Under the pieces are notes generated by a model. The model was given only the letters and a program-made list of their open reading frames with translations. It was not told the DNA's origin and did no database searches. Below are positions 1-64,000 of a DNA stretch of 64,000 nucleotides, one piece after another. Every line of letters begins with the position of its first letter. Position 1 is the stretch's first letter. This DNA is from Gomphosphaeria aponina SAG 52.96 = DSM 107014 (GTDB lineage Bacteria; Cyanobacteriota; Cyanobacteriia; Cyanobacteriales; Gomphosphaeriaceae), in NCBI GenBank assembly GCA_016903655.1, contig JADQBC010000001.1, positions 13,371 through 77,370 of the forward strand, in the 5' to 3' direction. The position numbers and the translations under genes were made by a program.

Positions 1-1188
1 CTCATCACCATCAGTACTGCTAAAACCATCGCCAAAGAATGCTTTCTGGAGAAAATATTGAGGTGTTAGATTAAAAATTACCTTATCTGTATCCACAATA
101 TTAAAACCCCGCTCGATAAATAAACCACCCCTTTCTTCTCCATCAAACCCGATGGAAAATAAACCTGGTCGGCGCGGGCGATTGTCAAATACCAGTTTGT
201 CTTGCAATAGGGGTAAGGACAATGTTTGATCGAAAACTAATCTAGAATTAGTTGTGATTAGTTCATCTACAAGGGGAGATATATTTCTTAAGGTAGCCGT
301 AGAGGCCCTAACTTCTAATTCTGGAGGTGAGAAGGGGTCGTTAGTGAGTCTCACATTAATTGCTTCCCAACCGTCTCCTTCAAATTGTATTCTTTCTGCT
401 TGAAAGCGGAAACGGTTAATTCTCCCCCCTGACTGGGTGCTTGGTACCCCTCCTTGTTGTTGGATTAAGTTTAAATCCCGAATACTCCCTACTACAAATC
501 GATAACCTGCGGCGGTGGTGACTCGCTGTAAGGGTTGTTCTCGGTTGAGGCGATCGCTTAATGGTTGTTCTGGGATGGTATCTGTTCCTGTATCTGTTGG
601 CAAACTGGGGTTCACATCTCTACTGATGGTTGGTTGATATACTTCTCCACTGGCATTTTTAATTACTCCCCGATCCTGAACGAAATAATATTCAAATCTT
701 TCCCCTCTTAATACCTGTTCCCCTCTTTCGAGTATCACTTGTCCTTCTGCTATTGCCAGACGCTCTGCTAAGTTTACTCGCAGACGATCTGCTCTTAGTA
801 CTCCTTTGTCAAATCGCATTACCACGTTTCCTGTTGCTGTAATCACCTGCTGCTTTTGGTCGTATTCCTGGCGCTCGGCTATTACTTCTATGAGTTTAAT
901 TTCTTCTACCCGCGGCAGGTTTTCTGCCGCGGGTGCTACTGTTTCTTCTAATTTCTGTGCAAATTCAAATTCTCTACTCTCCCCATTGCGCTCTTGTGTC
1001 ACTAACCGAGTCACTATTTTTTTCTCAGCTTCTGCACTATACTTGACCGAAATGGGAGAACCTAGTAGCTCCGCACTTCCCCTGGGTTGGTTACTGTCTT
1101 TATTTGTTAGCCAAGGTTTGGGGCTTTTGTTCAGTTCTACTACTTGCATTATTACTGGTGGTTCTGGGGGGGGTAGGATTGGTGGCAT
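1..1188 (-). CDS. LptD/OstA-like outer-membrane protein, N-terminal part (gene runs off the window at position 1)
   Basis: The minus-strand frame is open from the ATG at 1188 to the window edge and is not in the ORF track. My translation gives an OstA-type N-domain (QVITATGNVVMRFDKGVLRADRLRVNLAERLAIAEGQV). The listed + ORF 806-1195 is its low-complexity antisense. No obvious signal peptide, so the start is uncertain. Confidence 0.55.
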   Translation of the reverse strand, partial: MPPILPPPEPPVIMQVVELNKSPKPWLTNKDSNQPRGSAELLGSPISVKYSAEAEKKIVTRLVTQERNGESREFEFAQKLEETVAPAAENLPRVEEIKLIEVIAERQEYDQKQQVITATGNVVMRFDKGVLRADRLRVNLAERLAIAEGQVILERGEQVLRGERFEYYFVQDRGVIKNASGEVYQPTISRDVNPSLPTDTGTDTIPEQPLSDRLNREQPLQRVTTAAGYRFVVGSIRDLNLIQQQGGVPSTQSGGRINRFRFQAERIQFEGDGWEAINVRLTNDPFSPPELEVRASTATLRNISPLVDELITTNSRLVFDQTLSLPLLQDKLVFDNRPRRPGLFSIGFDGEERGGLFIERGFNIVDTDKVIFNLTPQYFLQKAFFGDGFSSTDGDE

Positions 1189-1210
1189 TTTCTAATTTTA
1201 ATTAGATCAA

Positions 1211-1259
1211 TGGTCATTAGTTCTTTTTTCTGAGTATCCCATCTGAGAACTAATGACCA
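1211..1259 (-). terminator. 14-bp inverted repeat downstream of psbI (possible terminator, no U-tract)
   Basis: TGGTCATTAGTTCT (1211-1224) is complementary to AGAACTAATGACCA (1246-1259). It lies between the psbI stop and the lptD-like start. Confidence 0.3.
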
Positions 1260-1278
1260 TTGACCAATAACCAGTATA

Positions 1279-1395
1279 TTATTCTAAGTCCTTGCTGCCT
1301 GGGTTACGTGCTGGGTCGCTTGATAAAAACCCAAACACAAATAAGGCTACAAAAAATGCCACTGTTATATAAACTACTATTTTGAGTGTTACCAT
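1279..1395 (-). CDS. psbI: Photosystem II reaction-centre protein I (38 aa)
   Basis: Not in the ORF track. Hand translation gives [38 protein letters not shown], a near-consensus PsbI. An AAAGGAG Shine-Dalgarno sequence lies upstream. Confidence 0.9.
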
Positions 1396-1445
1396 ATTAC
1401 TCTCCTTTGATCCTGCTTGCCTTACTTTAACTCATTTTTGCCAAA

Positions 1446-2186
1446 TTACCAAACAACAAATAAGGCTCTTTGTTCCCATAACATTAGCATTCCGCTAAAG
1501 GCCACAAAAACTACTACTAGCTGTCGAAATCTTTCTTTACTAATTTTTTCTAACACTATTTGACCTACCCAATTTCCTGGAAATGCTGCTATGCCTATAA
1601 TTATACCATAAAACAAATAGGCTGGGGTTAATGCGCCAAAGGCTGCATAAGCGATCATTTTGGCAATATGAACTACCACCACATTGGCTGCTTTTGTGGC
1701 AATCATGTCTTCTTTTACCATTCCATAATTGAAGTAGAGTGGGTTGAGCATTGGCCCTGTGCTACCTATAATTCCTGATAAAAAAGCATAGATCAATGCT
1801 GCTGGGAGAAAATACCAGGCACTGACTTTGAATGATGGTTTGTTTTTTCCTACACCATAGCTCAGTGTTGATAATATCAGAAATATTCCTAGTAACACTG
1901 GTAGCCATTTGATGTTTGTTTGCGTAAAGACAAAAGCGCCTAAAACTGCTCCGACTATTGAACCTGGTAAGTACCACCACATTACTTGCCAATCGATGTA
2001 ACGCCAATATATCCACACTCTTTGGATATTTCCTAGTAACATTCCCGTTGTTACTACTGGTGGTACTGCTGCTGCCCCTAAACATAATCCGATGACTGGG
2101 ATTAAAATTAGGGGACTTCCTCCTCCTGCTAAGGTGCTGAGAAACCAACTTATACTACTCGCTAATGCTAACCCTACTATCTCCAC
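1446..2186 (-). CDS. TauE/SafE (TSUP, DUF81) family anion exporter permease
   Basis: 246-aa polytopic membrane protein with the GGGSPLILIPV motif typical of TSUP/TauE. A paralog lies at 53400-54167. Confidence 0.8.
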   Translation of the reverse strand: MEIVGLALASSISWFLSTLAGGGSPLILIPVIGLCLGAAAVPPVVTTGMLLGNIQRVWIYWRYIDWQVMWWYLPGSIVGAVLGAFVFTQTNIKWLPVLLGIFLILSTLSYGVGKNKPSFKVSAWYFLPAALIYAFLSGIIGSTGPMLNPLYFNYGMVKEDMIATKAANVVVVHIAKMIAYAAFGALTPAYLFYGIIIGIAAFPGNWVGQIVLEKISKERFRQLVVVFVAFSGMLMLWEQRALFVVW

Positions 2187-2362
2187 TGTTTCACTTTGCT
2201 TGACTTGGCTTGATTTTATGATAACTTAAACCATTAGAATTTAGTCTTTAGTCTTTAGTAATTTTTTCTGAGCATCAGATATTATACCCTCGCTCCTAAG
2301 TTTTTAATATTTTATTTTTAATACATAATTGGATGACAGAATACTAATTGAGAAAAAAAATC

Positions 2363-2391
2363 TTGACATGGGGCTAAAGTTTTGCTAAATT
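2363..2391 (+). promoter_or_regulatory. Candidate sigma70-type promoter for gcvT
   Basis: TTGACA (2363-2368), a 17-nt spacer, then TAAATT (2386-2391), about 100 nt upstream of the GTG start. Confidence 0.3.
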
Positions 2392-2491
2392 ATTAGCATG
2401 GAGAAATAGAGAGGCAATATATAAGGGTATAATCAAAAAAAGAGAGAGAAAGAGTTAAGATAAAAGCTGAAGAGTTTGTTGAGGATAATTC

Positions 2492-3589
2492 GTGATCAAA
2501 CAAAAGCGTACTCCCTTATTTGAGCTAGCGGTGGAGCAAAAAGCAAGACTGACTGAATTTGCTGGTTGGGAAATGCCGATTCAATATATTGGGTTAAAAA
2601 ATGAACATGAAGCAGTACGGAAAAGAGCGGGGATATTTGATGTCTCCCACATGGCAAAGTTTGCTTTTTCGGGAAAAGGTTTAGTTAAAGAGTTACAAAA
2701 GTTAGTCCCTTCAGACTTGGAGCGGTTAAAACCTGGTGAGGCACAATATACTGTTTTATTAAATGCTCAAGGGGGCATTATTGATGATATTATTTATTAT
2801 CATCAGGGAGAAGAGCAGGGTTTTATGATTGCTAATGCGGCGACAACTGAGAAAGATAAAAGTTGGTTGTTGGAAAATTTGCAAAATAGTGGGGTTGAGT
2901 TGGAAGATTTTTCCCAGAAGAAGGTTTTAATTGCCATTCAAGGGCCAGAAGCTGTGGAGAAATTACAGGCTTTTGTGACAGAAGAGTTGAAGTTAATTAA
3001 AGCTTTTGGACATTTTCAGGGGGAAGTATTGGGAGAAACTGCTTTTCTTGGGCGTACTGGTTATACAGGAGAAGATGGTTTTGAGGTAATGTTAGATGCT
3101 CAAGTGGGGAAAAAATTGTGGCGCAGTTTGGTAAATGTTGGGGTGACTCCTTGCGGTTTGGGTGCAAGGGATACTCTGCGTCTGGAAGCGGCAATGTGTC
3201 TGTATGGTCAGGACATGGATGATTCGATTACGCCTTTAGAAGCTGGTTTAGGATGGTTGGTACATTTGGAGAGTAAAGGTGATTTTATGGGGAGGAAAGT
3301 TTTAGAAGAGCAAAAAGTTAATGGGGTAAAACGTAAGTTGGTGGGTTTGGAAATGGAAGGGCGATATATTGCTCGTCATGGTTACCCAGTTTTGGTGCAG
3401 GGGGAAACAGTGGGAGAAGTGACGAGCGGGAGTTTAACTCCTACTGTAGAAAAGGCGATCGCTCTTGCTTATTTACCATTATCTTTGAGTAAAATAGGGC
3501 AGAAAGTAGCAGTGGAAATTCGCGGTAAAACTTATCCTGGAAAAGTGGTTAATAAACCTTTTTATCGTTCTTCTAGTCGGGTGAAGTAA
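2492..3589 (+). CDS. gcvT: Glycine cleavage system aminomethyltransferase (T protein)
   Basis: 365 aa, with family-typical motifs FAGWEMPIQY, FDVSHM and GYTGEDGFE. Confidence 0.95.
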   Translation: MIKQKRTPLFELAVEQKARLTEFAGWEMPIQYIGLKNEHEAVRKRAGIFDVSHMAKFAFSGKGLVKELQKLVPSDLERLKPGEAQYTVLLNAQGGIIDDIIYYHQGEEQGFMIANAATTEKDKSWLLENLQNSGVELEDFSQKKVLIAIQGPEAVEKLQAFVTEELKLIKAFGHFQGEVLGETAFLGRTGYTGEDGFEVMLDAQVGKKLWRSLVNVGVTPCGLGARDTLRLEAAMCLYGQDMDDSITPLEAGLGWLVHLESKGDFMGRKVLEEQKVNGVKRKLVGLEMEGRYIARHGYPVLVQGETVGEVTSGSLTPTVEKAIALAYLPLSLSKIGQKVAVEIRGKTYPGKVVNKPFYRSSSRVK

Positions 3590-3634
3590 GCTAGAAAATG
3601 TGTAGAGTGGGTGAGATGGGGAATTGGATTTTTC

Positions 3635-3726
3635 GGCGTTGCGTTTTTTGAGTAATGAACTATATATTTACAAAAACTACTAACCAAACTAAAACCCTCT
3701 CCCCTCTCCCCAAATTCAGCAACGCC
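3635..3726. repeat. MITE-like dispersed repeat, family R1 (GGCGTTGC ... GCAACGCC termini, CT-rich core)
   Basis: Terminal inverted repeats GGCGTTGC/GCAACGCC. The core actactaaccaaactaaaaccctctcccctctcccc recurs at 18562-18750, 25466-25525 (reverse) and 34139-34366. Confidence 0.6.
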
Positions 3727-3789
3727 AAACCTATTACCAGGTAAACCTGTTTGTCATATCGAGTAATCAAACAAAATTAATTACATGGG

Positions 3790-3855
3790 TGAGGGCGGGT
3801 TTTGAACAATCAATTTTTGTTGTGCAACATAGGTTATCCCGCTGGCCCGCCCCGT
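3790..3855. repeat. Dispersed repeat, family R2 (GGGCGGGTTTTG ... CCCGCCCC)
   Basis: GC-rich ends gagggcgggttttga / ggcccgccccg. Related copies lie at 25418-25465, 53323-53385, 56054-56135 and 62485-62512. Confidence 0.5.
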
Positions 3856-3869
3856 AAGAAATTGTATAA

Positions 3870-4038
3870 ATAATTTTGCCTACCTACTTAAACAGTTGAA
3901 TCCTAGCAATACCTATCCAAACTTGCTTGAAAAATGTAAAAAATTATTTGAACAAAAAGCAATAATTTTAGAGAAATTAGGTAAACAACATAACTCAATT
4001 CCTAAATTATTTGCTCATTATAGGGAGCATTTTTCGTG
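3870..4038 (+). pseudogene. Remnant of a Ser/Thr protein kinase (subdomains II-III only)
   Basis: My translation FAYLLKQLNPSNTYPNLLEKCKKLFEQKAIILEKLGKQHNSIPKLFAHY matches the VVKQL...LFxxEAxxLExLGxHxxIPxLxAY pattern of cyanobacterial kinases. There is no start or rest of the domain, and the fragment abuts the R2 repeat. Confidence 0.45.
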
Positions 4039-4251
4039 ACCTTAACCCAACCTACAACAATTCCTGAAAATAGATAAAGTCAAAAACGCAAATCTAAACC
4101 TGATCAAGTATAAAATGCAAAATGCAAGATTGACTCAACTTCTTTGGTGGGCATTGCCCACTACTAGAATGTATAAAAATATACAGAAAATACCAGCAGT
4201 TGAGTGGAAACTAAGCTCTGACTTGGTGGATTAGCTGTGTGAGAAGCAATT

Positions 4252-5802
4252 ATGTTAAAAAAACTGGGAAAATGGGGCGAAAAAATAACTTATGCTTTGG
4301 GTTCAATCTTACTTATTTCAGGAAGTGTTTTCGCAGAACCAGTAGAGGTATTAAACTTAGAAAATGACCCAATGGAGCAAGTAACTAAGGTTTCTGAAAT
4401 GCGAGATGTTTCTTCAGCAGATTGGGCTTTTCAAGCTTTGAGTGATTTAGTAGAACGTTATAGTTGTATTGCAGGTTATCCTGATGGTACTTTTCGGGGA
4501 AATCAAGCAATGAGTCGCTATGAATTTGCCGCTGGGGTTAATGCTTGTTTAGCACAAATGGAAAGGTTAATAGCAAGTAGCCAGACAGTTTTATCAGAAG
4601 ATTTAGCAACTCTACAACGACTTGCTCAAGAGTTTGCCGCCGAATTAACAGCAATTGGCACAAGCATAGATAATTTAGAAAATCGGGCGGCATTTCTAGA
4701 GGATAATCAATTTTCAACTACCACTAAATTAGCAGGGGAATTAATCACTACGCTCTCGCAAGTTTTTGGGAATGAAAATGCTGCAACTGGAAAAGATTTA
4801 GATGTACAAGCTACTTTAGAATATCGTCTGCGTTTGAGTTTGCTCACCAGTTTTAGTGGGAAAGATCAGCTAAGACTCCGTTTGCAATCAGCTAATTATA
4901 CATTTGCTAGGGGTGGCACTAATTATACTGATTATAACTTTAGTGCTGATACTGAAAACTCAGTCATTCTGGATAAGGTGGAATATAGTTTTCCTCTGGG
5001 GGAAAATACTATAATTTGGCTCAGTGCGGGGAATATGAACTTTGATGATGTTGCTGAAATAATGGCTCCCTTTGCTAATTCTTTTACTGAAGGTGCTATC
5101 TCATATTTTGGGGCAATTTCGCCGATTTATCTGAATAGTGGAGGGAGTGGAGTAGCAGTTTCTCATTACTTGACAGAAACTTTGAATTTGACAGGTTATT
5201 ATTCTGCTGATGGCGCAACAAATCCGACAGAGAAAAATGGTTTATTTAATGGTCAATATATTGCGGCAGCGCAATTTTCTTATTTACCCAAGGCTGATAC
5301 AGGAATAGCGATCGCCTATAGTCATGGTTATTTTCCTGGTACTGATGACATGGCAATTATGGGTTTTACAGGGAGTGCTTTAGCAGAAAATCCTTTTGCT
5401 AGTAATGCCACCTCTTCTGATAATATCGCTTTACTCGGTACTTGGCGCCTTAGTCCCTTTTTTGGGTTAGAAGGTTGGGGAATGTACACTCAAGCTAATG
5501 CAGAAAGTGGCGATCGCCAAGGTGACTCCGCCGATATTTGGAATTGGAAAATTAGCTTTGCTTTCCCCGATTTATTTCAAGAGAGGAATTTAGGACTTAT
5601 TTCTCTTGGCAACCCGCCCAAAGCTACCTCAGTGGAAGGGGGGCCAGAAGATGAAGATATTGCTTGGTTTGTGGAAGCTTTATATGTCTTCCAAATTAAT
5701 GATAACATCTCCATTACCCCTGGAGTTTTTGTTGTCACCAATCCCGAAGATGGTCGTGATCCACTTTGGGTAGGTACTATTAGAACTAGCTTCACTTTTT
5801 AA
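4252..5802 (+). CDS. SLH-domain / OprB-type outer-membrane porin
   Basis: Signal peptide, SLH motif (DWAFQALSDLVERYSCIAGYPDGTFRGNQAMSRYEFAAGVNAC), a coiled-coil linker, and a beta-barrel-like C-terminus ending in F. Confidence 0.85.
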   Translation: MLKKLGKWGEKITYALGSILLISGSVFAEPVEVLNLENDPMEQVTKVSEMRDVSSADWAFQALSDLVERYSCIAGYPDGTFRGNQAMSRYEFAAGVNACLAQMERLIASSQTVLSEDLATLQRLAQEFAAELTAIGTSIDNLENRAAFLEDNQFSTTTKLAGELITTLSQVFGNENAATGKDLDVQATLEYRLRLSLLTSFSGKDQLRLRLQSANYTFARGGTNYTDYNFSADTENSVILDKVEYSFPLGENTIIWLSAGNMNFDDVAEIMAPFANSFTEGAISYFGAISPIYLNSGGSGVAVSHYLTETLNLTGYYSADGATNPTEKNGLFNGQYIAAAQFSYLPKADTGIAIAYSHGYFPGTDDMAIMGFTGSALAENPFASNATSSDNIALLGTWRLSPFFGLEGWGMYTQANAESGDRQGDSADIWNWKISFAFPDLFQERNLGLISLGNPPKATSVEGGPEDEDIAWFVEALYVFQINDNISITPGVFVVTNPEDGRDPLWVGTIRTSFTF

Positions 5803-5843
5803 CAGTTATCAGTGAACAATGAAACTGATAACTGGTATTTTTT
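5803..5843 (+). terminator. Rho-independent terminator after the porin gene
   Basis: An 11-bp stem CAGTTATCAGT/ACTGATAACTG with a 10-nt loop, followed by a T-run (tatttttt). Confidence 0.7.
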
Positions 5844-5915
5844 GAGGCTATTAATTTGCATCCTGGAGATGAAAATGGTAAAGTAGTGTTCATCGAAGTA
5901 ATTCTTTTTTAGAAG

Positions 5916-6395
5916 ATGAAAATAAGAATTGGTAACGGCTACGATATCCACCAACTGGTAGAAGGAAGACCTTTAATTCTCGGAGGAGTAGAAATACCTC
6001 ACCATTTGGGATTACTCGGACATAGTGATGCAGATGTTCTCACCCACGCAATCATGGATGCTATGTTAGGAGCATTAAGTTTAGGGGATATCGGTCATTA
6101 TTTTCCCCCAACTGACCCCCAATGGGCGGGGGCAAATAGTTTATTATTATTACAGCAAGTAAATGAGCTAGTGCGAGATCAAGGTTGGGAAATAGGCAAT
6201 ATTGATTCAACCATCGTTGCCGAACGTCCCAAACTCAAACCCCATCTGAAAAATATGTGTAGGATGCTTGCTAATACTTTAGCAATTAACCCCGACCAAA
6301 TCGGGATTAAAGCTACTACCAACGAAAAACTAGGCCCCGTTGGGAGAGAAGAAGGAATATGTGCCTTAGCAGTCGTTCTGTTAGTGACTCAATAA
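5916..6395 (+). CDS. ispF: 2-C-methyl-D-erythritol 2,4-cyclodiphosphate synthase
   Basis: 159 aa with [21 protein letters not shown] and ERPKL motifs. Confidence 0.95.
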
Positions 6396-6493
6396 ATTAA
6401 CTTTGGCAACCTGAAGAAAACAGCAAAGATGTTACCCTAGAGTAGTTAAAATAATTGACACTTCCAGTTAGTCTCAAGTAAAAAGAAAAAAAA

Positions 6494-7249
6494 ATGAAAC
6501 AACCTTTAGATGCAATTCCTTCTACACCACCGAGCTCAAAAGTTCCAGAAATTGAAGAAATAGTTATATCTGTTTCTGCAAAAAATCTCAACCCCTCAAT
6601 GTTGAATCTGGATTTTCTAAAAATGACTGGCATTGTCCCAGGTGACTGGCAGATTATGGAAGAACCTGTAGTTAGTTCTCGCATTTCTCGGATAAGTTTC
6701 CAAAATGGCGTGAGTATCGTCGCTCAACCTGGGAGTATTTCTTTTCGGGAGATGGTGAATATCAAAACCAAACAGGAATTGAACGCCCCAGATGTGGCAA
6801 GTCAGTATGTTGAAAAACTACCCCATGCAGAATATCAAGTCTTGAATATCAGCCCTAGAATTTTGCTTCCTGTTCTCACATCTCAAGATGGTGCCAGGAA
6901 ATATATTACAGAAAATTTGTTAGCTCCAGGGCCTTGGTTAAACATTGGCAAAATTCCCGTACAAGCAGGAATTAACCTGTTTTATGAGTTAGAAGGCTGT
7001 CAATTAAATCTCGTTATTAATGAGGCGCATTTACAGCAGCGTGACCCCAATAAACCAGCTATTTCAGCTCTTTTGTTTTCTGGCAGTTTTAGTTACAATG
7101 TTGCTAACGAAAACGAACAAACTCGATTAAATCAATTAACACAACGGATTAAAAATTGGAAAAATGATGTGGTAATTTTCCGCAACATTGTCCATGAGAA
7201 ATTCGCCGCCCAACTACCTCAAGAACAGGATAGTCTCTTTCTCTTGTAG
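6494..7249 (+). CDS. Hypothetical protein
   Basis: 251-aa ORF with normal composition, followed by a terminator. I recognise no family. Confidence 0.55.
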   Translation: MKQPLDAIPSTPPSSKVPEIEEIVISVSAKNLNPSMLNLDFLKMTGIVPGDWQIMEEPVVSSRISRISFQNGVSIVAQPGSISFREMVNIKTKQELNAPDVASQYVEKLPHAEYQVLNISPRILLPVLTSQDGARKYITENLLAPGPWLNIGKIPVQAGINLFYELEGCQLNLVINEAHLQQRDPNKPAISALLFSGSFSYNVANENEQTRLNQLTQRIKNWKNDVVIFRNIVHEKFAAQLPQEQDSLFLL

Positions 7250-7291
7250 TACTTAAATCAATATTATTAATCTTTCCCCATAAATACTTCT

Positions 7292-7321
7292 AGACAGGTT
7301 TTGATACCTGTCTTTTTTTTC
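7292..7321 (+). terminator. Rho-independent terminator
   Basis: AGACAGGT tttgat ACCTGTCT followed by T8. Confidence 0.7.
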
Positions 7322-7387
7322 AACATCAAAATGGTAGTTAAAGACTTTCTTGACCTTCTTGACAGGTACTAATTTATGTAACTAACC

Positions 7388-7930
7388 CTAAAAATCCTTA
7401 AGAAAACGTGAATTACAATCCCGCAACCAAACACCAATAGCTTGACCAATGACACCATTACTCGTTTCCTGTGGCGGTGCAGGAGGGCGATTTTGATGAT
7501 CAGAACCTGTACGGGAAAAAATCATTATCATTCGCCAACCAGTAGGAGTTTGAGTCAAAAATAACCAGTGATAGTTTTGAACTTCAACTATTTTCCCATT
7601 CAAATACTGCCGTTCTAAAGTAGTAAAAAACACCTGTTCAGAACTTTCAGGTAAAACTGGGGTATATTGCAGTTCATTAAGCTTTAAAGGTTTAAACTCT
7701 GGCTGACCAGCAACAATAACATAGCCAGAATTAGTACTTCCCAAAGATTGAGAACTGTGAATTACCCTGTTGGCATAATTAGGTAATTCTTGGAGCATGA
7801 CAGTAGTTAATTTTTCCAAATCAGCAGGACACCAAGAATGGTAATTTGCTGACAACTCAGCCTGAACTAGGGAAGGAGTAGCCAGAAAAAACCCAAAAAT
7901 CAATAGTCCGACGAAAGAAAATCCCATCAA
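7388..7930 (-). CDS. Hypothetical secreted protein
   Basis: 180 aa with an N-terminal signal-like segment ([19 protein letters not shown]). Its start overlaps the pyrF stop by 4 nt, suggesting an operon. Confidence 0.6.
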
Positions 7931-8622
7931 AGCAATTCATCACAAATTTTATGCCACGCTGCAACACAGTCAGTAGCAGACGTAATCGGACGACCAATAA
8001 CCAAATAATCAGCCCCAGCCTTGAAAGCTTGAGCTGGAGTCATCACCCGACTTTGGTCTCCTGCAACTGTCCAACTCGGACGAACTCCAGGACAAATCAA
8101 CAGAAAATCCTCACCACAAACCTGTCGCAGTTGGGCTACTTCAAAAGGAGAACAAACCGCCCCATCTAAACCCGCTTCTTTAGCCAAAATAGCCATTTGT
8201 AAAGCATATTCTGGTAGTTCCAAAGGAATTTTTAAATCAAAAGCCAACTCACGGGAATTAAGACTGGTGAGAAGCGTGATACCCAGTAATTTAGGCTGAA
8301 AAACTGCTTGTGAAATAGCTTTTACTGCCGCACTGAGAGCTGTACGGCCAGCAGTAGCATGAATTGTCAGAAAATCAACCTCCTGTTGAGCAGCAGCATC
8401 AGCCGCACCTGCCAAAGTATTAGGAATATCATGGAACTTTAAATCTAGGAAGATGCGCTTTTGGTGTTCTTTCAAGAATTTTAAAATTTCAGGGCCAGCA
8501 CTCACAAACAACTGCAAACCCACCTTCCAAAAACTAACTTGAGGCAGTTTCTCCACCAAAGCGATCGCCTCTGTGATCGTAGGCACATCTAAAGCCACAA
8601 TAATCCGCTCTGTCATTACCAT
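7927..8622 (-). CDS. pyrF: Orotidine 5'-phosphate decarboxylase
   Basis: 231 aa with [16 protein letters not shown] and VIGRPI motifs. Confidence 0.9.
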
Positions 8623-8633
8623 TTTCAGTTCAT

Positions 8634-9857
8634 TTAAGGAACAAGACGAACAAACTTTTTCTTCCCTACTTGTAAAACCTTGTTTTCAAGTAAACTAGGG
8701 GAGTGAAAAGAGAGATTAACATCATCAAGGCGATCGCCATCTAAACGTACCGCCCCTCCTTGAATTTGGCGGCGGCCATCCCCACTACTTTTACACAAAC
8801 CACTAGCATTAAGAATATAGAAAATCGGGGCAGGAAACTCTATTTTTGCCAGAGAAAATTCTGGTATTTTTTCTGCATTACTTGCTGTTCCCCCAGCAAT
8901 TGCTATATTAGCCTGCATTGCCCTCTGAGCTGCCTCCCTACCATGATATTGGCAAGTAATAGTTAAAGCCAATTCCCGCTGGCGATCGCGGGGATTTGTT
9001 GGTAATTTCTCCCCAGGTAAATCTGTCAATAGTTCAAAATACTGCGCCAGCAAATTATCAGGAGTTTTTTCCAATTTCCCATACATAATAGAAGCATGTT
9101 CTGTCAACCCAACATAATTATTCAGAGACTTAGACATTTTCTGAACCCCATCAGTCCCCAATAAAATAGGTAACAACAAGCCAAACTGAGGTTTTTGACC
9201 AAAATGGCGTTGTAAGTCCCTACCCACAGCAATATTAAACTTCTGGTCAGTACCTCCAAGTTCAACATCAGATTCTACAGCCACAGAATCATACCCCTGC
9301 ATCAAAGGATACATAAACTCATGGAGATAGATGGGGTTTTCCTGGTGATAACGTTCAGCAAAACCCTCCTTCGCCAACATTTGCCCCACAGTCATAGTAG
9401 AGAGCAACTCCAGAATTTTTGCCAAATCCAACTTAGACAACCACTCTGAGTTATAGCGAACTTCCAAACGTCCTGGGGTAGTAAAATCCAAAATAGGGCG
9501 TAACTGGTTAAGATAGTCCTGAGCATTTTCCTGAACTTGTGCCGTAGTTAACTGACGACGCACCTCTGATTTTCCTGTTGGATCACCAATTTGGGCAGTA
9601 AAATCCCCAATAATGAGAACAGCAGTATGACCAGCATCCTGAAAAGCGCGTAACTTACGGAAAGGAATACTATGACCCAAATGAAGATCAGCCCCAGTCG
9701 GGTCAATTCCCAACTTTACTCGCAAAGGCCGATCTATCTGTGCTAAAAATTGAGCCAAATTCTCATCAGGGTTTTGAGATTCAGGCTGATTAGGAAAAAT
9801 TTCATGAGTTCCCCGATATAGCCAAGGAAATTTTTGGTTATTTTCTCTAATATCCAT
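8634..9857 (-). CDS. tyrS: Tyrosine--tRNA ligase
   Basis: 407 aa with HLGH (HIGH-type) and KMSKS motifs and a C-terminal S4-like domain. Confidence 0.95.
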
Positions 9858-9873
9858 TTATAAGTTCAACTGG

Positions 9874-10078
9874 GTTGATAGTTGATAGTTGATAGTTGAT
9901 AGTTGATAGTTGATAGTTGATAGTTGATAGTCGGCTATGAACCATTATAATAGGTTGATAGTTGATAGTTGATAGTTGATAGTTGATAGTTGATAGTCGG
10001 CTATGAACCATCAACCATTATGATAGTTGATAGTTGATAGTCGGCTATGAACCATCAACCATCAACCATCAACCATTA
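9874..10078. repeat. STRR-like heptamer array filling the tyrS / PBP divergent intergenic region
   Basis: (GTTGATA)x8 + GTCGGCTATGAACCAT, then (GTTGATA)x6 + the same core, then about 2.5 units + the core + (CAACCAT)x4. Confidence 0.9.
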
Positions 10079-10091
10079 ACGAAAGAAGCTA

Positions 10092-12014
10092 GTGTCTTTT
10101 AGCACCCTTGAGAAACAAGAAGAATTGAAAAAGAAATTAGAACCTGTAGCTCGCTTTTCCCTGGGAGTTGCCAAGGTAGCTGGGGGAACCATCCTGGGGC
10201 TGAGTATGTTAGTGACTACAGTTGTGGCAGGAGGAGTAGTGGGTTTAGCCCTCAGCTTTCGTAACCTGCCCGATGTGAGGATACTGCGAAGTTATGTACC
10301 GACAGAAACCAGCTATATTTATGACGTTAAAGGAAGGCTCCTCACCAGTCTTCATGGAGAAGCTCATCGGAAAGTAGTCAAACTCGATGATATTTCACCC
10401 CAATTGAAACAAGCCGTAATTGCTGTAGAAGACAGTCACTTTTATCAACATGATGGCATTTATCCTAATAGTATTGCGCGGGCCTTTTTGGTTAACTGGC
10501 AACAAGGGGGAGTATCTCAAGGTGCTTCAACTTTAACCATGCAGCTTGTGAAAAATCTCTTCCTCTCCCGTGAGCGAGTATTTACGCGCAAACTAGCTGA
10601 AGCAGTGCTAGCAATTAGAGTAGAACAAATATTTACCAAAGACGAAATTTTAGAAATGTACCTCAATAACATTTATTGGGGTCACAACAGTTATGGAGTA
10701 GAAATTGCAGCAGAAAGCTACTTCAACAAATCAGCTTCTGAATTAACCTTAGCAGAAGCAACCATGATGGCGGGATTAATCCAAGCCCCAGAACAATACA
10801 GTCCATTTATCAACTACAAAGAAACAAAAGAACGGCAAGCAGTTGTACTGAAGCGAATGGAAGAGTTGGGTTGGATCACTGCACCAGAAGCAGAAGCAGC
10901 TTTTAAAGAACCTTTGTTAGTAGCCAAACCTACTGCGTGGCAAAATAGCAAAGCTCCTTATGTTACAGATTTGGTAATTGAGCAATTAAATGAGATATTT
11001 GGGCCAGAAGCAGTGCTGAAAGGAGGAATACGGGTTCAGACCACCGTTGACTATAATTTACAGCAAATGGCACAAGCAGTGGTGCAAAAAGAACATAAAA
11101 ATTTGCTCAATCAAGGAGTTGATGCTGATCAAGTAGCCTTAGTAGCTGTAGATCCGCGCACTCATTTTGTTAAAGCTGTTGTAGGCGGTGTAGATTACAA
11201 TAAAAGTAAGTTTAACCGAGCTACCCAGTCAAGGCGACAGCCAGGGTCTTCTTTTAAGCCCTTCGTTTATTATACAGCTTTTGCTTCTGGAAAATATACA
11301 CCAGCATCGCTCATTGAGGATCGTGAGGTCAAATATCGCGATGGTGACAACTATTATATTCCGCAAAACTATGGCGGGAAGTTTTTAGGCCAGATGAACC
11401 TGACAGAAGCATTAATTCAATCCCGTAACATTCCTGCCATAGAACTTGGGCAAGCAGTAGGCTTAGATAAAGTTATTGCCGCTACTCGTGCTGTTGGTAT
11501 CAAAAGTCCCCTAGAAGCAGTGGTATCTCTACCTTTAGGCTCTATGGGGGTGACACCCTTAGAAATGGCAGGGGCTTATGCCACTTTTGCCAGTAATGGT
11601 TGGCATTGTGAACCAACCATGATTTTAAGAGTTACCGATAGCAGCGGCAAAGTTTTAATTGACAATACACCTCAACCCAAGCTAGTTTTAAATCCCTGGG
11701 CAACTGCTACCCTGACCTCTGAGTTACAAAAGGTAATTGAAAGCGGTACGGGAAGAAAAGCTAAAATTGATCGCCAGGCGGCGGGGAAAACAGGAACTAC
11801 CAACTCAGAGCGAGATGTGTGGTTTGTGGGGTATGTTCCCCAACTAGCAACAGCAGTTTGGGTAGGTAACGATGACTACAGACCCATAGGCAAAGGCATT
11901 ACGGGAGGCGACCACGCTGCCCCCATTTGGCGGGCCTTTATGCTAGAAGCACTCAAAAATGAGCCTGTAGAAGAATTTACAGCGCCATCAGCTTTCTCTA
12001 GGCCTCAGCCTTGA
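10092..12014 (+). CDS. Class A penicillin-binding protein (transglycosylase/transpeptidase)
   Basis: 640 aa with a GTG start, an N-terminal TM segment, GT51 motifs (EDSHFYQHDG, GASTLTMQ), and transpeptidase motifs SSFKP and KTGTT. Confidence 0.9.
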   Translation: MSFSTLEKQEELKKKLEPVARFSLGVAKVAGGTILGLSMLVTTVVAGGVVGLALSFRNLPDVRILRSYVPTETSYIYDVKGRLLTSLHGEAHRKVVKLDDISPQLKQAVIAVEDSHFYQHDGIYPNSIARAFLVNWQQGGVSQGASTLTMQLVKNLFLSRERVFTRKLAEAVLAIRVEQIFTKDEILEMYLNNIYWGHNSYGVEIAAESYFNKSASELTLAEATMMAGLIQAPEQYSPFINYKETKERQAVVLKRMEELGWITAPEAEAAFKEPLLVAKPTAWQNSKAPYVTDLVIEQLNEIFGPEAVLKGGIRVQTTVDYNLQQMAQAVVQKEHKNLLNQGVDADQVALVAVDPRTHFVKAVVGGVDYNKSKFNRATQSRRQPGSSFKPFVYYTAFASGKYTPASLIEDREVKYRDGDNYYIPQNYGGKFLGQMNLTEALIQSRNIPAIELGQAVGLDKVIAATRAVGIKSPLEAVVSLPLGSMGVTPLEMAGAYATFASNGWHCEPTMILRVTDSSGKVLIDNTPQPKLVLNPWATATLTSELQKVIESGTGRKAKIDRQAAGKTGTTNSERDVWFVGYVPQLATAVWVGNDDYRPIGKGITGGDHAAPIWRAFMLEALKNEPVEEFTAPSAFSRPQP

Positions 12015-12332
12015 TTAATTTTCAATTTCTGATTTCATGCGCTCTAGTGTCAAGTGCATTTGGTCAAACATTTGCTGAGGAGTAATGCCAACCTGACTAA
12101 GTTGAGTTTTGAGCTGCTCGATGGTCATTTTTGCCATAAAATCTTCTGAAAGTTCAAAGCGCTTCATAAATATTTTGTAGCGCTCCATGAGAGCTTCCAT
12201 TTTTTCGATAAAAATTTTTTTCCCTTCTCGGTCAAATTTCCCATACTCCCCCCCCAACTGCGTTAGGGATTGATAATCTTCAAATAATTGTTTGGCTTCT
12301 TGCTGGACCACCTCAGAATCAAAAAATCCCAT
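12015..12332 (-). CDS. Small conserved cyanobacterial protein (DUF1825-like, from memory)
   Basis: 105-aa helical acidic protein beginning MGFFDSEVVQQEAKQLFEDYQ. The family assignment is from recollection only. Confidence 0.55.
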   Translation of the reverse strand: MGFFDSEVVQQEAKQLFEDYQSLTQLGGEYGKFDREGKKIFIEKMEALMERYKIFMKRFELSEDFMAKMTIEQLKTQLSQVGITPQQMFDQMHLTLERMKSEIEN

Positions 12333-12446
12333 CGCTTTCTACCCAGTTTAATGATATCTATAGTAATCTTATTTTAAATGAGTGGAAAGTTGCTTTAACA
12401 TACGGAAAACCGTATTTTTAGTTGGCGTAATTAATAGAATTGAGAG

Positions 12447-12833
12447 TTGATCAAAGTGTGGGAAAACTTTCTTAATCAGCAAAAAAGTCGTAGGATTGCT
12501 GTAGTTTTAGCTCTGCTAGGTACGGTGACTCCCCTCGCGGGTATCCACAAATTTTATTTGGGACAACCTTTATGGGGGATTCTCTATTTTATTTTAAACT
12601 GGTCAACTCCCATGGCTCAAATTGCTTGTGCTATTGAAGCTGTTTGGTTTTTTGTGCAAGACTTGGAGCAGTTTAATGTTCGCTTTAATGACCAGTTAGC
12701 AGGTTCTCGGGGAGTTGCAGTAAAAGATATTGCTACTGCTGTCAGGGAATTAGACCAATTACGTTTAGATGGTTTAATTTCTGAATATGAATTTGAACAA
12801 AAGCGTCGTCAATTAATTGACCGTATTTCTTGA
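12447..12833 (+). CDS. TM2-domain membrane protein with SHOCT-like C-terminus
   Basis: Two TM helices (GIHKFYLGQPLWGILYFIL) and a C-terminal DGLISEYEFEQKRRQLIDRI. The start is non-ATG (TTG or GTG). Confidence 0.55.
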   Translation: MIKVWENFLNQQKSRRIAVVLALLGTVTPLAGIHKFYLGQPLWGILYFILNWSTPMAQIACAIEAVWFFVQDLEQFNVRFNDQLAGSRGVAVKDIATAVRELDQLRLDGLISEYEFEQKRRQLIDRIS

Positions 12834-13351
12834 GAGTTATGTGGTTTTTGAGAAAAAATCTGCCCGAAAAGCTGCTGCAAAATCCCTATTGTCGGTTAGA
12901 GTCAATGGCAGAAATAGAGATGGCTGCTGCATTAGGGATGAGGATAGATGTTAATCAAGCTAGTGTGGATGACTGGTTGAGGTTGCCAGGTATTTCTATC
13001 CATCAAGCGCGATCGCTTGTGGAACTTATCGGTATGGGAGTGCAGTTACTCTGTCTCGAAGACCTAGCAGCAGCTTTGAGTATGCCAGTGGGAAGAGTTA
13101 AACCCTGGGAACCTGTGTTGGATTTTTCTTACTACGACCCCGCAAGTATGTTAACTCCCCACAAGATTAATCCGAATACTGCATCGAAGCAAGAACTCGC
13201 AGAAATTCCCCTGCTCAATCTGACTATAGCCAGTATGATTGTGGAAAATAGAATTGAAAATGGGGTTTATCTCAATTTAGCTGATTTACAGCGTCGTCTA
13301 GGTTTTAGCAGTGATCTAATTTCCCAATTGCTACACTATTTAAAGTTTTAA
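12830..13351 (+). CDS. ComEA-like helix-hairpin-helix DNA-binding protein
   Basis: Two HhH-type segments (VNQASVDDWLRLPGISIHQARSLVE and INPNTASKQELAEIPLL). The start may be the ATG at 12839. Confidence 0.5.
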   Translation: MRVMWFLRKNLPEKLLQNPYCRLESMAEIEMAAALGMRIDVNQASVDDWLRLPGISIHQARSLVELIGMGVQLLCLEDLAAALSMPVGRVKPWEPVLDFSYYDPASMLTPHKINPNTASKQELAEIPLLNLTIASMIVENRIENGVYLNLADLQRRLGFSSDLISQLLHYLKF

Positions 13352-13551
13352 TAGACCAATGAGCAAAAGTCCAAACATTAATTTCGCTCTTAGCTCTATT
13401 ATGTTATATGTCAGAATTATTATGCTTGAGCGCCCACTCCCTAGTAATTGGTCATTAGTTATAATGTTCGATGCTGGATAATTAAGCATTGCTCATTGAA
13501 CCTGTAGTAAAAAAATCAAGTCCATAACTAAAATCAAAAAAAATACTAACC

Positions 13552-15033
13552 ATGAAACTAAAAATCAAGCATTGGCTATCATTGGTGCTCATTGGAGTAA
13601 TCTTTTGGTTAGGCTTACTTAGTCTGCGACCAGCCACCAGTCTAGCAGAAGAAACAGAAGTACTCCATGTAATCAACCGTCTCAGTTTTGGGCCTCGTCC
13701 TGGGGACATAGAAATGGTAAAATCTCAGGGAATAGATGCTTATATTCAAGCCCAACTTGCTCCTGATTCTATCCCAGAACTACCACAACTGACTCAAGAA
13801 CTCAGTAAATGGGAAGCGCTACAATTAACTCCTGTAGAGTTATTTACCAAATATGGCCCACTGGAAAAAAAGAACGGCCAGGAACCATCCCTCGAAGCTC
13901 AGAAAAAGCAGCAGCAAGAAATGACAAGAATCAGACAGGAGGCAGTCAATGCCCGTTTATGGAGGGCGATCGCCAGTGGGCGTCAACTTCAGGAAGTAAT
14001 GGTGGACTTCTGGTTTAACCATTTTAATGTTGCCCTCTTTAAAGGCCCTCAAACTCAACTATGGATGGGAAATTACGAGGAGCAAATTAGAAAACATTCA
14101 TTAGGAAATTTTAGGGAATTATTAGGAGCAACCGCCCATCATCCTTCCATGCTATTTTATCTCGATAATTGGCGCAATACTGCCCCAGATAGTCCAGGAG
14201 CAAAAGGTCAGTTTCAAGGGTTAAATGAAAATTATGCCAGGGAATTAATGGAACTGCATACCCTCGGAGTTGATGGCGGCTACACTCAGGAGGATGTGAT
14301 TGAACTTGCACGCATTTTAACGGGTTGGGGAATAGCTCCTCGTGGGGGTAAGGGCGATGGGAAAAGCGGTTTTTATTTTGATGAGCAGCGTCACGATTTT
14401 GGCGATAAGGTATTCTTGGGAACTACCATTCAAGCTAGTGGTATGGCTGAAGTTGAACAAGCTTTAGATATTCTGGCAGCCCATCCTCACACTGCCCATT
14501 TCATTAGTTATAAACTAGCTCAATACTTTGTGGCTGATGAACCTCCTGCTAGTTTAGTTGATGCTCTCGCACAAAGTTTCCAAGATACTAATGGAGATAT
14601 TCGTGCAGTTATGGAAACTCTGTTTACCAGCCAGGAATTTTCTGACCCTCAATACTATAACAACAAGTTTAAAACTCCTTATCAATATGTGATTTCTGTA
14701 ATGCGAGTGTCCGATACCAAGCAGCCCAAACTGGCACGGCTAAACGGTATCCTGATCCAAATGGGAATGCCAACCTATGGATGTATAACTCCAGATGGGT
14801 ATAAAAATACCCAGGCAGCCTGGTTAAATCCCGATGCCATGTTACGTCGCTTGAGTTTTGGTACTGCTATAGCTAATGGTAGTTGGGATAAGCGCCAGCC
14901 TTTAGATCCTGCGCAACTGAGCAAAACTTTGGGGAATAAGTTTTCTGGGGAAACAAAACAAGTAATTGAAACCAGTCCCCCAAACTTACAAGCGGGTTTG
15001 CTCCTGGGTACAAAAGAAATGATGTATCGTTAA
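13552..15033 (+). CDS. DUF1800 family protein
   Basis: 493 aa with a signal/TM segment. The motifs FWFNHFNV and ELHTLGVDGGYTQEDV are typical, and it is paired with DUF1501 as usual. Confidence 0.8.
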   Translation: MKLKIKHWLSLVLIGVIFWLGLLSLRPATSLAEETEVLHVINRLSFGPRPGDIEMVKSQGIDAYIQAQLAPDSIPELPQLTQELSKWEALQLTPVELFTKYGPLEKKNGQEPSLEAQKKQQQEMTRIRQEAVNARLWRAIASGRQLQEVMVDFWFNHFNVALFKGPQTQLWMGNYEEQIRKHSLGNFRELLGATAHHPSMLFYLDNWRNTAPDSPGAKGQFQGLNENYARELMELHTLGVDGGYTQEDVIELARILTGWGIAPRGGKGDGKSGFYFDEQRHDFGDKVFLGTTIQASGMAEVEQALDILAAHPHTAHFISYKLAQYFVADEPPASLVDALAQSFQDTNGDIRAVMETLFTSQEFSDPQYYNNKFKTPYQYVISVMRVSDTKQPKLARLNGILIQMGMPTYGCITPDGYKNTQAAWLNPDAMLRRLSFGTAIANGSWDKRQPLDPAQLSKTLGNKFSGETKQVIETSPPNLQAGLLLGTKEMMYR

Positions 15034-15052
15034 TGAATAGGAATCGCACATA

Positions 15053-16273
15053 ATGAAAAGACGCAAATTATTACAATATGCAGGCCTGTTAACAGCAGCC
15101 AGTTTGATTCCCATTGGGATGAATGGTTGGGCATTTCGCAGTGTAGCTCAAACGAATAACCCCAAACGCTTGATTGTTATTTTCCTTCGGGGTGGAGTAG
15201 ATGGGCTGAATGTAGTCGTCCCCCACCAAGAGGCAGATTACTATGAAGCACGCCCTTCCATTGCTTTACCTAAACCTGGGGAAAAAGATGGGGTTTTGGA
15301 TCTTGATGGTCAATTTGGCTTAAATCCTGCATTAAAAGACATTATGCCATTATGGAAGCAGGGGAGTTTAGCTTTTGTCCATGCTTGTGGTTCTCCAGAC
15401 TTCACGCGCTCCCATTTTGATGCTCAGGATTACATGGAAACAGGCACTCCTGGGGTTAAAAAAACTCAAGATGGTTGGATGAACAGACTTTTGGCGGTTT
15501 TGCCTCAAGGGGAAATTACTCAGGCAATAAATTTGGGGGATACTCCCCCAAGAATATTAATGGGAAAAATGCCTGTTACGCAGTTAGCCACAGGAAAAAA
15601 GGGAACTGTACCTTTACCTTTGGATCAGCCTCAGATTAATGAAGCTTTTGACCGTTTATATAGTGGGAATGATCCTGTGAGTTTAGCTTATCAGGAAGGA
15701 GATCAGGCAAGGCAAATTTTGTTGGCTGACCTAACCTCGGAAATGAAAGAAGCTAATAAAGGAGACCCACTCCCTGATAATTTTGCTAGTGATGCTCGCA
15801 GGTTGGCAAAATTAATGGTAGGGGATGCTCGCACTCAGTTAGGTTTTATTGGTTTAGGTGGTTGGGATTCTCATGTGAATGAGAATGCTTTGTTAACTAG
15901 ACTGCTCCTGCCTTTGGGTGAGGGTTTAGCCGCTCTCGCTCAAGAGTTGGGTCCGCTGTACTCAGATACTGTTATTATGGTAATATCAGAATTTGGCCGT
16001 ACCGTGGGGGAAAATGGTAATAATGGGACTGATCACGGACATGGTAATGTGATGTGGGTGTTAGGTGGGGGTATTCGGGGCACTCAGGTTTATGGAGCTT
16101 GGCCAGGTTTAGCTGAGTCTCAACTTTATGAAAGTCGCGATCTGGCTATTACTACTGATTTCCGCGATGCGATCGCCCCAGTGTTAACCCAACACCTGCA
16201 AATTTCCCCAGCTCAACTCTCTCAGGTTTTCCCTGGCTATACTTTTCAAACTAGCCCCAATTTTCTGGGATAG
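15053..16273 (+). CDS. DUF1501 family (sulfatase-fold) protein with Tat-like signal
   Basis: 406 aa with N-terminal RRKLLQYAGLLTAASL and a GTDHGHG motif. It lies immediately downstream of DUF1800. Confidence 0.85.
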   Translation: MKRRKLLQYAGLLTAASLIPIGMNGWAFRSVAQTNNPKRLIVIFLRGGVDGLNVVVPHQEADYYEARPSIALPKPGEKDGVLDLDGQFGLNPALKDIMPLWKQGSLAFVHACGSPDFTRSHFDAQDYMETGTPGVKKTQDGWMNRLLAVLPQGEITQAINLGDTPPRILMGKMPVTQLATGKKGTVPLPLDQPQINEAFDRLYSGNDPVSLAYQEGDQARQILLADLTSEMKEANKGDPLPDNFASDARRLAKLMVGDARTQLGFIGLGGWDSHVNENALLTRLLLPLGEGLAALAQELGPLYSDTVIMVISEFGRTVGENGNNGTDHGHGNVMWVLGGGIRGTQVYGAWPGLAESQLYESRDLAITTDFRDAIAPVLTQHLQISPAQLSQVFPGYTFQTSPNFLG

Positions 16274-16313
16274 CATAATCTGGGGGTTTGGTCGCCAAAC
16301 CCCCAGATTATGC
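16273..16313. terminator. 41-bp perfect palindrome bridging two convergent stop codons (bidirectional terminator candidate)
   Basis: GCATAATCTGGGGGTTTGG tcg CCAAACCCCCAGATTATGC, a 19-bp stem with a 3-nt loop. It spans exactly from the TAG of the DUF1501 gene to the stop of comB. Confidence 0.7.
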
Positions 16314-17032
16314 TAATGACTCACCAGAATACCAGGTTCTTTTTGCAGCGGCAAAATAGAAAGAGTATCTAGTGCAGCACAATATTTGAGATCAGCATGA
16401 CAATTTAAACGTAAAAGACGCTGACCATGACTAGACTGGTGAAATAACTCCAGTAAATTATTTTGCCACTGAGCAAAAAGAGCGATCGCTGCAATTACCT
16501 CATCATTAGCTACAGTATAACCAGCATCCACTAGCGCCAGGGCGATCGCCCCTGCACAAACCGTATCTTCGAGGGAATAACCCCCTTCCCAACCTGATCC
16601 GAGTAACCAAACAGTCTCAGGTTGTTGTTTAATGAGATAATTAACCGCAGATTGACGATTAATTAAAGCAGCAGTAATCACAACCTGGGCATTTTCTACC
16701 CGTTGTAACGCTCGAGTACCATTAGTAGTACTAAGAAATAAACGTCGCCCTTGCATTAACTCTGGGGTACAATCTAGGGGAGAATTACCTAAGTCGCAAC
16801 TAGGCACTTTGGCACCGCCTCTTTCCCCTGCCCGCAAACGCAGATCAGCAGGCCAACTCTCACTCACCTCCATCAACTTATCAATGTTACTAAAAGCTTG
16901 AACTGCTTCAGCCCCAGCATTTAAAGCAGTGGCGATGGTGGTTGTGGCCCGCAAAACATCGATCACCACAGCACAATCAGGTAAGCTGTTAGCAGGAGTC
17001 AATTCGGGAGTATGATAGACAAAAATTTCCAC
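16313..17032 (-). CDS. comB: 2-phosphosulfolactate phosphatase family protein
   Basis: 239 aa with the family-typical [11 protein letters not shown] and TTNGTRAL motifs. Confidence 0.85.
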
Positions 17033-17175
17033 GCTTTGAGCAAATTTAAAATAGAGTTACGAAATTCTATAGTACGGTTCAATGTGTAAATAGGGAATAG
17101 TTTTTTGTTGAGTTGATGAAATCTAAAAAATGGTCGGAAAGTCTTATGTAAAATGGGAGAAAAGGAGTAAGGGCT

Positions 17176-18555
17176 GTGAGCAGGAATAGCAGAGTAAAAT
17201 TCAACTTGGCCCGCTTAATTCTTGGTGGTATAGCTATAATAATACCATTGAACCTGATGCCATTGGCTGATGCACAAACTATCAAATTGGATTACAAACA
17301 AAACAGGGAACAGGCAATTGTTCTTCATGTTAACTCAGCTCAAGGAGATGATGGTCAAGGCAAGGGAACGGAAAGCCTACCTTTAAAAACTATTACCCAC
17401 GCCTTAAAAATTGCTCAACCAAAAACAGTAATTATGCTAGCCCCAGGAATTTATAGTGTGGAGACTGGGGAAGAGTTTCCGCTTTATCTTCAGACAGAGG
17501 TGACTATTCAGGGCAGTCCTGCTAGCTTAGGTCATAATATTATTATTCAGGGAGGTGGGTTATTTGTTATTGGACCTGTAAAAAGTCAAAATGTGACCAT
17601 CGCTGCTCTTGAGCGCGCCCGAGGAATAACAGGCATCACTGTAATTAATCCTGATCCTCGTGGTTATGGTTTGTGGATTGAATCTGCTAATCCTCATATA
17701 ACTCATAATACTTTTACTCGCAATGGGAGCATCGGTGTGGCTGTCAATGGCAAAGGTGCGCCCACTATTGCTCATAACTATTTTTATAATAATGGTGGGA
17801 ATGGATTGGTAATTTATGGTCATGCCCAACCACAAGTAACAGATAATGAATTTGAAAATACAGGGTTTGGCATTAGTGTGATGGAAAATGCTGCCCCACT
17901 TTTCCGTGGAAATAAGCTCAAGGGGAATAAAATTGGCATAATTTTAGCAGGAAATGCTCAAGCTATTTTGCGCAATAATATGATTGAAAATTCAACGGAA
18001 AATGGCTTAGTGGCGATCGCTCAATCTGTTGTTGATTTAGGTAGGGTTAATACTCCAGGCGGCAACACATTTCGGGGTAATCGTCTTTTAGATATTAAGA
18101 ATAGCAGCGAAAATCCTATTAATGCTTTTGGCAATGATTTAACTGGCAATACAGAAGGTAATATAAATATTACTAAGCTGGCTTCTGCCTCCACACAGTC
18201 TCCTTCTCCTCGGGCACCCCAGTTTCCTTCAGAAAAGAGTGACATTTCTATCGAAGTTAATGCCCCAGCGAGTATGTCTCCTTTAACAAATAATCCCACA
18301 GAGGAAAGTGAGGGGATAGAAATTTTTGTCCCACCCCCAGAAACCAGCTCATCAATTATGTATCGGGTACTCGTGGCAACTAAAACTAATCAAGATGCGG
18401 AGATGATACGTTTATTGTTTCCCGATGCTTTTTCTACTGTGTATCATGGGCATTCAATGTTACAAGTTGGTTTATTTAGCACTGAGGAGCGAGCTACGGA
18501 AGCTCTCGAAGACTTGAAACTTAACGGTTTTATTGGGATTATTGTTAATAATTAG
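17176..18555 (+). CDS. Secreted right-handed beta-helix (DUF1565/pectate-lyase-fold) protein with SPOR-like C-terminal domain
   Basis: Signal peptide, repeated NxG beta-helix turns (ITHNTFTRNG, IAHNYFYNNGGNG, VTDNEFENTG), and a C-terminal YRVLVAT...LQVGLFSTEERATEALEDLKLNGF. Confidence 0.65.
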   Translation: MSRNSRVKFNLARLILGGIAIIIPLNLMPLADAQTIKLDYKQNREQAIVLHVNSAQGDDGQGKGTESLPLKTITHALKIAQPKTVIMLAPGIYSVETGEEFPLYLQTEVTIQGSPASLGHNIIIQGGGLFVIGPVKSQNVTIAALERARGITGITVINPDPRGYGLWIESANPHITHNTFTRNGSIGVAVNGKGAPTIAHNYFYNNGGNGLVIYGHAQPQVTDNEFENTGFGISVMENAAPLFRGNKLKGNKIGIILAGNAQAILRNNMIENSTENGLVAIAQSVVDLGRVNTPGGNTFRGNRLLDIKNSSENPINAFGNDLTGNTEGNINITKLASASTQSPSPRAPQFPSEKSDISIEVNAPASMSPLTNNPTEESEGIEIFVPPPETSSSIMYRVLVATKTNQDAEMIRLLFPDAFSTVYHGHSMLQVGLFSTEERATEALEDLKLNGFIGIIVNN

Positions 18556-18561
18556 TAGGGG

Positions 18562-18750
18562 GGCGTTGCTGCATTGAGTAATAAATAATGTTCTTGAAAA
18601 TACTACTAGCCAAACTCAAACCCTACTCCCCTCTCCCTACTTTAAGATTTCATACTTCAATGCAGCCACGCCCGCAGACAGGGAGTGGGGAGTGGGTTTG
18701 AGTTAGTATTTTTTTGTAACTGTATAATTGATGAATCAAAAAACCCAACC
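18562..18750. repeat. Composite R1 repeat (one full copy plus one inverted partial copy)
   Basis: GGCGTTGC...ccaaactcaaaccctactcccctctccc...GCCACGCC, followed by the inverted core gggagtggggagtgggtttgagttagta. Confidence 0.6.
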
Positions 18751-18751
18751 C

Positions 18752-20449
18752 CTAGAAAAGATAGATATCATCAGCACCTAGTGCGGGAGCGCCCATTAAA
18801 GTAGCAATTTGCACCTGCTCTACTCCTCCTAACCCATCTTGATCGTAGAATAATGCTCCATTGTTGTAAATAAAACGGTCATTTACCTCAACAGCACCAG
18901 TACCCAGCACAAATTGCTCGCTGGGGAGAACATCACCTGCTACCAGTCCCCCACCAAACTTGCTAGCATTAATACGGATCTGATCTTTACCCAGCTCAAA
19001 GTCTGTGATGATGTCAACTCCATGTTTAGGGAGATTAAAACGAAACCAATCTGCACCAGCACCGCCTGTAAGCTGATCATTACCTTCACTCCCTGTCAGG
19101 CGATCGCTCCGAGCTTTACCGAGAAGAATATCACTGCCCCCTTGCCCTACTAGCCTATCCAAAGCCTTACCGCCATTGAGGGTATCATTGCCCAGATCAC
19201 CAAAGAGCAGGTCTTTTCCTCCTAATCCTTTGATCACATCATTCTCTGCTGTTCCTCTCAAAGTATCGTTTTCTGGTGTTCCTTCAATTGTTCCGTCAAT
19301 GATCTCAGGAGAACCAAATACCACATAACTTCTGCCATCGCTGTATCCCCTCTCAGCTCCGATAATCACATCATCTATGTTATCTCCATTGATATCCCCT
19401 GCATCGCTTACCGAAAACCCCGCCCCTGGAAATGCCGCCTCTCCATTTATTTTAAACCCGTTAGTCCCATCTAAGTCTGCAAGATTAACCTCACTCTCAA
19501 AGTCGCTATCTTTGCCGAATACCACATAACTCTTGCCCACGGACTGTCCATACTTATTTATATTCGCACGATATGCTCCAATAACCACATCGTCTATGTC
19601 ATCCCCATTGATATCCCCTGCACCGCTTACAGAACGACCCGAAAAGTCACCCTCCGCCTCTCCATTTATTTTAAACCCGTTTGTCCCATCTAAGTCTTCA
19701 AGCTCCAGCTCACTCTCAAAATCCTCATCCCCAAATACCACATAACTCTTGCCACTATCTTCACTATTGGGTGCGAGGTTATTGAATGCTCCAATTACAA
19801 TATCATCTATGTCATCTCCATTGATATCCCCTACACTGCTTACAGAATTACCAGAAGAGTCCAAAGTCCCTTCACCGTTGATTTTAAATCCGTTTGTCCC
19901 ATCTAAGTCGTCAAGATTCAGCCTCGGCTCAAAATCCTCATCACCAAATACTACATAAATCCTGCCACCAAGAAATGTCCCATTGGGATCTGCACCAGGT
20001 GCACTTACAAGCAAATCATCAAAACCATCCCCATTGATATCCCCTGCACTACTTACAGAATAGCCTGAGTCGTCATCTTTCGACTCCCCGTTAATTTTAA
20101 ACCCATTAGTACCATCTAAGTCGGCAAGATTAAACTCACTCTCAAAGTCGCTCTCTTTGCCAAATACCACATAACTCTTGCCTTTGCGTCCTCCATTAGA
20201 TGCTCCAATTACAATATCATCTATGTTATCTCCATTGATATCTCCTGCACTGCTTACTGAGTTTATTAGAGGATATTCATAGGTAAAAAACGGCTCATTG
20301 TTGATTTTAAATCCGTTTTTCCCATCCAGGGATGCAAGGTTGATAAATGCCGTATTATTGTTATTAGATTGCTGCCAAACTGAATTGGAACTGATATGAG
20401 GGTTGACAATCTCTTGGTTGGCAAATGGAGTATTAATTGGATATGCCAT
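18752..20449 (-). CDS. FG-GAP (integrin-alpha-like) repeat protein with C-terminal RTX calcium-binding repeats
   Basis: Five to six repeats of LDGTNGFKINGE...SVSSAGDINGDxxDD...YVVFG, then GGxGxD-type nonapeptides (GLGGKDLLFGDLGNDTLNGG...). No signal peptide, so it is T1SS-substrate-like. Confidence 0.85.
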   Translation of the reverse strand: MAYPINTPFANQEIVNPHISSNSVWQQSNNNNTAFINLASLDGKNGFKINNEPFFTYEYPLINSVSSAGDINGDNIDDIVIGASNGGRKGKSYVVFGKESDFESEFNLADLDGTNGFKINGESKDDDSGYSVSSAGDINGDGFDDLLVSAPGADPNGTFLGGRIYVVFGDEDFEPRLNLDDLDGTNGFKINGEGTLDSSGNSVSSVGDINGDDIDDIVIGAFNNLAPNSEDSGKSYVVFGDEDFESELELEDLDGTNGFKINGEAEGDFSGRSVSGAGDINGDDIDDVVIGAYRANINKYGQSVGKSYVVFGKDSDFESEVNLADLDGTNGFKINGEAAFPGAGFSVSDAGDINGDNIDDVIIGAERGYSDGRSYVVFGSPEIIDGTIEGTPENDTLRGTAENDVIKGLGGKDLLFGDLGNDTLNGGKALDRLVGQGGSDILLGKARSDRLTGSEGNDQLTGGAGADWFRFNLPKHGVDIITDFELGKDQIRINASKFGGGLVAGDVLPSEQFVLGTGAVEVNDRFIYNNGALFYDQDGLGGVEQVQIATLMGAPALGADDIYLF

Positions 20450-20566
20450 GTTCTTTTCCTGGTTTTGGTTTTTAATTTGTTTTTCTCACTCTAAACCATT
20501 GTTTGATCTTTGTCAAGTGGGTTGAATGCCTTTTTCAAACTTAGGCAATTATGATCAGTTATTCTC

Positions 20567-21973
20567 CTAGGGATTATTTTTGGGTAAATCAATAAAAACC
20601 CGTTCTCCTGCAGTCAACCCCTCAATAATTTGGGTTTGATTATCTAAACTAGAGCCAATAGTCACGGGCTTAAATTCTGGTTGATTATTTTCAGCGGGAA
20701 CCATTACCCCAGTTTTACCTTTTTCCGTGACAATGGCAACAGTGGGAACCACCAAAGCATCTTTAATTTCCTTGCCCAAAAAAGTCACGTCAACATTCAT
20801 TTTAGAACGGAGTAGATCCTCTCCTGATAATAACTCAATTGTGACCTCAAAAGAGGTAACATTATTCTCAACTACTGCTTCTGGGGCAATGCGTTTTACT
20901 CTCCCTTCAAAGAGCACATCTGGATAAGCATCAGCTACAATTTCTACTCGTTGATCTTGTTGTAATTGACCCAGATCTACTTCTGGTACTTTTGCCACAA
21001 CTTCTAATCCTTGAGCGATCGCTAATATAGATGTGGAAGTAGCCGAAGCAGTACTAGAAGCGGAAGTGGTGGGGGTCACAAAAGCCCCTTCTGTGGCATA
21101 TTTTTGAGTAATAATTCCTGCAAAAGGCGCTTTAATAATAGTATCGCGATATTGCACCTCAATATTTTCTAGTTGAGCCTCAGCAGCGGCTACGGTCGCT
21201 TTTTTACCATTAATTTCTGCCAATTTGCTCTGTTGTAACTGCTCAAAATTAGTTTGAGATTCAGCCACAGCGGCTTCTAACTGGGCTAACTCAGGGCGTT
21301 GGGTACTTTTTACTTCGGCAAAACGCTCCTGCACTTCCAACAGACTCGCCTCAGCATTGCGCAATTCATTGACAATTTCATCAAAACGGTCTTGCGCTAT
21401 AGCTCCCTCATTTAATAAATATTGATTGCGCTCTTTTCGCTCTTGAGCTAGTTGCCAGCGTGATTCAGCAGAACCCAGTTGTGCTTCTACCTGCTGGATA
21501 TTAGAAGGTACACTTTCCTGGGCTTGTTTTAGGGTAGCTTGAGCTTGGGCTAAACGAAACTTGGCCTGTTGAATGTCTCCAGGAAGAGTAATTTGAGCCG
21601 CTTCCAGAGCAGCGATCGCCTCTTTAACATTAGCCTCAGCCTGGAGTTTTTGCGCCTGAAGCTGGTCATTTTCCATAATTGCTACAATTTGACCAGACTG
21701 GACATCATCTCCCTGTTCTACCAGTAATTCTTCGAGAATACCAGGATTTTTGGGGCTGATATTCACAGCTTGAATTGGCTCAACCGTACCACTAGCCTGA
21801 ATTTTCACTGCGAGATTTTCTTTAACGGCAGCAACAGTTAATTCTTCTACTGCTACATGAGAACGAGAACGGCTGACAGTAAAATAAGTAGTAGTCCCCA
21901 GAAATAATATTCCACCTGTCACTAGGCCTACCAGCCAGGGAAGGGAACGAGGAGATTTAGTAAAAATATCCAT
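20567..21973 (-). CDS. HlyD/DevB-type membrane-fusion (periplasmic adaptor) protein
   Basis: 468 aa with an N-terminal TM segment, a lipoyl-like hairpin, a long coiled coil (QAQKLQAEANVKEA...), and a beta-barrel C-terminus. Confidence 0.85.
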   Translation of the reverse strand: MDIFTKSPRSLPWLVGLVTGGILFLGTTTYFTVSRSRSHVAVEELTVAAVKENLAVKIQASGTVEPIQAVNISPKNPGILEELLVEQGDDVQSGQIVAIMENDQLQAQKLQAEANVKEAIAALEAAQITLPGDIQQAKFRLAQAQATLKQAQESVPSNIQQVEAQLGSAESRWQLAQERKERNQYLLNEGAIAQDRFDEIVNELRNAEASLLEVQERFAEVKSTQRPELAQLEAAVAESQTNFEQLQQSKLAEINGKKATVAAAEAQLENIEVQYRDTIIKAPFAGIITQKYATEGAFVTPTTSASSTASATSTSILAIAQGLEVVAKVPEVDLGQLQQDQRVEIVADAYPDVLFEGRVKRIAPEAVVENNVTSFEVTIELLSGEDLLRSKMNVDVTFLGKEIKDALVVPTVAIVTEKGKTGVMVPAENNQPEFKPVTIGSSLDNQTQIIEGLTAGERVFIDLPKNNP

Positions 21974-22097
21974 AAAAATTAGATTATTGATTTAATTAAA
22001 TCTTAACGAGACGGGGAAGAGTATGCAGGGTTGTGAATACCGAAAGTTAAAATAGAAACAGTAAAATAATTTATCAGGTAAATTCAAGGCAAAATCT

Positions 22098-22967
22098 ATG
22101 CCCTTAAATAGAAATTGGTTAATTTCTCTTCTCGCTTGTACAGGAATATGGACAGTAGGACTTCCTGCTGATGGACAAGCATTGATTCCCTATACTCCCC
22201 AATTAGACTCGGAGCAACTCGATGAACAAGGGCTATTCTTGCTCCAAGAGGCGATTGAATTGTTACAGTTTGGGGAATATGAACCAGCATTATCGCGAGC
22301 TAAACTAGCAACACAACTAGCTCCTCAACGTTTCCAAACCTGGTTTATTTTGGGGAACTTGTATCTTCAAGAGGAGGAAATAGAGAAAAGCATAGAGACA
22401 TTAAAACAGGCCCAGTCTCTGGCTCCTGATGAAGCACAAATAGCTTTTTCTTTGGGTAATGCTTATTTGCGGAATGGGGACTATGAAGCAGCTAAAGGCG
22501 AGTTGGAAAAAGGGTTGAGTTTAGCTCCAGATGTACCAGCAGCTTTGTTTGATTTAGGAAATGTCCACTTAATGCTGCAAGAAGAGCAAGCGGCGATCGC
22601 TGCTTATGAAAAAGCAGTTAAACTCGAGGCTAGTTTCTGGCCTGCGATTAACAATATTGGGCTGGTCAAATATGAACAGGGAGATGTAGCGGGGGCAATA
22701 GTTGAATGGGAAGCAGCATTAGAGATAGATGAGGAACAACCAGAACCCAAATTGGCGCTCGCTGTGGCTTTGTATTCTCAAGGTGACACAGAAAAGGCTT
22801 TTGATTTAGCAGCAACTGCAATGTTGAGCGATAGTCGCTATGCTGACTTAGAGTTTCTCAAAGAAAACCTCTGGGGCAGTAATTTATTAAAGGATACCCA
22901 GACTTTGCTCTCTACTCCCCAGATGCAGGCTATTATTGCTGAACTTCCGCCGCCTGTTGAGCAGTGA
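22098..22967 (+). CDS. TPR repeat protein
   Basis: 289 aa with a signal-like N-terminus and several 34-aa TPR units (AxxxLGNAYLRNGDYEAA...). Confidence 0.85.
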   Translation: MPLNRNWLISLLACTGIWTVGLPADGQALIPYTPQLDSEQLDEQGLFLLQEAIELLQFGEYEPALSRAKLATQLAPQRFQTWFILGNLYLQEEEIEKSIETLKQAQSLAPDEAQIAFSLGNAYLRNGDYEAAKGELEKGLSLAPDVPAALFDLGNVHLMLQEEQAAIAAYEKAVKLEASFWPAINNIGLVKYEQGDVAGAIVEWEAALEIDEEQPEPKLALAVALYSQGDTEKAFDLAATAMLSDSRYADLEFLKENLWGSNLLKDTQTLLSTPQMQAIIAELPPPVEQ

Positions 22968-23181
22968 TTCTTTTTTTGTTACGGGTGAAGAGGATATTTT
23001 TCTCGGTTTTTTGTTTTCAACTATATATATATATATGCCCCATCTTTTCCCATTGTCAGGCTAACATCCAAGGGGTATTTTTGTCAATACCTGGGGGAAA
23101 TTTTTTTGGGGTCAGGTAGAGCGGTTTGTAAGGATTGATTTGGTTAGAATAAGATTAGTTGGCACAATTTTTGTTGAAATA

Positions 23182-24525
23182 ATGGCATTATCAAATTCAT
23201 CTTTAATCAAAATTGCTACATTGGTGCAACCTTTCCGTCGCTTAATTGGAATAGTAGCAGATTTACGTTTAGCAATTGTTTTGTTGCTGGCGATCGCTTT
23301 GTGTAGCATTAGTGGCACTGTAATTGAGCAGGGAGAGTCCCTGAAATTTTACCAAGCAAACTACCCAGAAGCTCCTGCTTTGTTTGGTTTTCTCAGTTGG
23401 AAAGTTCTCCTGGTGCTGGGATTAAATCATGTTTATAGTACTTGGTGGTTTTTAGCTTTACTGGTGTTGTTTGGGACAAGTCTTACTGCTTGTACTTTTA
23501 CGAGACAATTTCCTGCACTGAAAGCTGCTCGGAATTGGAAATTTTATGACAAACCTCGTCAGTTTGAAAAATTAGCTTTAAGTGCAGAATTAAATACTGG
23601 TTCTCTCTCTACTTTAATCCCTTTATTAGAAAGAAAAGGATATAAGGTTTTTCAAGAGGAAAACTCTCTTTATGCGCGGAAAGGAATTATTGGACGCATT
23701 GGCCCGATTGTTGTCCATGCTAGTATGTTAATTATTCTGGCAGGTTCAATTTGGGGAGTAATGACAGGATTTTTAGCTCAGGAAATGGTGCCGAGTGGGG
23801 ATAGTTTTCAAGTAAAAAATATCTTGGAAGCAGGGCCGTTAGCTCAAGGGCAAATTCCGCAAGATTGGTCAGTGAGAGTAAATCGGTTTTGGATAGAATA
23901 TACCCCAAAAGGTGATATTGATCAGTTTTATTCGGATTTATCTGTGATTAATAAAGCGGGGGAAGAGTTAAAACGGAAAACTATTTATGTGAATGAACCT
24001 TTACGGTATCAAGGGGTGACTTTGTATCAAACTAATTGGAGTATTGCTGCTGTTAAGGTACAATTAAATAATAGTCCGATTTTTACTCTCCCAATGGCAA
24101 AATTAGATACTCAAGGAAAAGGCAATATTTGGGGGACTTGGATACCAACAAAACCAGATTTAAGTGAGGGTGGTGCTTTGTTAGCTAGGGATTTACAGGG
24201 GACAATGTTGGTATATGATGCAACGGGAAAGTTGGTGGGTGCTGTCCGTCCTGGTATGACAACAGAAGTTAATGGTGTTCAGGTAAAAATTCACGATTTA
24301 ATTGGGAGTACTGGTTTGCAAATTAAGGCTGATCCAGGAGTACCAATAGTTTATACTGGTTTTGGATTATTAATGGTGGGAGTGGTGATGAGTTATGTGT
24401 CTCATGCTCAAGTTTGGGCACTGGAAGCAGGAGATCGGTTTTATCTTGGGGGACGCACAAACCGCGCTCAAGTTAGTATGGAAAAGGAAATGATGGCAAT
24501 ATTAGAACAGTTGGAGCATTGTTGA
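23182..24525 (+). CDS. ccs1: Cytochrome c biogenesis protein Ccs1/CcsB (ResB family)
   Basis: Matches the ResB-like pattern ([22 protein letters not shown]). I prefer the ATG at 23182 (MALSNSS...) over the track start at 23140. Confidence 0.85.
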
Positions 24526-24624
24526 TAGTTGATGGTTAACTGATAGAGGTAAAGATGGGTGGCAATCTGGATTAAAAGTATTTAAAAAATGTGATGGTGA
24601 GTAACAAGTTGGGAGAATTATATT

Positions 24625-24927
24625 ATGACAACTTTGACAGAAAATGAACTAAAAGAATTAAAAGATTTTCTCGAAGAACAGTTCAAACAAGTTAACAGCA
24701 AAACAGATAAACTATCAGAAGAGGTGAATGGGAAAATAGAAAAACTATCAGAAGAGGTGAATCATTTAAGAGTTGAAATTGCTATGCTAAAAGGAGAATT
24801 AACAGGGACAAATAAACGACTGGAAAACTTAGAATTTATTAATAGAACAACGTCGGTTGCAATCACTGCAACTTTACTAGCAGGAGTAGTAAAATTATTT
24901 TTCCCTAACTTCCCCAAGATGCCTTGA
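24625..24927 (+). CDS. Hypothetical coiled-coil protein with C-terminal TM anchor
   Basis: 100 aa with an internal duplication (KLSEEVNGKIEKLSEEVNH). Its 3' end overlaps convergent queF by 33 nt. Confidence 0.45.
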   Translation: MTTLTENELKELKDFLEEQFKQVNSKTDKLSEEVNGKIEKLSEEVNHLRVEIAMLKGELTGTNKRLENLEFINRTTSVAITATLLAGVVKLFFPNFPKMP

Positions 24928-25338
24928 GGCGGTGATCTGGTCTTTTTGGTGATGGACTTCGATGACTGTATGGACATTACCTCTGGGGGTAAAATCGCCT
25001 TTAATGGTTACTTCGAGTGGGTCGCAGGCGGCAACAAAATCATCTAGTATTTGATTGATAGATTCTTCGTGGGAAATATAGCGATCGCGATAACTGTTGA
25101 TATACAGTTTGATGGCTTTTAATTCTACTACCTTTTCATGGGGACAATAGGTAATGTGAATGGTAGCAAAGTCAGGATAACCAGAAAAGGGACATTTACA
25201 GGTAAATTCGGGCAGGGTAATATTAATATTATACTTTCTGCCAATACGAGGATTGGGAAAGGTAATTAATTCGCCTTCGGCAATGGCACGTTCGCCATAT
25301 TTAGTTGTGGTGTCGGAAGAAATAGTCATAAAAGGCAA
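24895..25338 (-). CDS. queF: NADPH-dependent 7-cyano-7-deazaguanine (preQ0) reductase
   Basis: Has the CPFSGYPDF catalytic-Cys segment and the ELKAIKLY QueF motif. Confidence 0.9.
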   Translation of the reverse strand: MPFMTISSDTTTKYGERAIAEGELITFPNPRIGRKYNINITLPEFTCKCPFSGYPDFATIHITYCPHEKVVELKAIKLYINSYRDRYISHEESINQILDDFVAACDPLEVTIKGDFTPRGNVHTVIEVHHQKDQITASRHLGEVREK

Positions 25339-25389
25339 GTATGGCTGGACTGAGTGTTTTTATTATAGGCGCTTTGGAGGCTCGGGCAC

Positions 25390-25525
25390 AAGAGTAGCGG
25401 AGTAGCGGAGCAACTGTAGGGGCCAGCGGGCGGGAAAATCTTTGTCATCACCCGCCCCCACCCGAGGAGCAGGGAGTAGGGAGTAGGGTTTGGGATTGGT
25501 TAAACTGGTTAGTAGGTTTAACGCC
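25390..25525. repeat. Composite R2 + inverted R1 repeat upstream of chlB
   Basis: ggccagcgggcgggaaaa...cacccgccccc, followed by gagcagggagtagggagtagggtttggg...ggtttaacgcc. Also contains (GTAGCGGA)x2. Confidence 0.5.
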
Positions 25526-25618
25526 ATATTAAGATTTTTTGCATTAAAGAAGATTTGGCTGGTTTAAGTAGGAAACTGAATGGGAGGAAGTAGGAGAATT
25601 TATTGGGAGAAAGTATTT

Positions 25619-27145
25619 ATGAAATTGGCTTACTGGATGTATGCAGGCCCAGCTCACATTGGTACTCTAAGAATTGCCAGTTCTTTTAAAAATGTCCACG
25701 CCATTATGCACGCTCCTCTGGGAGATGATTATTTTAATGTCATGCGCTCGATGTTGGAGCGGGAACGGGACTTTACCCCAGTAACTGCTAGTATTGTTGA
25801 TCGCAATGTTCTCGCACGGGGTTCTCAGGAAAAGGTAGTTGATAATATTGTGCGCAAGGATAAGGAAGAAACCCCAGACTTGATTGTTTTGACTCCTACT
25901 TGTACTTCTAGTATTCTGCAAGAAGATTTGGAAAATTTTGTCAGTCGCGCGCAGTTGGAGTCTCGCTGTGATGTGCTGCTGGCGGATGTAAATCACTATC
26001 GGGTGAATGAGTTACAAGCAAGCGATCGCACTCTGGAGCAAATTGTTAAATTCTACCTTAATCAAGCTCGCAAACAGGAGACTTTAGCAGCAGGGAAAAC
26101 GGAAAAACCTTCGGTGAATATTATTGGGACTTCTACTCTGGGTTTCCATAACCAACATGATTGTATTGAGTTGCAGCGGTTAATGGGAGATTTGGGAATT
26201 GAGGTGAATGAAGTAATACCAGAAGGGGCTTTAGTAACTAACCTGAAAAACTTGCCTCGCGCTTGGTTTAACCTGGTTCCCTATCGGGAAGTTGGTTTGA
26301 TGGCGGCTAATTACTTAAAAGAAGAGTTTGGTACTCCCTATGTAGATATAACGCCGATGGGTGTGGTGGAAACGGCTCGTTGTATTCGGAAAATTCAAGA
26401 TTGTTTAAATGAACAGGGAGCAAATGTTGATTATGAAGCATATATAAATAATCAAACTCTCTATGTTTCCCAAGCTGCTTGGTTTTCTCGCTCTATTGAC
26501 TGCCAAAATTTGACTGGGAAAAAAGCGGTAGTATTTGGGGATAATACCCATGCAGCGGCAATGACCAAGATTTTAGCCAGGGAGATGGGGATTCATGTGG
26601 TATTAGCTGGGACTTATTGTAAGTATGATGGGGACTGGTTTAAAGAGCAGGTGAGCGAATACTGTGATGAGGTGCTAATTAGTGAAGATAATGGAGAAAT
26701 AGGGGATGCGATCGCCAGAATTGAACCAGCGGCGATTTTTGGCACGCAAATGGAGCGCCATGTGGGTAAGCGGTTGAATATTCCTTGCGGAGTTATTGCT
26801 GCACCTATTCATATCCAAAATTTCCCCATTGGTTATAAACCTTTTTTGGGTTATGAAGGGACGAATCAAATTGCAGATTTGGTGTATAATTCCTTTACTT
26901 TGGGGATGGAAGATCACCTTTTAGAAATCTTTGGGGGACATGATACTAAAGAAGTGATTCATAAAGGGATTTCTGCTGATTCTGATTTAAGTTGGACTAA
27001 AGAAGCACAAGGAGAATTAAAAAAAATTCCTGGTTTTGTGCGGGGGAAAGTGAAGCGGAATACGGAAAAATTTGCCCGCGATCGCAATCTGAATGAAATT
27101 ACGATAGAAGTAATGTATGCCGCTAAAGAAGCTGTAGGCGCATAA
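25619..27145 (+). CDS. chlB: Light-independent protochlorophyllide reductase subunit B
   Basis: Canonical N-terminus [18 protein letters not shown] at 25619. The track ORF starts 39 nt earlier. Confidence 0.95.
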
Positions 27146-27187
27146 ATCAGTTATCAAGGGCGGGAAAGGGGATAACTTGAGTTACAA

Positions 27188-28441
27188 ATGAATAACTTGG
27201 CTCTGGCTAACCCGCCCACACAAAGAACAAATAACCATATTAGGAAAATGAATTCAATAGCACCTCATAAAAAAGCTAAAGCTTTAAAAAAAAGTAGTCG
27301 TCGCCCAGCCAAAGAATTATGCAGTGAGTGTGGACTTTGCGACACCTATTATATCCATTATGTGAAAGAAGCTTGCGCTTTTCTCAATCAACAAATTGCG
27401 GAATTAGAAGCAGAAGCTCATGGGCGAAGTCGCAATTTAGAAAACCAAGATGATTTATATTTTGGTGTGCATCAAGAAATGATGGCGGCGAAGAAAAAAC
27501 AACCAATTGCAGGGGCACAGTGGACTGGTATAGTAAGTACTATCGCCTGTGAAATGTTGGAAAAAGGAATAGTAGAAGGAGTGGTTTGTGTCCAAAATAC
27601 TAAAGAAGATCGTTTTGGGCCAATGCCAGTAATTGCGAGAACTCCAGAAGAAGTATTAGCGGCAAAAGTGAATAAACCTACCCTTTCTCCCAACCTGTCT
27701 GTATTAGAAGAAATCGAAAAATCTGGGTTAAAAAAACTGTTAGTAATTGGGGTGGGTTGTCAAATTCAAGCATTACGGACGGTGGAAAAAGAATTAGGTT
27801 TAGAAAAGCTCTATGTTTTGGGAACACCCTGTGTGGATAATGTGACTAGGGAAGGGTTGCAAAAATTCCTAGAAACCACCAGTAAGTCACCAGAAACAGT
27901 GGTGCATTATGAGTTTATGCAGGATTATAGAGTGCATTTTAAACATACAGATGGCTCAACAGAAACAGTGCCTTTTTTTGGGTTAAAAACCAATCAACTT
28001 AAAGATGTTTTTGCTCCATCTTGTATGAGTTGTTTTGACTATGTTAACTCATTGGCAGATTTGGTTGTGGGTTATATGGGCGCGCCTTTTGGTTGGCAAT
28101 GGTTGGTGGTGAGAAATGAGACTGGGAGGGAAATGCTGGAGTTAGTAAAAGAGGAATTAGATACTCAACCAGTCATGTCTAAAGGGGATAGAAAACAAGC
28201 GGTACAACAGAGTATTCCTGCTTATGATCAAGGGGTAACTTTGCCGATGTGGGCAGCAAAAATGATGGGAGTAGTGATTGAGAAAATTGGACCGAAAGGT
28301 TTAGAATATGCCCGTTTTTCCATTGATTCTCACTTTACTCGTAATTATTTGTATGTTAAACGGAATTATCCAGAAAAATTAGAGGCTCATGTACCAGCAT
28401 ATGCCAAGGCCATTGTTGGGCAGTATAAGTTACCTGAATAA
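27188..28441 (+). CDS. bciB: FrhB-family Fe-S flavoprotein, probably ferredoxin-dependent 8-vinyl (divinyl chlorophyllide) reductase
   Basis: F420-hydrogenase beta-like (CSECGLCDTYY, GVGCQIQALR, GTPCVDN). It lies adjacent to chlB. Cyanobacterial Slr1923-type BciB belongs to this family. The start may be the ATG at 27248. Confidence 0.6.
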   Translation: MNNLALANPPTQRTNNHIRKMNSIAPHKKAKALKKSSRRPAKELCSECGLCDTYYIHYVKEACAFLNQQIAELEAEAHGRSRNLENQDDLYFGVHQEMMAAKKKQPIAGAQWTGIVSTIACEMLEKGIVEGVVCVQNTKEDRFGPMPVIARTPEEVLAAKVNKPTLSPNLSVLEEIEKSGLKKLLVIGVGCQIQALRTVEKELGLEKLYVLGTPCVDNVTREGLQKFLETTSKSPETVVHYEFMQDYRVHFKHTDGSTETVPFFGLKTNQLKDVFAPSCMSCFDYVNSLADLVVGYMGAPFGWQWLVVRNETGREMLELVKEELDTQPVMSKGDRKQAVQQSIPAYDQGVTLPMWAAKMMGVVIEKIGPKGLEYARFSIDSHFTRNYLYVKRNYPEKLEAHVPAYAKAIVGQYKLPE

Positions 28442-28616
28442 ATAGTGGCACGGGCATCTTGCCTGTGCAGAAATTAAAATATATATTTAAGAAAAAAAGA
28501 AGGAAGACTTAATAAGAAGGCGATCGCTACATCAAGGGAAAATATTTAACTTTTGCTATACTGAGAATAAATATTTTTCAATTTATTCAGTCAACCTGTT
28601 TAAATTCATAGACACC

Positions 28617-28943
28617 ATGATGACCTTACCATCAGAGTTACAAAAAAGTTTTAATCAAACATTAAACGAATATGAGGAGGAAAGAAAAATGCCTTTTTTA
28701 AGCACTATGGAAAAAATGGCCATTGAAAGAGGAAAAGAAAGCGGCGCTAAAGAAAATTGTCAAAAAAACATCTGTCAAATCCTAGAAAAACGATTTGGTA
28801 AACTCAGTAAAGATTTGGTTAAGCAAATTAATCAAATTGAAGAACTTAATGTTTTAGAGCAATTGCATTTAGAAACAATTAGCGTTAATTCTGTGGCGGA
28901 TTTTCAAACTTTAATTGAACCCCATTTAAAGAGTGAAAATTAG
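28617..28943 (+). CDS. Small DUF4351-like protein
   Basis: The C-terminal half (ILEKRFGKLSKDLVKQINQIEELNVLEQLHLETISVNSVADFQTLI) resembles the DUF4351 tail of Rpn/YhgA-like proteins. From memory only. Confidence 0.4.
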   Translation: MMTLPSELQKSFNQTLNEYEEERKMPFLSTMEKMAIERGKESGAKENCQKNICQILEKRFGKLSKDLVKQINQIEELNVLEQLHLETISVNSVADFQTLIEPHLKSEN

Positions 28944-28971
28944 CTATAATCCATATCTCATTTTTGAATTT

Positions 28972-28994
28972 ACAAGGGGGCTACCGCCCCTTGT
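28972..28994. terminator. Hairpin between convergent genes
   Basis: ACAAGGGG gctaccg CCCCTTGT, between the DUF4351-like (+) and CHAT-CHASE2 (-) stops. Confidence 0.4.
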
Positions 28995-29013
28995 CTGCAT
29001 TAATTTTACTTAC

Positions 29014-31293
29014 CTACTTATAAATTAACTTTGGCGGAGCAGCAATAATGATAGTTGTTGCGCCTAATGCTAAGGCTGGGGGAATTAGGGGTATCCATCC
29101 CCCAGATATACTAAAAATTAACCAACAACTCACACCCAGTCCCCCAAAAATAATAACTTGAGCAAGAATAAAGCTCTGTGAATCGCGAATATAATAAGCA
29201 AGAATACCACCCATCATCGACCACCCTAAAATCCAAAGTAACTCAATTTGCACAGGCCACCACCAAATTGCTGGTTGAGAGTCAACCCCAACACTAATAA
29301 TTTGACTAATCATTTGTGCTTGCAAAAAAACTCCTGGTATTTCATCACCGTAGGGAGTAAGAAAATAATCATCAAATTTTTCTCCCTGAGCCGTAACCCC
29401 AATAATAACAATAGGATATTTACCACTAATTCCCTGAGTTAAAACATCTTTGAGAGAAACTGAAGCAGCAATGTCAGTAGTTTTTTCAACATAACGGTAA
29501 TTAAGTATTGTTTGGCTACCCCGAGAGTCTATTCCTTGATAACCTCCAGCGTGTTTAGTTAGTTTTGGTAGCAAATTAGAGCCAATTTTCCAGCCTTTAT
29601 CTGTCTCCTCAAAGTCTATCCCTAAATTATTGAGGTAATAAAAGGCAATTAAAGAGTTAAAAGCTAAATCAGTTTTACAAGTATCACCTGCTTGTGGAAT
29701 CATACTCATCAGATGGCGACGCACCACCCGATCCGAGTCCATTATTACATCACTAAAACCCCAAAAATCTGGGGAAATATCTTTGGGTGGTTGGGTATCC
29801 TGCCCTTGAGGAGAATTGGTTTTGCACATGACATAAAAAGGATAATTTTGGTTCAGGCGATCGCTTATTCCCTGAGCAAAATCATGTTGATGATAGATAT
29901 TCAAACCAATTACTTCTGGGTTAACTTTTGCCAACTCATCCAACAACCGACTCAAAGCTTCATCTGTTAAAGAACCCCCTGTTTTTCTCGGCCAATTTTG
30001 TTCTGTTTGATAGGCAATATCCTCATCATCAATAGTCACAACTAAAATCCGTTCATCCTGAACCATCGAAGAGTGAGAACGCCATTGCATCATAGTATCA
30101 AAAGCTGATAATTCCAACCCTTGAAGCAAACCCAAATATCTAATTATCCCCACCACTCCTGTACAAACCAAGCTAGTTAAAACCCCATTAACTAAACCCC
30201 GTTTGTTCATTGGTCCTGCCAAAAAATCCTGCCAATTTGGGGGAATCACACCAGGATTTTGGTAAATTACTGGCAATAAAGTTGCACCAGGTAATCTCTC
30301 ATTCCAGCCATCATCCTCCAGTTTTTTCCTCGCTTTTTTGACAGCAAGATATAAAGAATCACCCTTAGTAAAAAAACCCAGAAAAGACTTAAGAAACTCC
30401 TGAGCCACTAAATCTGGCACAGGTTCAGCCATCACAATAACTTCAGGAATATTTAATCTTTCCAATTCCCAAGCCAAACCCAAACCATCACAGGAGTTAA
30501 AAATTGCTATTTGCAATCCTTGATTAATCGCTTCTTCCAATCCATTTTGCACCTCTGCTACTGTCAACTTCTCAGTTTTATTAATATAAATTACCCCTTT
30601 ATCTTTTTTAGTGCTACTGTGACCAGCAAAAAAGATCATATCCCACTGTTGCTGCCACAATTTTTTACTAATTTCCCCGCGGGTTGGTTCTACCAAGAAG
30701 ACTACTTCCGCATCGGGTAACTGCTTTAAATAAAGCTGATCTTTCTTTACATCAATTCCAGTACTATCCCCAATTATAGCTAGTATTTTAACTTTCTTTT
30801 TCTTAGTCTTTACTGGTGGAGGAGCTTTGAAACAAACTGGACTAATAGCAGGATAAGCATTATTATACTCTGTAAAAAAATGCCACGAATGCCAGGGAAG
30901 CTTTCTAATATCATTGGTAGTTTTAATCAAAAAACGAACCTGATCTTCCTGGTTAAGATGAGTCCGCAATTGGTCATTAATGTCAGTAAACCCAGGAGAT
31001 TTAAGCCAATCATGGAAACTGTCTGTCAATTTCTCAAGCGAGCTACTGCACTGATCAATAATCTCATCTCCTGCATAATTAGTTGATTGTCCTGAAGGCC
31101 CACCAAGTCGAGAATTAACATTTATTTTATGATAAAATGTTCGCCAACTTTCGTGATTTTTCATAACCACTTCATTGGCGGGTAAACTTCCTGTAATTTC
31201 TAGTTTAGCTCTATGACCTTCATCACCAATTTCCAGCGTCACTTGAAAACCCAGATCACTCTCATCAATTTGTAAAACAACTAACTTATCCAT
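29014..31293 (-). CDS. Membrane protein: N-terminal CHAT (caspase-fold) protease domain + TM + periplasmic CHASE2 sensor + 3 C-terminal TM helices
   Basis: CHAT His/Cys dyad context (MIFFAGHSS ... IAIFNSCDG). CHASE2 hallmarks are present (ILVVTIDDEDI...NWP...VIGLNIY, GFSDVIMDSDRVVRRH, IVIIGVTAQ...TPYG..IPGVFLQAQMISQI). I prefer the ATG at 31293 (MDKLVVLQID), which is preceded by GAGG. Confidence 0.8.
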   Translation of the reverse strand: MDKLVVLQIDESDLGFQVTLEIGDEGHRAKLEITGSLPANEVVMKNHESWRTFYHKINVNSRLGGPSGQSTNYAGDEIIDQCSSSLEKLTDSFHDWLKSPGFTDINDQLRTHLNQEDQVRFLIKTTNDIRKLPWHSWHFFTEYNNAYPAISPVCFKAPPPVKTKKKKVKILAIIGDSTGIDVKKDQLYLKQLPDAEVVFLVEPTRGEISKKLWQQQWDMIFFAGHSSTKKDKGVIYINKTEKLTVAEVQNGLEEAINQGLQIAIFNSCDGLGLAWELERLNIPEVIVMAEPVPDLVAQEFLKSFLGFFTKGDSLYLAVKKARKKLEDDGWNERLPGATLLPVIYQNPGVIPPNWQDFLAGPMNKRGLVNGVLTSLVCTGVVGIIRYLGLLQGLELSAFDTMMQWRSHSSMVQDERILVVTIDDEDIAYQTEQNWPRKTGGSLTDEALSRLLDELAKVNPEVIGLNIYHQHDFAQGISDRLNQNYPFYVMCKTNSPQGQDTQPPKDISPDFWGFSDVIMDSDRVVRRHLMSMIPQAGDTCKTDLAFNSLIAFYYLNNLGIDFEETDKGWKIGSNLLPKLTKHAGGYQGIDSRGSQTILNYRYVEKTTDIAASVSLKDVLTQGISGKYPIVIIGVTAQGEKFDDYFLTPYGDEIPGVFLQAQMISQIISVGVDSQPAIWWWPVQIELLWILGWSMMGGILAYYIRDSQSFILAQVIIFGGLGVSCWLIFSISGGWIPLIPPALALGATTIIIAAPPKLIYK

Positions 31294-31303
31294 CTTCTTC
31301 CCC

Positions 31304-32530
31304 TCAGATAACAAAATATTCAGTGACACTAGCATTTTCTAAACTTAGATGAACACTAAATTCCTCCCCAGTGGTTCCATATAATTGTAATTGAATCCAA
31401 TTATCAGCTGCTCGAGATTCTGCTGCTAAAGGTGTTCCCGAATCATCCAGTACTGGTTTTCCTGCTTCATCAAGTATAACCAGTTTAAAATTCGGTGGCA
31501 GATAAATATTTTCTCCTCGAGGATAGGGATAAACTCGCAGACGAATATGGGTTATTTCCGAGGATTCCTGTTTAACAGAAACCACCAAAGAAACCGTCTT
31601 ACCAGCTAATCGCATCCCAAAATCAATCTCTTTTCCTCGCTTAAAAGCATCACGAAAATCCAGATCATCTTTTCTTCTCAAACGAAAACGAATTGGTTCT
31701 GGTTCTGGTTCTGGACCACCCAATAGTAATTCAACAGTTTTCCAACTTTCTTCCACAAAATGATTCATCCATTGAGTTAACCTTGTCTGCAACGCTCGTT
31801 TTCTATACATTCTTAATCTCCATGTATCATTGGCTAGTAAAGCATTCCAAATACCAGAAAATACTTGTCGTTTCGGTAAAACTAATTCTGGGTTTCCCAA
31901 CTTTGCTAATAACTTTTCTGCCTCCATTGGCGAAATTTGCTGGGGAGTTGTTATTACTCCTTTTGTCGATTGTTCTTGACAAAAATCCAAAGAAAGTAAG
32001 AGTACATTGGGGTCAAGGATTAAATCTTTCTGCTCCAGATAATAAAGGTGAAAATCCCTGTCATATACTGCTTTTTCTTGGATTTTCCTCTGGGTTGTAT
32101 ATGCCAAAATCCTCATTATTCCCACTTCTACATTGATTTGCACTGCTAGATAATAATCTCCAGCCCAACTTGGTATCTCTACCCATTCTCCAGGAATAGC
32201 CAACTCAAACTCATCAGCAGCATATTCACAATTTATCTGGGAGCAGGGAAGAATAACAATACGTTTATCATTAATAGTAATTGCACTCCCATTAACAAAT
32301 TCCCAAATACTAGGTAACTCCTCTGACTTCCAGACAGAAGCTTCTCCAGTATAATTCTCTGCCAACCAAGCTAAAATCCCTTCTAAACTCAGGCGATTTA
32401 AATAAGCTTGCCAACGATTTCCTGGACAAGAAAAAGCCTCAGTTTCTTCCCAAGCCAAATTTTGACTCTCTGGTGATATTTCTAACAAAATACCTTGTGC
32501 TATTTGATGATTGAGTTTAGTTGTGTTCAT
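31304..32530 (-). CDS. DUF1822 family protein (function unknown)
   Basis: 408 aa. The segments NRWQAYLNRLSLEGILAWL, IPGEWVEIPSWAGDYYLAVQINVE, LTQWMNHFVEESW, YLPPNFKLVILDEAG and ASVTEYFVI match my memory of the DUF1822 family consensus. Confidence 0.75.
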   Translation of the reverse strand: MNTTKLNHQIAQGILLEISPESQNLAWEETEAFSCPGNRWQAYLNRLSLEGILAWLAENYTGEASVWKSEELPSIWEFVNGSAITINDKRIVILPCSQINCEYAADEFELAIPGEWVEIPSWAGDYYLAVQINVEVGIMRILAYTTQRKIQEKAVYDRDFHLYYLEQKDLILDPNVLLLSLDFCQEQSTKGVITTPQQISPMEAEKLLAKLGNPELVLPKRQVFSGIWNALLANDTWRLRMYRKRALQTRLTQWMNHFVEESWKTVELLLGGPEPEPEPIRFRLRRKDDLDFRDAFKRGKEIDFGMRLAGKTVSLVVSVKQESSEITHIRLRVYPYPRGENIYLPPNFKLVILDEAGKPVLDDSGTPLAAESRAADNWIQLQLYGTTGEEFSVHLSLENASVTEYFVI

Positions 32531-32853
32531 TTTTTCACTTCCTTAAATGCTCTTTTTAACAAACTTGCAAAAATTTCTTTCGGTAATTGATTCAGGGCTT
32601 TTCTTCTCTCTTGAATTACCTCATCAGTTAAACAAAGATGCGGTTCTCTTTTTTGCCAAATAGGAATCAATTTTTTTATCAACATATCAATAAACTTTTC
32701 CTTGCGTCTTCTCACTTTGCACCAGCTTTTTTTGTTTCCATATATAATTTCTGCTGTTATTTCCAATGAATAATCTTGACAATAATATAAATCTAATATT
32801 TGCCAAATTTCCGTCGCAAATTCTTGTTTTCTCACACCTACTTTTCTAGCCAT
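32527..32853 (-). CDS. Small protein resembling sigma-70 region 4 (HTH)
   Basis: 108 aa. EIWQILDLYYCQDYSLEITAEIIYGNKKSWCKVRRRKEKFIDMLIKKL parallels the ECF region 4 pattern (R.V..L.Y..G.S..EIA..LG.S..TVKSRL.RAR..L). ATGA overlap with the DUF1822 start. Confidence 0.45.
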   Translation of the reverse strand: MARKVGVRKQEFATEIWQILDLYYCQDYSLEITAEIIYGNKKSWCKVRRRKEKFIDMLIKKLIPIWQKREPHLCLTDEVIQERRKALNQLPKEIFASLLKRAFKEVKK

Positions 32854-32867
32854 ATGTTGCTCATCAA

Positions 32868-33749
32868 TTAATTATAACCTTTAATTTCTCTAAAAACTTC
32901 AACAATGACTCCATATAATTCCTCTAATTCCTCCGAAAATTCCTCATTGATTAATTCTCTTTCCTTCCTCTCAGCTTCAGGGGCTGTTACTTTATTATTA
33001 AAATAACGGTAAACTATTGCGTCAATGATAGTCTGGATAATCTTGAAAATATCTTGTTCATTATATCTGGGAAAATCTCCTGGCTTTTCTTGATTGTAAG
33101 CCCTAGCTATTCTTTCCCAAACTGGATCAGCTTCACCTTGCAATGACCCGTAACCATTTTTATGAGTGGGGGCAGCAAGTTTATTAAAATATTCTCTCAC
33201 TAAAATATATTTAGGAATTTCTTCGGGGTATAAACCATATTCTTCGAGAGCTTTCTTAGTTGAGCGCATTGTTTTGCAGTTTAATAACCAAAGATCTGTG
33301 CGAAACGCTTTTGGATCACATTTTTTCCTGACATAATCTTTAAAAAATCCAACAAATTTCGTATAAGCATAACTTTTGAGAAATCCTATCTCAGGTTTAA
33401 ATTTGTTTAAAATGTTCCCGATTCTAGTTTGACAATCCTGAAAATAATCTTCCTGGGATACTCCATAACTATGGTACTTATTAGCAAAAGATTGAACTGC
33501 ATCATAACAAACTCTTCCTAAATAAGCTGTTAAGTGTTTTTGTAGTACTAAACTCTCAGGTGTTTGTTGCCATTGGACAAAAATCTGACTGGCACATTCT
33601 TCTGGAGTAGGAAGAGAAGGGAGCTGGTTTAAGTAGTACTCGATACTCTTTTTTAATTGAGAATCTTCTACCCAAACAGGAAAGTTTCCCAATACTCCCT
33701 TGTCAGGGAAAGTAGAAAATATTTGTATCAACTCTTGTCTTTCTGTCAT
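32868..33749 (-). CDS. Divergent sigma-70-like protein carrying a region-2-like segment
   Basis: 293 aa. LTAYLGRVCYDAVQSFANKY...SQEDYFQDCQTRIGNILNKFKPEIGFLKSYAYTKFVGFFKDYVRKK aligns by eye with the sigma70_r2 pattern (VYR.A.R...AEDL.QE.F.K....L..F....F..WL..IA.N...D.LRK). Confidence 0.5.
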   Translation of the reverse strand: MTERQELIQIFSTFPDKGVLGNFPVWVEDSQLKKSIEYYLNQLPSLPTPEECASQIFVQWQQTPESLVLQKHLTAYLGRVCYDAVQSFANKYHSYGVSQEDYFQDCQTRIGNILNKFKPEIGFLKSYAYTKFVGFFKDYVRKKCDPKAFRTDLWLLNCKTMRSTKKALEEYGLYPEEIPKYILVREYFNKLAAPTHKNGYGSLQGEADPVWERIARAYNQEKPGDFPRYNEQDIFKIIQTIIDAIVYRYFNNKVTAPEAERKERELINEEFSEELEELYGVIVEVFREIKGYN

Positions 33750-33766
33750 ATACTTTATCAGCTTAA

Positions 33767-33905
33767 GATTTGAGTTTTTTGAATTATTTTAAATAATAGA
33801 TTTGAGTCAAGTTGAAAATTCTTTTTTATAAAAAATATTACAAATTTAAAATTACTACCTAACCCATCATCTAATCATAGTCCTCATCTAATCATTCATA
33901 TCACA
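33767..33905. repeat. Bipartite intergenic repeat, copy 1 (Box A 33767-33794, Box B 33860-33897)
   Basis: Box A GATTTGAGTTTTTTGAATTATTTTAAAT is 28/28 identical to 37866-37893. Box B is TAACCCATCATCTAATCATAGTCCTC. Box A starts 17 nt from the start codon of the sigma-like gene. Confidence 0.8.
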
Positions 33906-34138
33906 TTTAAGTGATATGTACAAATACAGGTAGCCTCCAGACCTAGATAGTATCCTTGAAGTCAACCTCTCTTTGGTAAAAACTCAGTACGTTTATTACT
34001 TCGTTACAAAAAGGGGTTTTTATGCAGTTTTGCACCAAAAAAATTTTTTACTTCTTTTTGTTACCCTTTTATGGTAATGGTTCTGGGTACATCAGTAAGT
34101 AGTAGGTATGGCTATAGCCCTTGGAACGAAACCCAACA

Positions 34139-34366
34139 GGCGTTGCTGAATTGAAGCATGAAACCTTAAAGTAGCCAGAGCGGGGTGGAAAGTGCCCAGA
34201 GGGTTTTATAGCAAAGATGGGAATAGTTAGGACATTATCAAAATCTAAAACTTAATAATAGTAAGGGTTTTCCTTCTGCCTTCTGCCCTCTGCCTTCTGC
34301 CTTCTGCTATAGTTTGGTTAGTAGTGTTTGTAATAAAATAATTCATGACTCAAAAAACGCAACGCC
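34139..34366. repeat. R1-family MITE-like element with internal (CCTTCTG)x5 heptamer array
   Basis: Termini GGCGTTGC (34139) and GCAACGCC (34366). Heptamers occupy 34272-34306. The right arm tttggttagtagtgtttgtaa...ctcaaaaaacgcaacgcc is the inverse of the 3635 copy. Confidence 0.65.
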
Positions 34367-34751
34367 ACCCAACAAAAACCCTATCAGTACCCTCTTGAGT
34401 CTTTTGTCTTCAATGATTGCTTATAAATTATTTAACACTGCGCTGATTTCTTTTTTTCCATTTTATGAAAGAAATATTTTTACAATACAAGGGGTTTCAA
34501 AACCTTGTCTCCCAGGACTTGATCTATTTCATAACTTTATTAAAAATGGTATAAACGTCCTCATCATTCCAATATTTGCTATAACAGCAGCTTGAATACC
34601 GAACAAATTAACAGTTAAATAACTAGATAATTATATTAGAAATAAAAATCTCCAGAAAAATTTTATATTTAGCTGGGTGTTTTTCATGTAAATTATAAAA
34701 AGGCAGATCGATTGTTTTGAGAAGTCTAGATGAAAAAGGAGAATAAATTTT

Positions 34752-36041
34752 ATGTCCAGTTCAACTCAAGTTAAGTCTCAAGAAACGAGTCCAAACAGTA
34801 ATAAACTTTACCATCAAATTGTAGTAGTTGGTGGAGGGGCTGGGGGCATAACCGTGACTGCTCAGTTACTCAATCAAAATAAAAATTTGGATATTGCCAT
34901 TATTGAGCCATCAGATAAGCACTATTACCAACCTGCATGGACTTTAGTAGGAGCAGGAAATTATCAAATAGAAGATACAGAAAAAAACGAAAAAGATTGT
35001 ATTCCCTCTGCTGCAACCTGGATTAAAGCCGCTGTCGAACAGTTTGACCCAGAAAATAATTTAGTCATCACTAAAACAGGGCAACAAGTGGGGTATGAAT
35101 ATTTAATTGTTTGCCCTGGGATTCAGCTTGACTGGCATTTAATAAAAGGACTAAAAGAAGCCATCGGCAAAGATGGAGTTACTAGCAATTATGGGAAAGA
35201 ATATGCCCCTTATACTTGGGAAACTATCAAAAACTTTCAAGGTGGTAATGCTATTTTTACCTATCCTGCAACGCCGATTAAATGTGCTGGCGCTCCCCAA
35301 AAAATTATGTATCTTGCTGATGATGCTTTTCGTAAACAAAAAGTCCGCAACCAGTCTAATATTATTTACTGTACAGCAGGAGCAACAATTTTTGCTGTGC
35401 CACAGTACGGGAAATCATTGGAAAAAATAATTGATCGGAAAAATATTCAAGTCAAATATCAACACAACCTCAAAGAAATTAAAGCCGAAAGTAAAGAGGC
35501 AATTTTTGCTGTCACTACTGAAGCAGGAGTCAAAGAAGTTAGCATTAAATATGATTTAATTCATGTCACTCCACCCATGAGTGCGCCTGATTTTATTAAA
35601 AATAGTCCCTTAGCAGTAAAAGATAATTCTGGAGGTTGGGTAGATGTGGACAAATACACATTGCAACATAATGTTTTCAAGAATGTTTTTAGCTTAGGTG
35701 ATGCCTCTTCTTTACCCACCTCAAAAACTGCCGCAGCTATTCGCAAAGAAGCCCCTACTTTAGTAGAAAATCTCCTATCATTAATGGAGTCAAAGGAGCT
35801 AAATGGTAAGTATAATGGTTATGCTTGTTGCCCTTTAGTTACGGGTTATGGGAAAACAATCATGGCAGAATTTGACTATGAGAAAAACCTCACACCTAGT
35901 TTTCCTTTAGATCCGACTAAAGAACGTTATAGTATGTGGCTAGTAAAACGCTATGTTTTGCCTTGGCTTTATTGGAATCGGATGTTAAAAGGCAAAGCTT
36001 TTGAGGGAGATATGTTAAAATTTTTGCACAGCAAAAGTTGA
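34752..36041 (+). CDS. sqr: Sulfide:quinone oxidoreductase, type II (SQOR-like)
   Basis: 429 aa with FAD motif VVVGGGAGG, conserved Cys contexts PIKCAGAPQK and NGYACCPL, and the C-terminal YSMWLVKRYVLPWLYWNRMLKG typical of type II SQR. Confidence 0.9.
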   Translation: MSSSTQVKSQETSPNSNKLYHQIVVVGGGAGGITVTAQLLNQNKNLDIAIIEPSDKHYYQPAWTLVGAGNYQIEDTEKNEKDCIPSAATWIKAAVEQFDPENNLVITKTGQQVGYEYLIVCPGIQLDWHLIKGLKEAIGKDGVTSNYGKEYAPYTWETIKNFQGGNAIFTYPATPIKCAGAPQKIMYLADDAFRKQKVRNQSNIIYCTAGATIFAVPQYGKSLEKIIDRKNIQVKYQHNLKEIKAESKEAIFAVTTEAGVKEVSIKYDLIHVTPPMSAPDFIKNSPLAVKDNSGGWVDVDKYTLQHNVFKNVFSLGDASSLPTSKTAAAIRKEAPTLVENLLSLMESKELNGKYNGYACCPLVTGYGKTIMAEFDYEKNLTPSFPLDPTKERYSMWLVKRYVLPWLYWNRMLKGKAFEGDMLKFLHSKS

Positions 36042-36077
36042 TTGGTCATTAGTCTAAGCTCATTAGTTAACCATCAA

Positions 36078-36668
36078 CTAAAGTTGAGTGCCAGTACCCC
36101 CATCTGCGGGATGAAGAAAAGGGAGTAGGTTAATATTAAAAGAAGGAGCAGCTTCAACCGCAGATAAATTAAATAGTTGTTGAAAAAAGTTGTCCCCAGT
36201 AAAAGTATTTATCCCCAGAGTTGGTTGACCACTGTCAGCTAAAACCAAATTTTTGAATACAAGTTCAAGGGTGATAGCAGCATTTTGACCAGGAGGCACA
36301 GTTAAAACAATTCGACAACTTGGGTTTTTCTGAGTAGTGACACAGATAGTCTCCTGGCCATTTTCAATTGAAGTTTGCAGTTCAAGCAGACCATCAAGGC
36401 GATATAATTCTAGACGTTGGCTAATTTCCCGACAGCGTACATCAGAAGTCCAGCCACCTCCTAACTGGTTGGGAACTGCCCAGGGATATGCTCTACTTGA
36501 TTGACTGGGGGGATAATACATAACAGTCCACTCACCATTAAAAGTCTCACAAGTAAAGCGCTGGTTGCCATCAGTTGAGGCAAAAGTTGCACCGCTTAAT
36601 AAGAATAAACTACTTAGAAAAACAATTCCCCGCAAGCAACTAAAAAATGGTTTGATCTTTTGTGACAT
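36078..36668 (-). CDS. COP23 (circadian oscillating protein 23)-family secreted protein
   Basis: Signal peptide, then FTCETFNGEWTV...GGGWTSDVRCREISQRL...ETICVTTQKNPSCRIVLTVPPG. I prefer the start at 36668 (MSQKIKPFF). Confidence 0.65.
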   Translation of the reverse strand: MSQKIKPFFSCLRGIVFLSSLFLLSGATFASTDGNQRFTCETFNGEWTVMYYPPSQSSRAYPWAVPNQLGGGWTSDVRCREISQRLELYRLDGLLELQTSIENGQETICVTTQKNPSCRIVLTVPPGQNAAITLELVFKNLVLADSGQPTLGINTFTGDNFFQQLFNLSAVEAAPSFNINLLPFLHPADGGTGTQL

Positions 36669-36797
36669 AACATTAATTCCCCAAGTATGTTGCCAATTAT
36701 GACGCACAGTGGCGGAAAATGTTTCTCTGTTGGACAGGCAAAAAATGACAGATTTTGAGAAGATGATTAGAAGATTGGCTCAATTTGAAACAAAATT

Positions 36798-37100
36798 ATG
36801 TCCCTACTAGCAGCTCTCAAAAAAATGCAGTCATGGATCCGCAGTAAGCACCTTATTTATGCGGGAGATTTTTTGATTTTAGAAACCTTAAAATATCCAA
36901 CTGTGGAGCGATTTGAGGAATGTATTTCTACTTTAGGAGGTACCCTTTTGGGTGTAGCTACAGTGAAAAAAGTTTCCCTGGATAATCAGCGAATAGTAAT
37001 TCTTTATCGAGCTAAAGCGACTTTCTCTACTCCTCATAATCAACTTAAAGAATATTGGTTTAATTATGGCAGTTTTTCTACTCGTTTTGAGCAAGAGTGA
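36798..37100 (+). CDS. Hypothetical protein
   Basis: 100-aa ORF. I recognise no family. Confidence 0.4.
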   Translation: MSLLAALKKMQSWIRSKHLIYAGDFLILETLKYPTVERFEECISTLGGTLLGVATVKKVSLDNQRIVILYRAKATFSTPHNQLKEYWFNYGSFSTRFEQE

Positions 37101-37194
37101 TAGGCGATCGCCTATTTGACTGCCACCATTTCTTGATTATTAAAACACAAGCACTATATAATAATTGGAGTCTGCCAAAGTGAGGAATAAAAAA

Positions 37195-37773
37195 ATGGGA
37201 AAAAAAAGAGATCAAGCTGCCAACAAGTCTGCTAAGAAAAAATCCCACAAGCGACGCATTTTTCTGACTTCCACAGGGTTAGCCTTGTTGAGTAAAATCG
37301 CCAAAAAAGCTGCCCTATCCAAGTCTGCCCTCGTAGAGCAAATAGCCTTGGGTTCCATTGCCATCGCCAGTCCCCAAGCAAATAAAACTATCAATCTAAT
37401 TACTACAGAAACCTTAGAAAAGGAAGCAACCAATATTGAGATAGTAACTGATCCTCAACCAGCTCTCAAAGAGGAGATCTCTAATGTAGAAAAACAGCTA
37501 GCTTTAGAAAAATCCCACCTTGCTCAACAGGCAGCAAGTTACGAAGCTTTGAACACAGAGTTACAACAACAAATTAGTCTCAATCAACAGTTACAACAAC
37601 AACTTAAACAAACCCAAGGTTTAGTAGCCCAAGAAGCCGCAAGTAATCGGTCTTTGCAGCAAAAAATACAAGCTCAATCCACTCAGATTGAAAACTTAGA
37701 AAAAAAACTTACTGAATTACAGAGTCTAGCGAGAATTGGCGAATCACAATTAAACAAGTGGCGTAAGTTTTAG
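37195..37773 (+). CDS. Hypothetical basic N-terminus / RHH-like segment / Q-rich coiled-coil protein
   Basis: A KKR-rich N-terminus, then RRIFLTSTGLALLSKIAKKAALSKSALVEQIALG (ribbon-helix-helix-like), then a glutamine-rich coiled coil. The ATG at 37195 is preferred over the TTG at 37165. Confidence 0.45.
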   Translation: MGKKRDQAANKSAKKKSHKRRIFLTSTGLALLSKIAKKAALSKSALVEQIALGSIAIASPQANKTINLITTETLEKEATNIEIVTDPQPALKEEISNVEKQLALEKSHLAQQAASYEALNTELQQQISLNQQLQQQLKQTQGLVAQEAASNRSLQQKIQAQSTQIENLEKKLTELQSLARIGESQLNKWRKF

Positions 37774-37865
37774 CTTACACCAGTCAATCGTTGATGGTTA
37801 ATTGTTGATTGTTCACACTTTCTGATTTCAACCATCAACCAGTGATTTATTTTTTATCAGGTTCT

Positions 37866-37974
37866 GATTTGAGTTTTTTGAATTATTTTAAATTTGGGAT
37901 CAGGGTTTTCACAGTTACCAAATATATCTAACCTATAATCTCATCATAGTCCTCTGAAAATCATTCCCCTCACA
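37866..37974. repeat. Bipartite intergenic repeat, copy 2 (Box A 37866-37893, Box B 37929-37966)
   Basis: Box A is identical to copy 1. Box B TAACCTATAATCTCATCATAGTCCTC matches copy 1 at 23/26 positions. The element ends 9 nt from the 3' end of tRNA-Ala. Confidence 0.8.
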
Positions 37975-37982
37975 GTATAAGA

Positions 37983-38055
37983 TGGAGGTAAGCGGACTCG
38001 AACCGCTGACCCTCTGCGTGCAAAGCAGATGCTCTACCAACTGAGCTATACCCCC
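37983..38055 (-). tRNA. tRNA-Ala (anticodon UGC), free-standing, CCA not encoded
   Basis: The reverse complement GGGGGTATAGCTCAGTTGGTAGAGCATCTGCTTTGCACGCAGAGGGTCAGCGGTTCGAGTCCGCTTACCTCCA folds as a cloverleaf. It has the G3:U70 Ala identity pair and a CTTTGCAC anticodon loop. Confidence 0.95.
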
Positions 38056-38099
38056 TTTTTTTCCTCTCTAAAATATCATTATAGACCATCCCCAAAAAA

Positions 38100-39086
38100 A
38101 TGGCAACAATTATCGCAACTTTTTATAAATTTTTTCCCCAGCCCGACTTTGCCGAGAGACGAAAACCCTTACAGACTGCCTGTCAGAAGGAAAAAATCAA
38201 GGGAACAATTCTTTTAGCCCCAGAAGGAATTAACGGAACCATCGCTGGATCTGAAGCAGCCATTCAGCGCATTTTTACCTTTTTGCGCAGTGATCCGCGC
38301 TGTGGCGACCTGGAGTATAAAGAGTCAAAAGCAGAAAACCCCCCATTTGCACGGCTGAAAGTGCGCTTAAAAAAAGAAATAGTCACCCTGGGGGTGGAGG
38401 AAATAGATCCCAACCAGCAAGTAGGAACTTATGTCCAACCCAAAGACTGGAATGCTCTGATCACAGACCCAGAAGTGTTAGTGCTCGACACCCGCAACAA
38501 CTATGAAGTAAATATTGGTAGTTTCAAAGGAGCGATTAATCCCCAAACCCACTCATTTCGAGAATTTCCCGCTTATGTTGACCAGCATTTAGCTCCTACC
38601 AAACACAAAAAAATTGCCCTCTTTTGTACTGGAGGTATTCGCTGTGAAAAAGCCACATCTTTGATGCTCAATAAAGGGTTTCAGGCAGTCTATCACCTCA
38701 AGGGCGGCATTCTGAAATATCTGGCAGAAGTGCCAGCTCAAGAAAGTTTATGGGAAGGAGAGTGTTTTGTCTTTGACGAGCGCATTGCAGTCAAACATGG
38801 CTTAGAGTTTGGCACTTATCAAATGTGTGGTAGTTGTGGGCATCCAGTATCCCCAGCAGAGCAAACCTCACCTAAATATCAAGCAGGAATTTCCTGTCCC
38901 TACTGTTACGCCAACCTCACCGAAGAAAAAAGGAAACGTCGGGAGGAAAAACAGCGACAACTTCAACTTACCGCCAAAAGAAAGCTTAAAAACGTTTCAG
39001 CACCAGAGTTAGCCCATCAGCGATCGGCACCAACGCATGAGTTACCCGATCATCCTGATGTATTTTTTGATTCAGCGAGCGAATAG
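38100..39086 (+). CDS. trhO: Rhodanese-domain tRNA uridine(34) hydroxylase (TrhO/YceA, UPF0176)
   Basis: Family-typical N-terminus (ATFYKFFP...GTILLAPEGINGTIAG), rhodanese active-site loop CTGGIRCEK, and a C-terminal Cys cluster CGSCGHP...CPYCY. Confidence 0.85.
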   Translation: MATIIATFYKFFPQPDFAERRKPLQTACQKEKIKGTILLAPEGINGTIAGSEAAIQRIFTFLRSDPRCGDLEYKESKAENPPFARLKVRLKKEIVTLGVEEIDPNQQVGTYVQPKDWNALITDPEVLVLDTRNNYEVNIGSFKGAINPQTHSFREFPAYVDQHLAPTKHKKIALFCTGGIRCEKATSLMLNKGFQAVYHLKGGILKYLAEVPAQESLWEGECFVFDERIAVKHGLEFGTYQMCGSCGHPVSPAEQTSPKYQAGISCPYCYANLTEEKRKRREEKQRQLQLTAKRKLKNVSAPELAHQRSAPTHELPDHPDVFFDSASE

Positions 39087-39651
39087 CTTGAGTTCTCTTA
39101 TCTTGCACTTGAGGATCTGCCACTTGACCAGACCAGAGAACATTATCGATCGCGATCAAGCCACCTGGACGCACCAATAAAAGCGATCGCTCATAATAGT
39201 TCTCATAGTTACTTTTATCAGCATCAATAAAAGCAAAATCAAAAGTCCCAGCCTCTCCTTTTTGCAGTAGCAGCTCCAAAGTTGCCAAAGCTGGAGCAAG
39301 ATGGAGGTCAATTTTCTCAGCTACTCCCCCTTGCTCCCAGTATCTACGCGCAATATTGGTGTACCGTTCATCAACATCACAAGCAATTATCTTCCCTTCT
39401 GGGGGCAGTGCCAATGCTACTACAAGAGAGCTATAACCTGTAAATACCCCCACTTCCAGAGTTTTTTTTGCCCCCAATAATTGCACCAGCAATGCCATAA
39501 ACTGACCTTGTTCTGGGGCTATTTGCATTCTTCCCATTGGCAGTTGGCTAGTTTCTGCCCGCAGTTTCCTTAATATTTCTGGTTCCCGCACAGAAACTGA
39601 GAGTAAATATTCGTAAAGCTGGCTGCTCAATCCTAGAGTTTGGTTTGTCAT
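38986..39651 (-). CDS. Cation-dependent class I SAM O-methyltransferase (Methyltransf_3 / CCoAOMT-like)
   Basis: 221 aa with LEVGVFTGYS (SAM motif I) and the metal/substrate motifs FIDADK and DNVLW. Confidence 0.85.
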   Translation of the reverse strand: MTNQTLGLSSQLYEYLLSVSVREPEILRKLRAETSQLPMGRMQIAPEQGQFMALLVQLLGAKKTLEVGVFTGYSSLVVALALPPEGKIIACDVDERYTNIARRYWEQGGVAEKIDLHLAPALATLELLLQKGEAGTFDFAFIDADKSNYENYYERSLLLVRPGGLIAIDNVLWSGQVADPQVQDKRTQAIRSLNQKIHQDDRVTHALVPIADGLTLVLKRF

Positions 39652-39717
39652 TTTTTCCCTTTAAATTCAACAATTTGCGCCCAGCTCGAAACCTTGGCAT
39701 ATATCTCTGGTTTTTGC

Positions 39718-40746
39718 TCAACTATCCCCACCGAAACCTTTTGGTTTTTTTGTCGGCGGTTTTCTTTTAGGTTTCTCTTTCTCTATTTTTTCTGCAACAG
39801 GTTGATTTACTGGCTGCTCTGAGGATGAATTTTTCTCTTTTTTCTGCTCTAACTCAGGCTCTACAGTTGCTGTTGCTGAAGTTAGGTCATTCTTTTTCTC
39901 TTCTTTCAATTCAGCTTTTCCAGTTGTTTTTGTTGAAGTCAGGTCATTTATTTGGCTTTCCAATGTATAAACTTTCTCTTTCTCTTGCTTCAACTCAGCA
40001 TTCACCTCATTTACCTCTGTCTCCAAAGCTGAAATTTTCCCTTTCTCCGCCTTCAACTCGGCTTCTACACTTGCTTTTCCTGTACTCAGCTCATTTACCT
40101 CTGTCTCCAAAGCTGAAATTTTCCCTTTCTCCGCCTTCAACTCGGCTTCTACATTGGCTTTTGCTGTATTCAGCTCATTTATTTGGCTTTCTACATTGGC
40201 TTTTGCTATATTCAGCTCATTTACCTCTGTCTCCAAAGCTGAAATTTTCCCTTTTTCCGCCTGTAACTCGGCTTCTACATTGGCTTTTGCTGTATTCAGC
40301 TCATTTACCTCTGTCTCCAAAGCTGAAATTTTCCCTTTCTCCGCCTGTAACTCTACTTCTACAGTTGCTTTTGCTGTACTCAGCTCATTTATTTGGCTTT
40401 CCAGAGTTGCTTTTGCTGTACTCAGCTCATTTATTTGTGTTTCCCAAGCTGAAATTTTCCCTTTTTCCTGCTGTAACTCGGCTTCTACAGTTGCTTTTGC
40501 TGTACTCAGCTCATTGAGCTGTGTTTTCAAAGAGGTTATTTTTCCTTTTTCTTCCTGTAACACTGTTTCTACAGTTGTTTTCGCTAAAGTCAGTTGATTT
40601 ACTTGTGTTTCCAGGGTAGAATTTTTCCCTTTTTCTTCCTGTAAATTTTTATTTTGCCGCTTCTGCTTGATAATTTGTGCAGAGGATATTAAACCCGCAA
40701 GCAAAATTATCACAATTAAACTCAGTTGATTATCCATATATATCAT
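39718..40746 (-). CDS. Membrane-anchored coiled-coil protein built from 28-aa tandem repeats
   Basis: N-terminal TM segment (LSLIVIILLAGLISS), about 9 repeats of EKGKISALETEVNELNTAKANVEAELQA with 14-aa half-unit insertions, and a basic KPKRKPPTKKPKGFGG tail. Confidence 0.75.
   Translation of the reverse strand: MIYMDNQLSLIVIILLAGLISSAQIIKQKRQNKNLQEEKGKNSTLETQVNQLTLAKTTVETVLQEEKGKITSLKTQLNELSTAKATVEAELQQEKGKISAWETQINELSTAKATLESQINELSTAKATVEVELQAEKGKISALETEVNELNTAKANVEAELQAEKGKISALETEVNELNIAKANVESQINELNTAKANVEAELKAEKGKISALETEVNELSTGKASVEAELKAEKGKISALETEVNEVNAELKQEKEKVYTLESQINDLTSTKTTGKAELKEEKKNDLTSATATVEPELEQKKEKNSSSEQPVNQPVAEKIEKEKPKRKPPTKKPKGFGGDS
39960..40620. repeat. 84-bp tandem DNA repeats (with 42-bp half-unit insertions) inside the coiled-coil gene
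   Basis: The marker CTCCAAAGCTGAAATTTTCC recurs at 40021, 40105, 40231 and 40315, with a variant at 40441. The spacings are 84, 126, 84 and 126 nt. Confidence 0.85.
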
Positions 40747-41367
40747 ATCTCCCGATCAAGTATCTTTTTTGCTATCTTTAGTGAGCTAACACCTTTTTCT
40801 GAACCCTAATCTCATGTTTTTCTCTTACAAACTGATTTATGTTGATTTTTTTTCCTTATTTAAAAAATTTTCTATATTTTTCAAAAAAGTACTTATTAAT
40901 CAAGGACAAAATAGAGAAAGTGCCTAATTTATTTCTTAGTCGCAATTGAGCCACTGTCAAAGGCGGACAAAGCTGGTGATAAGGAGACAAGAGGAGCGAT
41001 ATTTTTAGGGTATAGCAATCGCCCTGAAAGTAAGTACAGAGACAAAAGCGATCGCCCATTGTCTTCAATGCAGAGCTGTTTCATGCTGATGTTGAAACTG
41101 GGGTGTTGATTTTAGGGTGATATAGCAACAAATAAATTCACCCCAATTTTCTCACAGATTCATATCCTCAAGATGAAGAGTCTGCGTGAATTTGACAAAA
41201 ATGTTTTAATGATGGTGATTATCAACTAATTTGACCAACCGATATAAACGATAGGGGATGAATGATGCGCTAGTCTAATTTATTAAACACAAATTAACAA
41301 TCTGTAACGTTTTGCCAAAAGCCTGATTCTGTTTGCTTAATCTGATTTGGAGATTTTTAAAGTCGTA

Positions 41368-41790
41368 ATGGATAACACAAATTCACGTAATCTTGTTGAA
41401 ACAATATCTGACTGCTCTGTCTTTCTTTATGAAGTAATCAACCTGCCCCAGAAAGACAAGCTCAAAAGCGATCGCACTGCCAGAGTTTTGCTCAAAGTTC
41501 CCAAAAACCGCATGAGCACAGAAATGCGTCGCATTACTCGTCTTGGTGGCACTATAGTTAGTATTCGACCACTGAATGAAGTTAATGGTAAAGTTAATCA
41601 GCAATTACCTTGGTGGATAGAAATCTTAACCACCAAACCTCGATGTATTTATTATTTTGGCCCCTTTGACACTGAGGTGGAAGCTCAAGCTTACCAAACT
41701 GGCTATATTCAAGATCTCCAAGAGGAAGGCTCTGAAGGTATTACCATACAAATTAAACAATGTCAACCTACTGATTTGACTATTTTTTAG
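41368..41790 (+). CDS. CpcD-like phycobilisome linker domain fused to DUF1816
   Basis: The N-terminal half VFLYEV...VLLKVPKNRMSTEMRRITRLGGTIVSIRP closely parallels CpcD (VFVYEV...VFIKVPYARMNDEMRRISRLGGTIVNIRP). The C-terminal half WWIEILTTKPRCIYYFGPFDTEVEAQAYQTGYIQDLQEEG...IKQCQP is DUF1816-like. Confidence 0.8.
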   Translation: MDNTNSRNLVETISDCSVFLYEVINLPQKDKLKSDRTARVLLKVPKNRMSTEMRRITRLGGTIVSIRPLNEVNGKVNQQLPWWIEILTTKPRCIYYFGPFDTEVEAQAYQTGYIQDLQEEGSEGITIQIKQCQPTDLTIF

Positions 41791-41883
41791 TAGTCATTAA
41801 TCATTAGTCCTATGTAGGGGTTTGGTCACCAAACCCTTTGTAATTTATATTTATTGTCTTTAACTATTACTTGCTCAGGTTAA

Positions 41884-42020
41884 AATTTGATTTTTTTTAA
41901 TTATTTAAAATTTCGGCTCAGAACAGAGTTTTAATTTCTTCCAAATATTTAGTATTATATTTTTTATCAAAAAACTTTGATAATCTCATTATAAGTTCTC
42001 TTACCATCATTTTCATTACA
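41884..42020. repeat. Bipartite intergenic repeat, copy 3 (diverged)
   Basis: Box A' AATTTGATTTTTTTTAATTATTTAAAAT matches at 24/28 positions. Box B' is TGATAATCTCATTATAAGTTCTC...ATCATTTTCATTACA. Confidence 0.6.
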
Positions 42021-42120
42021 GGATAATTACTCAAAATAGGGGCTAGATCACCAACCCCCCACTGTATTAAAGAGGAGTTTCATATTTATACTCCTCCAGT
42101 AACTACACAATTTGCTATTT

Positions 42121-42288
42121 TCAAGCATTTTTCAGCAGTTGCTTTACCAAATTATCTTTGACCATCATCTGCTGAAACATTTGCATCAAGTATTCTTGTG
42201 CTTGCTCTTTTGTCAAACTTTTGACTTGTTCTTGTAAGACTTGCAACTTGAATTGTTGTTCTAAGCTGAGATTTACTGGTGTTTCCAT
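42121..42288 (-). CDS. nblA: Phycobilisome degradation protein NblA (55 aa)
   Basis: Not in the ORF track. Hand translation gives METPVNLSLEQQFKLQVLQEQVKSLTKEQAQEYLMQMFQQMMVKDNLVKQLLKNA, which fits the NblA consensus (LSLEQxF...QV...EQA...L...QMM...LLK). An AAGGAG Shine-Dalgarno sequence lies upstream. Confidence 0.9.
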   Translation of the reverse strand: METPVNLSLEQQFKLQVLQEQVKSLTKEQAQEYLMQMFQQMMVKDNLVKQLLKNA

Positions 42289-42551
42289 AATTAACACTCC
42301 TTATCACGGGGACTAGAGTAAATATGCTCTCGGTCTTGTTTGCATTTTTTCTAATCTAGCTCATGGATAATAAAATGTCAACCTTGTCAAGCAATAATTA
42401 ATTAAAGTAACAAAAATTTACAGAACTTTAAGTATCGTTACCAAAGAGAGAGACCAGGAAAACAGAAGCAGATAGGATAGTTGATGAAAAGTAATTTTTC
42501 AGGGAAAATATTGCTCAAAAAAGTATTTAAAAGCACAAAAGGAGATTAAAA

Positions 42552-43145
42552 GTGGACGCAATGGAATTTTTTCAGCGCAGTGAAGGAAAATGGCGCTCGC
42601 AGCGAACAACTCATCATCTTCCTTTTCGCCGTGCAGAAACGGGAGAAAGTGATATTCTGGTACAAGCTCTCACAGCAGAAGATCCCAAAATCATCGAAAT
42701 TTGCCAAATGCACGCTGTTGAGCCAAAATTAGCTGTAGGTGGGGCGTTTGTTAGCTGGGATGGTTCAATGGCTTGGGATAAAGAAGATGAAAATCACGCG
42801 GGAACGACAGTATTTGCTCTTGTACCAGAGCCAGATAATCCCAGGAAAGGTAAATTACTGCGGGAGAGAGGCTATGCAGAAATTGTGCCAGTAGCAGGTG
42901 ATTATCATCTAGATGAGGAAGATGGTCTAGTGCTAATTACAGAGTATGAAACAATGAGTATTGTGGAGCGTTTCTGGTTTGCTAGTCCGATTCTGCGAAT
43001 GCGGACAAGCATTGTCAAACGTTTTGGTGGCTTGAGTACAGCTACATTTTGTGCGGAAATGCGTATTGACGATGACAAAAATAATTCAAAAGCCCCAAAG
43101 AGTGAACAGAAAACCCTAACAGCTTACTCCCTAAGTGGTTGGTAA
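42552..43145 (+). CDS. cpcS: Phycobiliprotein chromophore lyase, CpcS/CpeS family
   Basis: FFQRSEGKWRSQRTTHHL, GKLLRERGYAE, LITEYETMSIVERFWFASPILRMRTSIVKRFGG. GTG start. Confidence 0.85.
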   Translation: MDAMEFFQRSEGKWRSQRTTHHLPFRRAETGESDILVQALTAEDPKIIEICQMHAVEPKLAVGGAFVSWDGSMAWDKEDENHAGTTVFALVPEPDNPRKGKLLRERGYAEIVPVAGDYHLDEEDGLVLITEYETMSIVERFWFASPILRMRTSIVKRFGGLSTATFCAEMRIDDDKNNSKAPKSEQKTLTAYSLSGW

Positions 43146-43294
43146 ATTAAACACCAGGACATGGTAACTGTCCTGGTAAATCAGCTCAGAAAGAAATTCT
43201 AAGATTTAATAAGATTTATGAGAGAAGCCCCCCTCCTCCTTTATGATCAAGAATAAACATTGAAAGATAAGTTAAAATTGCGGAGGTTAATACA

Positions 43295-44044
43295 TTGGCT
43301 ATTCCTTTATTAAGTTACGCTCCCAAGAGCCAAAACGAGAGGGTGTCAGGATACGAAGTGGCAGGTGATGAGCAGCCGAGGATTTACTCCACAGAAAGTT
43401 TGTTCGACTCTTCTGAAATGGATGAATTAATCGAAGCTGCCTATCGTCAGATATTTTTCTATGCCTTTAAGTGGGATCGTGAACCATTCCTCGAATCACA
43501 ACTGCGCAATGGCACAATTACGGTGCGGGACTTCATTCGTGGACTGTTGCTGTCTAAAACTTACAAAAACAGTTTCTATGAGAAAAACAGCAATTACCGT
43601 TTTGTGGAACATTGTGTGCAACGGGTGCTAGGACGGGATGTCTATAGCGATCGCGAAAAAATCGCTTGGTCGATTGTGGTTGCTACCAAAGGCATCCAGG
43701 GCTTTGTTGAGCAGCTACTCAATAGCGAAGAATACATGGAGAACTTTGGGGATGATATAGTTCCCTATCAGCGGCGACGGATATTACCAGGCCGTGTAGT
43801 AGGGGATCTTCCTTTTAATATCAAATCTCCTCGTTACGATGGCTACCACCGCGCACAACTTGGTTTCCCACAAATTGTTTGGCAAAACCAGGTGCGTCGT
43901 TTTATTCCCCAAGAAAAACAAGCAAAAGCTGGGGATCCATCTCAATTCCTGAGTATGGCAAGGGGGATTAATGCTAAAGGCAACCCAGTACCAAGGGTTT
44001 CAGCTATGAATATTAGCCTCGATTTGGTACCTTATCGTAAATAA
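43295..44044 (+). CDS. cpcG: Phycobilisome rod-core linker polypeptide
   Basis: 249 aa beginning (M)[21 protein letters not shown] with a PBS-linker domain (AAYRQIF...[18 protein letters not shown]). Apparent TTG start. Confidence 0.9.
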
Positions 44045-44054
44045 GATAGTTATT

Positions 44055-44133
44055 GTTGATGGTTGATGGTTGGTGGTTGGTGGTTGGTGGTTGATAGCCA
44101 TGAACGATGAACGATGAACGATTAACCATCAAC
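44055..44133. repeat. STRR-like heptamer array related to 9874-10078
   Basis: (GTTGATG)x2 (GTTGGTG)x3 GTTGATA GCCATGAAC (GATGAAC)x2 GATTAAC CATCAAC. The core GATAGCCATGAAC resembles GATAGTCGGCTATGAAC at 9926. Confidence 0.75.
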
Positions 44134-45070
44134 AATGAACTATTCTGAGTTTGTGTAAAAGCTTGAGAAAGTGTGGTGGGAGAGGGGCGATCGCTTCAAT
44201 TATTTCTCCTGATACTGGATGGTTAAGGGTTAATTTATGTGCATGGAGAACTTGACCTGGTAAATTTACTCCCAGACTCCCTCCAGAACTATAAACAGGA
44301 TCAGCGACGATGGGATGACCAATATAACTACTATGAACCCTTATTTGATGGGTGCGTCCTGTTTCTAAACGAAACTGCATGAGGGTGTACTTCCCCAATC
44401 TTTCCAAAATTTGCCAGTGGGTAACAGCAGCTCTTCCCCCCTTGGCTTGGGAAACTACTGCCATTTTCTGCCGCTCTACAGGATGACGACCAATGGGAAG
44501 ATCAATTTTCCCACTACTTTCAGCAGGAACACCATGAACTACGGCTAAATACTCTCGCTTGGCTGTTTTCGCTTTCAGTTGAGCTTGGAGATGTTGATGG
44601 GCTAATTCAGTTTTCGCTACGACTAAAGCACCGCTAGTATCTTTATCGAGTCGATGGACAATACCAGGACGGAGAATATCCCCAATCCCTGCCAAGTCAG
44701 CACAATGAAATAAGAGAGCGTGAACTAGAGTACCTGTTGCGTGACCTGGAGCAGGATGAACCACTAAACCTGGAGGTTTATTGATAATAATGAGAAATTC
44801 ATCCTCATAGAGAATATCTAGAGGTATGGGTTCTGGTTGTAAGTTTAACGGTTGGGGGGAAGGGATAGTCAAGTGGAGGCGATCGCCTTCCCGCACCGTT
44901 GTTTTTTTGGCAGTACATATTTGACCATTGAGTTTTACCTGTCCCTGTTCAATTAACTTAACGAGACGAGAACGGGAAATTGTGGGGAGTTGTTGGGCTA
45001 AACAGCGATCGATGCGTTCTCCCATCACAACTTCTATTGCTAGAACCTGAGCCAAAATAGGAACTGCCAT
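44129..45070 (-). CDS. rluD: RluA-family 23S rRNA pseudouridine synthase (RluD-like)
   Basis: S4 domain (RIDRCLAQQL...SRSRLVKLIEQGQVKLNG) and the catalytic motif HRLDKDTSG. Confidence 0.85.
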   Translation of the reverse strand: MAVPILAQVLAIEVVMGERIDRCLAQQLPTISRSRLVKLIEQGQVKLNGQICTAKKTTVREGDRLHLTIPSPQPLNLQPEPIPLDILYEDEFLIIINKPPGLVVHPAPGHATGTLVHALLFHCADLAGIGDILRPGIVHRLDKDTSGALVVAKTELAHQHLQAQLKAKTAKREYLAVVHGVPAESSGKIDLPIGRHPVERQKMAVVSQAKGGRAAVTHWQILERLGKYTLMQFRLETGRTHQIRVHSSYIGHPIVADPVYSSGGSLGVNLPGQVLHAHKLTLNHPVSGEIIEAIAPLPPHFLKLLHKLRIVHC

Positions 45071-45079
45071 TCAACTTAA

Positions 45080-46246
45080 CTAAGAAATAAAATCCAGTAT
45101 TACACTTGCCAATTCCTTTGGATGTGGCAAGTTTCGCTGCGGTGGCTGTTGACGTGCATCTGTAATCCAAAAATCTAGAGCTGCTTCTTTCACATCGATC
45201 GCCACGCCATTTTTATCCACACAATAACGACCAAACACCAATTTATCCACTAAACGCACCCCTGCACCTAAACGGGAATGTTCAAAAATCACACTGTTAT
45301 CCACTGTTGCCTCTTTACAAATCCAACAATTTGGGCCGATCATTGATGGGCCAATAATTTTCGCTCCATCTTCAATGTGAGTCATTGCACCAATATAAAC
45401 AGGGCCTTTGATATCTACCTTATCCCAGTTTACTGCGACATTAATCCCAGTATAAATTCCTGGAGCAATTTCCTGGCCTGGAATTTGGACATTTTTTATT
45501 TCTTTGGTCAATACACCCCTAATCGCCTGCCAGTAATCTGGAACTTTACCAATATCCACCCATTCAAAGTCCATATTTACTGCATAAAAAGGTTTGCCCA
45601 TTGCTACTAAATGAGGAAATAGCTCACTCCCAATATCATATTCTTGATTGGGGGGGATGAAATCGATCACTTCTGGTTCAAATATATAAATCCCTGTGTT
45701 GATCTGTGTACTCAAAGCTTCTTCTACAGCAGGTTTTTCTTGGAAAGATTTAATGCGGCATTCCTCATCCGTTACCACCACCCCATAACTCGAAACTGCT
45801 TCTTTTGGCACTGATTTAGTTACAATTGTGGCGATAGAACCTTTTTCCCTGTGCCATTTTACCACTGCACTTAAATCTAGATCAATCAGGGCATCTCCAC
45901 AAAGAACCACAAAAGTATCATCAAAAAATGGATTAAAGTCTTGGATGCGTCGCAGCCCCCCTGCAGATCCTAATGCTTTTCCTACTAATTGACCATCCAC
46001 AATACTGCCTTCAAAAGAATAGCCAATATTTACCCCAAAACGTTGACCATCACGGAAATAATTTTCAATCTCTTCTGCGAGATGGCTAACGTTGACCATA
46101 ATCTGGTCAAAACCATGTTTCCTTAATAGTTCTAACAAAAACTCCATCACTGGCTTTTGTAAAATCGGAATTAACGGTTTAGGAATTGTATAAGTAATCG
46201 GACGTACACGAGTTCCTTTCCCAGCCGCCAAAATCATTGCTTTCAT
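45080..46246 (-). CDS. Sugar-phosphate nucleotidyltransferase (NDP-sugar pyrophosphorylase) with left-handed beta-helix C-domain
   Basis: MKAMILAAGKGTRVRPIT...PKPLIPI. The start at 46246 is preferred over the track start at 46264. Confidence 0.8.
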   Translation of the reverse strand: MKAMILAAGKGTRVRPITYTIPKPLIPILQKPVMEFLLELLRKHGFDQIMVNVSHLAEEIENYFRDGQRFGVNIGYSFEGSIVDGQLVGKALGSAGGLRRIQDFNPFFDDTFVVLCGDALIDLDLSAVVKWHREKGSIATIVTKSVPKEAVSSYGVVVTDEECRIKSFQEKPAVEEALSTQINTGIYIFEPEVIDFIPPNQEYDIGSELFPHLVAMGKPFYAVNMDFEWVDIGKVPDYWQAIRGVLTKEIKNVQIPGQEIAPGIYTGINVAVNWDKVDIKGPVYIGAMTHIEDGAKIIGPSMIGPNCWICKEATVDNSVIFEHSRLGAGVRLVDKLVFGRYCVDKNGVAIDVKEAALDFWITDARQQPPQRNLPHPKELASVILDFIS

Positions 46247-46358
46247 GTATCTTACTTCCTCCACCCTTAATTGATTATCAGTGATCAGTTAATGACCAAT
46301 GAGTAATACATTTTTACCTGCACCATTCTGATTGTACCTATTTGAAGCCGCTAGTCAT

Positions 46359-47132
46359 CTATTCACTTATAGGTTTAATTTGCAAATCTTGGTAAAATTC
46401 TGATTGCCATAACTCTACCTTTGACTGAGCACAAAGCAATAATAGTCCCCAGAAAACTCCCACCTGATCGTGGGTTTGACCATTTACCTCCTGATGTTCT
46501 CCATTATTAGCATAAACAGCTCTTCTCCACCAATGTAGCAGTTCATCCAAGTCTATACAATCTTTTCCCCCTGCAATTGCGGGCCAATCTGATTTGAGAA
46601 ACTGCTCTAGAAGGGCAGCTACTTCGGTAAGGTTTTCATTGTGGGCTAGATCAGTAATTGTACGGGCTGTTTCTTTCCGTGATTGAGTTGGAGTGCGTCG
46701 CCGACGGGCTGGTGTTTGCGCCAACTCGGTGGCTATTTGCTCGATTTGCTCAATTAACTCTTTGAGGGTGACTCTGCGTCGGCGAATGGGTGGAGTACCT
46801 AAACGGCGACGTAAATTACGTTCTAAAAGCACTGGTAATTCACGGGGGGTTTCCGATGTGCTCGCTTCTTCTTCTAGTAAATACTCCTCTTCCTCCTCCT
46901 CTTCGATCAGTTCTAATGTATCCGCTTTGAGTAATACTAGCATGGAAGCCCATAAAAATACTTGTCCTGACTGGGGTAAGTCTGCTTCCTCTGGTGCAGT
47001 GTCACCTGTCAGTCCCAGTTCGCTCAAAAAGCGGTCAATTACTTCAATTACTTGCACATCCCAGGGATCAATTTCTCCCTGTTGCGCCATGTTAATTAAT
47101 ATGGCGATGGCATCTGCTGGGGTTCTACTCAA
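46359..47132 (-). CDS. scpA: Segregation and condensation protein A
   Basis: GEIDPWDVQVIEVIDRFL at the N-terminus, an acidic linker, and a winged-helix C-terminus. Confidence 0.85.
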   Translation of the reverse strand: MSRTPADAIAILINMAQQGEIDPWDVQVIEVIDRFLSELGLTGDTAPEEADLPQSGQVFLWASMLVLLKADTLELIEEEEEEEYLLEEEASTSETPRELPVLLERNLRRRLGTPPIRRRRVTLKELIEQIEQIATELAQTPARRRRTPTQSRKETARTITDLAHNENLTEVAALLEQFLKSDWPAIAGGKDCIDLDELLHWWRRAVYANNGEHQEVNGQTHDQVGVFWGLLLLCAQSKVELWQSEFYQDLQIKPISE

Positions 47133-47195
47133 TGTTTTTCTATTTGGTCATTGATCAATAATAATGGAGAATGGATAATAAATAATTGAATTGAG

Positions 47196-47834
47196 ATGAA
47201 TATTGCTGATTTGCGGCTAAATTACACTCGCTCTGGATTGAATGAAGCTGATGCCAATCTTAATCCTTTTATTCAGTTTAAAACTTGGTTTGAACAAGCA
47301 GTTTCAGCAGGAATACTAGAACCTAATGCGATGACTTTAGCTACTACTACCCCAGATGGTTTGCCTTCTGCGAGAATTGTACTACTCAAAGGTTTCGATG
47401 AACGGGGTTTTGTTTTTTATAGTAATTATCAAAGCAGCAAAGGTCAACAATTGCAAGCAAATCCTTTCTCAGCGCTGGTTTTTTGGTGGGGGGAGTTAGA
47501 ACGTCAAGTGCGCATTACAGGAAGAGTTGAGCAGGTTAGTCCAGGGGAGTCGGATGAGTATTTTCAGAGTCGCCCAAGAGGTTCTCAGTTAGGGGCGATC
47601 GCTTCTCCTCAAAGTCAGGTTATCTCCAGTCGGGAGGTACTCGAAGGAAGATTACAGGAACTAGAAGCTCAATATATTAACCAAGAAATCCCTCGTCCTT
47701 CCTCCTGGGGTGGTTTTCGGGTAATTCCTACTACTATTGAATTTTGGCAAGGTCGCCCCAATAGGTTACACGATCGCCTACTCTATCGCTTGGTTGATGA
47801 TGGTAGCTGGATGATAGAGCGTTTAGCTCCTTAA
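47196..47834 (+). CDS. pdxH: Pyridoxamine 5'-phosphate oxidase
   Basis: 212 aa with the RIVLLKGFDERGFVFYSNYQSSKG and IEFWQGRPNRLHDR motifs. Confidence 0.95.
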   Translation: MNIADLRLNYTRSGLNEADANLNPFIQFKTWFEQAVSAGILEPNAMTLATTTPDGLPSARIVLLKGFDERGFVFYSNYQSSKGQQLQANPFSALVFWWGELERQVRITGRVEQVSPGESDEYFQSRPRGSQLGAIASPQSQVISSREVLEGRLQELEAQYINQEIPRPSSWGGFRVIPTTIEFWQGRPNRLHDRLLYRLVDDGSWMIERLAP

Positions 47835-47927
47835 ATCAGAGTGACTAACACCCCGAAAACCCATAACCAATAACTAAACTGTGTGGTAATATAGTTAAAG
47901 AAACCAATTTTTTTGACCTAATTGATT

Positions 47928-48332
47928 ATGCCCCGAACTGCTGTAAAACAATCACCTTTCAAGACCAAATATGATGAGTGTGGGTTGTCCAAGTTATCTC
48001 CCACTGCTTTAACTTTAATGGCCGACTTTTTTAAAGTTCTCTCAGAATCTAGTCGGCTACAAATTGTTTGCTCACTGAAATCTGGGGAGAAAAATGTCAC
48101 CGAAATCATTGAAGCTACTGGTTTAGGACAAGCGAATGTATCTAAGCATCTGAAAATTTTAGCTCAAGCTGGGATTGTTACTCGTTCACAACAGGGAATT
48201 AATGTATTTTATCAAATTGCCAATCCTTTTGTTTTTGAGCTGTGCGAATTAGTGTGTGATTCTCTTGCTGTGCAAATGGAGTATCAAAGCGAAAAGTTAG
48301 AGCAACTCAAAGAGCTTCAAAAATCATTTTAG
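47928..48332 (+). CDS. ArsR/SmtB-family repressor, SqrR/BigR-like (candidate persulfide sensor)
   Basis: wHTH segment (RLQIVCSLKSGEKNVTEIIEATGLGQANVSKHLKILAQAGIV). One Cys sits in helix alpha2 (QIVCSL) and Cys residues sit in the C-terminal helix (ELCELVC), the positions used by SqrR/BigR. ATG at 47928. Confidence 0.75.
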   Translation: MPRTAVKQSPFKTKYDECGLSKLSPTALTLMADFFKVLSESSRLQIVCSLKSGEKNVTEIIEATGLGQANVSKHLKILAQAGIVTRSQQGINVFYQIANPFVFELCELVCDSLAVQMEYQSEKLEQLKELQKSF

Positions 48333-48343
48333 CCATGGAAAAA

Positions 48344-48372
48344 TCTAGAGGTTTTGTCACAAAACCCCTAGA
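48344..48372. terminator. Hairpin between convergent arsR-like and sqr genes
   Basis: TCTAGAGGTTTTG tca CAAAACCCCTAGA, a 13-bp stem with one mismatch. Confidence 0.5.
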
Positions 48373-48400
48373 CTTTTCGTGAACAAATCTATAAAAATTC

Positions 48401-49678
48401 CTAAAAAAGTTCCCGCAAAATATCTGGCTCAAAGGGTTCTCCTTTTAACATTCTGTTCCAATAAAGCCAAGGCAGTGCATAACGTTTGACTAACCACATA
48501 CTATAACGGGGTTTAGTGGGGTTGAGCAGAAAACTGGAAATAGGTTTATTTTCATAGTTAAATTCTGCCATGATTACTTTCCCATAGCCAGTAATTAAGG
48601 GACAACAAGTATAACCATTATACTCTTCATTTACTTGGCGAGATTGAATCAAAGATAAGATATTTTTAACCACAACTGGGGCCTGTTTACGAATAGCTGC
48701 AGCTGTTTTTGAAGTGGGTAAACCTGCTACATCTCCTAAGCTAAAAACGTTGGCATAAAGGTTATGTTGAAGGGTATATTGATTAACATCAACCCATCCC
48801 TGCATTGAACCATTTTGCACGGCTAGTTTACTGTTTTTGATAAATTCGGGAGCGCTCATGGGTGGGGTTACATGGAGCAAGTCATATTTGATGCTAATTT
48901 CTTCTATTTCCGTCCCTGTATTAACAGTAAAAATTGCTTCTTTAGTTTCAGGTTTAATTGCTTTTAAATTGTGCTTAAACTTAACCTCAATATTTTTTTC
49001 TTTGATTACTTTGTCCAGTGACTCAGAATATTCTGGTACACCAAACATCTTTGCTCCTGGTGTACAAAAAATGATATTAGACTTGTTTCTTACTCCACGT
49101 TTGCGTAAAGTTTCGTCAGTCATGTACATGATTTTTTGGGCTGCTCCCCCACATTTTATTGGGGTTACGGGATAGGTAAAAATGGCATTCCCCCCAGAAA
49201 ATTTATTGATACTTTCCCAAGTATAAGGTGCATAGTCTTTGCTATAATTGCTAGTAACGCCGTCTTTTCCTATGGCTTCTTTTAGTCCTTGAATTAAATG
49301 CCAGTCAATTTGAATCCCAGGGCAAACAATTAAATAATTATATTTGATTTCTTGTCTATCCCTAGTAATAACTAGATTGTGATCTGGGTCAAACTTTTCT
49401 ACATAAGCTTTAATCCACTTTGCACCATTAGGAATGCAATCTTGTTCATCTTTTACTGCATTTTCTATCTGATACTGACCGCCGCCTACTAAAGTCCAGG
49501 CTGGTTGGTAATAGTGTTTTTCTGATGGCTCAATGATAGCAAGATCGAGATTTCTATCTTTTTTTAATAACTGAGCAGCAACGGTGATCCCCGCTGCACC
49601 TCCCCCCACAATGACTATTTGGTGAGTGAGTTTATTGTTGGTAATGTTTGCGGATATTTGCTGATTTAATATTGACAT
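48401..49678 (-). CDS. sqr: Sulfide:quinone oxidoreductase, type II (second paralog)
   Basis: 425 aa, about 70% identical by eye to the 34752 copy. Same Cys contexts (PIKCGGAAQK, NGYTCCPL) and the same YSMWLVKRYALPWLYWNRMLKG tail. Confidence 0.9.
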   Translation of the reverse strand: MSILNQQISANITNNKLTHQIVIVGGGAAGITVAAQLLKKDRNLDLAIIEPSEKHYYQPAWTLVGGGQYQIENAVKDEQDCIPNGAKWIKAYVEKFDPDHNLVITRDRQEIKYNYLIVCPGIQIDWHLIQGLKEAIGKDGVTSNYSKDYAPYTWESINKFSGGNAIFTYPVTPIKCGGAAQKIMYMTDETLRKRGVRNKSNIIFCTPGAKMFGVPEYSESLDKVIKEKNIEVKFKHNLKAIKPETKEAIFTVNTGTEIEEISIKYDLLHVTPPMSAPEFIKNSKLAVQNGSMQGWVDVNQYTLQHNLYANVFSLGDVAGLPTSKTAAAIRKQAPVVVKNILSLIQSRQVNEEYNGYTCCPLITGYGKVIMAEFNYENKPISSFLLNPTKPRYSMWLVKRYALPWLYWNRMLKGEPFEPDILRELF

Positions 49679-49847
49679 TTTATTTAGATTTTGGGTTGAT
49701 GGGAAATTTCAATAGTAGATGCACACTTCTACTGAATAAAAAAGTGGTGTTACCCCCCCCCTTGGCAAAAAATATGTATTAATTTAAATAAAATACAAAA
49801 GGTGGGGTTTATTAGGGTTTCGCTCATTGGTCTGAATAACTATTAAA

Positions 49848-50219
49848 CTAAATAGCTTCGCTTTTTCCTGTAAAAGTTACCATGTTTAACCTTCGCCATT
49901 CTAACATTCCACCAGTGATATTAAAGACTTGGGTAAAACCTGCTTTTACAAGTTCTTTGGCAATAATTGGGCTCCGATGGGCACTTAAACAAATAATGGC
50001 AATGGGTTCATCTTTTGGTAAATTTAAAAACCATTCAGGTAACACCCTCTGCCGCAAAATTGGGATATTTCCTAGCAAAATTCGGGGTAAACTGAGATTA
50101 ATTGCTTTTGGTGCATGACCTGTGAGATATTCTAATTTGCTCCGCACATCAATTAATAATGGTTGCTGGTTGAGTTGGGCAAATTCTTGAGGGGAAATAT
50201 TGGTAAAGTAAGCTTTCAT
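49848..50219 (-). CDS. Single-domain rhodanese sulfurtransferase
   Basis: 123 aa with LIDVRSKLEY and the active-site loop CLSAHRS. Confidence 0.85.
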   Translation of the reverse strand: MKAYFTNISPQEFAQLNQQPLLIDVRSKLEYLTGHAPKAINLSLPRILLGNIPILRQRVLPEWFLNLPKDEPIAIICLSAHRSPIIAKELVKAGFTQVFNITGGMLEWRRLNMVTFTGKSEAI

Positions 50220-50259
50220 TTTTGATTGTTTATTGTTAACTGATGGTATTTTTTCTTAT

Positions 50260-51258
50260 TTACACGGCAACGGTTAAATTTTCTGTCCAACGACGTGGCT
50301 CTGTAGCTCTTCTAATATCACGCCAAATTTGTGTGGCGGCTAATGCACCATCCCCAGCAGCAACTACTACTTGATTTAGTCCTACTTTTAAGTCGCCAAT
50401 GGCAAAAATTTTGGGGTGAGAAGTGCGACCCATTTTATCGGTAATTAAGTTATTGCCTTGATAATCTAAATTAATACCTTGAAGATAGGCGTTATGATAT
50501 TTTGAACCCATTGAAATTAAGCCAGTTTCTAACTGAATGGTCGAACCGTCTATTAATTCAACTCCTGTCATTTGATGGTTTTGGCCGCTAAAACTTTTAA
50601 TGGGTGTTTCCACTAAGCGATATCCATGCTCTCGCAATTGGTTTTTAGTTTCCTGGCTTACTTCAAATAGTCCATGAGTAAAGACAGTGATATAGGGGGT
50701 AAACCAACTAAGGTTAAAAATCATTTCTGTGATACTGGTTTCGCTTCCAGCAAATAAGCCACATTGTTTGTCCACCATTTCATAACCATCGCAAACCATG
50801 CAGACATGGAGGTTATAACCTGCGTATTCAAAAACATTCTCCATATCTTCTAAAGGTGGTAAATTGTCAATAATACCACTGGCAACAATTAGATATTTTG
50901 AGCGAAAAACCTGATAAATGCTATTTTGTCTGCCAATTTTTACCTTGACTGCAAAGGCTTCACCGAAGTCTTCTACTGTTTCTACATATCCATTGAGGAA
51001 GTCGCCATCTAGGGAGAGGTAATGTTTTTGACCTTGTTGTAAAAGTACTTTACCTGGGGTGTCTGGGGGCAATCCTAAATAATTATGTAGTTCTTGCATC
51101 CAGAAGGAGCGGGCCTTTCCTTTGTCAACGATTAAACTTGAGAGGCGGTAACGTTGGAGGTAGATACCTGCAGATAATCCTCCTGCTCCTCCCCCGACAA
51201 TTACAACATCGTAAATTTGGTTACTTCTTTCCTGGAGATTCTTTTTCGAGAGCTTCAT
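50260..51258 (-). CDS. Thioredoxin-reductase-like flavoprotein disulfide oxidoreductase
   Basis: FAD motif VVIVGGGAGGLSAG and a CxxC (HVCMVCDGYE) at the TrxB position. The second dinucleotide motif looks degenerate (CGLFAGSETS). Confidence 0.75.
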   Translation of the reverse strand: MKLSKKNLQERSNQIYDVVIVGGGAGGLSAGIYLQRYRLSSLIVDKGKARSFWMQELHNYLGLPPDTPGKVLLQQGQKHYLSLDGDFLNGYVETVEDFGEAFAVKVKIGRQNSIYQVFRSKYLIVASGIIDNLPPLEDMENVFEYAGYNLHVCMVCDGYEMVDKQCGLFAGSETSITEMIFNLSWFTPYITVFTHGLFEVSQETKNQLREHGYRLVETPIKSFSGQNHQMTGVELIDGSTIQLETGLISMGSKYHNAYLQGINLDYQGNNLITDKMGRTSHPKIFAIGDLKVGLNQVVVAAGDGALAATQIWRDIRRATEPRRWTENLTVAV

Positions 51259-51562
51259 TCTTTCCTCTCCTTATTTATAAGGGGCGCTCACTGGAACTTA
51301 ACTATGTTTACCTTTTTTCTAATATAACCAATTGCTCATATCATTGTCAAGGGGTTGCCCAAATTTTTTTTCTTTTCCGTGGCTCTTGTACCCTAGAAGC
51401 TTTGACTGCTCAGGGTTATGGCGTTTTTAGAAAAGGAAAAAAATTTTTTTGGGGACTTGACATAATTGGTTTACTATGTGGTAAGATAATTATTAGGTTC
51501 AAAAAAAGGTTTTGGGCGATGGCCCCTTCTCTCAATTCCAAATATTCAAGGAGGTTGACTTG

Positions 51563-52012
51563 GTGGCAGATATCAAGAAGATCAATGAGCAACTTAGTAT
51601 AGCCCCACAGCTAACGCCAGCAGAAATCGACCAATTACCTGAATTGGGTTTTAAATCAGTGTTGAATTTGCGCTCGCCTGCAGAAAATGGCTTTCTCACT
51701 GAGGAAGCGCAGCAAATCGAAGCTTTGGGAATAGCTTACACTCTAACCCCAGTCACCCTTCCCTCTCTCAACGAAGCTTTAATTACTCAGGTTGTCAAAC
51801 AAATTGATAATTTACCCAAACCAGCTTTGATTCATTGTGGTTCTGCATTACGTGCTGGTTATATGGTGATACTTTATCAAGCAACTAAAGAAGGAATGAC
51901 TTTAGATGCTGCAAAACAGTGGTCAAATGAACTGGGTTTTGATATGATGCGCAACCCACAACTGAACCAGCATTTTGAAGACTATATCAATAAAATTATC
52001 TGGAGGAAATAA
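51563..52012 (+). CDS. DUF442 (Blh N-terminal, phosphatase-fold sulfur-transfer-associated) protein
   Basis: IKKINEQLSIAPQLTPAEIDQL...HCGSALRAG. I prefer the GTG at 51563, preceded by AAGGAGG, over the track start at 51512. Its stop overlaps the next start (TAATG). Confidence 0.7.
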   Translation: MADIKKINEQLSIAPQLTPAEIDQLPELGFKSVLNLRSPAENGFLTEEAQQIEALGIAYTLTPVTLPSLNEALITQVVKQIDNLPKPALIHCGSALRAGYMVILYQATKEGMTLDAAKQWSNELGFDMMRNPQLNQHFEDYINKIIWRK

Positions 52013-52710
52013 TGATGCTATTTCGTCAACTCTTCGACCAAGAATCAAGTACTTATACTTATTTAATTGCGGATCCAGTAACAAAAGAGGCTGTGTTAGT
52101 CGATCCAGTTTTGGAACAAGTAGAGCGTGACCTCAAATTAATCCAAGAGTTAGGTTTAACTCTCAAATATGGCTTAGAAACCCATCTTCATGCAGACCAT
52201 ATTACGGGAACGGGTAAACTGCGGGAAATTACAGGATGTCAAGGAATTGTACCTGAAAATGCTCAGGCAGCTTGTGCGGACAGACATATCAAACATGGGG
52301 AAGTTTTACAACTCGGAGAAGTAAAAATAGAGGCGATCGCTACTCCAGGTCATACAGATAGTCACATGGCATATTTAGTGGGAGACAAACTACTAACTGG
52401 GGATTCCTTATTTATTCGTGGTTGTGGTCGCACCGACTTCCAAAGTGGGGATGCAGGAATTTTGTATGATTCCATCACTCAAAGGTTATTTACCCTCCCA
52501 GATGAAACCCTAGTGTATCCTGGTCACGATTATCGGGGACATACTGTCTCGACGATTGGGGAAGAAAAGCAACTCAACCCCCGTTTAGCTGGACGGGGGC
52601 GTGCTGATTTCATTCAAATAATGGACAATCTCAATTTACCTAATCCGAAAAAAATCATGGAAGCAGTTCCTGCAAATCAAGCTTGTGGCAAAGTTGCTGT
52701 GCCAGTTTAA
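52012..52710 (+). CDS. Persulfide dioxygenase (ETHE1-like MBL-fold)
   Basis: FRQLFDQESSTYTYLIAD, the metal motif THLHADH, GHTDSH, and GDSLFIRGCGRTDFQ. Confidence 0.85.
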   Translation: MMLFRQLFDQESSTYTYLIADPVTKEAVLVDPVLEQVERDLKLIQELGLTLKYGLETHLHADHITGTGKLREITGCQGIVPENAQAACADRHIKHGEVLQLGEVKIEAIATPGHTDSHMAYLVGDKLLTGDSLFIRGCGRTDFQSGDAGILYDSITQRLFTLPDETLVYPGHDYRGHTVSTIGEEKQLNPRLAGRGRADFIQIMDNLNLPNPKKIMEAVPANQACGKVAVPV

Positions 52711-52774
52711 ATCAGTTATCAGTTATCAGTTGCCCAATTATCTAATTTAAATACTCACATTTATTTTAAGCAAC

Positions 52775-53311
52775 ATGACTCAACTCAAAGACAAACTAAA
52801 AGTAATTAATTCCAAAACTCTCAAACAATTGTTAGCTCAAGAAACCGTGACTTTAGTTGATGTGAGAGAACCTTCTGAATATGCAGGAGAACATATTGAG
52901 GGAGCAAATTTAATTCCTCTTTCTAGTTTTGACCCTAATAAAATACCGCAAGAGTCAAATAAAATCTTAGTTCTTTATTGTCAAAGTAGCAACAGGTCTG
53001 CGCAAGCGGCACAGAAATTATTGTTAACAGGCTGTGAAGAAGTTACTCATTTGGAAGGAGGATTAAATGCTTGGAAACAGTTAGGTTTTCCTACCAAAAT
53101 TAATCAAAATGCTCCTATTAGCATTATGCGTCAGGTGCAAATAATAGCGGGTTCTTTGGTGCTAACAGGTACTTTACTCGGTGCTTTTGTCTCTCCCTGG
53201 TTTTTAATTCTCAGTGGTTTTGTGGGCGCTGGGTTGACTTTTGCAGGCATTACTAATACTTGCGCTATGGCAATTTTATTGGCAAAATTGCCTTACAATA
53301 AACGAATTTAA
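52775..53311 (+). CDS. Rhodanese domain fused to DUF2892 membrane domain (YgaP-like)
   Basis: LVDVREPSEY, the active-site loop CQSSNRS, and a C-terminal two-TM hairpin. Confidence 0.8.
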   Translation: MTQLKDKLKVINSKTLKQLLAQETVTLVDVREPSEYAGEHIEGANLIPLSSFDPNKIPQESNKILVLYCQSSNRSAQAAQKLLLTGCEEVTHLEGGLNAWKQLGFPTKINQNAPISIMRQVQIIAGSLVLTGTLLGAFVSPWFLILSGFVGAGLTFAGITNTCAMAILLAKLPYNKRI

Positions 53312-53322
53312 ATTGTAATTAA

Positions 53323-53385
53323 TGGGCGGGTTTTGATATAAAGATTCTAGTTTTGAGTCTTAGATTATCCCTAAACCAGCCCCGA
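53323..53385. repeat. R2-family repeat inserted between island genes
   Basis: gggcgggttttgatataaag...ccctaaaccagccccg. Confidence 0.45.
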
Positions 53386-53399
53386 CAAAAGAAGGACTA

Positions 53400-54167
53400 A
53401 TGATAACAACAATTATCGGTCATATTTTAGCTGTTGCTATTGGGATGACTCTCGGATTAATCGGTGGTGGTGGTTCAGTTTTAGCTGTACCAACTTTAAT
53501 TTATGTGATGGGTATAAGCTCAAAAGAGGCGATCACCATGACTTTAATTATAGTTGGCATAGTTAGTTTAATTGGCATTATTCCCCACTGGCGGCAAGGT
53601 AATGTTAATCTCAAAATTGCTACTGTTTTTATTCCTCCAGCTATGCTTGGCACTTATTTGGGTGCTACATTGGCTTTACTCCCTTTTATTAGCGATACCT
53701 TCCAGCTTATTTGTTTTGGCATCATTATGTTATTAGCCAGTATTTTAATGATTGGTAAAGGAAGTAGTAAAGAAGAAAAAAATAAGATTATTGAGCCGAA
53801 AAAAAACAAATATCAGTGGTTGGTAATTCCCGCCGAAGGTTTAGGTGTAGGTATTGTTACTGGATTTGTGGGCGTTGGTGGGGGTTTTGCGATTATCCCA
53901 GCTTTGGTTTTAATTGGTGGTATTCCGATGAAAGAGGCGATCGGTACGTCTTTATTAATAATTGCTTTTAATTCTGTTACAGGAGTGATAAAGTATCTCA
54001 GTCAGGTTTCCATCGATTGGAATTTAACAATTTCTTTCACTCTCGCTGCTACTATCGGTACGGTCAGTGGTGCTTATTTGAGTAGAGTTATTCAGGCAAA
54101 AGAACTACAAAAAGTTTTTGGGTATTTTGTCCTGGCGGTAGCTGTCTTTGTTTTGATTCGCCGATAG
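53400..54167 (+). CDS. TauE/SafE family sulfite exporter
   Basis: 255-aa polytopic protein with duplicated GGGGSVLAVP / GVGGGFAIIPAL motifs. Confidence 0.85.
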   Translation: MITTIIGHILAVAIGMTLGLIGGGGSVLAVPTLIYVMGISSKEAITMTLIIVGIVSLIGIIPHWRQGNVNLKIATVFIPPAMLGTYLGATLALLPFISDTFQLICFGIIMLLASILMIGKGSSKEEKNKIIEPKKNKYQWLVIPAEGLGVGIVTGFVGVGGGFAIIPALVLIGGIPMKEAIGTSLLIIAFNSVTGVIKYLSQVSIDWNLTISFTLAATIGTVSGAYLSRVIQAKELQKVFGYFVLAVAVFVLIRR

Positions 54168-54276
54168 GGCAAATGTTAAGTTTTGTTAAGAAAAATCAAA
54201 AATGAGTTTTTTTTTCTCCTAAACAGTTTACCATATGATAATATGATGATTAGTTAGCAAGGATAAGGGTTGATTG

Positions 54277-54990
54277 ATGGGGAAACTATTTGACGAACTG
54301 AAAAAAGACATCTTGTACCAGCATGGTATGAATGCCTGTCTCAATTGTGGGGTGTGTACTGCGGTGTGTCCAGCAGCGGAATTTAATGATTATTCTCCCA
54401 GAGAAGTAATGAACACCGTGCAATCGGAATGTGACGAAGACATTAAGGAATTATTAAAATCGGACAAAATCTGGTATTGCGGGCAGTGTTTTTCCTGCAA
54501 GACAAGATGTCCGCGAGGCAACAGTGCAGCTTCAGTAATTCTGGCTTTGCGCCGACTATCCATCCGTCATGGTTACTTTGCAGAGTCAGAAAAAGGAAGA
54601 CAGCAACTATTTGCTAAAAGGGTATTTGGACAAAATATGCTTGATCGAGGTTATACCTTACTCGCTAAAAACATTTCTCCCGCACATTTCCCCGAATTAG
54701 GAGAAAACTGGGAATACTATTACGAACACATGGAAGAAATGCGCCAATGGTGGGATGTTCCAATGGATTTAGAAAACAGTCCTGGTTCACACCGCCAAAT
54801 TCCCGAACAAGATTTAGATGAAATACGAGCCATTTACCAAAAAACTGGTGCAATTGCCTTAATGGAAGCAGTGGAAAAAGCCATGGAAAAGAAACTGGGC
54901 AGTAAAGCTGAAGTAGAAAAATATTGGCAAACCTGGTTAGAAACAGGGGACAGCAGAAATTATGAACTCAAAGGAGAAAACAAATCATGA
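54277..54990 (+). CDS. hdrC: Heterodisulfide reductase subunit C-like (sHdrC1)
   Basis: Two 4Fe-4S motifs, CLNCGVCTAVCP and CGQCFSCKTRCP. ATGA overlap with the next gene. Confidence 0.8.
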   Translation: MGKLFDELKKDILYQHGMNACLNCGVCTAVCPAAEFNDYSPREVMNTVQSECDEDIKELLKSDKIWYCGQCFSCKTRCPRGNSAASVILALRRLSIRHGYFAESEKGRQQLFAKRVFGQNMLDRGYTLLAKNISPAHFPELGENWEYYYEHMEEMRQWWDVPMDLENSPGSHRQIPEQDLDEIRAIYQKTGAIALMEAVEKAMEKKLGSKAEVEKYWQTWLETGDSRNYELKGENKS

Positions 54991-56033
54991 AATTAGCAGG
55001 AAAAGTGAAAGCATGGGAAAAACATCAAAAAGCAGTTCCCAGTGTTGATGAACCAAATGGAAAAGTCTGGGGTTGTTTTCGGAGCTGTTTCCTCCAGAGT
55101 GCTGCACCTTATACAGAAGGTATTGCTTATAAAATCCTCAAAAATGACTTAGGGATGGACTTACGGGAAGCACCAGGTCATACTTCCTGTGGTGCAATTG
55201 GCTATCACGGAGACGTATCTAATTTAGAAACCCAGATGGTGGTGGCTGCAAGGAATTTTTCTGTGGCTCATTACGAACTGGGAGTAAATAATCTTTTTTC
55301 CTTCTGTGTCACTTCTTTTGCTAACTATACAGAAGTGATCAAACTCTGGGAAGAAGAACCAGAGTTGAAAGAATACACAGAAAAAATGTTGAAAGAAACT
55401 ACGGGCAGGGAATTTTGGATTCCTCGCGTATCAGGGGGAAGGCCTTCTGTAGTTCATGCTTCTGATGTATTTTTTGCCAATCGCCACTTCCTGGCGGCAA
55501 AAGCTAAGTATAGTTTGAAAGGAGTTAAGGCTACTGACCATGTTGGCTGCCACTATGCAAAAATTTTTCCTGAAGAGTCCATGGGTGGTGCTGAATTTCC
55601 TCAAGTTTTAGTGGGGATATTAGAAGCTTTTGGGGCTGAAGTAGTGGATTATCCAGAAAGAAGACATTGCTGCGGGATGGGTTTCCGTCAGTGTGCTTTC
55701 CCAGAAAACCGAGACTATACTGCGGGTAGTGTTTATAAAAAGTTACAGAGTTTGAAAGAAGCTCACCCAGACTGCAAACTAATTTTAACTAATTGTCCAG
55801 GGTGTACGGTTTTTCTGGATGCTGAACAAGGAACCATTAAAGAAGTGTTAGAAGAAGAGTTCAATGTCAGTATTTTAGATTATGCACAATTAACAGGTTT
55901 GTTATTAGGTTATGACCCTTTTAAAGATTGTGGTTTAAATGCGAAAGCAGTGGCGATCGAACCTTTACTGGATCAGATTGGTATTCCTTACGATAAATCC
56001 AAAACTGCAGAACAAAGAAGACGACCTTTTTAA
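54987..56033 (+). CDS. hdrB: Heterodisulfide reductase subunit B-like (sHdrB1)
   Basis: 348 aa. The first CCG domain is degenerate (TSCGAIG). The second is intact (HVGCHY...HCCGMGF...NCPGC). Confidence 0.8.
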   Translation: MKLAGKVKAWEKHQKAVPSVDEPNGKVWGCFRSCFLQSAAPYTEGIAYKILKNDLGMDLREAPGHTSCGAIGYHGDVSNLETQMVVAARNFSVAHYELGVNNLFSFCVTSFANYTEVIKLWEEEPELKEYTEKMLKETTGREFWIPRVSGGRPSVVHASDVFFANRHFLAAKAKYSLKGVKATDHVGCHYAKIFPEESMGGAEFPQVLVGILEAFGAEVVDYPERRHCCGMGFRQCAFPENRDYTAGSVYKKLQSLKEAHPDCKLILTNCPGCTVFLDAEQGTIKEVLEEEFNVSILDYAQLTGLLLGYDPFKDCGLNAKAVAIEPLLDQIGIPYDKSKTAEQRRRPF

Positions 56034-56053
56034 CAGTTATCAGTTAAAAAACT

Positions 56054-56135
56054 GTAGGGGCAGGTTTGTAGGGGCGGGTTTGGTGACAATTTAGTAATCA
56101 AAACCATAACCTCGAGCTCAAAACCCGCCCCCTCC
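56054..56135. repeat. R2-family repeat between hdrB1 and hdrA
   Basis: gtaggggcaggtttgtaggggcgggtttgg...ctcaaaacccgccccctcc (inverted GC-rich ends). Confidence 0.5.
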
Positions 56136-56235
56136 TCTATCAGTTATCAATTTCATTATTAATTGTTCATTGATAATTGAATGACTAATGAGTTAAAAAA
56201 TTCAAAAATTAAAAATTAAAAAATTGAGGAAAACA

Positions 56236-57348
56236 ATGAACAAAAACATAGTTGTAATTGGGGGCGGTGTAGCAGGAATGGCAGCCGCAGGAAAATTAAG
56301 AGAATTTGGATATGAAGTAACTTTAATCGAAAAGGAAAAAGAGTTAGGCGGTAATGTTAAAAACTGGTATAAAGTCTTTCCTGATTTTACCGATGCTGCT
56401 GAAATTATCAATAAATTGAAAGGGGAATTAAAGGGAATCAGGGTGATTAACAATGCCACTGTAACTCAGATTAATGGAGTAGCTCCTAACTTTGAAGTAA
56501 TTACTTCGACTGGGGAAAAAATTGACGCTGCTTCTATTCTTGTGGCTACAGGATTTAAGCCTTTTAATGCTGCTTTGAAAGAGGAATATGGCTATGGAAT
56601 TTATAACAATTCTATCACTTCTATTGAATTGGATGCCATGCTGAAACAGCATCAAGTGCAAACTGCATCAGGAAAACCGCCTCAGAAAATAGCCATGATC
56701 CACTGTGTGGGTTCGCGAGATCAACAGGTAAATAATAATTATTGTTCCCGTGTTTGTTGTACTAATACTGTTAAAGTTGCCATTGAAATTAAAGAGCAAA
56801 TTCCTGATTGTGAAATTTACTGTTTGTATATGGATATTCGGGTATTTGGACGGGGTTATGAGGAATTGTATCGTACATCTCAAGAAAAATTTGGCGTTCA
56901 ATTTATTCGCGGGCGACTTTCTGAAGCTGGGGAAAAAACTGATGGTAGTTTATTGTTGCGGCTAGAAGATACTTTGACTGCTAAACCTATGCGTTTAACT
57001 GTGGATATGTTGGTTTTAATGGTAGGAATGGTGGGTAATACTGAGTTAGCTGAAATTGCAGATTTAAAGGTGGGTTGCGATCGCTTTTACACCACTGCCC
57101 ATGAGCAATATTCTAACAATAATTCTGAGAAAAAAGGTATTTTTCTAGCAGGAACAGCAACGGGTCCTAAAGCTATTATGGAATCTATTACTGATGGGCG
57201 TTCAGCCGCAGCAGAAATAGCAGCTTTTTTGCATAGTTTCACCCTAGAAAATATGAGCTGTGATTTATCTTTCAGACAGCCTTTCGCCTCAATGATTGCA
57301 GGAGGAAATCAGTTTTGTAATACCCCACCCCAACCCTCCCCTTATTAA
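56236..57348 (+). CDS. hdrA: Heterodisulfide reductase subunit A-like flavoprotein (sHdrA)
   Basis: FAD motif VVIGGGVAGMAAA and the Fe-S Cys cluster HCVGSRD...YCSRVCC. The last ~35 aa read into a repeat insertion and may not be native. Confidence 0.8.
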   Translation: MNKNIVVIGGGVAGMAAAGKLREFGYEVTLIEKEKELGGNVKNWYKVFPDFTDAAEIINKLKGELKGIRVINNATVTQINGVAPNFEVITSTGEKIDAASILVATGFKPFNAALKEEYGYGIYNNSITSIELDAMLKQHQVQTASGKPPQKIAMIHCVGSRDQQVNNNYCSRVCCTNTVKVAIEIKEQIPDCEIYCLYMDIRVFGRGYEELYRTSQEKFGVQFIRGRLSEAGEKTDGSLLLRLEDTLTAKPMRLTVDMLVLMVGMVGNTELAEIADLKVGCDRFYTTAHEQYSNNNSEKKGIFLAGTATGPKAIMESITDGRSAAAEIAAFLHSFTLENMSCDLSFRQPFASMIAGGNQFCNTPPQPSPY

Positions 57349-57385
57349 GGGGAGGGAGTCAGCATTTCCCCCCTGCGGGGGGGTT
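57325..57385. repeat. GC-rich double-hairpin insertion in the hdrA-hdrC2 spacer
   Basis: CCCTCCCC ttattaa GGGGAGGG, followed by CCCCCC tgc GGGGGG. Confidence 0.6.
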
Positions 57386-57415
57386 ATCCGTTTAAATTTG
57401 GTAAGGAATAAAACA

Positions 57416-57997
57416 ATGGTAAAGAAAAAATGTTTTTTTGGGATTAAAACCGATCGCCAGGTTGACGGCGACAAAATGAATGCAAAATTATCTCAAGAAG
57501 TTTTGGCCCAAGGGGGTGAAAATGCTGCAATTAATGCTTGTATGCAGTGTGGTACTTGTAGCGGTGGTTGTCCCAATGCAGAAAGAATGGATCTGTTACC
57601 CAGAAGTCTGGTGTTGATGGTACAACGGGGAGAATGGGAAAAAGTGCTTAAAAGTCAAACTCTCTGGCTCTGTAGTTCATGTCATACTTGCACCTCTCGC
57701 TGTCCTCGTGGGGTTCGTCCTACAGATGTCATTGAAGCAGTAAAGGCGATCGCCATTAGGGAAGGAATTAAAAACGATTCTGTAAGATTTAATCAGATAT
57801 TTGTGGAGTTAATTGAAAAAAGAGGCATTCTTTTTGAACCTGAATTAATGCTGAAATATGGCGGACTTAAAGCCCTTGTTGATCAAGCAGAATTGGGGAT
57901 TAAATTAACTTTAAAAGGTAAATTATCTCCCTTCCCTCCCAAAGTCAAAGAACCAAAAAAATTTAGTGAAGCATTAACAAAAGCGGTGAAAAAATGA
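57416..57997 (+). CDS. hdrC: Heterodisulfide reductase subunit C-like (sHdrC2)
   Basis: CMQCGTCSGGCP and CSSCHTCTSRCP. I prefer the ATG at 57416 (or 57476), because the track start at 57296 lies inside the repeat. ATGA overlap with hdrB2. Confidence 0.75.
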   Translation: MVKKKCFFGIKTDRQVDGDKMNAKLSQEVLAQGGENAAINACMQCGTCSGGCPNAERMDLLPRSLVLMVQRGEWEKVLKSQTLWLCSSCHTCTSRCPRGVRPTDVIEAVKAIAIREGIKNDSVRFNQIFVELIEKRGILFEPELMLKYGGLKALVDQAELGIKLTLKGKLSPFPPKVKEPKKFSEALTKAVKK

Positions 57998-58857
57998 AAT
58001 ATTCTTATTATCCAGGATGCAGCCTTCATTCTTCGGCAAAAGAGTTTGACATCTCCACCAAAGTGGTAATGAAGGAGTTAGAAATTGAACTAGAAGAACT
58101 TCAGGACTGGTCATGTTGTGGGGGTTCTATTGCAGGAGGAGTTGATCACAATATTGGAATGGCATTAGCAGCGAGAAATGTAGTTTTAGCCCAAAATCAA
58201 AATCAAGACTTATTAGCAGCTTGTTCTGGTTGTTACAATAAGTCAGCTAAAGCAGCTCAAGCCTTAGAAAATGAGCAAGAAAGAGCAAAGATTACCTCAA
58301 TTCTTACTGATATGGGAATGTCGGTTTCTAATCAGAAAATTAAAGTCAGAAATGTGGTAGATGTTTTGGTCAATGATTTAGACATTGCACCCAAAATTAA
58401 AAAACCACTAACAGGATTAAAAGTTGCTTGTTATTATGGTTGTCTTTTAACTCGACCAGCGGATATTACGGGCTGGGATTCACCAGTTTTTCCCATGTCA
58501 TTAGACAAATTAGCACAAAAATGTGGAGCTGAAGTAGTAGATTTTCGTTCAAAAACTAAATGTTGTGGTGGGCCCATTTTAGTTCCCCAGGAAGAAGTTG
58601 CTTTTGAAATGACGAAAAAACTCCTAGATGAAGCAAAATCCCTCGGTGCAGATTGTATAATTTTAGCCTGTCCCTTGTGTTCAAATAATCTTGAATTAAG
58701 ACAGCCTGATATTGAGAAAAAGTATAATGTTAACTATAATTTGCCCATTCTTTATATCACAGAATTAATTGGGTTAGCATTAGGAATTAAACCGAGAAAA
58801 TTGGGATTAGATAAACATCTTGTTTCCACAAAACCTGTTTTAGCTAAAGTTAGTTAA
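57994..58857 (+). CDS. hdrB: Heterodisulfide reductase subunit B-like (sHdrB2)
   Basis: Two complete CCG domains: YYPGC...SCCGGS...ACSGC and YYGC...KCCGGP...ACPLC. Confidence 0.85.
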   Translation: MKYSYYPGCSLHSSAKEFDISTKVVMKELEIELEELQDWSCCGGSIAGGVDHNIGMALAARNVVLAQNQNQDLLAACSGCYNKSAKAAQALENEQERAKITSILTDMGMSVSNQKIKVRNVVDVLVNDLDIAPKIKKPLTGLKVACYYGCLLTRPADITGWDSPVFPMSLDKLAQKCGAEVVDFRSKTKCCGGPILVPQEEVAFEMTKKLLDEAKSLGADCIILACPLCSNNLELRQPDIEKKYNVNYNLPILYITELIGLALGIKPRKLGLDKHLVSTKPVLAKVS

Positions 58858-58919
58858 AGTTACTATAGCAAACAAGATTTGATTTGTGTAATATTATACT
58901 AAGTATAAGATTACACAAA

Positions 58920-59612
58920 TCATTTAGACTGGCTATAGATGCTTGTTTTCAATTCTTCTGCCAACATATTCTGGTAAATTTGGGGTAAATAACGACTCAT
59001 AAAATTGGTTTCTTTCCCATATCCTAAACTTGTCCAAGTTCCCGAAAGCAACTTTAATACTTCTTGGATTTTTCCCTCACGTAACAATTGGGAAATATCT
59101 ACTCCCCACCCTTGACTATCACTTAACCAAGCATACACCACCGCATCTTGATATTCTGGCTCAAAACTATAGGATTTCCACCAGAATAAACCAGAAACTT
59201 GGGGATGATAACGTTGTGCTTTTTCATCCCAAGTGGTATTGATAAATTGATATCTTCCCGCAGCAGTTGAGCATTGATTTGTATTCGATTTTTTATTAAT
59301 AAGAATACAACGATTGGGATGAGTGCTTAAATCGGATACATACTCACCACCATAGATAACATGATAGGGTTTAGACACATTAGCTTCACTAGCAGTAATG
59401 GTGCGCATTAAAGCGCGAATATAGGGATCTCCCCCTTTCATTGCTAAGGGTGGGGTCCCATAAACATTAGGGAAAAAAGGAAGCGATCGCCCAAGGGGCA
59501 AGGCCTGGGGCCATCGCCCTCCTATTTTTCCCCCTTGCAAATTTAAAACCAACAGTCCTAACCCAGACATCAAACCGATAAAACGGAGGGTTTTTCCTAT
59601 GCTTTTCAACAC
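58920..59612 (-). CDS. Lambda-lysozyme-like (GH104) lytic transglycosylase with N-terminal membrane anchor
   Basis: ITASEA...YHVIYGG...THP...STAAGRYQF...TWD parallels phage lambda R (WSEGT...YDVIVGG...HPR...STGAGRYQL...WWD). Confidence 0.6.
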   Translation of the reverse strand: MLKSIGKTLRFIGLMSGLGLLVLNLQGGKIGGRWPQALPLGRSLPFFPNVYGTPPLAMKGGDPYIRALMRTITASEANVSKPYHVIYGGEYVSDLSTHPNRCILINKKSNTNQCSTAAGRYQFINTTWDEKAQRYHPQVSGLFWWKSYSFEPEYQDAVVYAWLSDSQGWGVDISQLLREGKIQEVLKLLSGTWTSLGYGKETNFMSRYLPQIYQNMLAEELKTSIYSQSK

Positions 59613-59766
59613 CTAGCTCATCCTCATCAAATTGCCTGTCTGTTACTAATCAGACCATATTAACTAATAGTCGGAGTTAAAAGAGAAATGGGTAAGAGGA
59701 AAAACCAGAATTTACTCATGTCTAATAACTATTCCTATTTTAACTTAGGTTCAGGTTAAGATTTGC

Positions 59767-61227
59767 TCAAAAAACTTCTACTCCCTGAAAATCTGTTATT
59801 TTGCGATTAGCTGCTTCACCACAAGTGCGCGGTGTTGGAAAAATCTTCCCAGGATTAGCTAAACCTTGCGGATTAAATACCTGCCGCACATATTGCATGG
59901 TTTCCAAATCAGCATCGCTAAACATAGCGGGCATATAACATTTTTTATCAGCACCGATGCCATGTTCTCCTGAAATACTGCCCCCAACTCTCACACAAAG
60001 TTTGAGAATTTCTCCCCCTAATTCTTCCACTTTTGCCAATGCCCCAGCCACAGCATTATCATATAAAATTAAAGGGTGAAGATTCCCATCTCCTGCATGA
60101 AAAACATTAGCAATTTTAAAGCCATATTGTTCACTTAAAACGTTAATTTCTTTTAACACTTCTACTAATTGGGTACGGGGAATTACCCCATCTTGCACAA
60201 AATAATTAGGACTAATATGGCCCGCAGCAGCAAAAGCAGCTTTGCGACCTTTCCATAATAAAAAGCGAGTTTCTGAGTCATTTGCTGAGGTAATATTTCT
60301 GGCCCCATGCTCTTGACAAATTGCAGCAACTCGCTTTTTATTAGTCCCTACTTCCACTTCCAAACCATCTAATTCTACTAAAAGAATTGCCTCTGCATCT
60401 CGTGGATAACAACCTGTTTTGACAACATCTTCTACAGCATTAATAGTCAGGTTATCCATTATTTCCATGCCTGCGGGAATAATTCCTGAACTGATAATAT
60501 TTGCTACAGCAGCCCCCGCCGCTTCAATACTGAGAAAGTCAGCTAAGACAACACAAATAGATTCTGGGGTTTTCAGAATGCGGAGGGTAATTTCTGTCGC
60601 CACCCCTAATGTACCTTCAGAACCGACAAACACCCCCGTTAAATCATATCCAGGCATTTCTGGCACTGTTCCCCCTACATCTATAATCGAACCATCAGCA
60701 GTTACCAATTTTAACCCCAGGACATGGTTAGTAGTTACCCCGTATTTGAGACAATGGACACCGCCAGAATTTTCTGCTACATTACCACCAATGGAGCAAA
60801 TAATCTGACTGGAGGGATCTGGAGCATAATAAAATCCTGCCCCACTGACGCTTTGCGTGACCCAGTTGTTGATTACTCCAGGTTGTACCACAACCCGCTG
60901 GTTTTCTAAATCAATTTCTATGATTTTCTTCATTCTCGCAGTAACAATAAGAACACAGTTTTCCACTGGTAAGGCACCCCCAGATAAACCCGTTCCCGCA
61001 CCCCTAGCTACCCAGGGGATTTGATTTGCGTTACAAATCTTTACAGCCGCCGCTACTTGGTCAGTGGTTTGAGGTAATACTACCAGACTTGGGCGCTGAC
61101 GATAAGCGCTTAAACCATCGCATTCGTATGTCAGTACTTCTTCTTTCCGTCTAATTACACCATCTTTGCCAATCACAGCTTCAAATTGCTTAATAATTGG
61201 TTTCCACTTGTTTTCTAAGCGTAACAT
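59767..61227 (-). CDS. glcD: Glycolate oxidase FAD-linked subunit
   Basis: 486 aa with an FAD-binding PCMH domain (ARGAGTGLSGGA) and a GlcD-like C-terminus (ISGEHGIG). Confidence 0.9.
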   Translation of the reverse strand: MLRLENKWKPIIKQFEAVIGKDGVIRRKEEVLTYECDGLSAYRQRPSLVVLPQTTDQVAAAVKICNANQIPWVARGAGTGLSGGALPVENCVLIVTARMKKIIEIDLENQRVVVQPGVINNWVTQSVSGAGFYYAPDPSSQIICSIGGNVAENSGGVHCLKYGVTTNHVLGLKLVTADGSIIDVGGTVPEMPGYDLTGVFVGSEGTLGVATEITLRILKTPESICVVLADFLSIEAAGAAVANIISSGIIPAGMEIMDNLTINAVEDVVKTGCYPRDAEAILLVELDGLEVEVGTNKKRVAAICQEHGARNITSANDSETRFLLWKGRKAAFAAAGHISPNYFVQDGVIPRTQLVEVLKEINVLSEQYGFKIANVFHAGDGNLHPLILYDNAVAGALAKVEELGGEILKLCVRVGGSISGEHGIGADKKCYMPAMFSDADLETMQYVRQVFNPQGLANPGKIFPTPRTCGEAANRKITDFQGVEVF

Positions 61228-61268
61228 TGTTTTGCCTGAAATTTAAATTATTATCTTTTATTATAACC

Positions 61269-61610
61269 ATGAATCAAAATGCTCATCAACCCCGTCCTGG
61301 GGATGTTGTACTTGGTAATCAGCTACCACAACCAATTAATGCTGCTGTTTTAGGCGGGTTAGCAGGAGTTAAACAAAGGCTGAAGTTGGTATCTGACGGC
61401 GATGAAACAATAATGTATTTGTTGTTAGAAGCTTTAAATTATGGAGCCGCTGGGGAAGATTTTGTTTTTCATTTTTTGACCACATCTTCTGGTAGAATCG
61501 GGTTAAAAGCTTATGATTTACTTTGGCGCTGGGGGGATTTAGCAACTAAACAAGAAATGGTTAAGTATTTCTGTGGGATGGCAGAAGAAATTGAGTTGGT
61601 CATTATTTGA
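61269..61610 (+). CDS. Hypothetical protein
   Basis: The N-terminal GDVVLGN...AAVLGGLAGVKQRL...EALNYGAAG pattern recurs at the N-terminus of many cyanobacterial HEAT-like proteins (from memory). ATG at 61269. Confidence 0.45.
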   Translation: MNQNAHQPRPGDVVLGNQLPQPINAAVLGGLAGVKQRLKLVSDGDETIMYLLLEALNYGAAGEDFVFHFLTTSSGRIGLKAYDLLWRWGDLATKQEMVKYFCGMAEEIELVII

Positions 61611-61650
61611 TTGTTAAAATTCTGAGAATTAAAAATTGAGAGGAGGAAAA

Positions 61651-62478
61651 ATGGCAGAAGTAAATCCCATTCCTGTGGTAGTAAATGGAGCAGCGGGAAA
61701 AATGGGCAAAGAAGTAATTAAAGCAGTAGCCGCCGCTGAAGATATGATGTTAGTGGGGGCAGTGGAAAGAAATCCCCAATATTTGGGCAAAGATGTAGGG
61801 GAAATAGCAGGATGTGACCCATTAGAAGTTCCCATTGTTAATGATTTGCAAAGTATTTTAGTCCTAGCAACCCAGGAAAAAGTACAGGGAGTAATGGTGG
61901 ATTTTACTCACCCAGATAGTGTGTATGAAAATGTGAGAAGTGCGATCGCCTATGGAGTCAGACCAGTAGTTGGTACAACTGGACTTAGTACAGAGCAAAT
62001 ACAAGACTTGGCTGACTTTGCAGAAAAGGCTAGCACTGGAGCATTAATTATTCCTAATTTTTCCATCGGTATGGTATTGCTGCAACAAGCAGCTATGGAA
62101 GCGGCTAAATACTTTGACCATGTGGAAATTATTGAACTGCACCATAACCAAAAGGCAGATGCTCCCAGCGGTACAGCTATTAAAACAGCCCAAATGTTGG
62201 CAGCTAAGGGCAAAACATACAATGAAAAACAAGTAGCAGAGACGGAAAATATTTCAGGAGCTAGAGGGGGAGTAACGGCAGAAAATATTAATCTTCATAG
62301 TGTTAGATTACCAGGTTTAATTGCTCACCAAGAAGTTATTTTTGGGGCAGCAGGACAAATTTATACTTTACGCCATGACACTACCGATCGGTCTTGCTAT
62401 ATGCCTGGAGTGTTATTAGCTATTCGTCAAGTAACTCAACTCAAATCTTTAATTTATGGCCTGGAAAAAATTTTATAG
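61651..62478 (+). CDS. dapB: 4-hydroxy-tetrahydrodipicolinate reductase
   Basis: [11 protein letters not shown] and [15 protein letters not shown]. The ATG at 61651 is preceded by GAGGAGG. Confidence 0.95.
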
Positions 62479-62511
62479 TTGAGGAGTGGGCGGGTTGGGA
62501 AACCAAACCCT

Positions 62512-64000
62512 TTATTCTCCTTTAAGCAGCTTGAGTACTTCTACTTGATCCGCTTCTAAAGAAGTTAACACATCACTTAACTGTTGGTTTTTCGATTGCA
62601 GTTGATCAATTTGTTTCCCAGTAGCAGAGGCGATCGCTGCTAGAGTTTGGTTAATGCGTAGCTTTTCTTGCTCCAAACCACCCATCAAAACCTGAAAAAG
62701 TTTCTCTGTAACTATTTTAACCAGGGACTGATATTTATTCAGTAAAGTAGTTCTCAAATTTTCTGTTGTTTCTTCGATATTTAATGTATCAACATCCTGT
62801 TTATTCACGCAATAAATTCCCTGAGACACCAAAGAAAACCATTCATCCCCCAAGTCTTGATTTTCTTCCGTTAACACCGAAACATCCAGCAACGTTTCTA
62901 AGTTAAAAGGAGGAATTTTTCCAGGTTCACAGGAGAAATCTTGGGGAGAAAAGTTGGGAATTACTTCATGAAGTGCCGACTTACTTCTCATCCAAAAACC
63001 ATTTAAGCCTCCCACCGCATAAAAATTACAAATCTTCTCCCATTCTTCTCCCATCCATTGAACAAAATCTGGTTTAAGCAGAGCAACCAGTCGCTGGTGA
63101 ATGCTTTCCGACTCCTCCGTTCCCTCTACATATAAGTACAGATAAACATTCTCTTCATCTTCCCCTTGATTGGTTTTCAATTGGCTAATAAATTTTTCTA
63201 GTTTTGACCCTAAACTATGGGGTTTCCAAGGTAACAAAAACCCTACCCTTGATTTATTTATTTCTTGTTTAAATTGTCTAAAAATATTTTCTTTATCTTG
63301 AGCTATTTCTTTGAACACATAACTTGTTTCTGTTTGTAGCTCACTTTCACTCATTCCCTGGGAAGCTGTTTTAATCTTATTTTTTAAATATACCTTAATC
63401 TGATTAAATCCCCAATCAATTTTCTGATTAATTTCATGGCTTAATTCTTGAAAATACTTAGCATTTACTGCCTTAAATATTTCCTCTAAAAGCTGGGTAT
63501 ATTCCCTAAGATTAGGATTATTCTCAACCAGGGAAGCAAAAACTAGGGAAATTACCTTATTTCTATTATTACTTTGTACCCAGCTTTGTAAAGCCGTGAT
63601 ATTCGCTTGAGCTTCTGGAGTTCGAGGATTCCTTTCCCCATCCACTACAATAATTATGTGCTGTTTTTTGGCTTTAATTGCCACTTTAATCAACTCAATC
63701 TCATTAAAATTTATCGTCTTAGTTGGCTGATAAACTAAAATCAGGACATCACAATTTTTTAGTAATAGTAACGGTTCAAATTTGAGCGACAGGGAAGTAT
63801 CTTCTGGAGTGTGAAACTTAAAAATTAACTCTAAACTTTCAGGATTATTAAGTTCCCCTAAGTTAATTTTATCCCCAAGATGCAAAGGGACAAAAGAACT
63901 CCCTACCAGGCGCTCTCCATTAATAAAAGTCCCATGACTACTGTTGAGATCCCGCAAGTGCCAACCTTGACCATCAGAGATAATTTCAGCGTGTCTTTTA
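62512..64000 (-). CDS. FHA-domain protein with large uncharacterised C-terminal region (5' end outside window)
   Basis: The frame stays open to the window edge. The FHA core is ...GWHLRDLNSSHGTFINGERL...LGDKINLG. The remainder is helical or unknown. Confidence 0.7.
   Translation of the reverse strand, partial: KRHAEIISDGQGWHLRDLNSSHGTFINGERLVGSSFVPLHLGDKINLGELNNPESLELIFKFHTPEDTSLSLKFEPLLLLKNCDVLILVYQPTKTINFNEIELIKVAIKAKKQHIIIVVDGERNPRTPEAQANITALQSWVQSNNRNKVISLVFASLVENNPNLREYTQLLEEIFKAVNAKYFQELSHEINQKIDWGFNQIKVYLKNKIKTASQGMSESELQTETSYVFKEIAQDKENIFRQFKQEINKSRVGFLLPWKPHSLGSKLEKFISQLKTNQGEDEENVYLYLYVEGTEESESIHQRLVALLKPDFVQWMGEEWEKICNFYAVGGLNGFWMRSKSALHEVIPNFSPQDFSCEPGKIPPFNLETLLDVSVLTEENQDLGDEWFSLVSQGIYCVNKQDVDTLNIEETTENLRTTLLNKYQSLVKIVTEKLFQVLMGGLEQEKLRINQTLAAIASATGKQIDQLQSKNQQLSDVLTSLEADQVEVLKLLKGE

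Follow-up and report, generated by a model that had tools for sequence, protein, structure and literature searches.

Why does a cyanobacterium keep genes for heterodisulfide-reductase (Hdr) subunits among its genes for sulfide oxidation? The question is raised by an eleven-kb island of Gomphosphaeria aponina, part of a 64-kb stretch of DNA analysed here as a whole (the window), which the initial annotation credited with a complete set of the sulfur-oxidizing sHdr system. Under anaerobic conditions some cyanobacteria oxidize sulfide to thiosulfate or sulfite; the 'second sulfide-oxidizing enzyme ... remains hypothetical' (PMC5776472, PMC5019231). As argued below, the hdr genes of the island are not a canonical sHdr system; judged from their sequences, the five appear to be a distinct, uncharacterised cousin of it.

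Gene content of the island

ORF listing and domain searches confirmed all 13 open reading frames (47928-58857), with the coordinates and strands first assigned to them. The features are:

47928-48332, plus strand: ArsR-family regulator, SqrR/BigR-like (HTH_5, 1.9e-14)
48338-48378: hairpin separating arsR from sqr, which are convergent (20+20 nt, inverted repeat I21)
48401-49678, minus strand: type II sulfide:quinone oxidoreductase (SQR; full-length match to human SQOR)
49848-50219, minus strand: single-domain rhodanese, 123 aa (PF00581, 7.5e-17)
50260-51258, minus strand: TrxR-family flavoprotein, DDOR type (orthologue of Slr0600 and Gll2934)
51259-51562: divergent control region (promoter-like site and operator-like palindrome)
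51563-52012, plus strand: DUF442/BLH_phosphatase protein with a sulfur-transferase domain of the Blh N-terminal type (PF04273, 7e-07)
52012-52710, plus strand: persulfide dioxygenase (PDO), ETHE1 type (4YSB, 1.5e-91; human ETHE1 4CHL, 2e-71)
52775-53311, plus strand: rhodanese with a fused YgaP-like membrane domain (PF00581, 1e-19; PF11127, 2.8e-08)
53400-54167, plus strand: TauE/SafE-family anion (sulfite) exporter (PF01925, 2.1e-50)
54277-54990, plus strand: HdrC1-type ferredoxin subunit (Fer4_8, Fer4_17)
54987-56033, plus strand: HdrB1-type CCG subunit (one CCG domain detected)
56236-57348, plus strand: short HdrA-type FAD/[4Fe-4S] flavoprotein (6TJR over its full length, 9e-60)
57416-57997, plus strand: HdrC2-type ferredoxin subunit, 193 aa (Fer4_8, 2.5e-11)
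57994-58857, plus strand: HdrB2-type subunit with two complete CCG domains (CCG x2, 5.1e-26)
34752-36041, plus strand, outside the island: second type II SQR paralogue (tblastn match and ORF, 69% identical)

In base composition the island (GC 0.37-0.40) is like the remaining window. A MAG of Gomphosphaeria aponina corresponds to the window, with P0001 at 100% identity. In the inverted-repeat search the arms of the arsR/sqr hairpin were 90% complementary around a loop of 1 nt; a related repeat, I10, lies at 53324-53389.

Domain and structure matches agree with the first recognition of SQR, PDO, rhodanese and TauE as a sulfide-to-sulfite/thiosulfate route under an ArsR/SqrR-like regulator. The SQR is of type II because it matches human SQOR over its full length with 401 bits (E 6e-119), against 66 bits for the type I SQR of Aquifex (3HYV). 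The active-site loop of the single-domain rhodanese reads CLSAHRS. The TrxR-like flavoprotein, with the redox motif CMVC, matches Slr0600 of Synechocystis (5JRI, E 8.5e-130) and Gll2934 of Gloeobacter (5N0J, 4.7e-117), and its orthologues lie close to hdr in two other cyanobacterial loci (L088, L090). The DUF442 protein starts at a GTG (51563) preceded 8 nt upstream by GGAGG; its matches to TIGR01244 and to the Blh N-terminus are both below cut-off. As for the regulator, the NCBIfam ArsR/SmtB model gives 83 bits, the BigR and TsoR models are sub-threshold, and the protein matches SqrR of R. capsulatus (6O8K) and BigR (3PQJ). Its Cys50 (RLQIVCSL) aligns with the SqrR cysteine (RLMIMCYL) and two further cysteines, 108 and 112, sit in the C-terminal helix, making it a candidate persulfide-sensing repressor of the SqrR/BigR kind. 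Orthologues of it adjoin hdr in one locus (L001) and are divergent from hdrC1 in that of Coleofasciculus (L167).

The hdr genes follow the order C1-B1-A-C2-B2, as first described, but the hypothetical gene (sHdrH) that had been placed between hdrA and hdrC2 is absent: the gap is only 67 nt long and contains two G+C-rich hairpins and nothing else. The mechanical ORF of HdrC2, starting at 57296, is too long; the true start is 57416, since orthologues measure 193-201 aa.

Family placement of the Hdr subunits

HdrC1 and HdrC2 each carry two CxxCxxCxxxC motifs, and HdrC1 scores 125 bits with Hyphomicrobium sHdrC1 as opposed to 40 with sHdrC2. HdrA is of the short sHdrA type, the H. denitrificans protein (6TJR) being matched from end to end, and its four cluster cysteines are conserved; HdrB2 keeps all 10 cysteines of methanogen HdrB. 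The initial statement that all Fe-S and CCG motifs are intact thus holds for these four subunits but not for HdrB1, whose N-terminal CCG domain retains three of five cysteines (S-C-G / C-x-x-S). This motif, like CCG[MF]GFR, is common to sHdrB1, and the degenerate N-terminus reads as an sHdrB1 signature, not as damage. HdrB1 is the most conserved subunit (86-92% identity among cyanobacteria) and the probable catalytic one.

By raw BLAST scores HdrB1 and HdrB2 are equally near methanogen HdrB and sHdrB1 or sHdrB2. The proposed affinity to sHdr is supported by neighbour-joining (NJ) trees, the only kind built, in which all canonical sHdr references are proteobacterial and SdhE/TfrB and Flx-Hdr sequences are left out: B1 joins sHdrB1 (bootstrap 99) and B2 joins sHdrB2 (100), and the short-HdrA clade, sHdrA included, is recovered at 100. 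Within these trees the cyanobacterial clade falls outside the proteobacterial clades of sHdrA, sHdrB1 and sHdrB2. A GlcF/LldEF-type identity for the subunits was rejected, the NCBIfam scores for those families being marginal.

The nearest relatives of HdrA, B1 and C1 are uncharacterised clusters of strict anaerobes from anaerobic habitats, namely Altiarchaeales (66-72% identity for C1 and B1, with C1 at 66-69% and B1 at 70-72%; 52% for HdrA) and Bacteroidales (40-50% for C1, B1 and A; B1 40-46%). These clusters, with the same B1 motif, run hdrC1-hdrB1-hdrA-fer4-(fused hdrCB): a ferredoxin of 112-114 aa and a fused Fer4-CCG protein of 590-630 aa, resembling in layout the sHdrB3 of type II sHdr, take the place of the separate C2 and B2 of the island. 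Around those examined, neither SQR, PDO, TauE, rhodanese nor LbpA was found.

Conservation, linkage and a shared operator-like motif

The five-gene cluster is represented by about 105 protein clusters (formed at 90% identity), spread over more than 20 genera of cyanobacteria, Coleofasciculus among them (P0012, L167), and a single HdrB1 protein cluster counts 341 members. Two genome papers mention the hdr genes without a function, filing them under hydrogen or methane metabolism (PMC12060301, PMC8002359). The cluster is already on record and widespread in cyanobacteria, a qualification to its first presentation, which was right in that it is not characterised.

At all 11 cyanobacterial loci examined, hdr adjoins at least one of SQR-II, PDO, Rhd-YgaP, TauE, ArsR, DUF442 or DDOR, and this linkage persists across distant lineages despite shuffled local gene order. 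The order PDO-Rhd-TauE-hdr recurs in one other locus (L168). Low-O2 genes (D1', HemN and an alternative Rieske protein) adjoin hdr in some loci.

A 20-bp palindrome, ATATAACCA-N2-TGGTTATAT, is embedded in promoters and conserved upstream of hdrC1, sqr, pdo and arsR across loci. With up to three mismatches it occurs 12 times in the 259 kb of the 11 loci, against 0.45 expected, and 18 times with up to four; 14 of these 18 sites precede, by no more than about 300 nt, hdrC1 (7 loci), sqr, pdo, arsR or, in the window, the divergent TrxR-like and DUF442 genes. Wherever flanks were read, the palindrome sits between a -35 box (TTGACA/T) and the -10. A case in point is the control region of the window, where ATATAACCAATTGCTCATAT (51322-51341) is flanked by the -35 and -10 of a promoter-like site on the minus strand (51350-51321, TTGACA-18-TATATT, 11 of 12 matches); directly upstream of hdrC1 in the window there is only a weak copy (54225, 5 mismatches). 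The recurrence of the palindrome before hdrC1, sqr, pdo and arsR points to one regulon, which the ArsR/SqrR-like protein, the repressor that I infer, probably represses through this palindrome. The second SQR paralogue possibly belongs to the same regulon, given an operator-like site at 34617 (4 mismatches), about 115 nt before the ATG at 34752 (128 nt to the aligned start).

Possible roles of the hdr complex and known systems

Tentatively, the island may be regarded as a sulfide/persulfide regulon in which PDO has an O2-independent counterpart, an LbpA-less hdr complex. Type II SQR would convert H2S into sulfane sulfur, passing electrons to plastoquinone, with rhodanese, DUF442 and rhodanese-YgaP as persulfide carriers; where O2 is present, PDO would turn persulfide into sulfite, and sulfite or thiosulfate would leave through TauE. 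The five hdr genes would yield an Fe-S flavoprotein complex of the HdrA2-C1B1-C2B2 type, a putative deep sister lineage of sulfur-oxidizing sHdr working without the dedicated lipoate-binding protein LbpA. Most likely the complex processes, independently of O2, the sulfane sulfur that SQR produces, probably oxidizing it to sulfite; substrate, reaction direction and electron acceptor are here what I infer. Carrier-bound sulfane sulfur would become sulfite at the modified non-cubane cluster site of HdrB1, HdrB2 would perform the accompanying thiol/disulfide chemistry, and electrons would exit via HdrC and HdrA. The outcome would be sulfite and thiosulfate made during anoxic, sulfide-driven photosynthesis; the second enzyme of that process has long been sought, and the complex is a candidate for it.

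It is possible, if rather unlikely, that the complex works in the opposite direction, as a reductase of (hetero)disulfides, persulfides or polysulfides that is fed by ferredoxin or NAD(P)H and either regenerates thiol carriers for the SQR/rhodanese pathway or reduces stored zero-valent sulfur to sulfide in dark anoxia (sulfur respiration). Oscillatoria reportedly reduces sulfur under dark anaerobic conditions. Both CCG clusters that are canonical in the disulfide reductase of methanogens are present in HdrB2, which scores 176 bits with methanogen HdrB, on par with 170 for sHdrB2, itself thought to be a disulfide reductase (PMC11094781). The closest relatives, strict anaerobes, have no sulfur genes nearby, an observation that suits a general disulfide-reductase role no less than an oxidative one. 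Against reduction, hdr lies on the same strand 3' of PDO and the sulfite exporter (window and L168) and elsewhere has its operator in common with sqr and pdo, both pointing to a common oxidative pathway; a sulfide-making reductase co-induced with SQR would run a futile cycle, and the B1-type modified cluster is a feature tied to sulfur oxidation in sHdr.

It is improbable that the complex works in the canonical pathway of Hyphomicrobium or Aquifex, with genes for LbpA, lipoate assembly, TusA and DsrE at other places in the genome. The island shares several features with type I sHdr-LbpA (Hyphomicrobium denitrificans, Aquifex, Acidithiobacillus): the same C1-B1-A-C2-B2 order, an HdrA of the short kind (about 350 aa, one [4Fe-4S], FAD), the B1/B2 paralogue pairing with S-C-x / C-x-x-S and CCGxGFR in HdrB1 and two full CCG motifs in HdrB2, and associated rhodaneses and ArsR-type regulator. 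Cyanobacteria have a housekeeping GcvH, in principle recruitable. However, the system as defined in the field requires shdrC1B1AHC2B2, sHdrH being a core gene, and is named sHdr-LbpA, with DsrE/TusA transferases always alongside (Tanabe et al. 2024, PMC11094781). The search for sHdrH, LbpA, DsrE3C, TusA, sLpl, LipS1/S2 and LipT found none in the window and 10 further cyanobacterial loci (259 kb in all), so that the 'complete' set first claimed is not there, whereas proteobacterial sHdr loci have LbpA and sHdrH in 54 of 54 cases and DsrE3C in 53. Conversely, the type II SQR, PDO and TauE linked to the island hdr contrast with those loci, where PDO occurs in 1 of 54 and SQR in 10. Subunit identity to Hyphomicrobium is 28-35%, the cyanobacterial clade branches outside the proteobacterial ones, island HdrB1 is some 100 residues shorter at its N-terminus than sHdrB1 (alignment offset; 348 aa versus a 475-aa mechanical ORF) and keeps a Cys at the C231 position where sHdrB1 has Asp. 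The text of a GTDB-wide survey reports sHdr from 20 phyla and does not name cyanobacteria. Characterised sHdr depends on LbpA and on the machinery for its lipoylation, neither of which any of the cyanobacterial loci contains, so the chemistry of the island may differ.

That the complex has no sulfur role at all, being a general redox or electron-transfer device, e.g. of anoxic or fermentative metabolism, which neighbours sulfide genes by chance, is very improbable: the genome papers' filing, the relatives in other phyla without sulfur context and the low-O2 neighbours speak for it, against a sulfide-gene linkage kept at 11 of 11 loci through shuffled gene order and an operator motif common with sqr, pdo and arsR.

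With methanogenic HdrABC (5ODC, 8RVU) the island has in common the core of HdrA and the ferredoxin fold of HdrC, and its HdrB2 is 31% identical. In contrast, its HdrA is shorter (about 350 versus about 650 aa), the N-terminal domain, the inserted ferredoxin and the C-terminal ferredoxin domain being absent; the island encodes two HdrBC pairs that differ from each other, and Mvh or Fdh partners and CoM/CoB metabolism are missing. With the sulfide detoxification operons under SqrR/BigR/CstR control (Xylella BigR-Blh, S. aureus cst, Synechococcus PCC 7002 SQR/PDO) the island shares an ArsR-type two-Cys regulator, rhodaneses, a TauE-type exporter and a type II SQR, its DUF442 protein and PDO corresponding to the two halves of Blh; unlike any of these operons, it also carries an Hdr-like complex.

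Gene content of the sulfide island

The initial annotation had listed sulfide and persulfide genes beside a heterodisulfide-reductase-like (hdr) set at 47928-58857 of the window; the open reading frames, together with Pfam and NCBIfam scans, recover all of these genes where they had been placed:

47928: ArsR-family gene
minus strand: SQR, 425 aa
minus strand: rhodanese, 123 aa
50260-51258, minus strand: TrxR-family flavoprotein, 332 aa
plus strand: DUF442 protein
plus strand: metallo-beta-lactamase-fold protein
plus strand: rhodanese-YgaP protein
plus strand: TauE
plus strand: five Hdr-like genes, hdrC1-hdrB1-hdrA-hdrC2-hdrB2, with hdrC2 starting at 57416

The SQR belongs to type II, for it matches human SQOR over the full length (401 bits, residues 19-425), against 66 bits for the type I Aquifex enzyme. 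A second type II paralogue, 429 aa long and 69% identical to the island SQR, stands alone about 12 kb upstream (34752-36041, plus strand). The metallo-beta-lactamase-fold protein is an ETHE1-type persulfide dioxygenase (PDO; 4YSB, E 1.5e-91; human ETHE1, 2e-71; 2GCU, 2.2e-68). DUF442 and PDO each correspond to one half of Blh, a fusion protein encoded in the BigR operon (NCBIfam NF040641 on both), and the pair is a split form of this known fusion; the two genes share base 52012, which ends the DUF442 stop codon and begins the PDO start codon.

The TrxR-like gene has orthologues in Synechocystis (Slr0600) and Gloeobacter (Gll2934), proteins of DDOR type with solved structures (E 8.5e-130; 5JRI and 5N0J) that are not known to have an assigned physiological substrate. 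It lies upstream of the rhodanese and SQR genes and on the same strand, a position that may point to the handling of persulfides or disulfides. Orthologues of this type also occur near the hdr cluster in two other cyanobacterial loci, L088 (at about 18155) and L090 (at about 11177).

The window belongs to a Gomphosphaeria aponina MAG, to which match P0001 is 100% identical. The GC content of the island is unremarkable relative to the rest of the window, and horizontal gain as a compositionally distinct island is rejected because of this lack of anomaly. Two intergenic gaps hold a 66-nt inverted-repeat pair, 76% complementary, with GGGGCGGGTTT / AAACCCGCCCC motifs (53324-53389, between rhd-YgaP and tauE; 56065-56130, between hdrB1 and hdrA), and the space between arsR and sqr has a related 20+20 hairpin (48338-48378). 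These elements resemble copies of one small palindromic repeat of the interspersed kind.

Concerning the hdr genes, HdrA matches the Hyphomicrobium denitrificans sHdrA structure 6TJR over its whole length (residues 2-336 on query 7-332, E 9e-60), at an identity of only 35%. It is of the short sHdrA type (~350 aa, one [4Fe-4S] cluster, no ferredoxin domains), its four Cys are invariant, and methanogen HdrA proteins match it in the core only. As annotated it is 370 aa long, its orthologues 344-363 aa. Two G+C-rich hairpins (57320-57390; CCCTCCCCTTATTAAGGGGAGGG and CCCCCCTGCGGGGGG), at the end of hdrA and in the 67-nt gap before hdrC2, lengthen the hdrA frame by some 15-25 codons relative to the orthologues and are probably an inserted repeat or an intra-operon stem-loop. 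The hypothetical gene assumed earlier between hdrA and hdrC2 is absent, the gap holding the hairpins only.

That all CCG motifs are intact holds for HdrB2, with ten of ten cluster Cys, and fails for the N-terminal motif of HdrB1. Column-by-column alignment reveals in HdrB1 the derived changes Cys41 to Ser or Thr (SCG/SCT for CCG) and Cys81 to Ser (C-x-T-S-F); these replacements, along with the motif CCG[MF]GFR[QH], occupy the same columns in cyanobacteria, Altiarchaeales, Bacteroidales and the sulfur-oxidising Hdr-like system (sHdr). Cyanobacterial HdrB1 nonetheless retains Cys where sHdrB1 has Asp. Identity to the Hyphomicrobium subunits is 29% for C1, 28% for B1, 35% for A, 30% for C2 and 33% for B2. 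BLAST pairs C1, B1 and B2 each with its namesake and gives no clear choice between C1 and C2 for HdrC2; in raw BLAST score, methanogen HdrB is about as close to B1 and B2 as sHdrB1/sHdrB2 are.

Neighbourhoods and a promoter palindrome

The hdrC1-B1-A-C2-B2 block is found in all ten further cyanobacterial loci examined, each with at least one sulfide gene beside it and with the local order shuffled.

Genes beside the hdr block in other cyanobacteria
PCC 7424 (L001): TauE, rhodanese, ArsR, rhodanese, PDO, Rhd-YgaP
Richelia sinica: PDO-RhdYgaP-TauE, divergent from hdrC1
Phormidium ETS-05, Sodalinema and L089: SQR immediately upstream of hdr
Coleofasciculus (L167): ArsR, divergent from hdrC1
L168 (HdrA 67% identical): PDO-rhodanese fusion, RhdYgaP, TauE, then hdr, as in the window

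From 10-11-mers common to the promoter regions, a 20-bp palindrome emerges, ATATAACCA-NN-TGGTTATAT, which is perfect in Richelia; a search for exact palindromes across promoter regions returned nothing common to at least three of them. In the 259 kb of the 11 loci, window included, a mismatch-tolerant search gives 12 sites at up to three mismatches against 0.45 expected from 20 block shuffles (shuffle maximum 2 in 20 shuffles), and 18 sites at up to four against 3.05. Most of the 18, fourteen in all, precede hdrC1 (seven loci), SQR, PDO, ArsR or the window's TrxR-like/DUF442 genes by no more than about 300 nt, and where flanks were read the palindrome sits between a TTGACA/T -35 box and the -10 box. 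The window holds the following copies:

51322-51341: palindrome inside the island's best promoter-like match, TTGACA-18-TATATT, minus strand
54225: copy with five mismatches, just 5' of hdrC1
34617-34636: copy with four mismatches, about 115 nt (128 to the aligned start) before the ATG of the second SQR at 34752

A consensus terminator and promoter scan of the island shows no enrichment (25 against 30 expected in shuffles), and the sole promoter site relied on from it is the one overlapping the palindrome.

A palindrome embedded in a promoter is the expected signature of a dimeric repressor and, as a predicted operator, it joins hdr, sqr and pdo in a single regulon. The repressor would presumably be the adjacent ArsR/SqrR-like protein, which aligns with Rhodobacter capsulatus SqrR and with BigR, its alpha2 Cys matching the SqrR Cys, and which scores 47 bits against the NCBIfam BigR model (cut-off 155). 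Its C-terminal Cys108 and Cys112 lie near the second sensing Cys of SqrR, C107, by position rather than by alignment. In Coleofasciculus, ArsR and an operator-like site stand directly upstream of the hdr cluster.

A psbA gene adjoins the hdr/PDO cluster of PCC 7424 (L001, 15236-16324), with an operator-like site at 15167, some 50 nt before the gene; the encoded protein carries Ala80, Leu158 and Ala286 and retains all Mn-cluster ligands. These three residues are the signature of the low-oxygen D1' isoform, and this gene suggests that a change of D1 isoform in PSII may also be under the regulon's control. Alternative Rieske (PetC-like) genes likewise adjoin hdr in L001 (5898-6431) and in a further cyanobacterial locus, L003 (12821-13408), where genes of low-O2 type follow, namely rubrerythrin, heme oxygenase and HemN.

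Relatives of the Hdr-like subunits

HdrA homologues at 61-83% identity make up about the first 107 of the 120 protein clusters listed. Carriers include Nostoc, Calothrix, Halotia, Richelia, Phormidium, Oscillatoria, Planktothrix, Coleofasciculus, Desertifilum, Sodalinema, Stenomitos, Myxosarcina, Gloeothece PCC 7424, Cyanothece, Snowella and Geminocystis, among others, and a single HdrB1 cluster at 90% identity already comprises 341 members. Full-text literature searches found no paper linking sHdr to cyanobacteria. Two genome papers name the genes: that on Cyanobacterium sp. DS4 reads 'hdrB-hdrC-hdrA-hdrB-hdrC ... future study is required' (PMC12060301), and that on Phormidium pseudopriestleyi has hdrA2B2C2 under methane metabolism (PMC8002359). 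Found across cyanobacteria and named in two genome papers, the cluster is therefore widespread and noticed, yet uncharacterised; common as it is, it is consistently set within the sulfide regulon. One HdrA match at 74% identity (cluster P0039) carries the label of an 'Actinomycetota bacterium' MAG amid otherwise cyanobacterial matches, and is probably a mis-binned cyanobacterial contig rather than a case of transfer.

Among the matches listed, the nearest HdrA outside cyanobacteria is that of Altiarchaeales, at 55-59% identity. At the Altiarchaeales locus, two hdrC1-hdrB1 pairs (B1 70-72%, C1 66-69% identical to the window) are accompanied by hdrA, small ferredoxins, a fused Fer4-CCG protein of 630 aa and a NifX-like gene. 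Both Coleofasciculus (L167, 9267-9671) and Altiarchaeales (L084, 8172-8543) have the gene for a small NifX-like protein (PF02579, Nitro_FeMo-Co) next to hdr; this protein may serve the Hdr lineage as a conserved accessory or as a carrier of cofactor.

More distant is a large group from Bacteroidales and anaerobic metagenomes (HdrA 43-50%, HdrB1 40-46% identity), in which ten short HdrA representatives come from clusters whose members are named only 'Bacteroidales'. Its layout is hdrC1-hdrB1-hdrA-fer4 (~113 aa)-fused Fer4-CCG (~590 aa), with the sHdrB1-type motif, and resembles that of type II sHdr without its partners. The 36 loci of this type of at least 8 kb have no LbpA (the lipoate-binding protein of sHdr), sHdrH, DsrE, PDO, TauE or rhodanese, and across the metagenome loci (L085, L086, L091-L166) no sulfur, LbpA or ETF genes adjoin. 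These clusters apparently form a large uncharacterised Hdr-like family.

Trees were built by neighbour joining with Kimura distances and 100 bootstraps, the canonical sHdr references being proteobacterial only (no Aquificota, archaeal or type II sHdr, SdhE, TfrB or Flx-Hdr). In the HdrB tree all B1-type proteins form one clade (99), within which cyanobacteria and Altiarchaeales group together (98), are joined by Bacteroidales (100) and are sister to proteobacterial sHdrB1 (100). For HdrB2, the cyanobacterial proteins fall with sHdrB2 (100), and the three methanogen HdrB sequences stand apart. All short HdrA, sHdrA included, form a clade (100) against methanogen and long multi-domain HdrA in the HdrA tree. 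The cyanobacterial A, B1 and B2 clades (each 100) fall outside the proteobacterial sHdr clades (100) in these neighbour-joining trees with proteobacterial references only. A representative-library search with HdrA lists 150 matches (at least 242 bits), many of them long multi-domain HdrA; Hyphomicrobium sHdrA (206 bits) would rank below all 150, a ranking weakened by multi-stretch scores.

Other identities for the CCG subunits are rejected. GlcF/LldEF is discounted on marginal GlcF and LdhH NCBIfam scores, and SdhE by the HdrA and HdrC partners rather than by phylogeny, the SdhE-type (197 bits) and HdrB (209 bits) scores both being below cut-off.

For comparison, genomes were scanned with 6TJR as the seed. 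This produced 80 loci, all proteobacterial and 74-99% identical, of which the 54 of at least 15 kb were counted. The locus of Hyphomicrobium sp. GJ21 (L004, 99% to 6TJR) has the textbook order LipS1-LipT-LipS2-sLpl-DsrE3C-sHdrC1B1AHC2B2-x-LbpA.

sHdr-associated genes in proteobacterial sHdr loci and in cyanobacterial loci
LbpA: 54/54 proteobacterial, 0/11 cyanobacterial
sHdrH: 54/54 proteobacterial, 0/11 cyanobacterial
DsrE3C: 53/54 proteobacterial, 0/11 cyanobacterial
sLpl: 46/54 proteobacterial, 0/11 cyanobacterial
LipS1: 42/54 proteobacterial, 0/11 cyanobacterial
LipS2: 41/54 proteobacterial, 0/11 cyanobacterial
LipT: 30/54 proteobacterial, 0/11 cyanobacterial

Within the 11 cyanobacterial loci (259 kb, the loci and not whole genomes), tblastn gives no match for LbpA at E<=0.1, none for sHdrH with the Hyphomicrobium query and none for TusA with four proteobacterial queries at E<0.3; Pfam GCV_H (PF01597), DsrE and TusA appear in no called gene list of these loci. 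The initial sulfur reading was largely right, and its 'complete sHdr set' an overstatement: the short sHdrA, the B1 motif, the C2/B2 pair and the gene order are there, without sHdrH and LbpA.

Possible function and relation to known Hdr systems

Judging from the enzymology of the families, type II SQR would convert sulfide to sulfane sulfur while reducing quinone, PDO would form sulfite in an O2-requiring step, the rhodaneses would transfer persulfide sulfur and could make thiosulfate from sulfite, and TauE would export sulfite. The sHdr model proposes sHdrB1 as the subunit that catalyses sulfane-sulfur oxidation and has sHdrB2 act as a disulfide reductase (PMC11094781). The reading tentatively favoured here is that the Hdr-like complex oxidises carrier-bound sulfane sulfur to sulfite independently of O2. 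It is favoured because the hdr genes lie on the same strand as PDO and TauE and downstream of both, because HdrB1 is extremely conserved, and because sulfidic conditions inhibit PSII and so leave PDO without its co-substrate.

The main rival, in itself rather unlikely, is a reductive role as disulfide, persulfide or polysulfide reductase, in keeping with the anaerobic, non-sulfur context of the closest relatives and with the methanogen-like HdrB2. A canonical LbpA-dependent sHdr function is improbable, needing as it does unlinked genes from outside the loci searched, and a non-sulfur role is more improbable still, being hard to square with the sulfide-gene linkage and the operator.

Anaerobic sulfide oxidation to thiosulfate (de Wit & van Gemerden 1987) and to sulfite (Rabenstein et al. 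1995) occurs in some cyanobacteria, as recounted by Hamilton et al. 2018 (PMC5776472; see also PMC5019231), for whom 'the second sulfide-oxidizing enzyme ... remains hypothetical'. Along these lines, O2-independent oxidation can be extended to a joint reading, doubtful as a whole, by which an LbpA-independent, sHdr-related Fe-S flavoprotein complex would be this second enzyme: it would turn SQR-derived sulfane sulfur into sulfite without O2, deliver extra electrons to the photosynthetic/respiratory chain, and share with SQR, PDO and, in some strains, D1' a single persulfide-sensing ArsR repressor that acts through ATATAACCA-N2-TGGTTATAT. A Coleofasciculus genome has the cluster, the ArsR gene and the operator-like site, which makes the second-enzyme question directly testable.

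If true, this would name the enzyme by which thiosulfate and sulfite form anaerobically, as described since 1987 and 1995. It would also give a function to a five-gene cluster conserved in hundreds of cyanobacterial genomes, which at present carries the annotation 'FAD-dependent oxidoreductase / CoB-CoM heterodisulfide reductase' and has been assigned to methane or hydrogen metabolism. sHdr-type chemistry would then be possible without the lipoate-binding protein, which the field treats as integral. The cluster offers a concrete candidate for taking sulfide past elemental sulfur in cyanobacterial anoxygenic photosynthesis, a process of importance to models of Proterozoic sulfidic oceans and present-day mats. 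With the operator motif, and with the relatives in Bacteroidales and Altiarchaeales, the question widens to a large uncharacterised Hdr-like family.

As regards known systems, the cyanobacterial cluster is a distinct lineage of the short-HdrA/HdrB1/HdrB2 family, without LbpA or sHdrH at its loci. Methanogen HdrABC has an HdrA of ~650 aa with ferredoxin domains and a single HdrBC, whereas the window has a short HdrA and two distinct BC pairs. Type II sHdr (shdrC1B1AH-B3 with a fused C2B2, and etfAB-emo) differs in that C2 and B2 are separate genes in the window; the window island has no ETF or EMO genes, and none stand among the genes called at the other cyanobacterial loci. Type I sHdr is defined by the syntenic core shdrC1-B1-A-H-C2-B2 (Tanabe et al. 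2024, PMC11094781), and the window keeps this order with sHdrH missing. Rhodaneses and DUF442 take the place of the TusA and DsrE-type transferases of type I, with which the cyanobacterial set shares the short sHdrA, a B1 with a modified N-terminal CCG motif, and a C2/B2 pair with two canonical non-cubane motifs.
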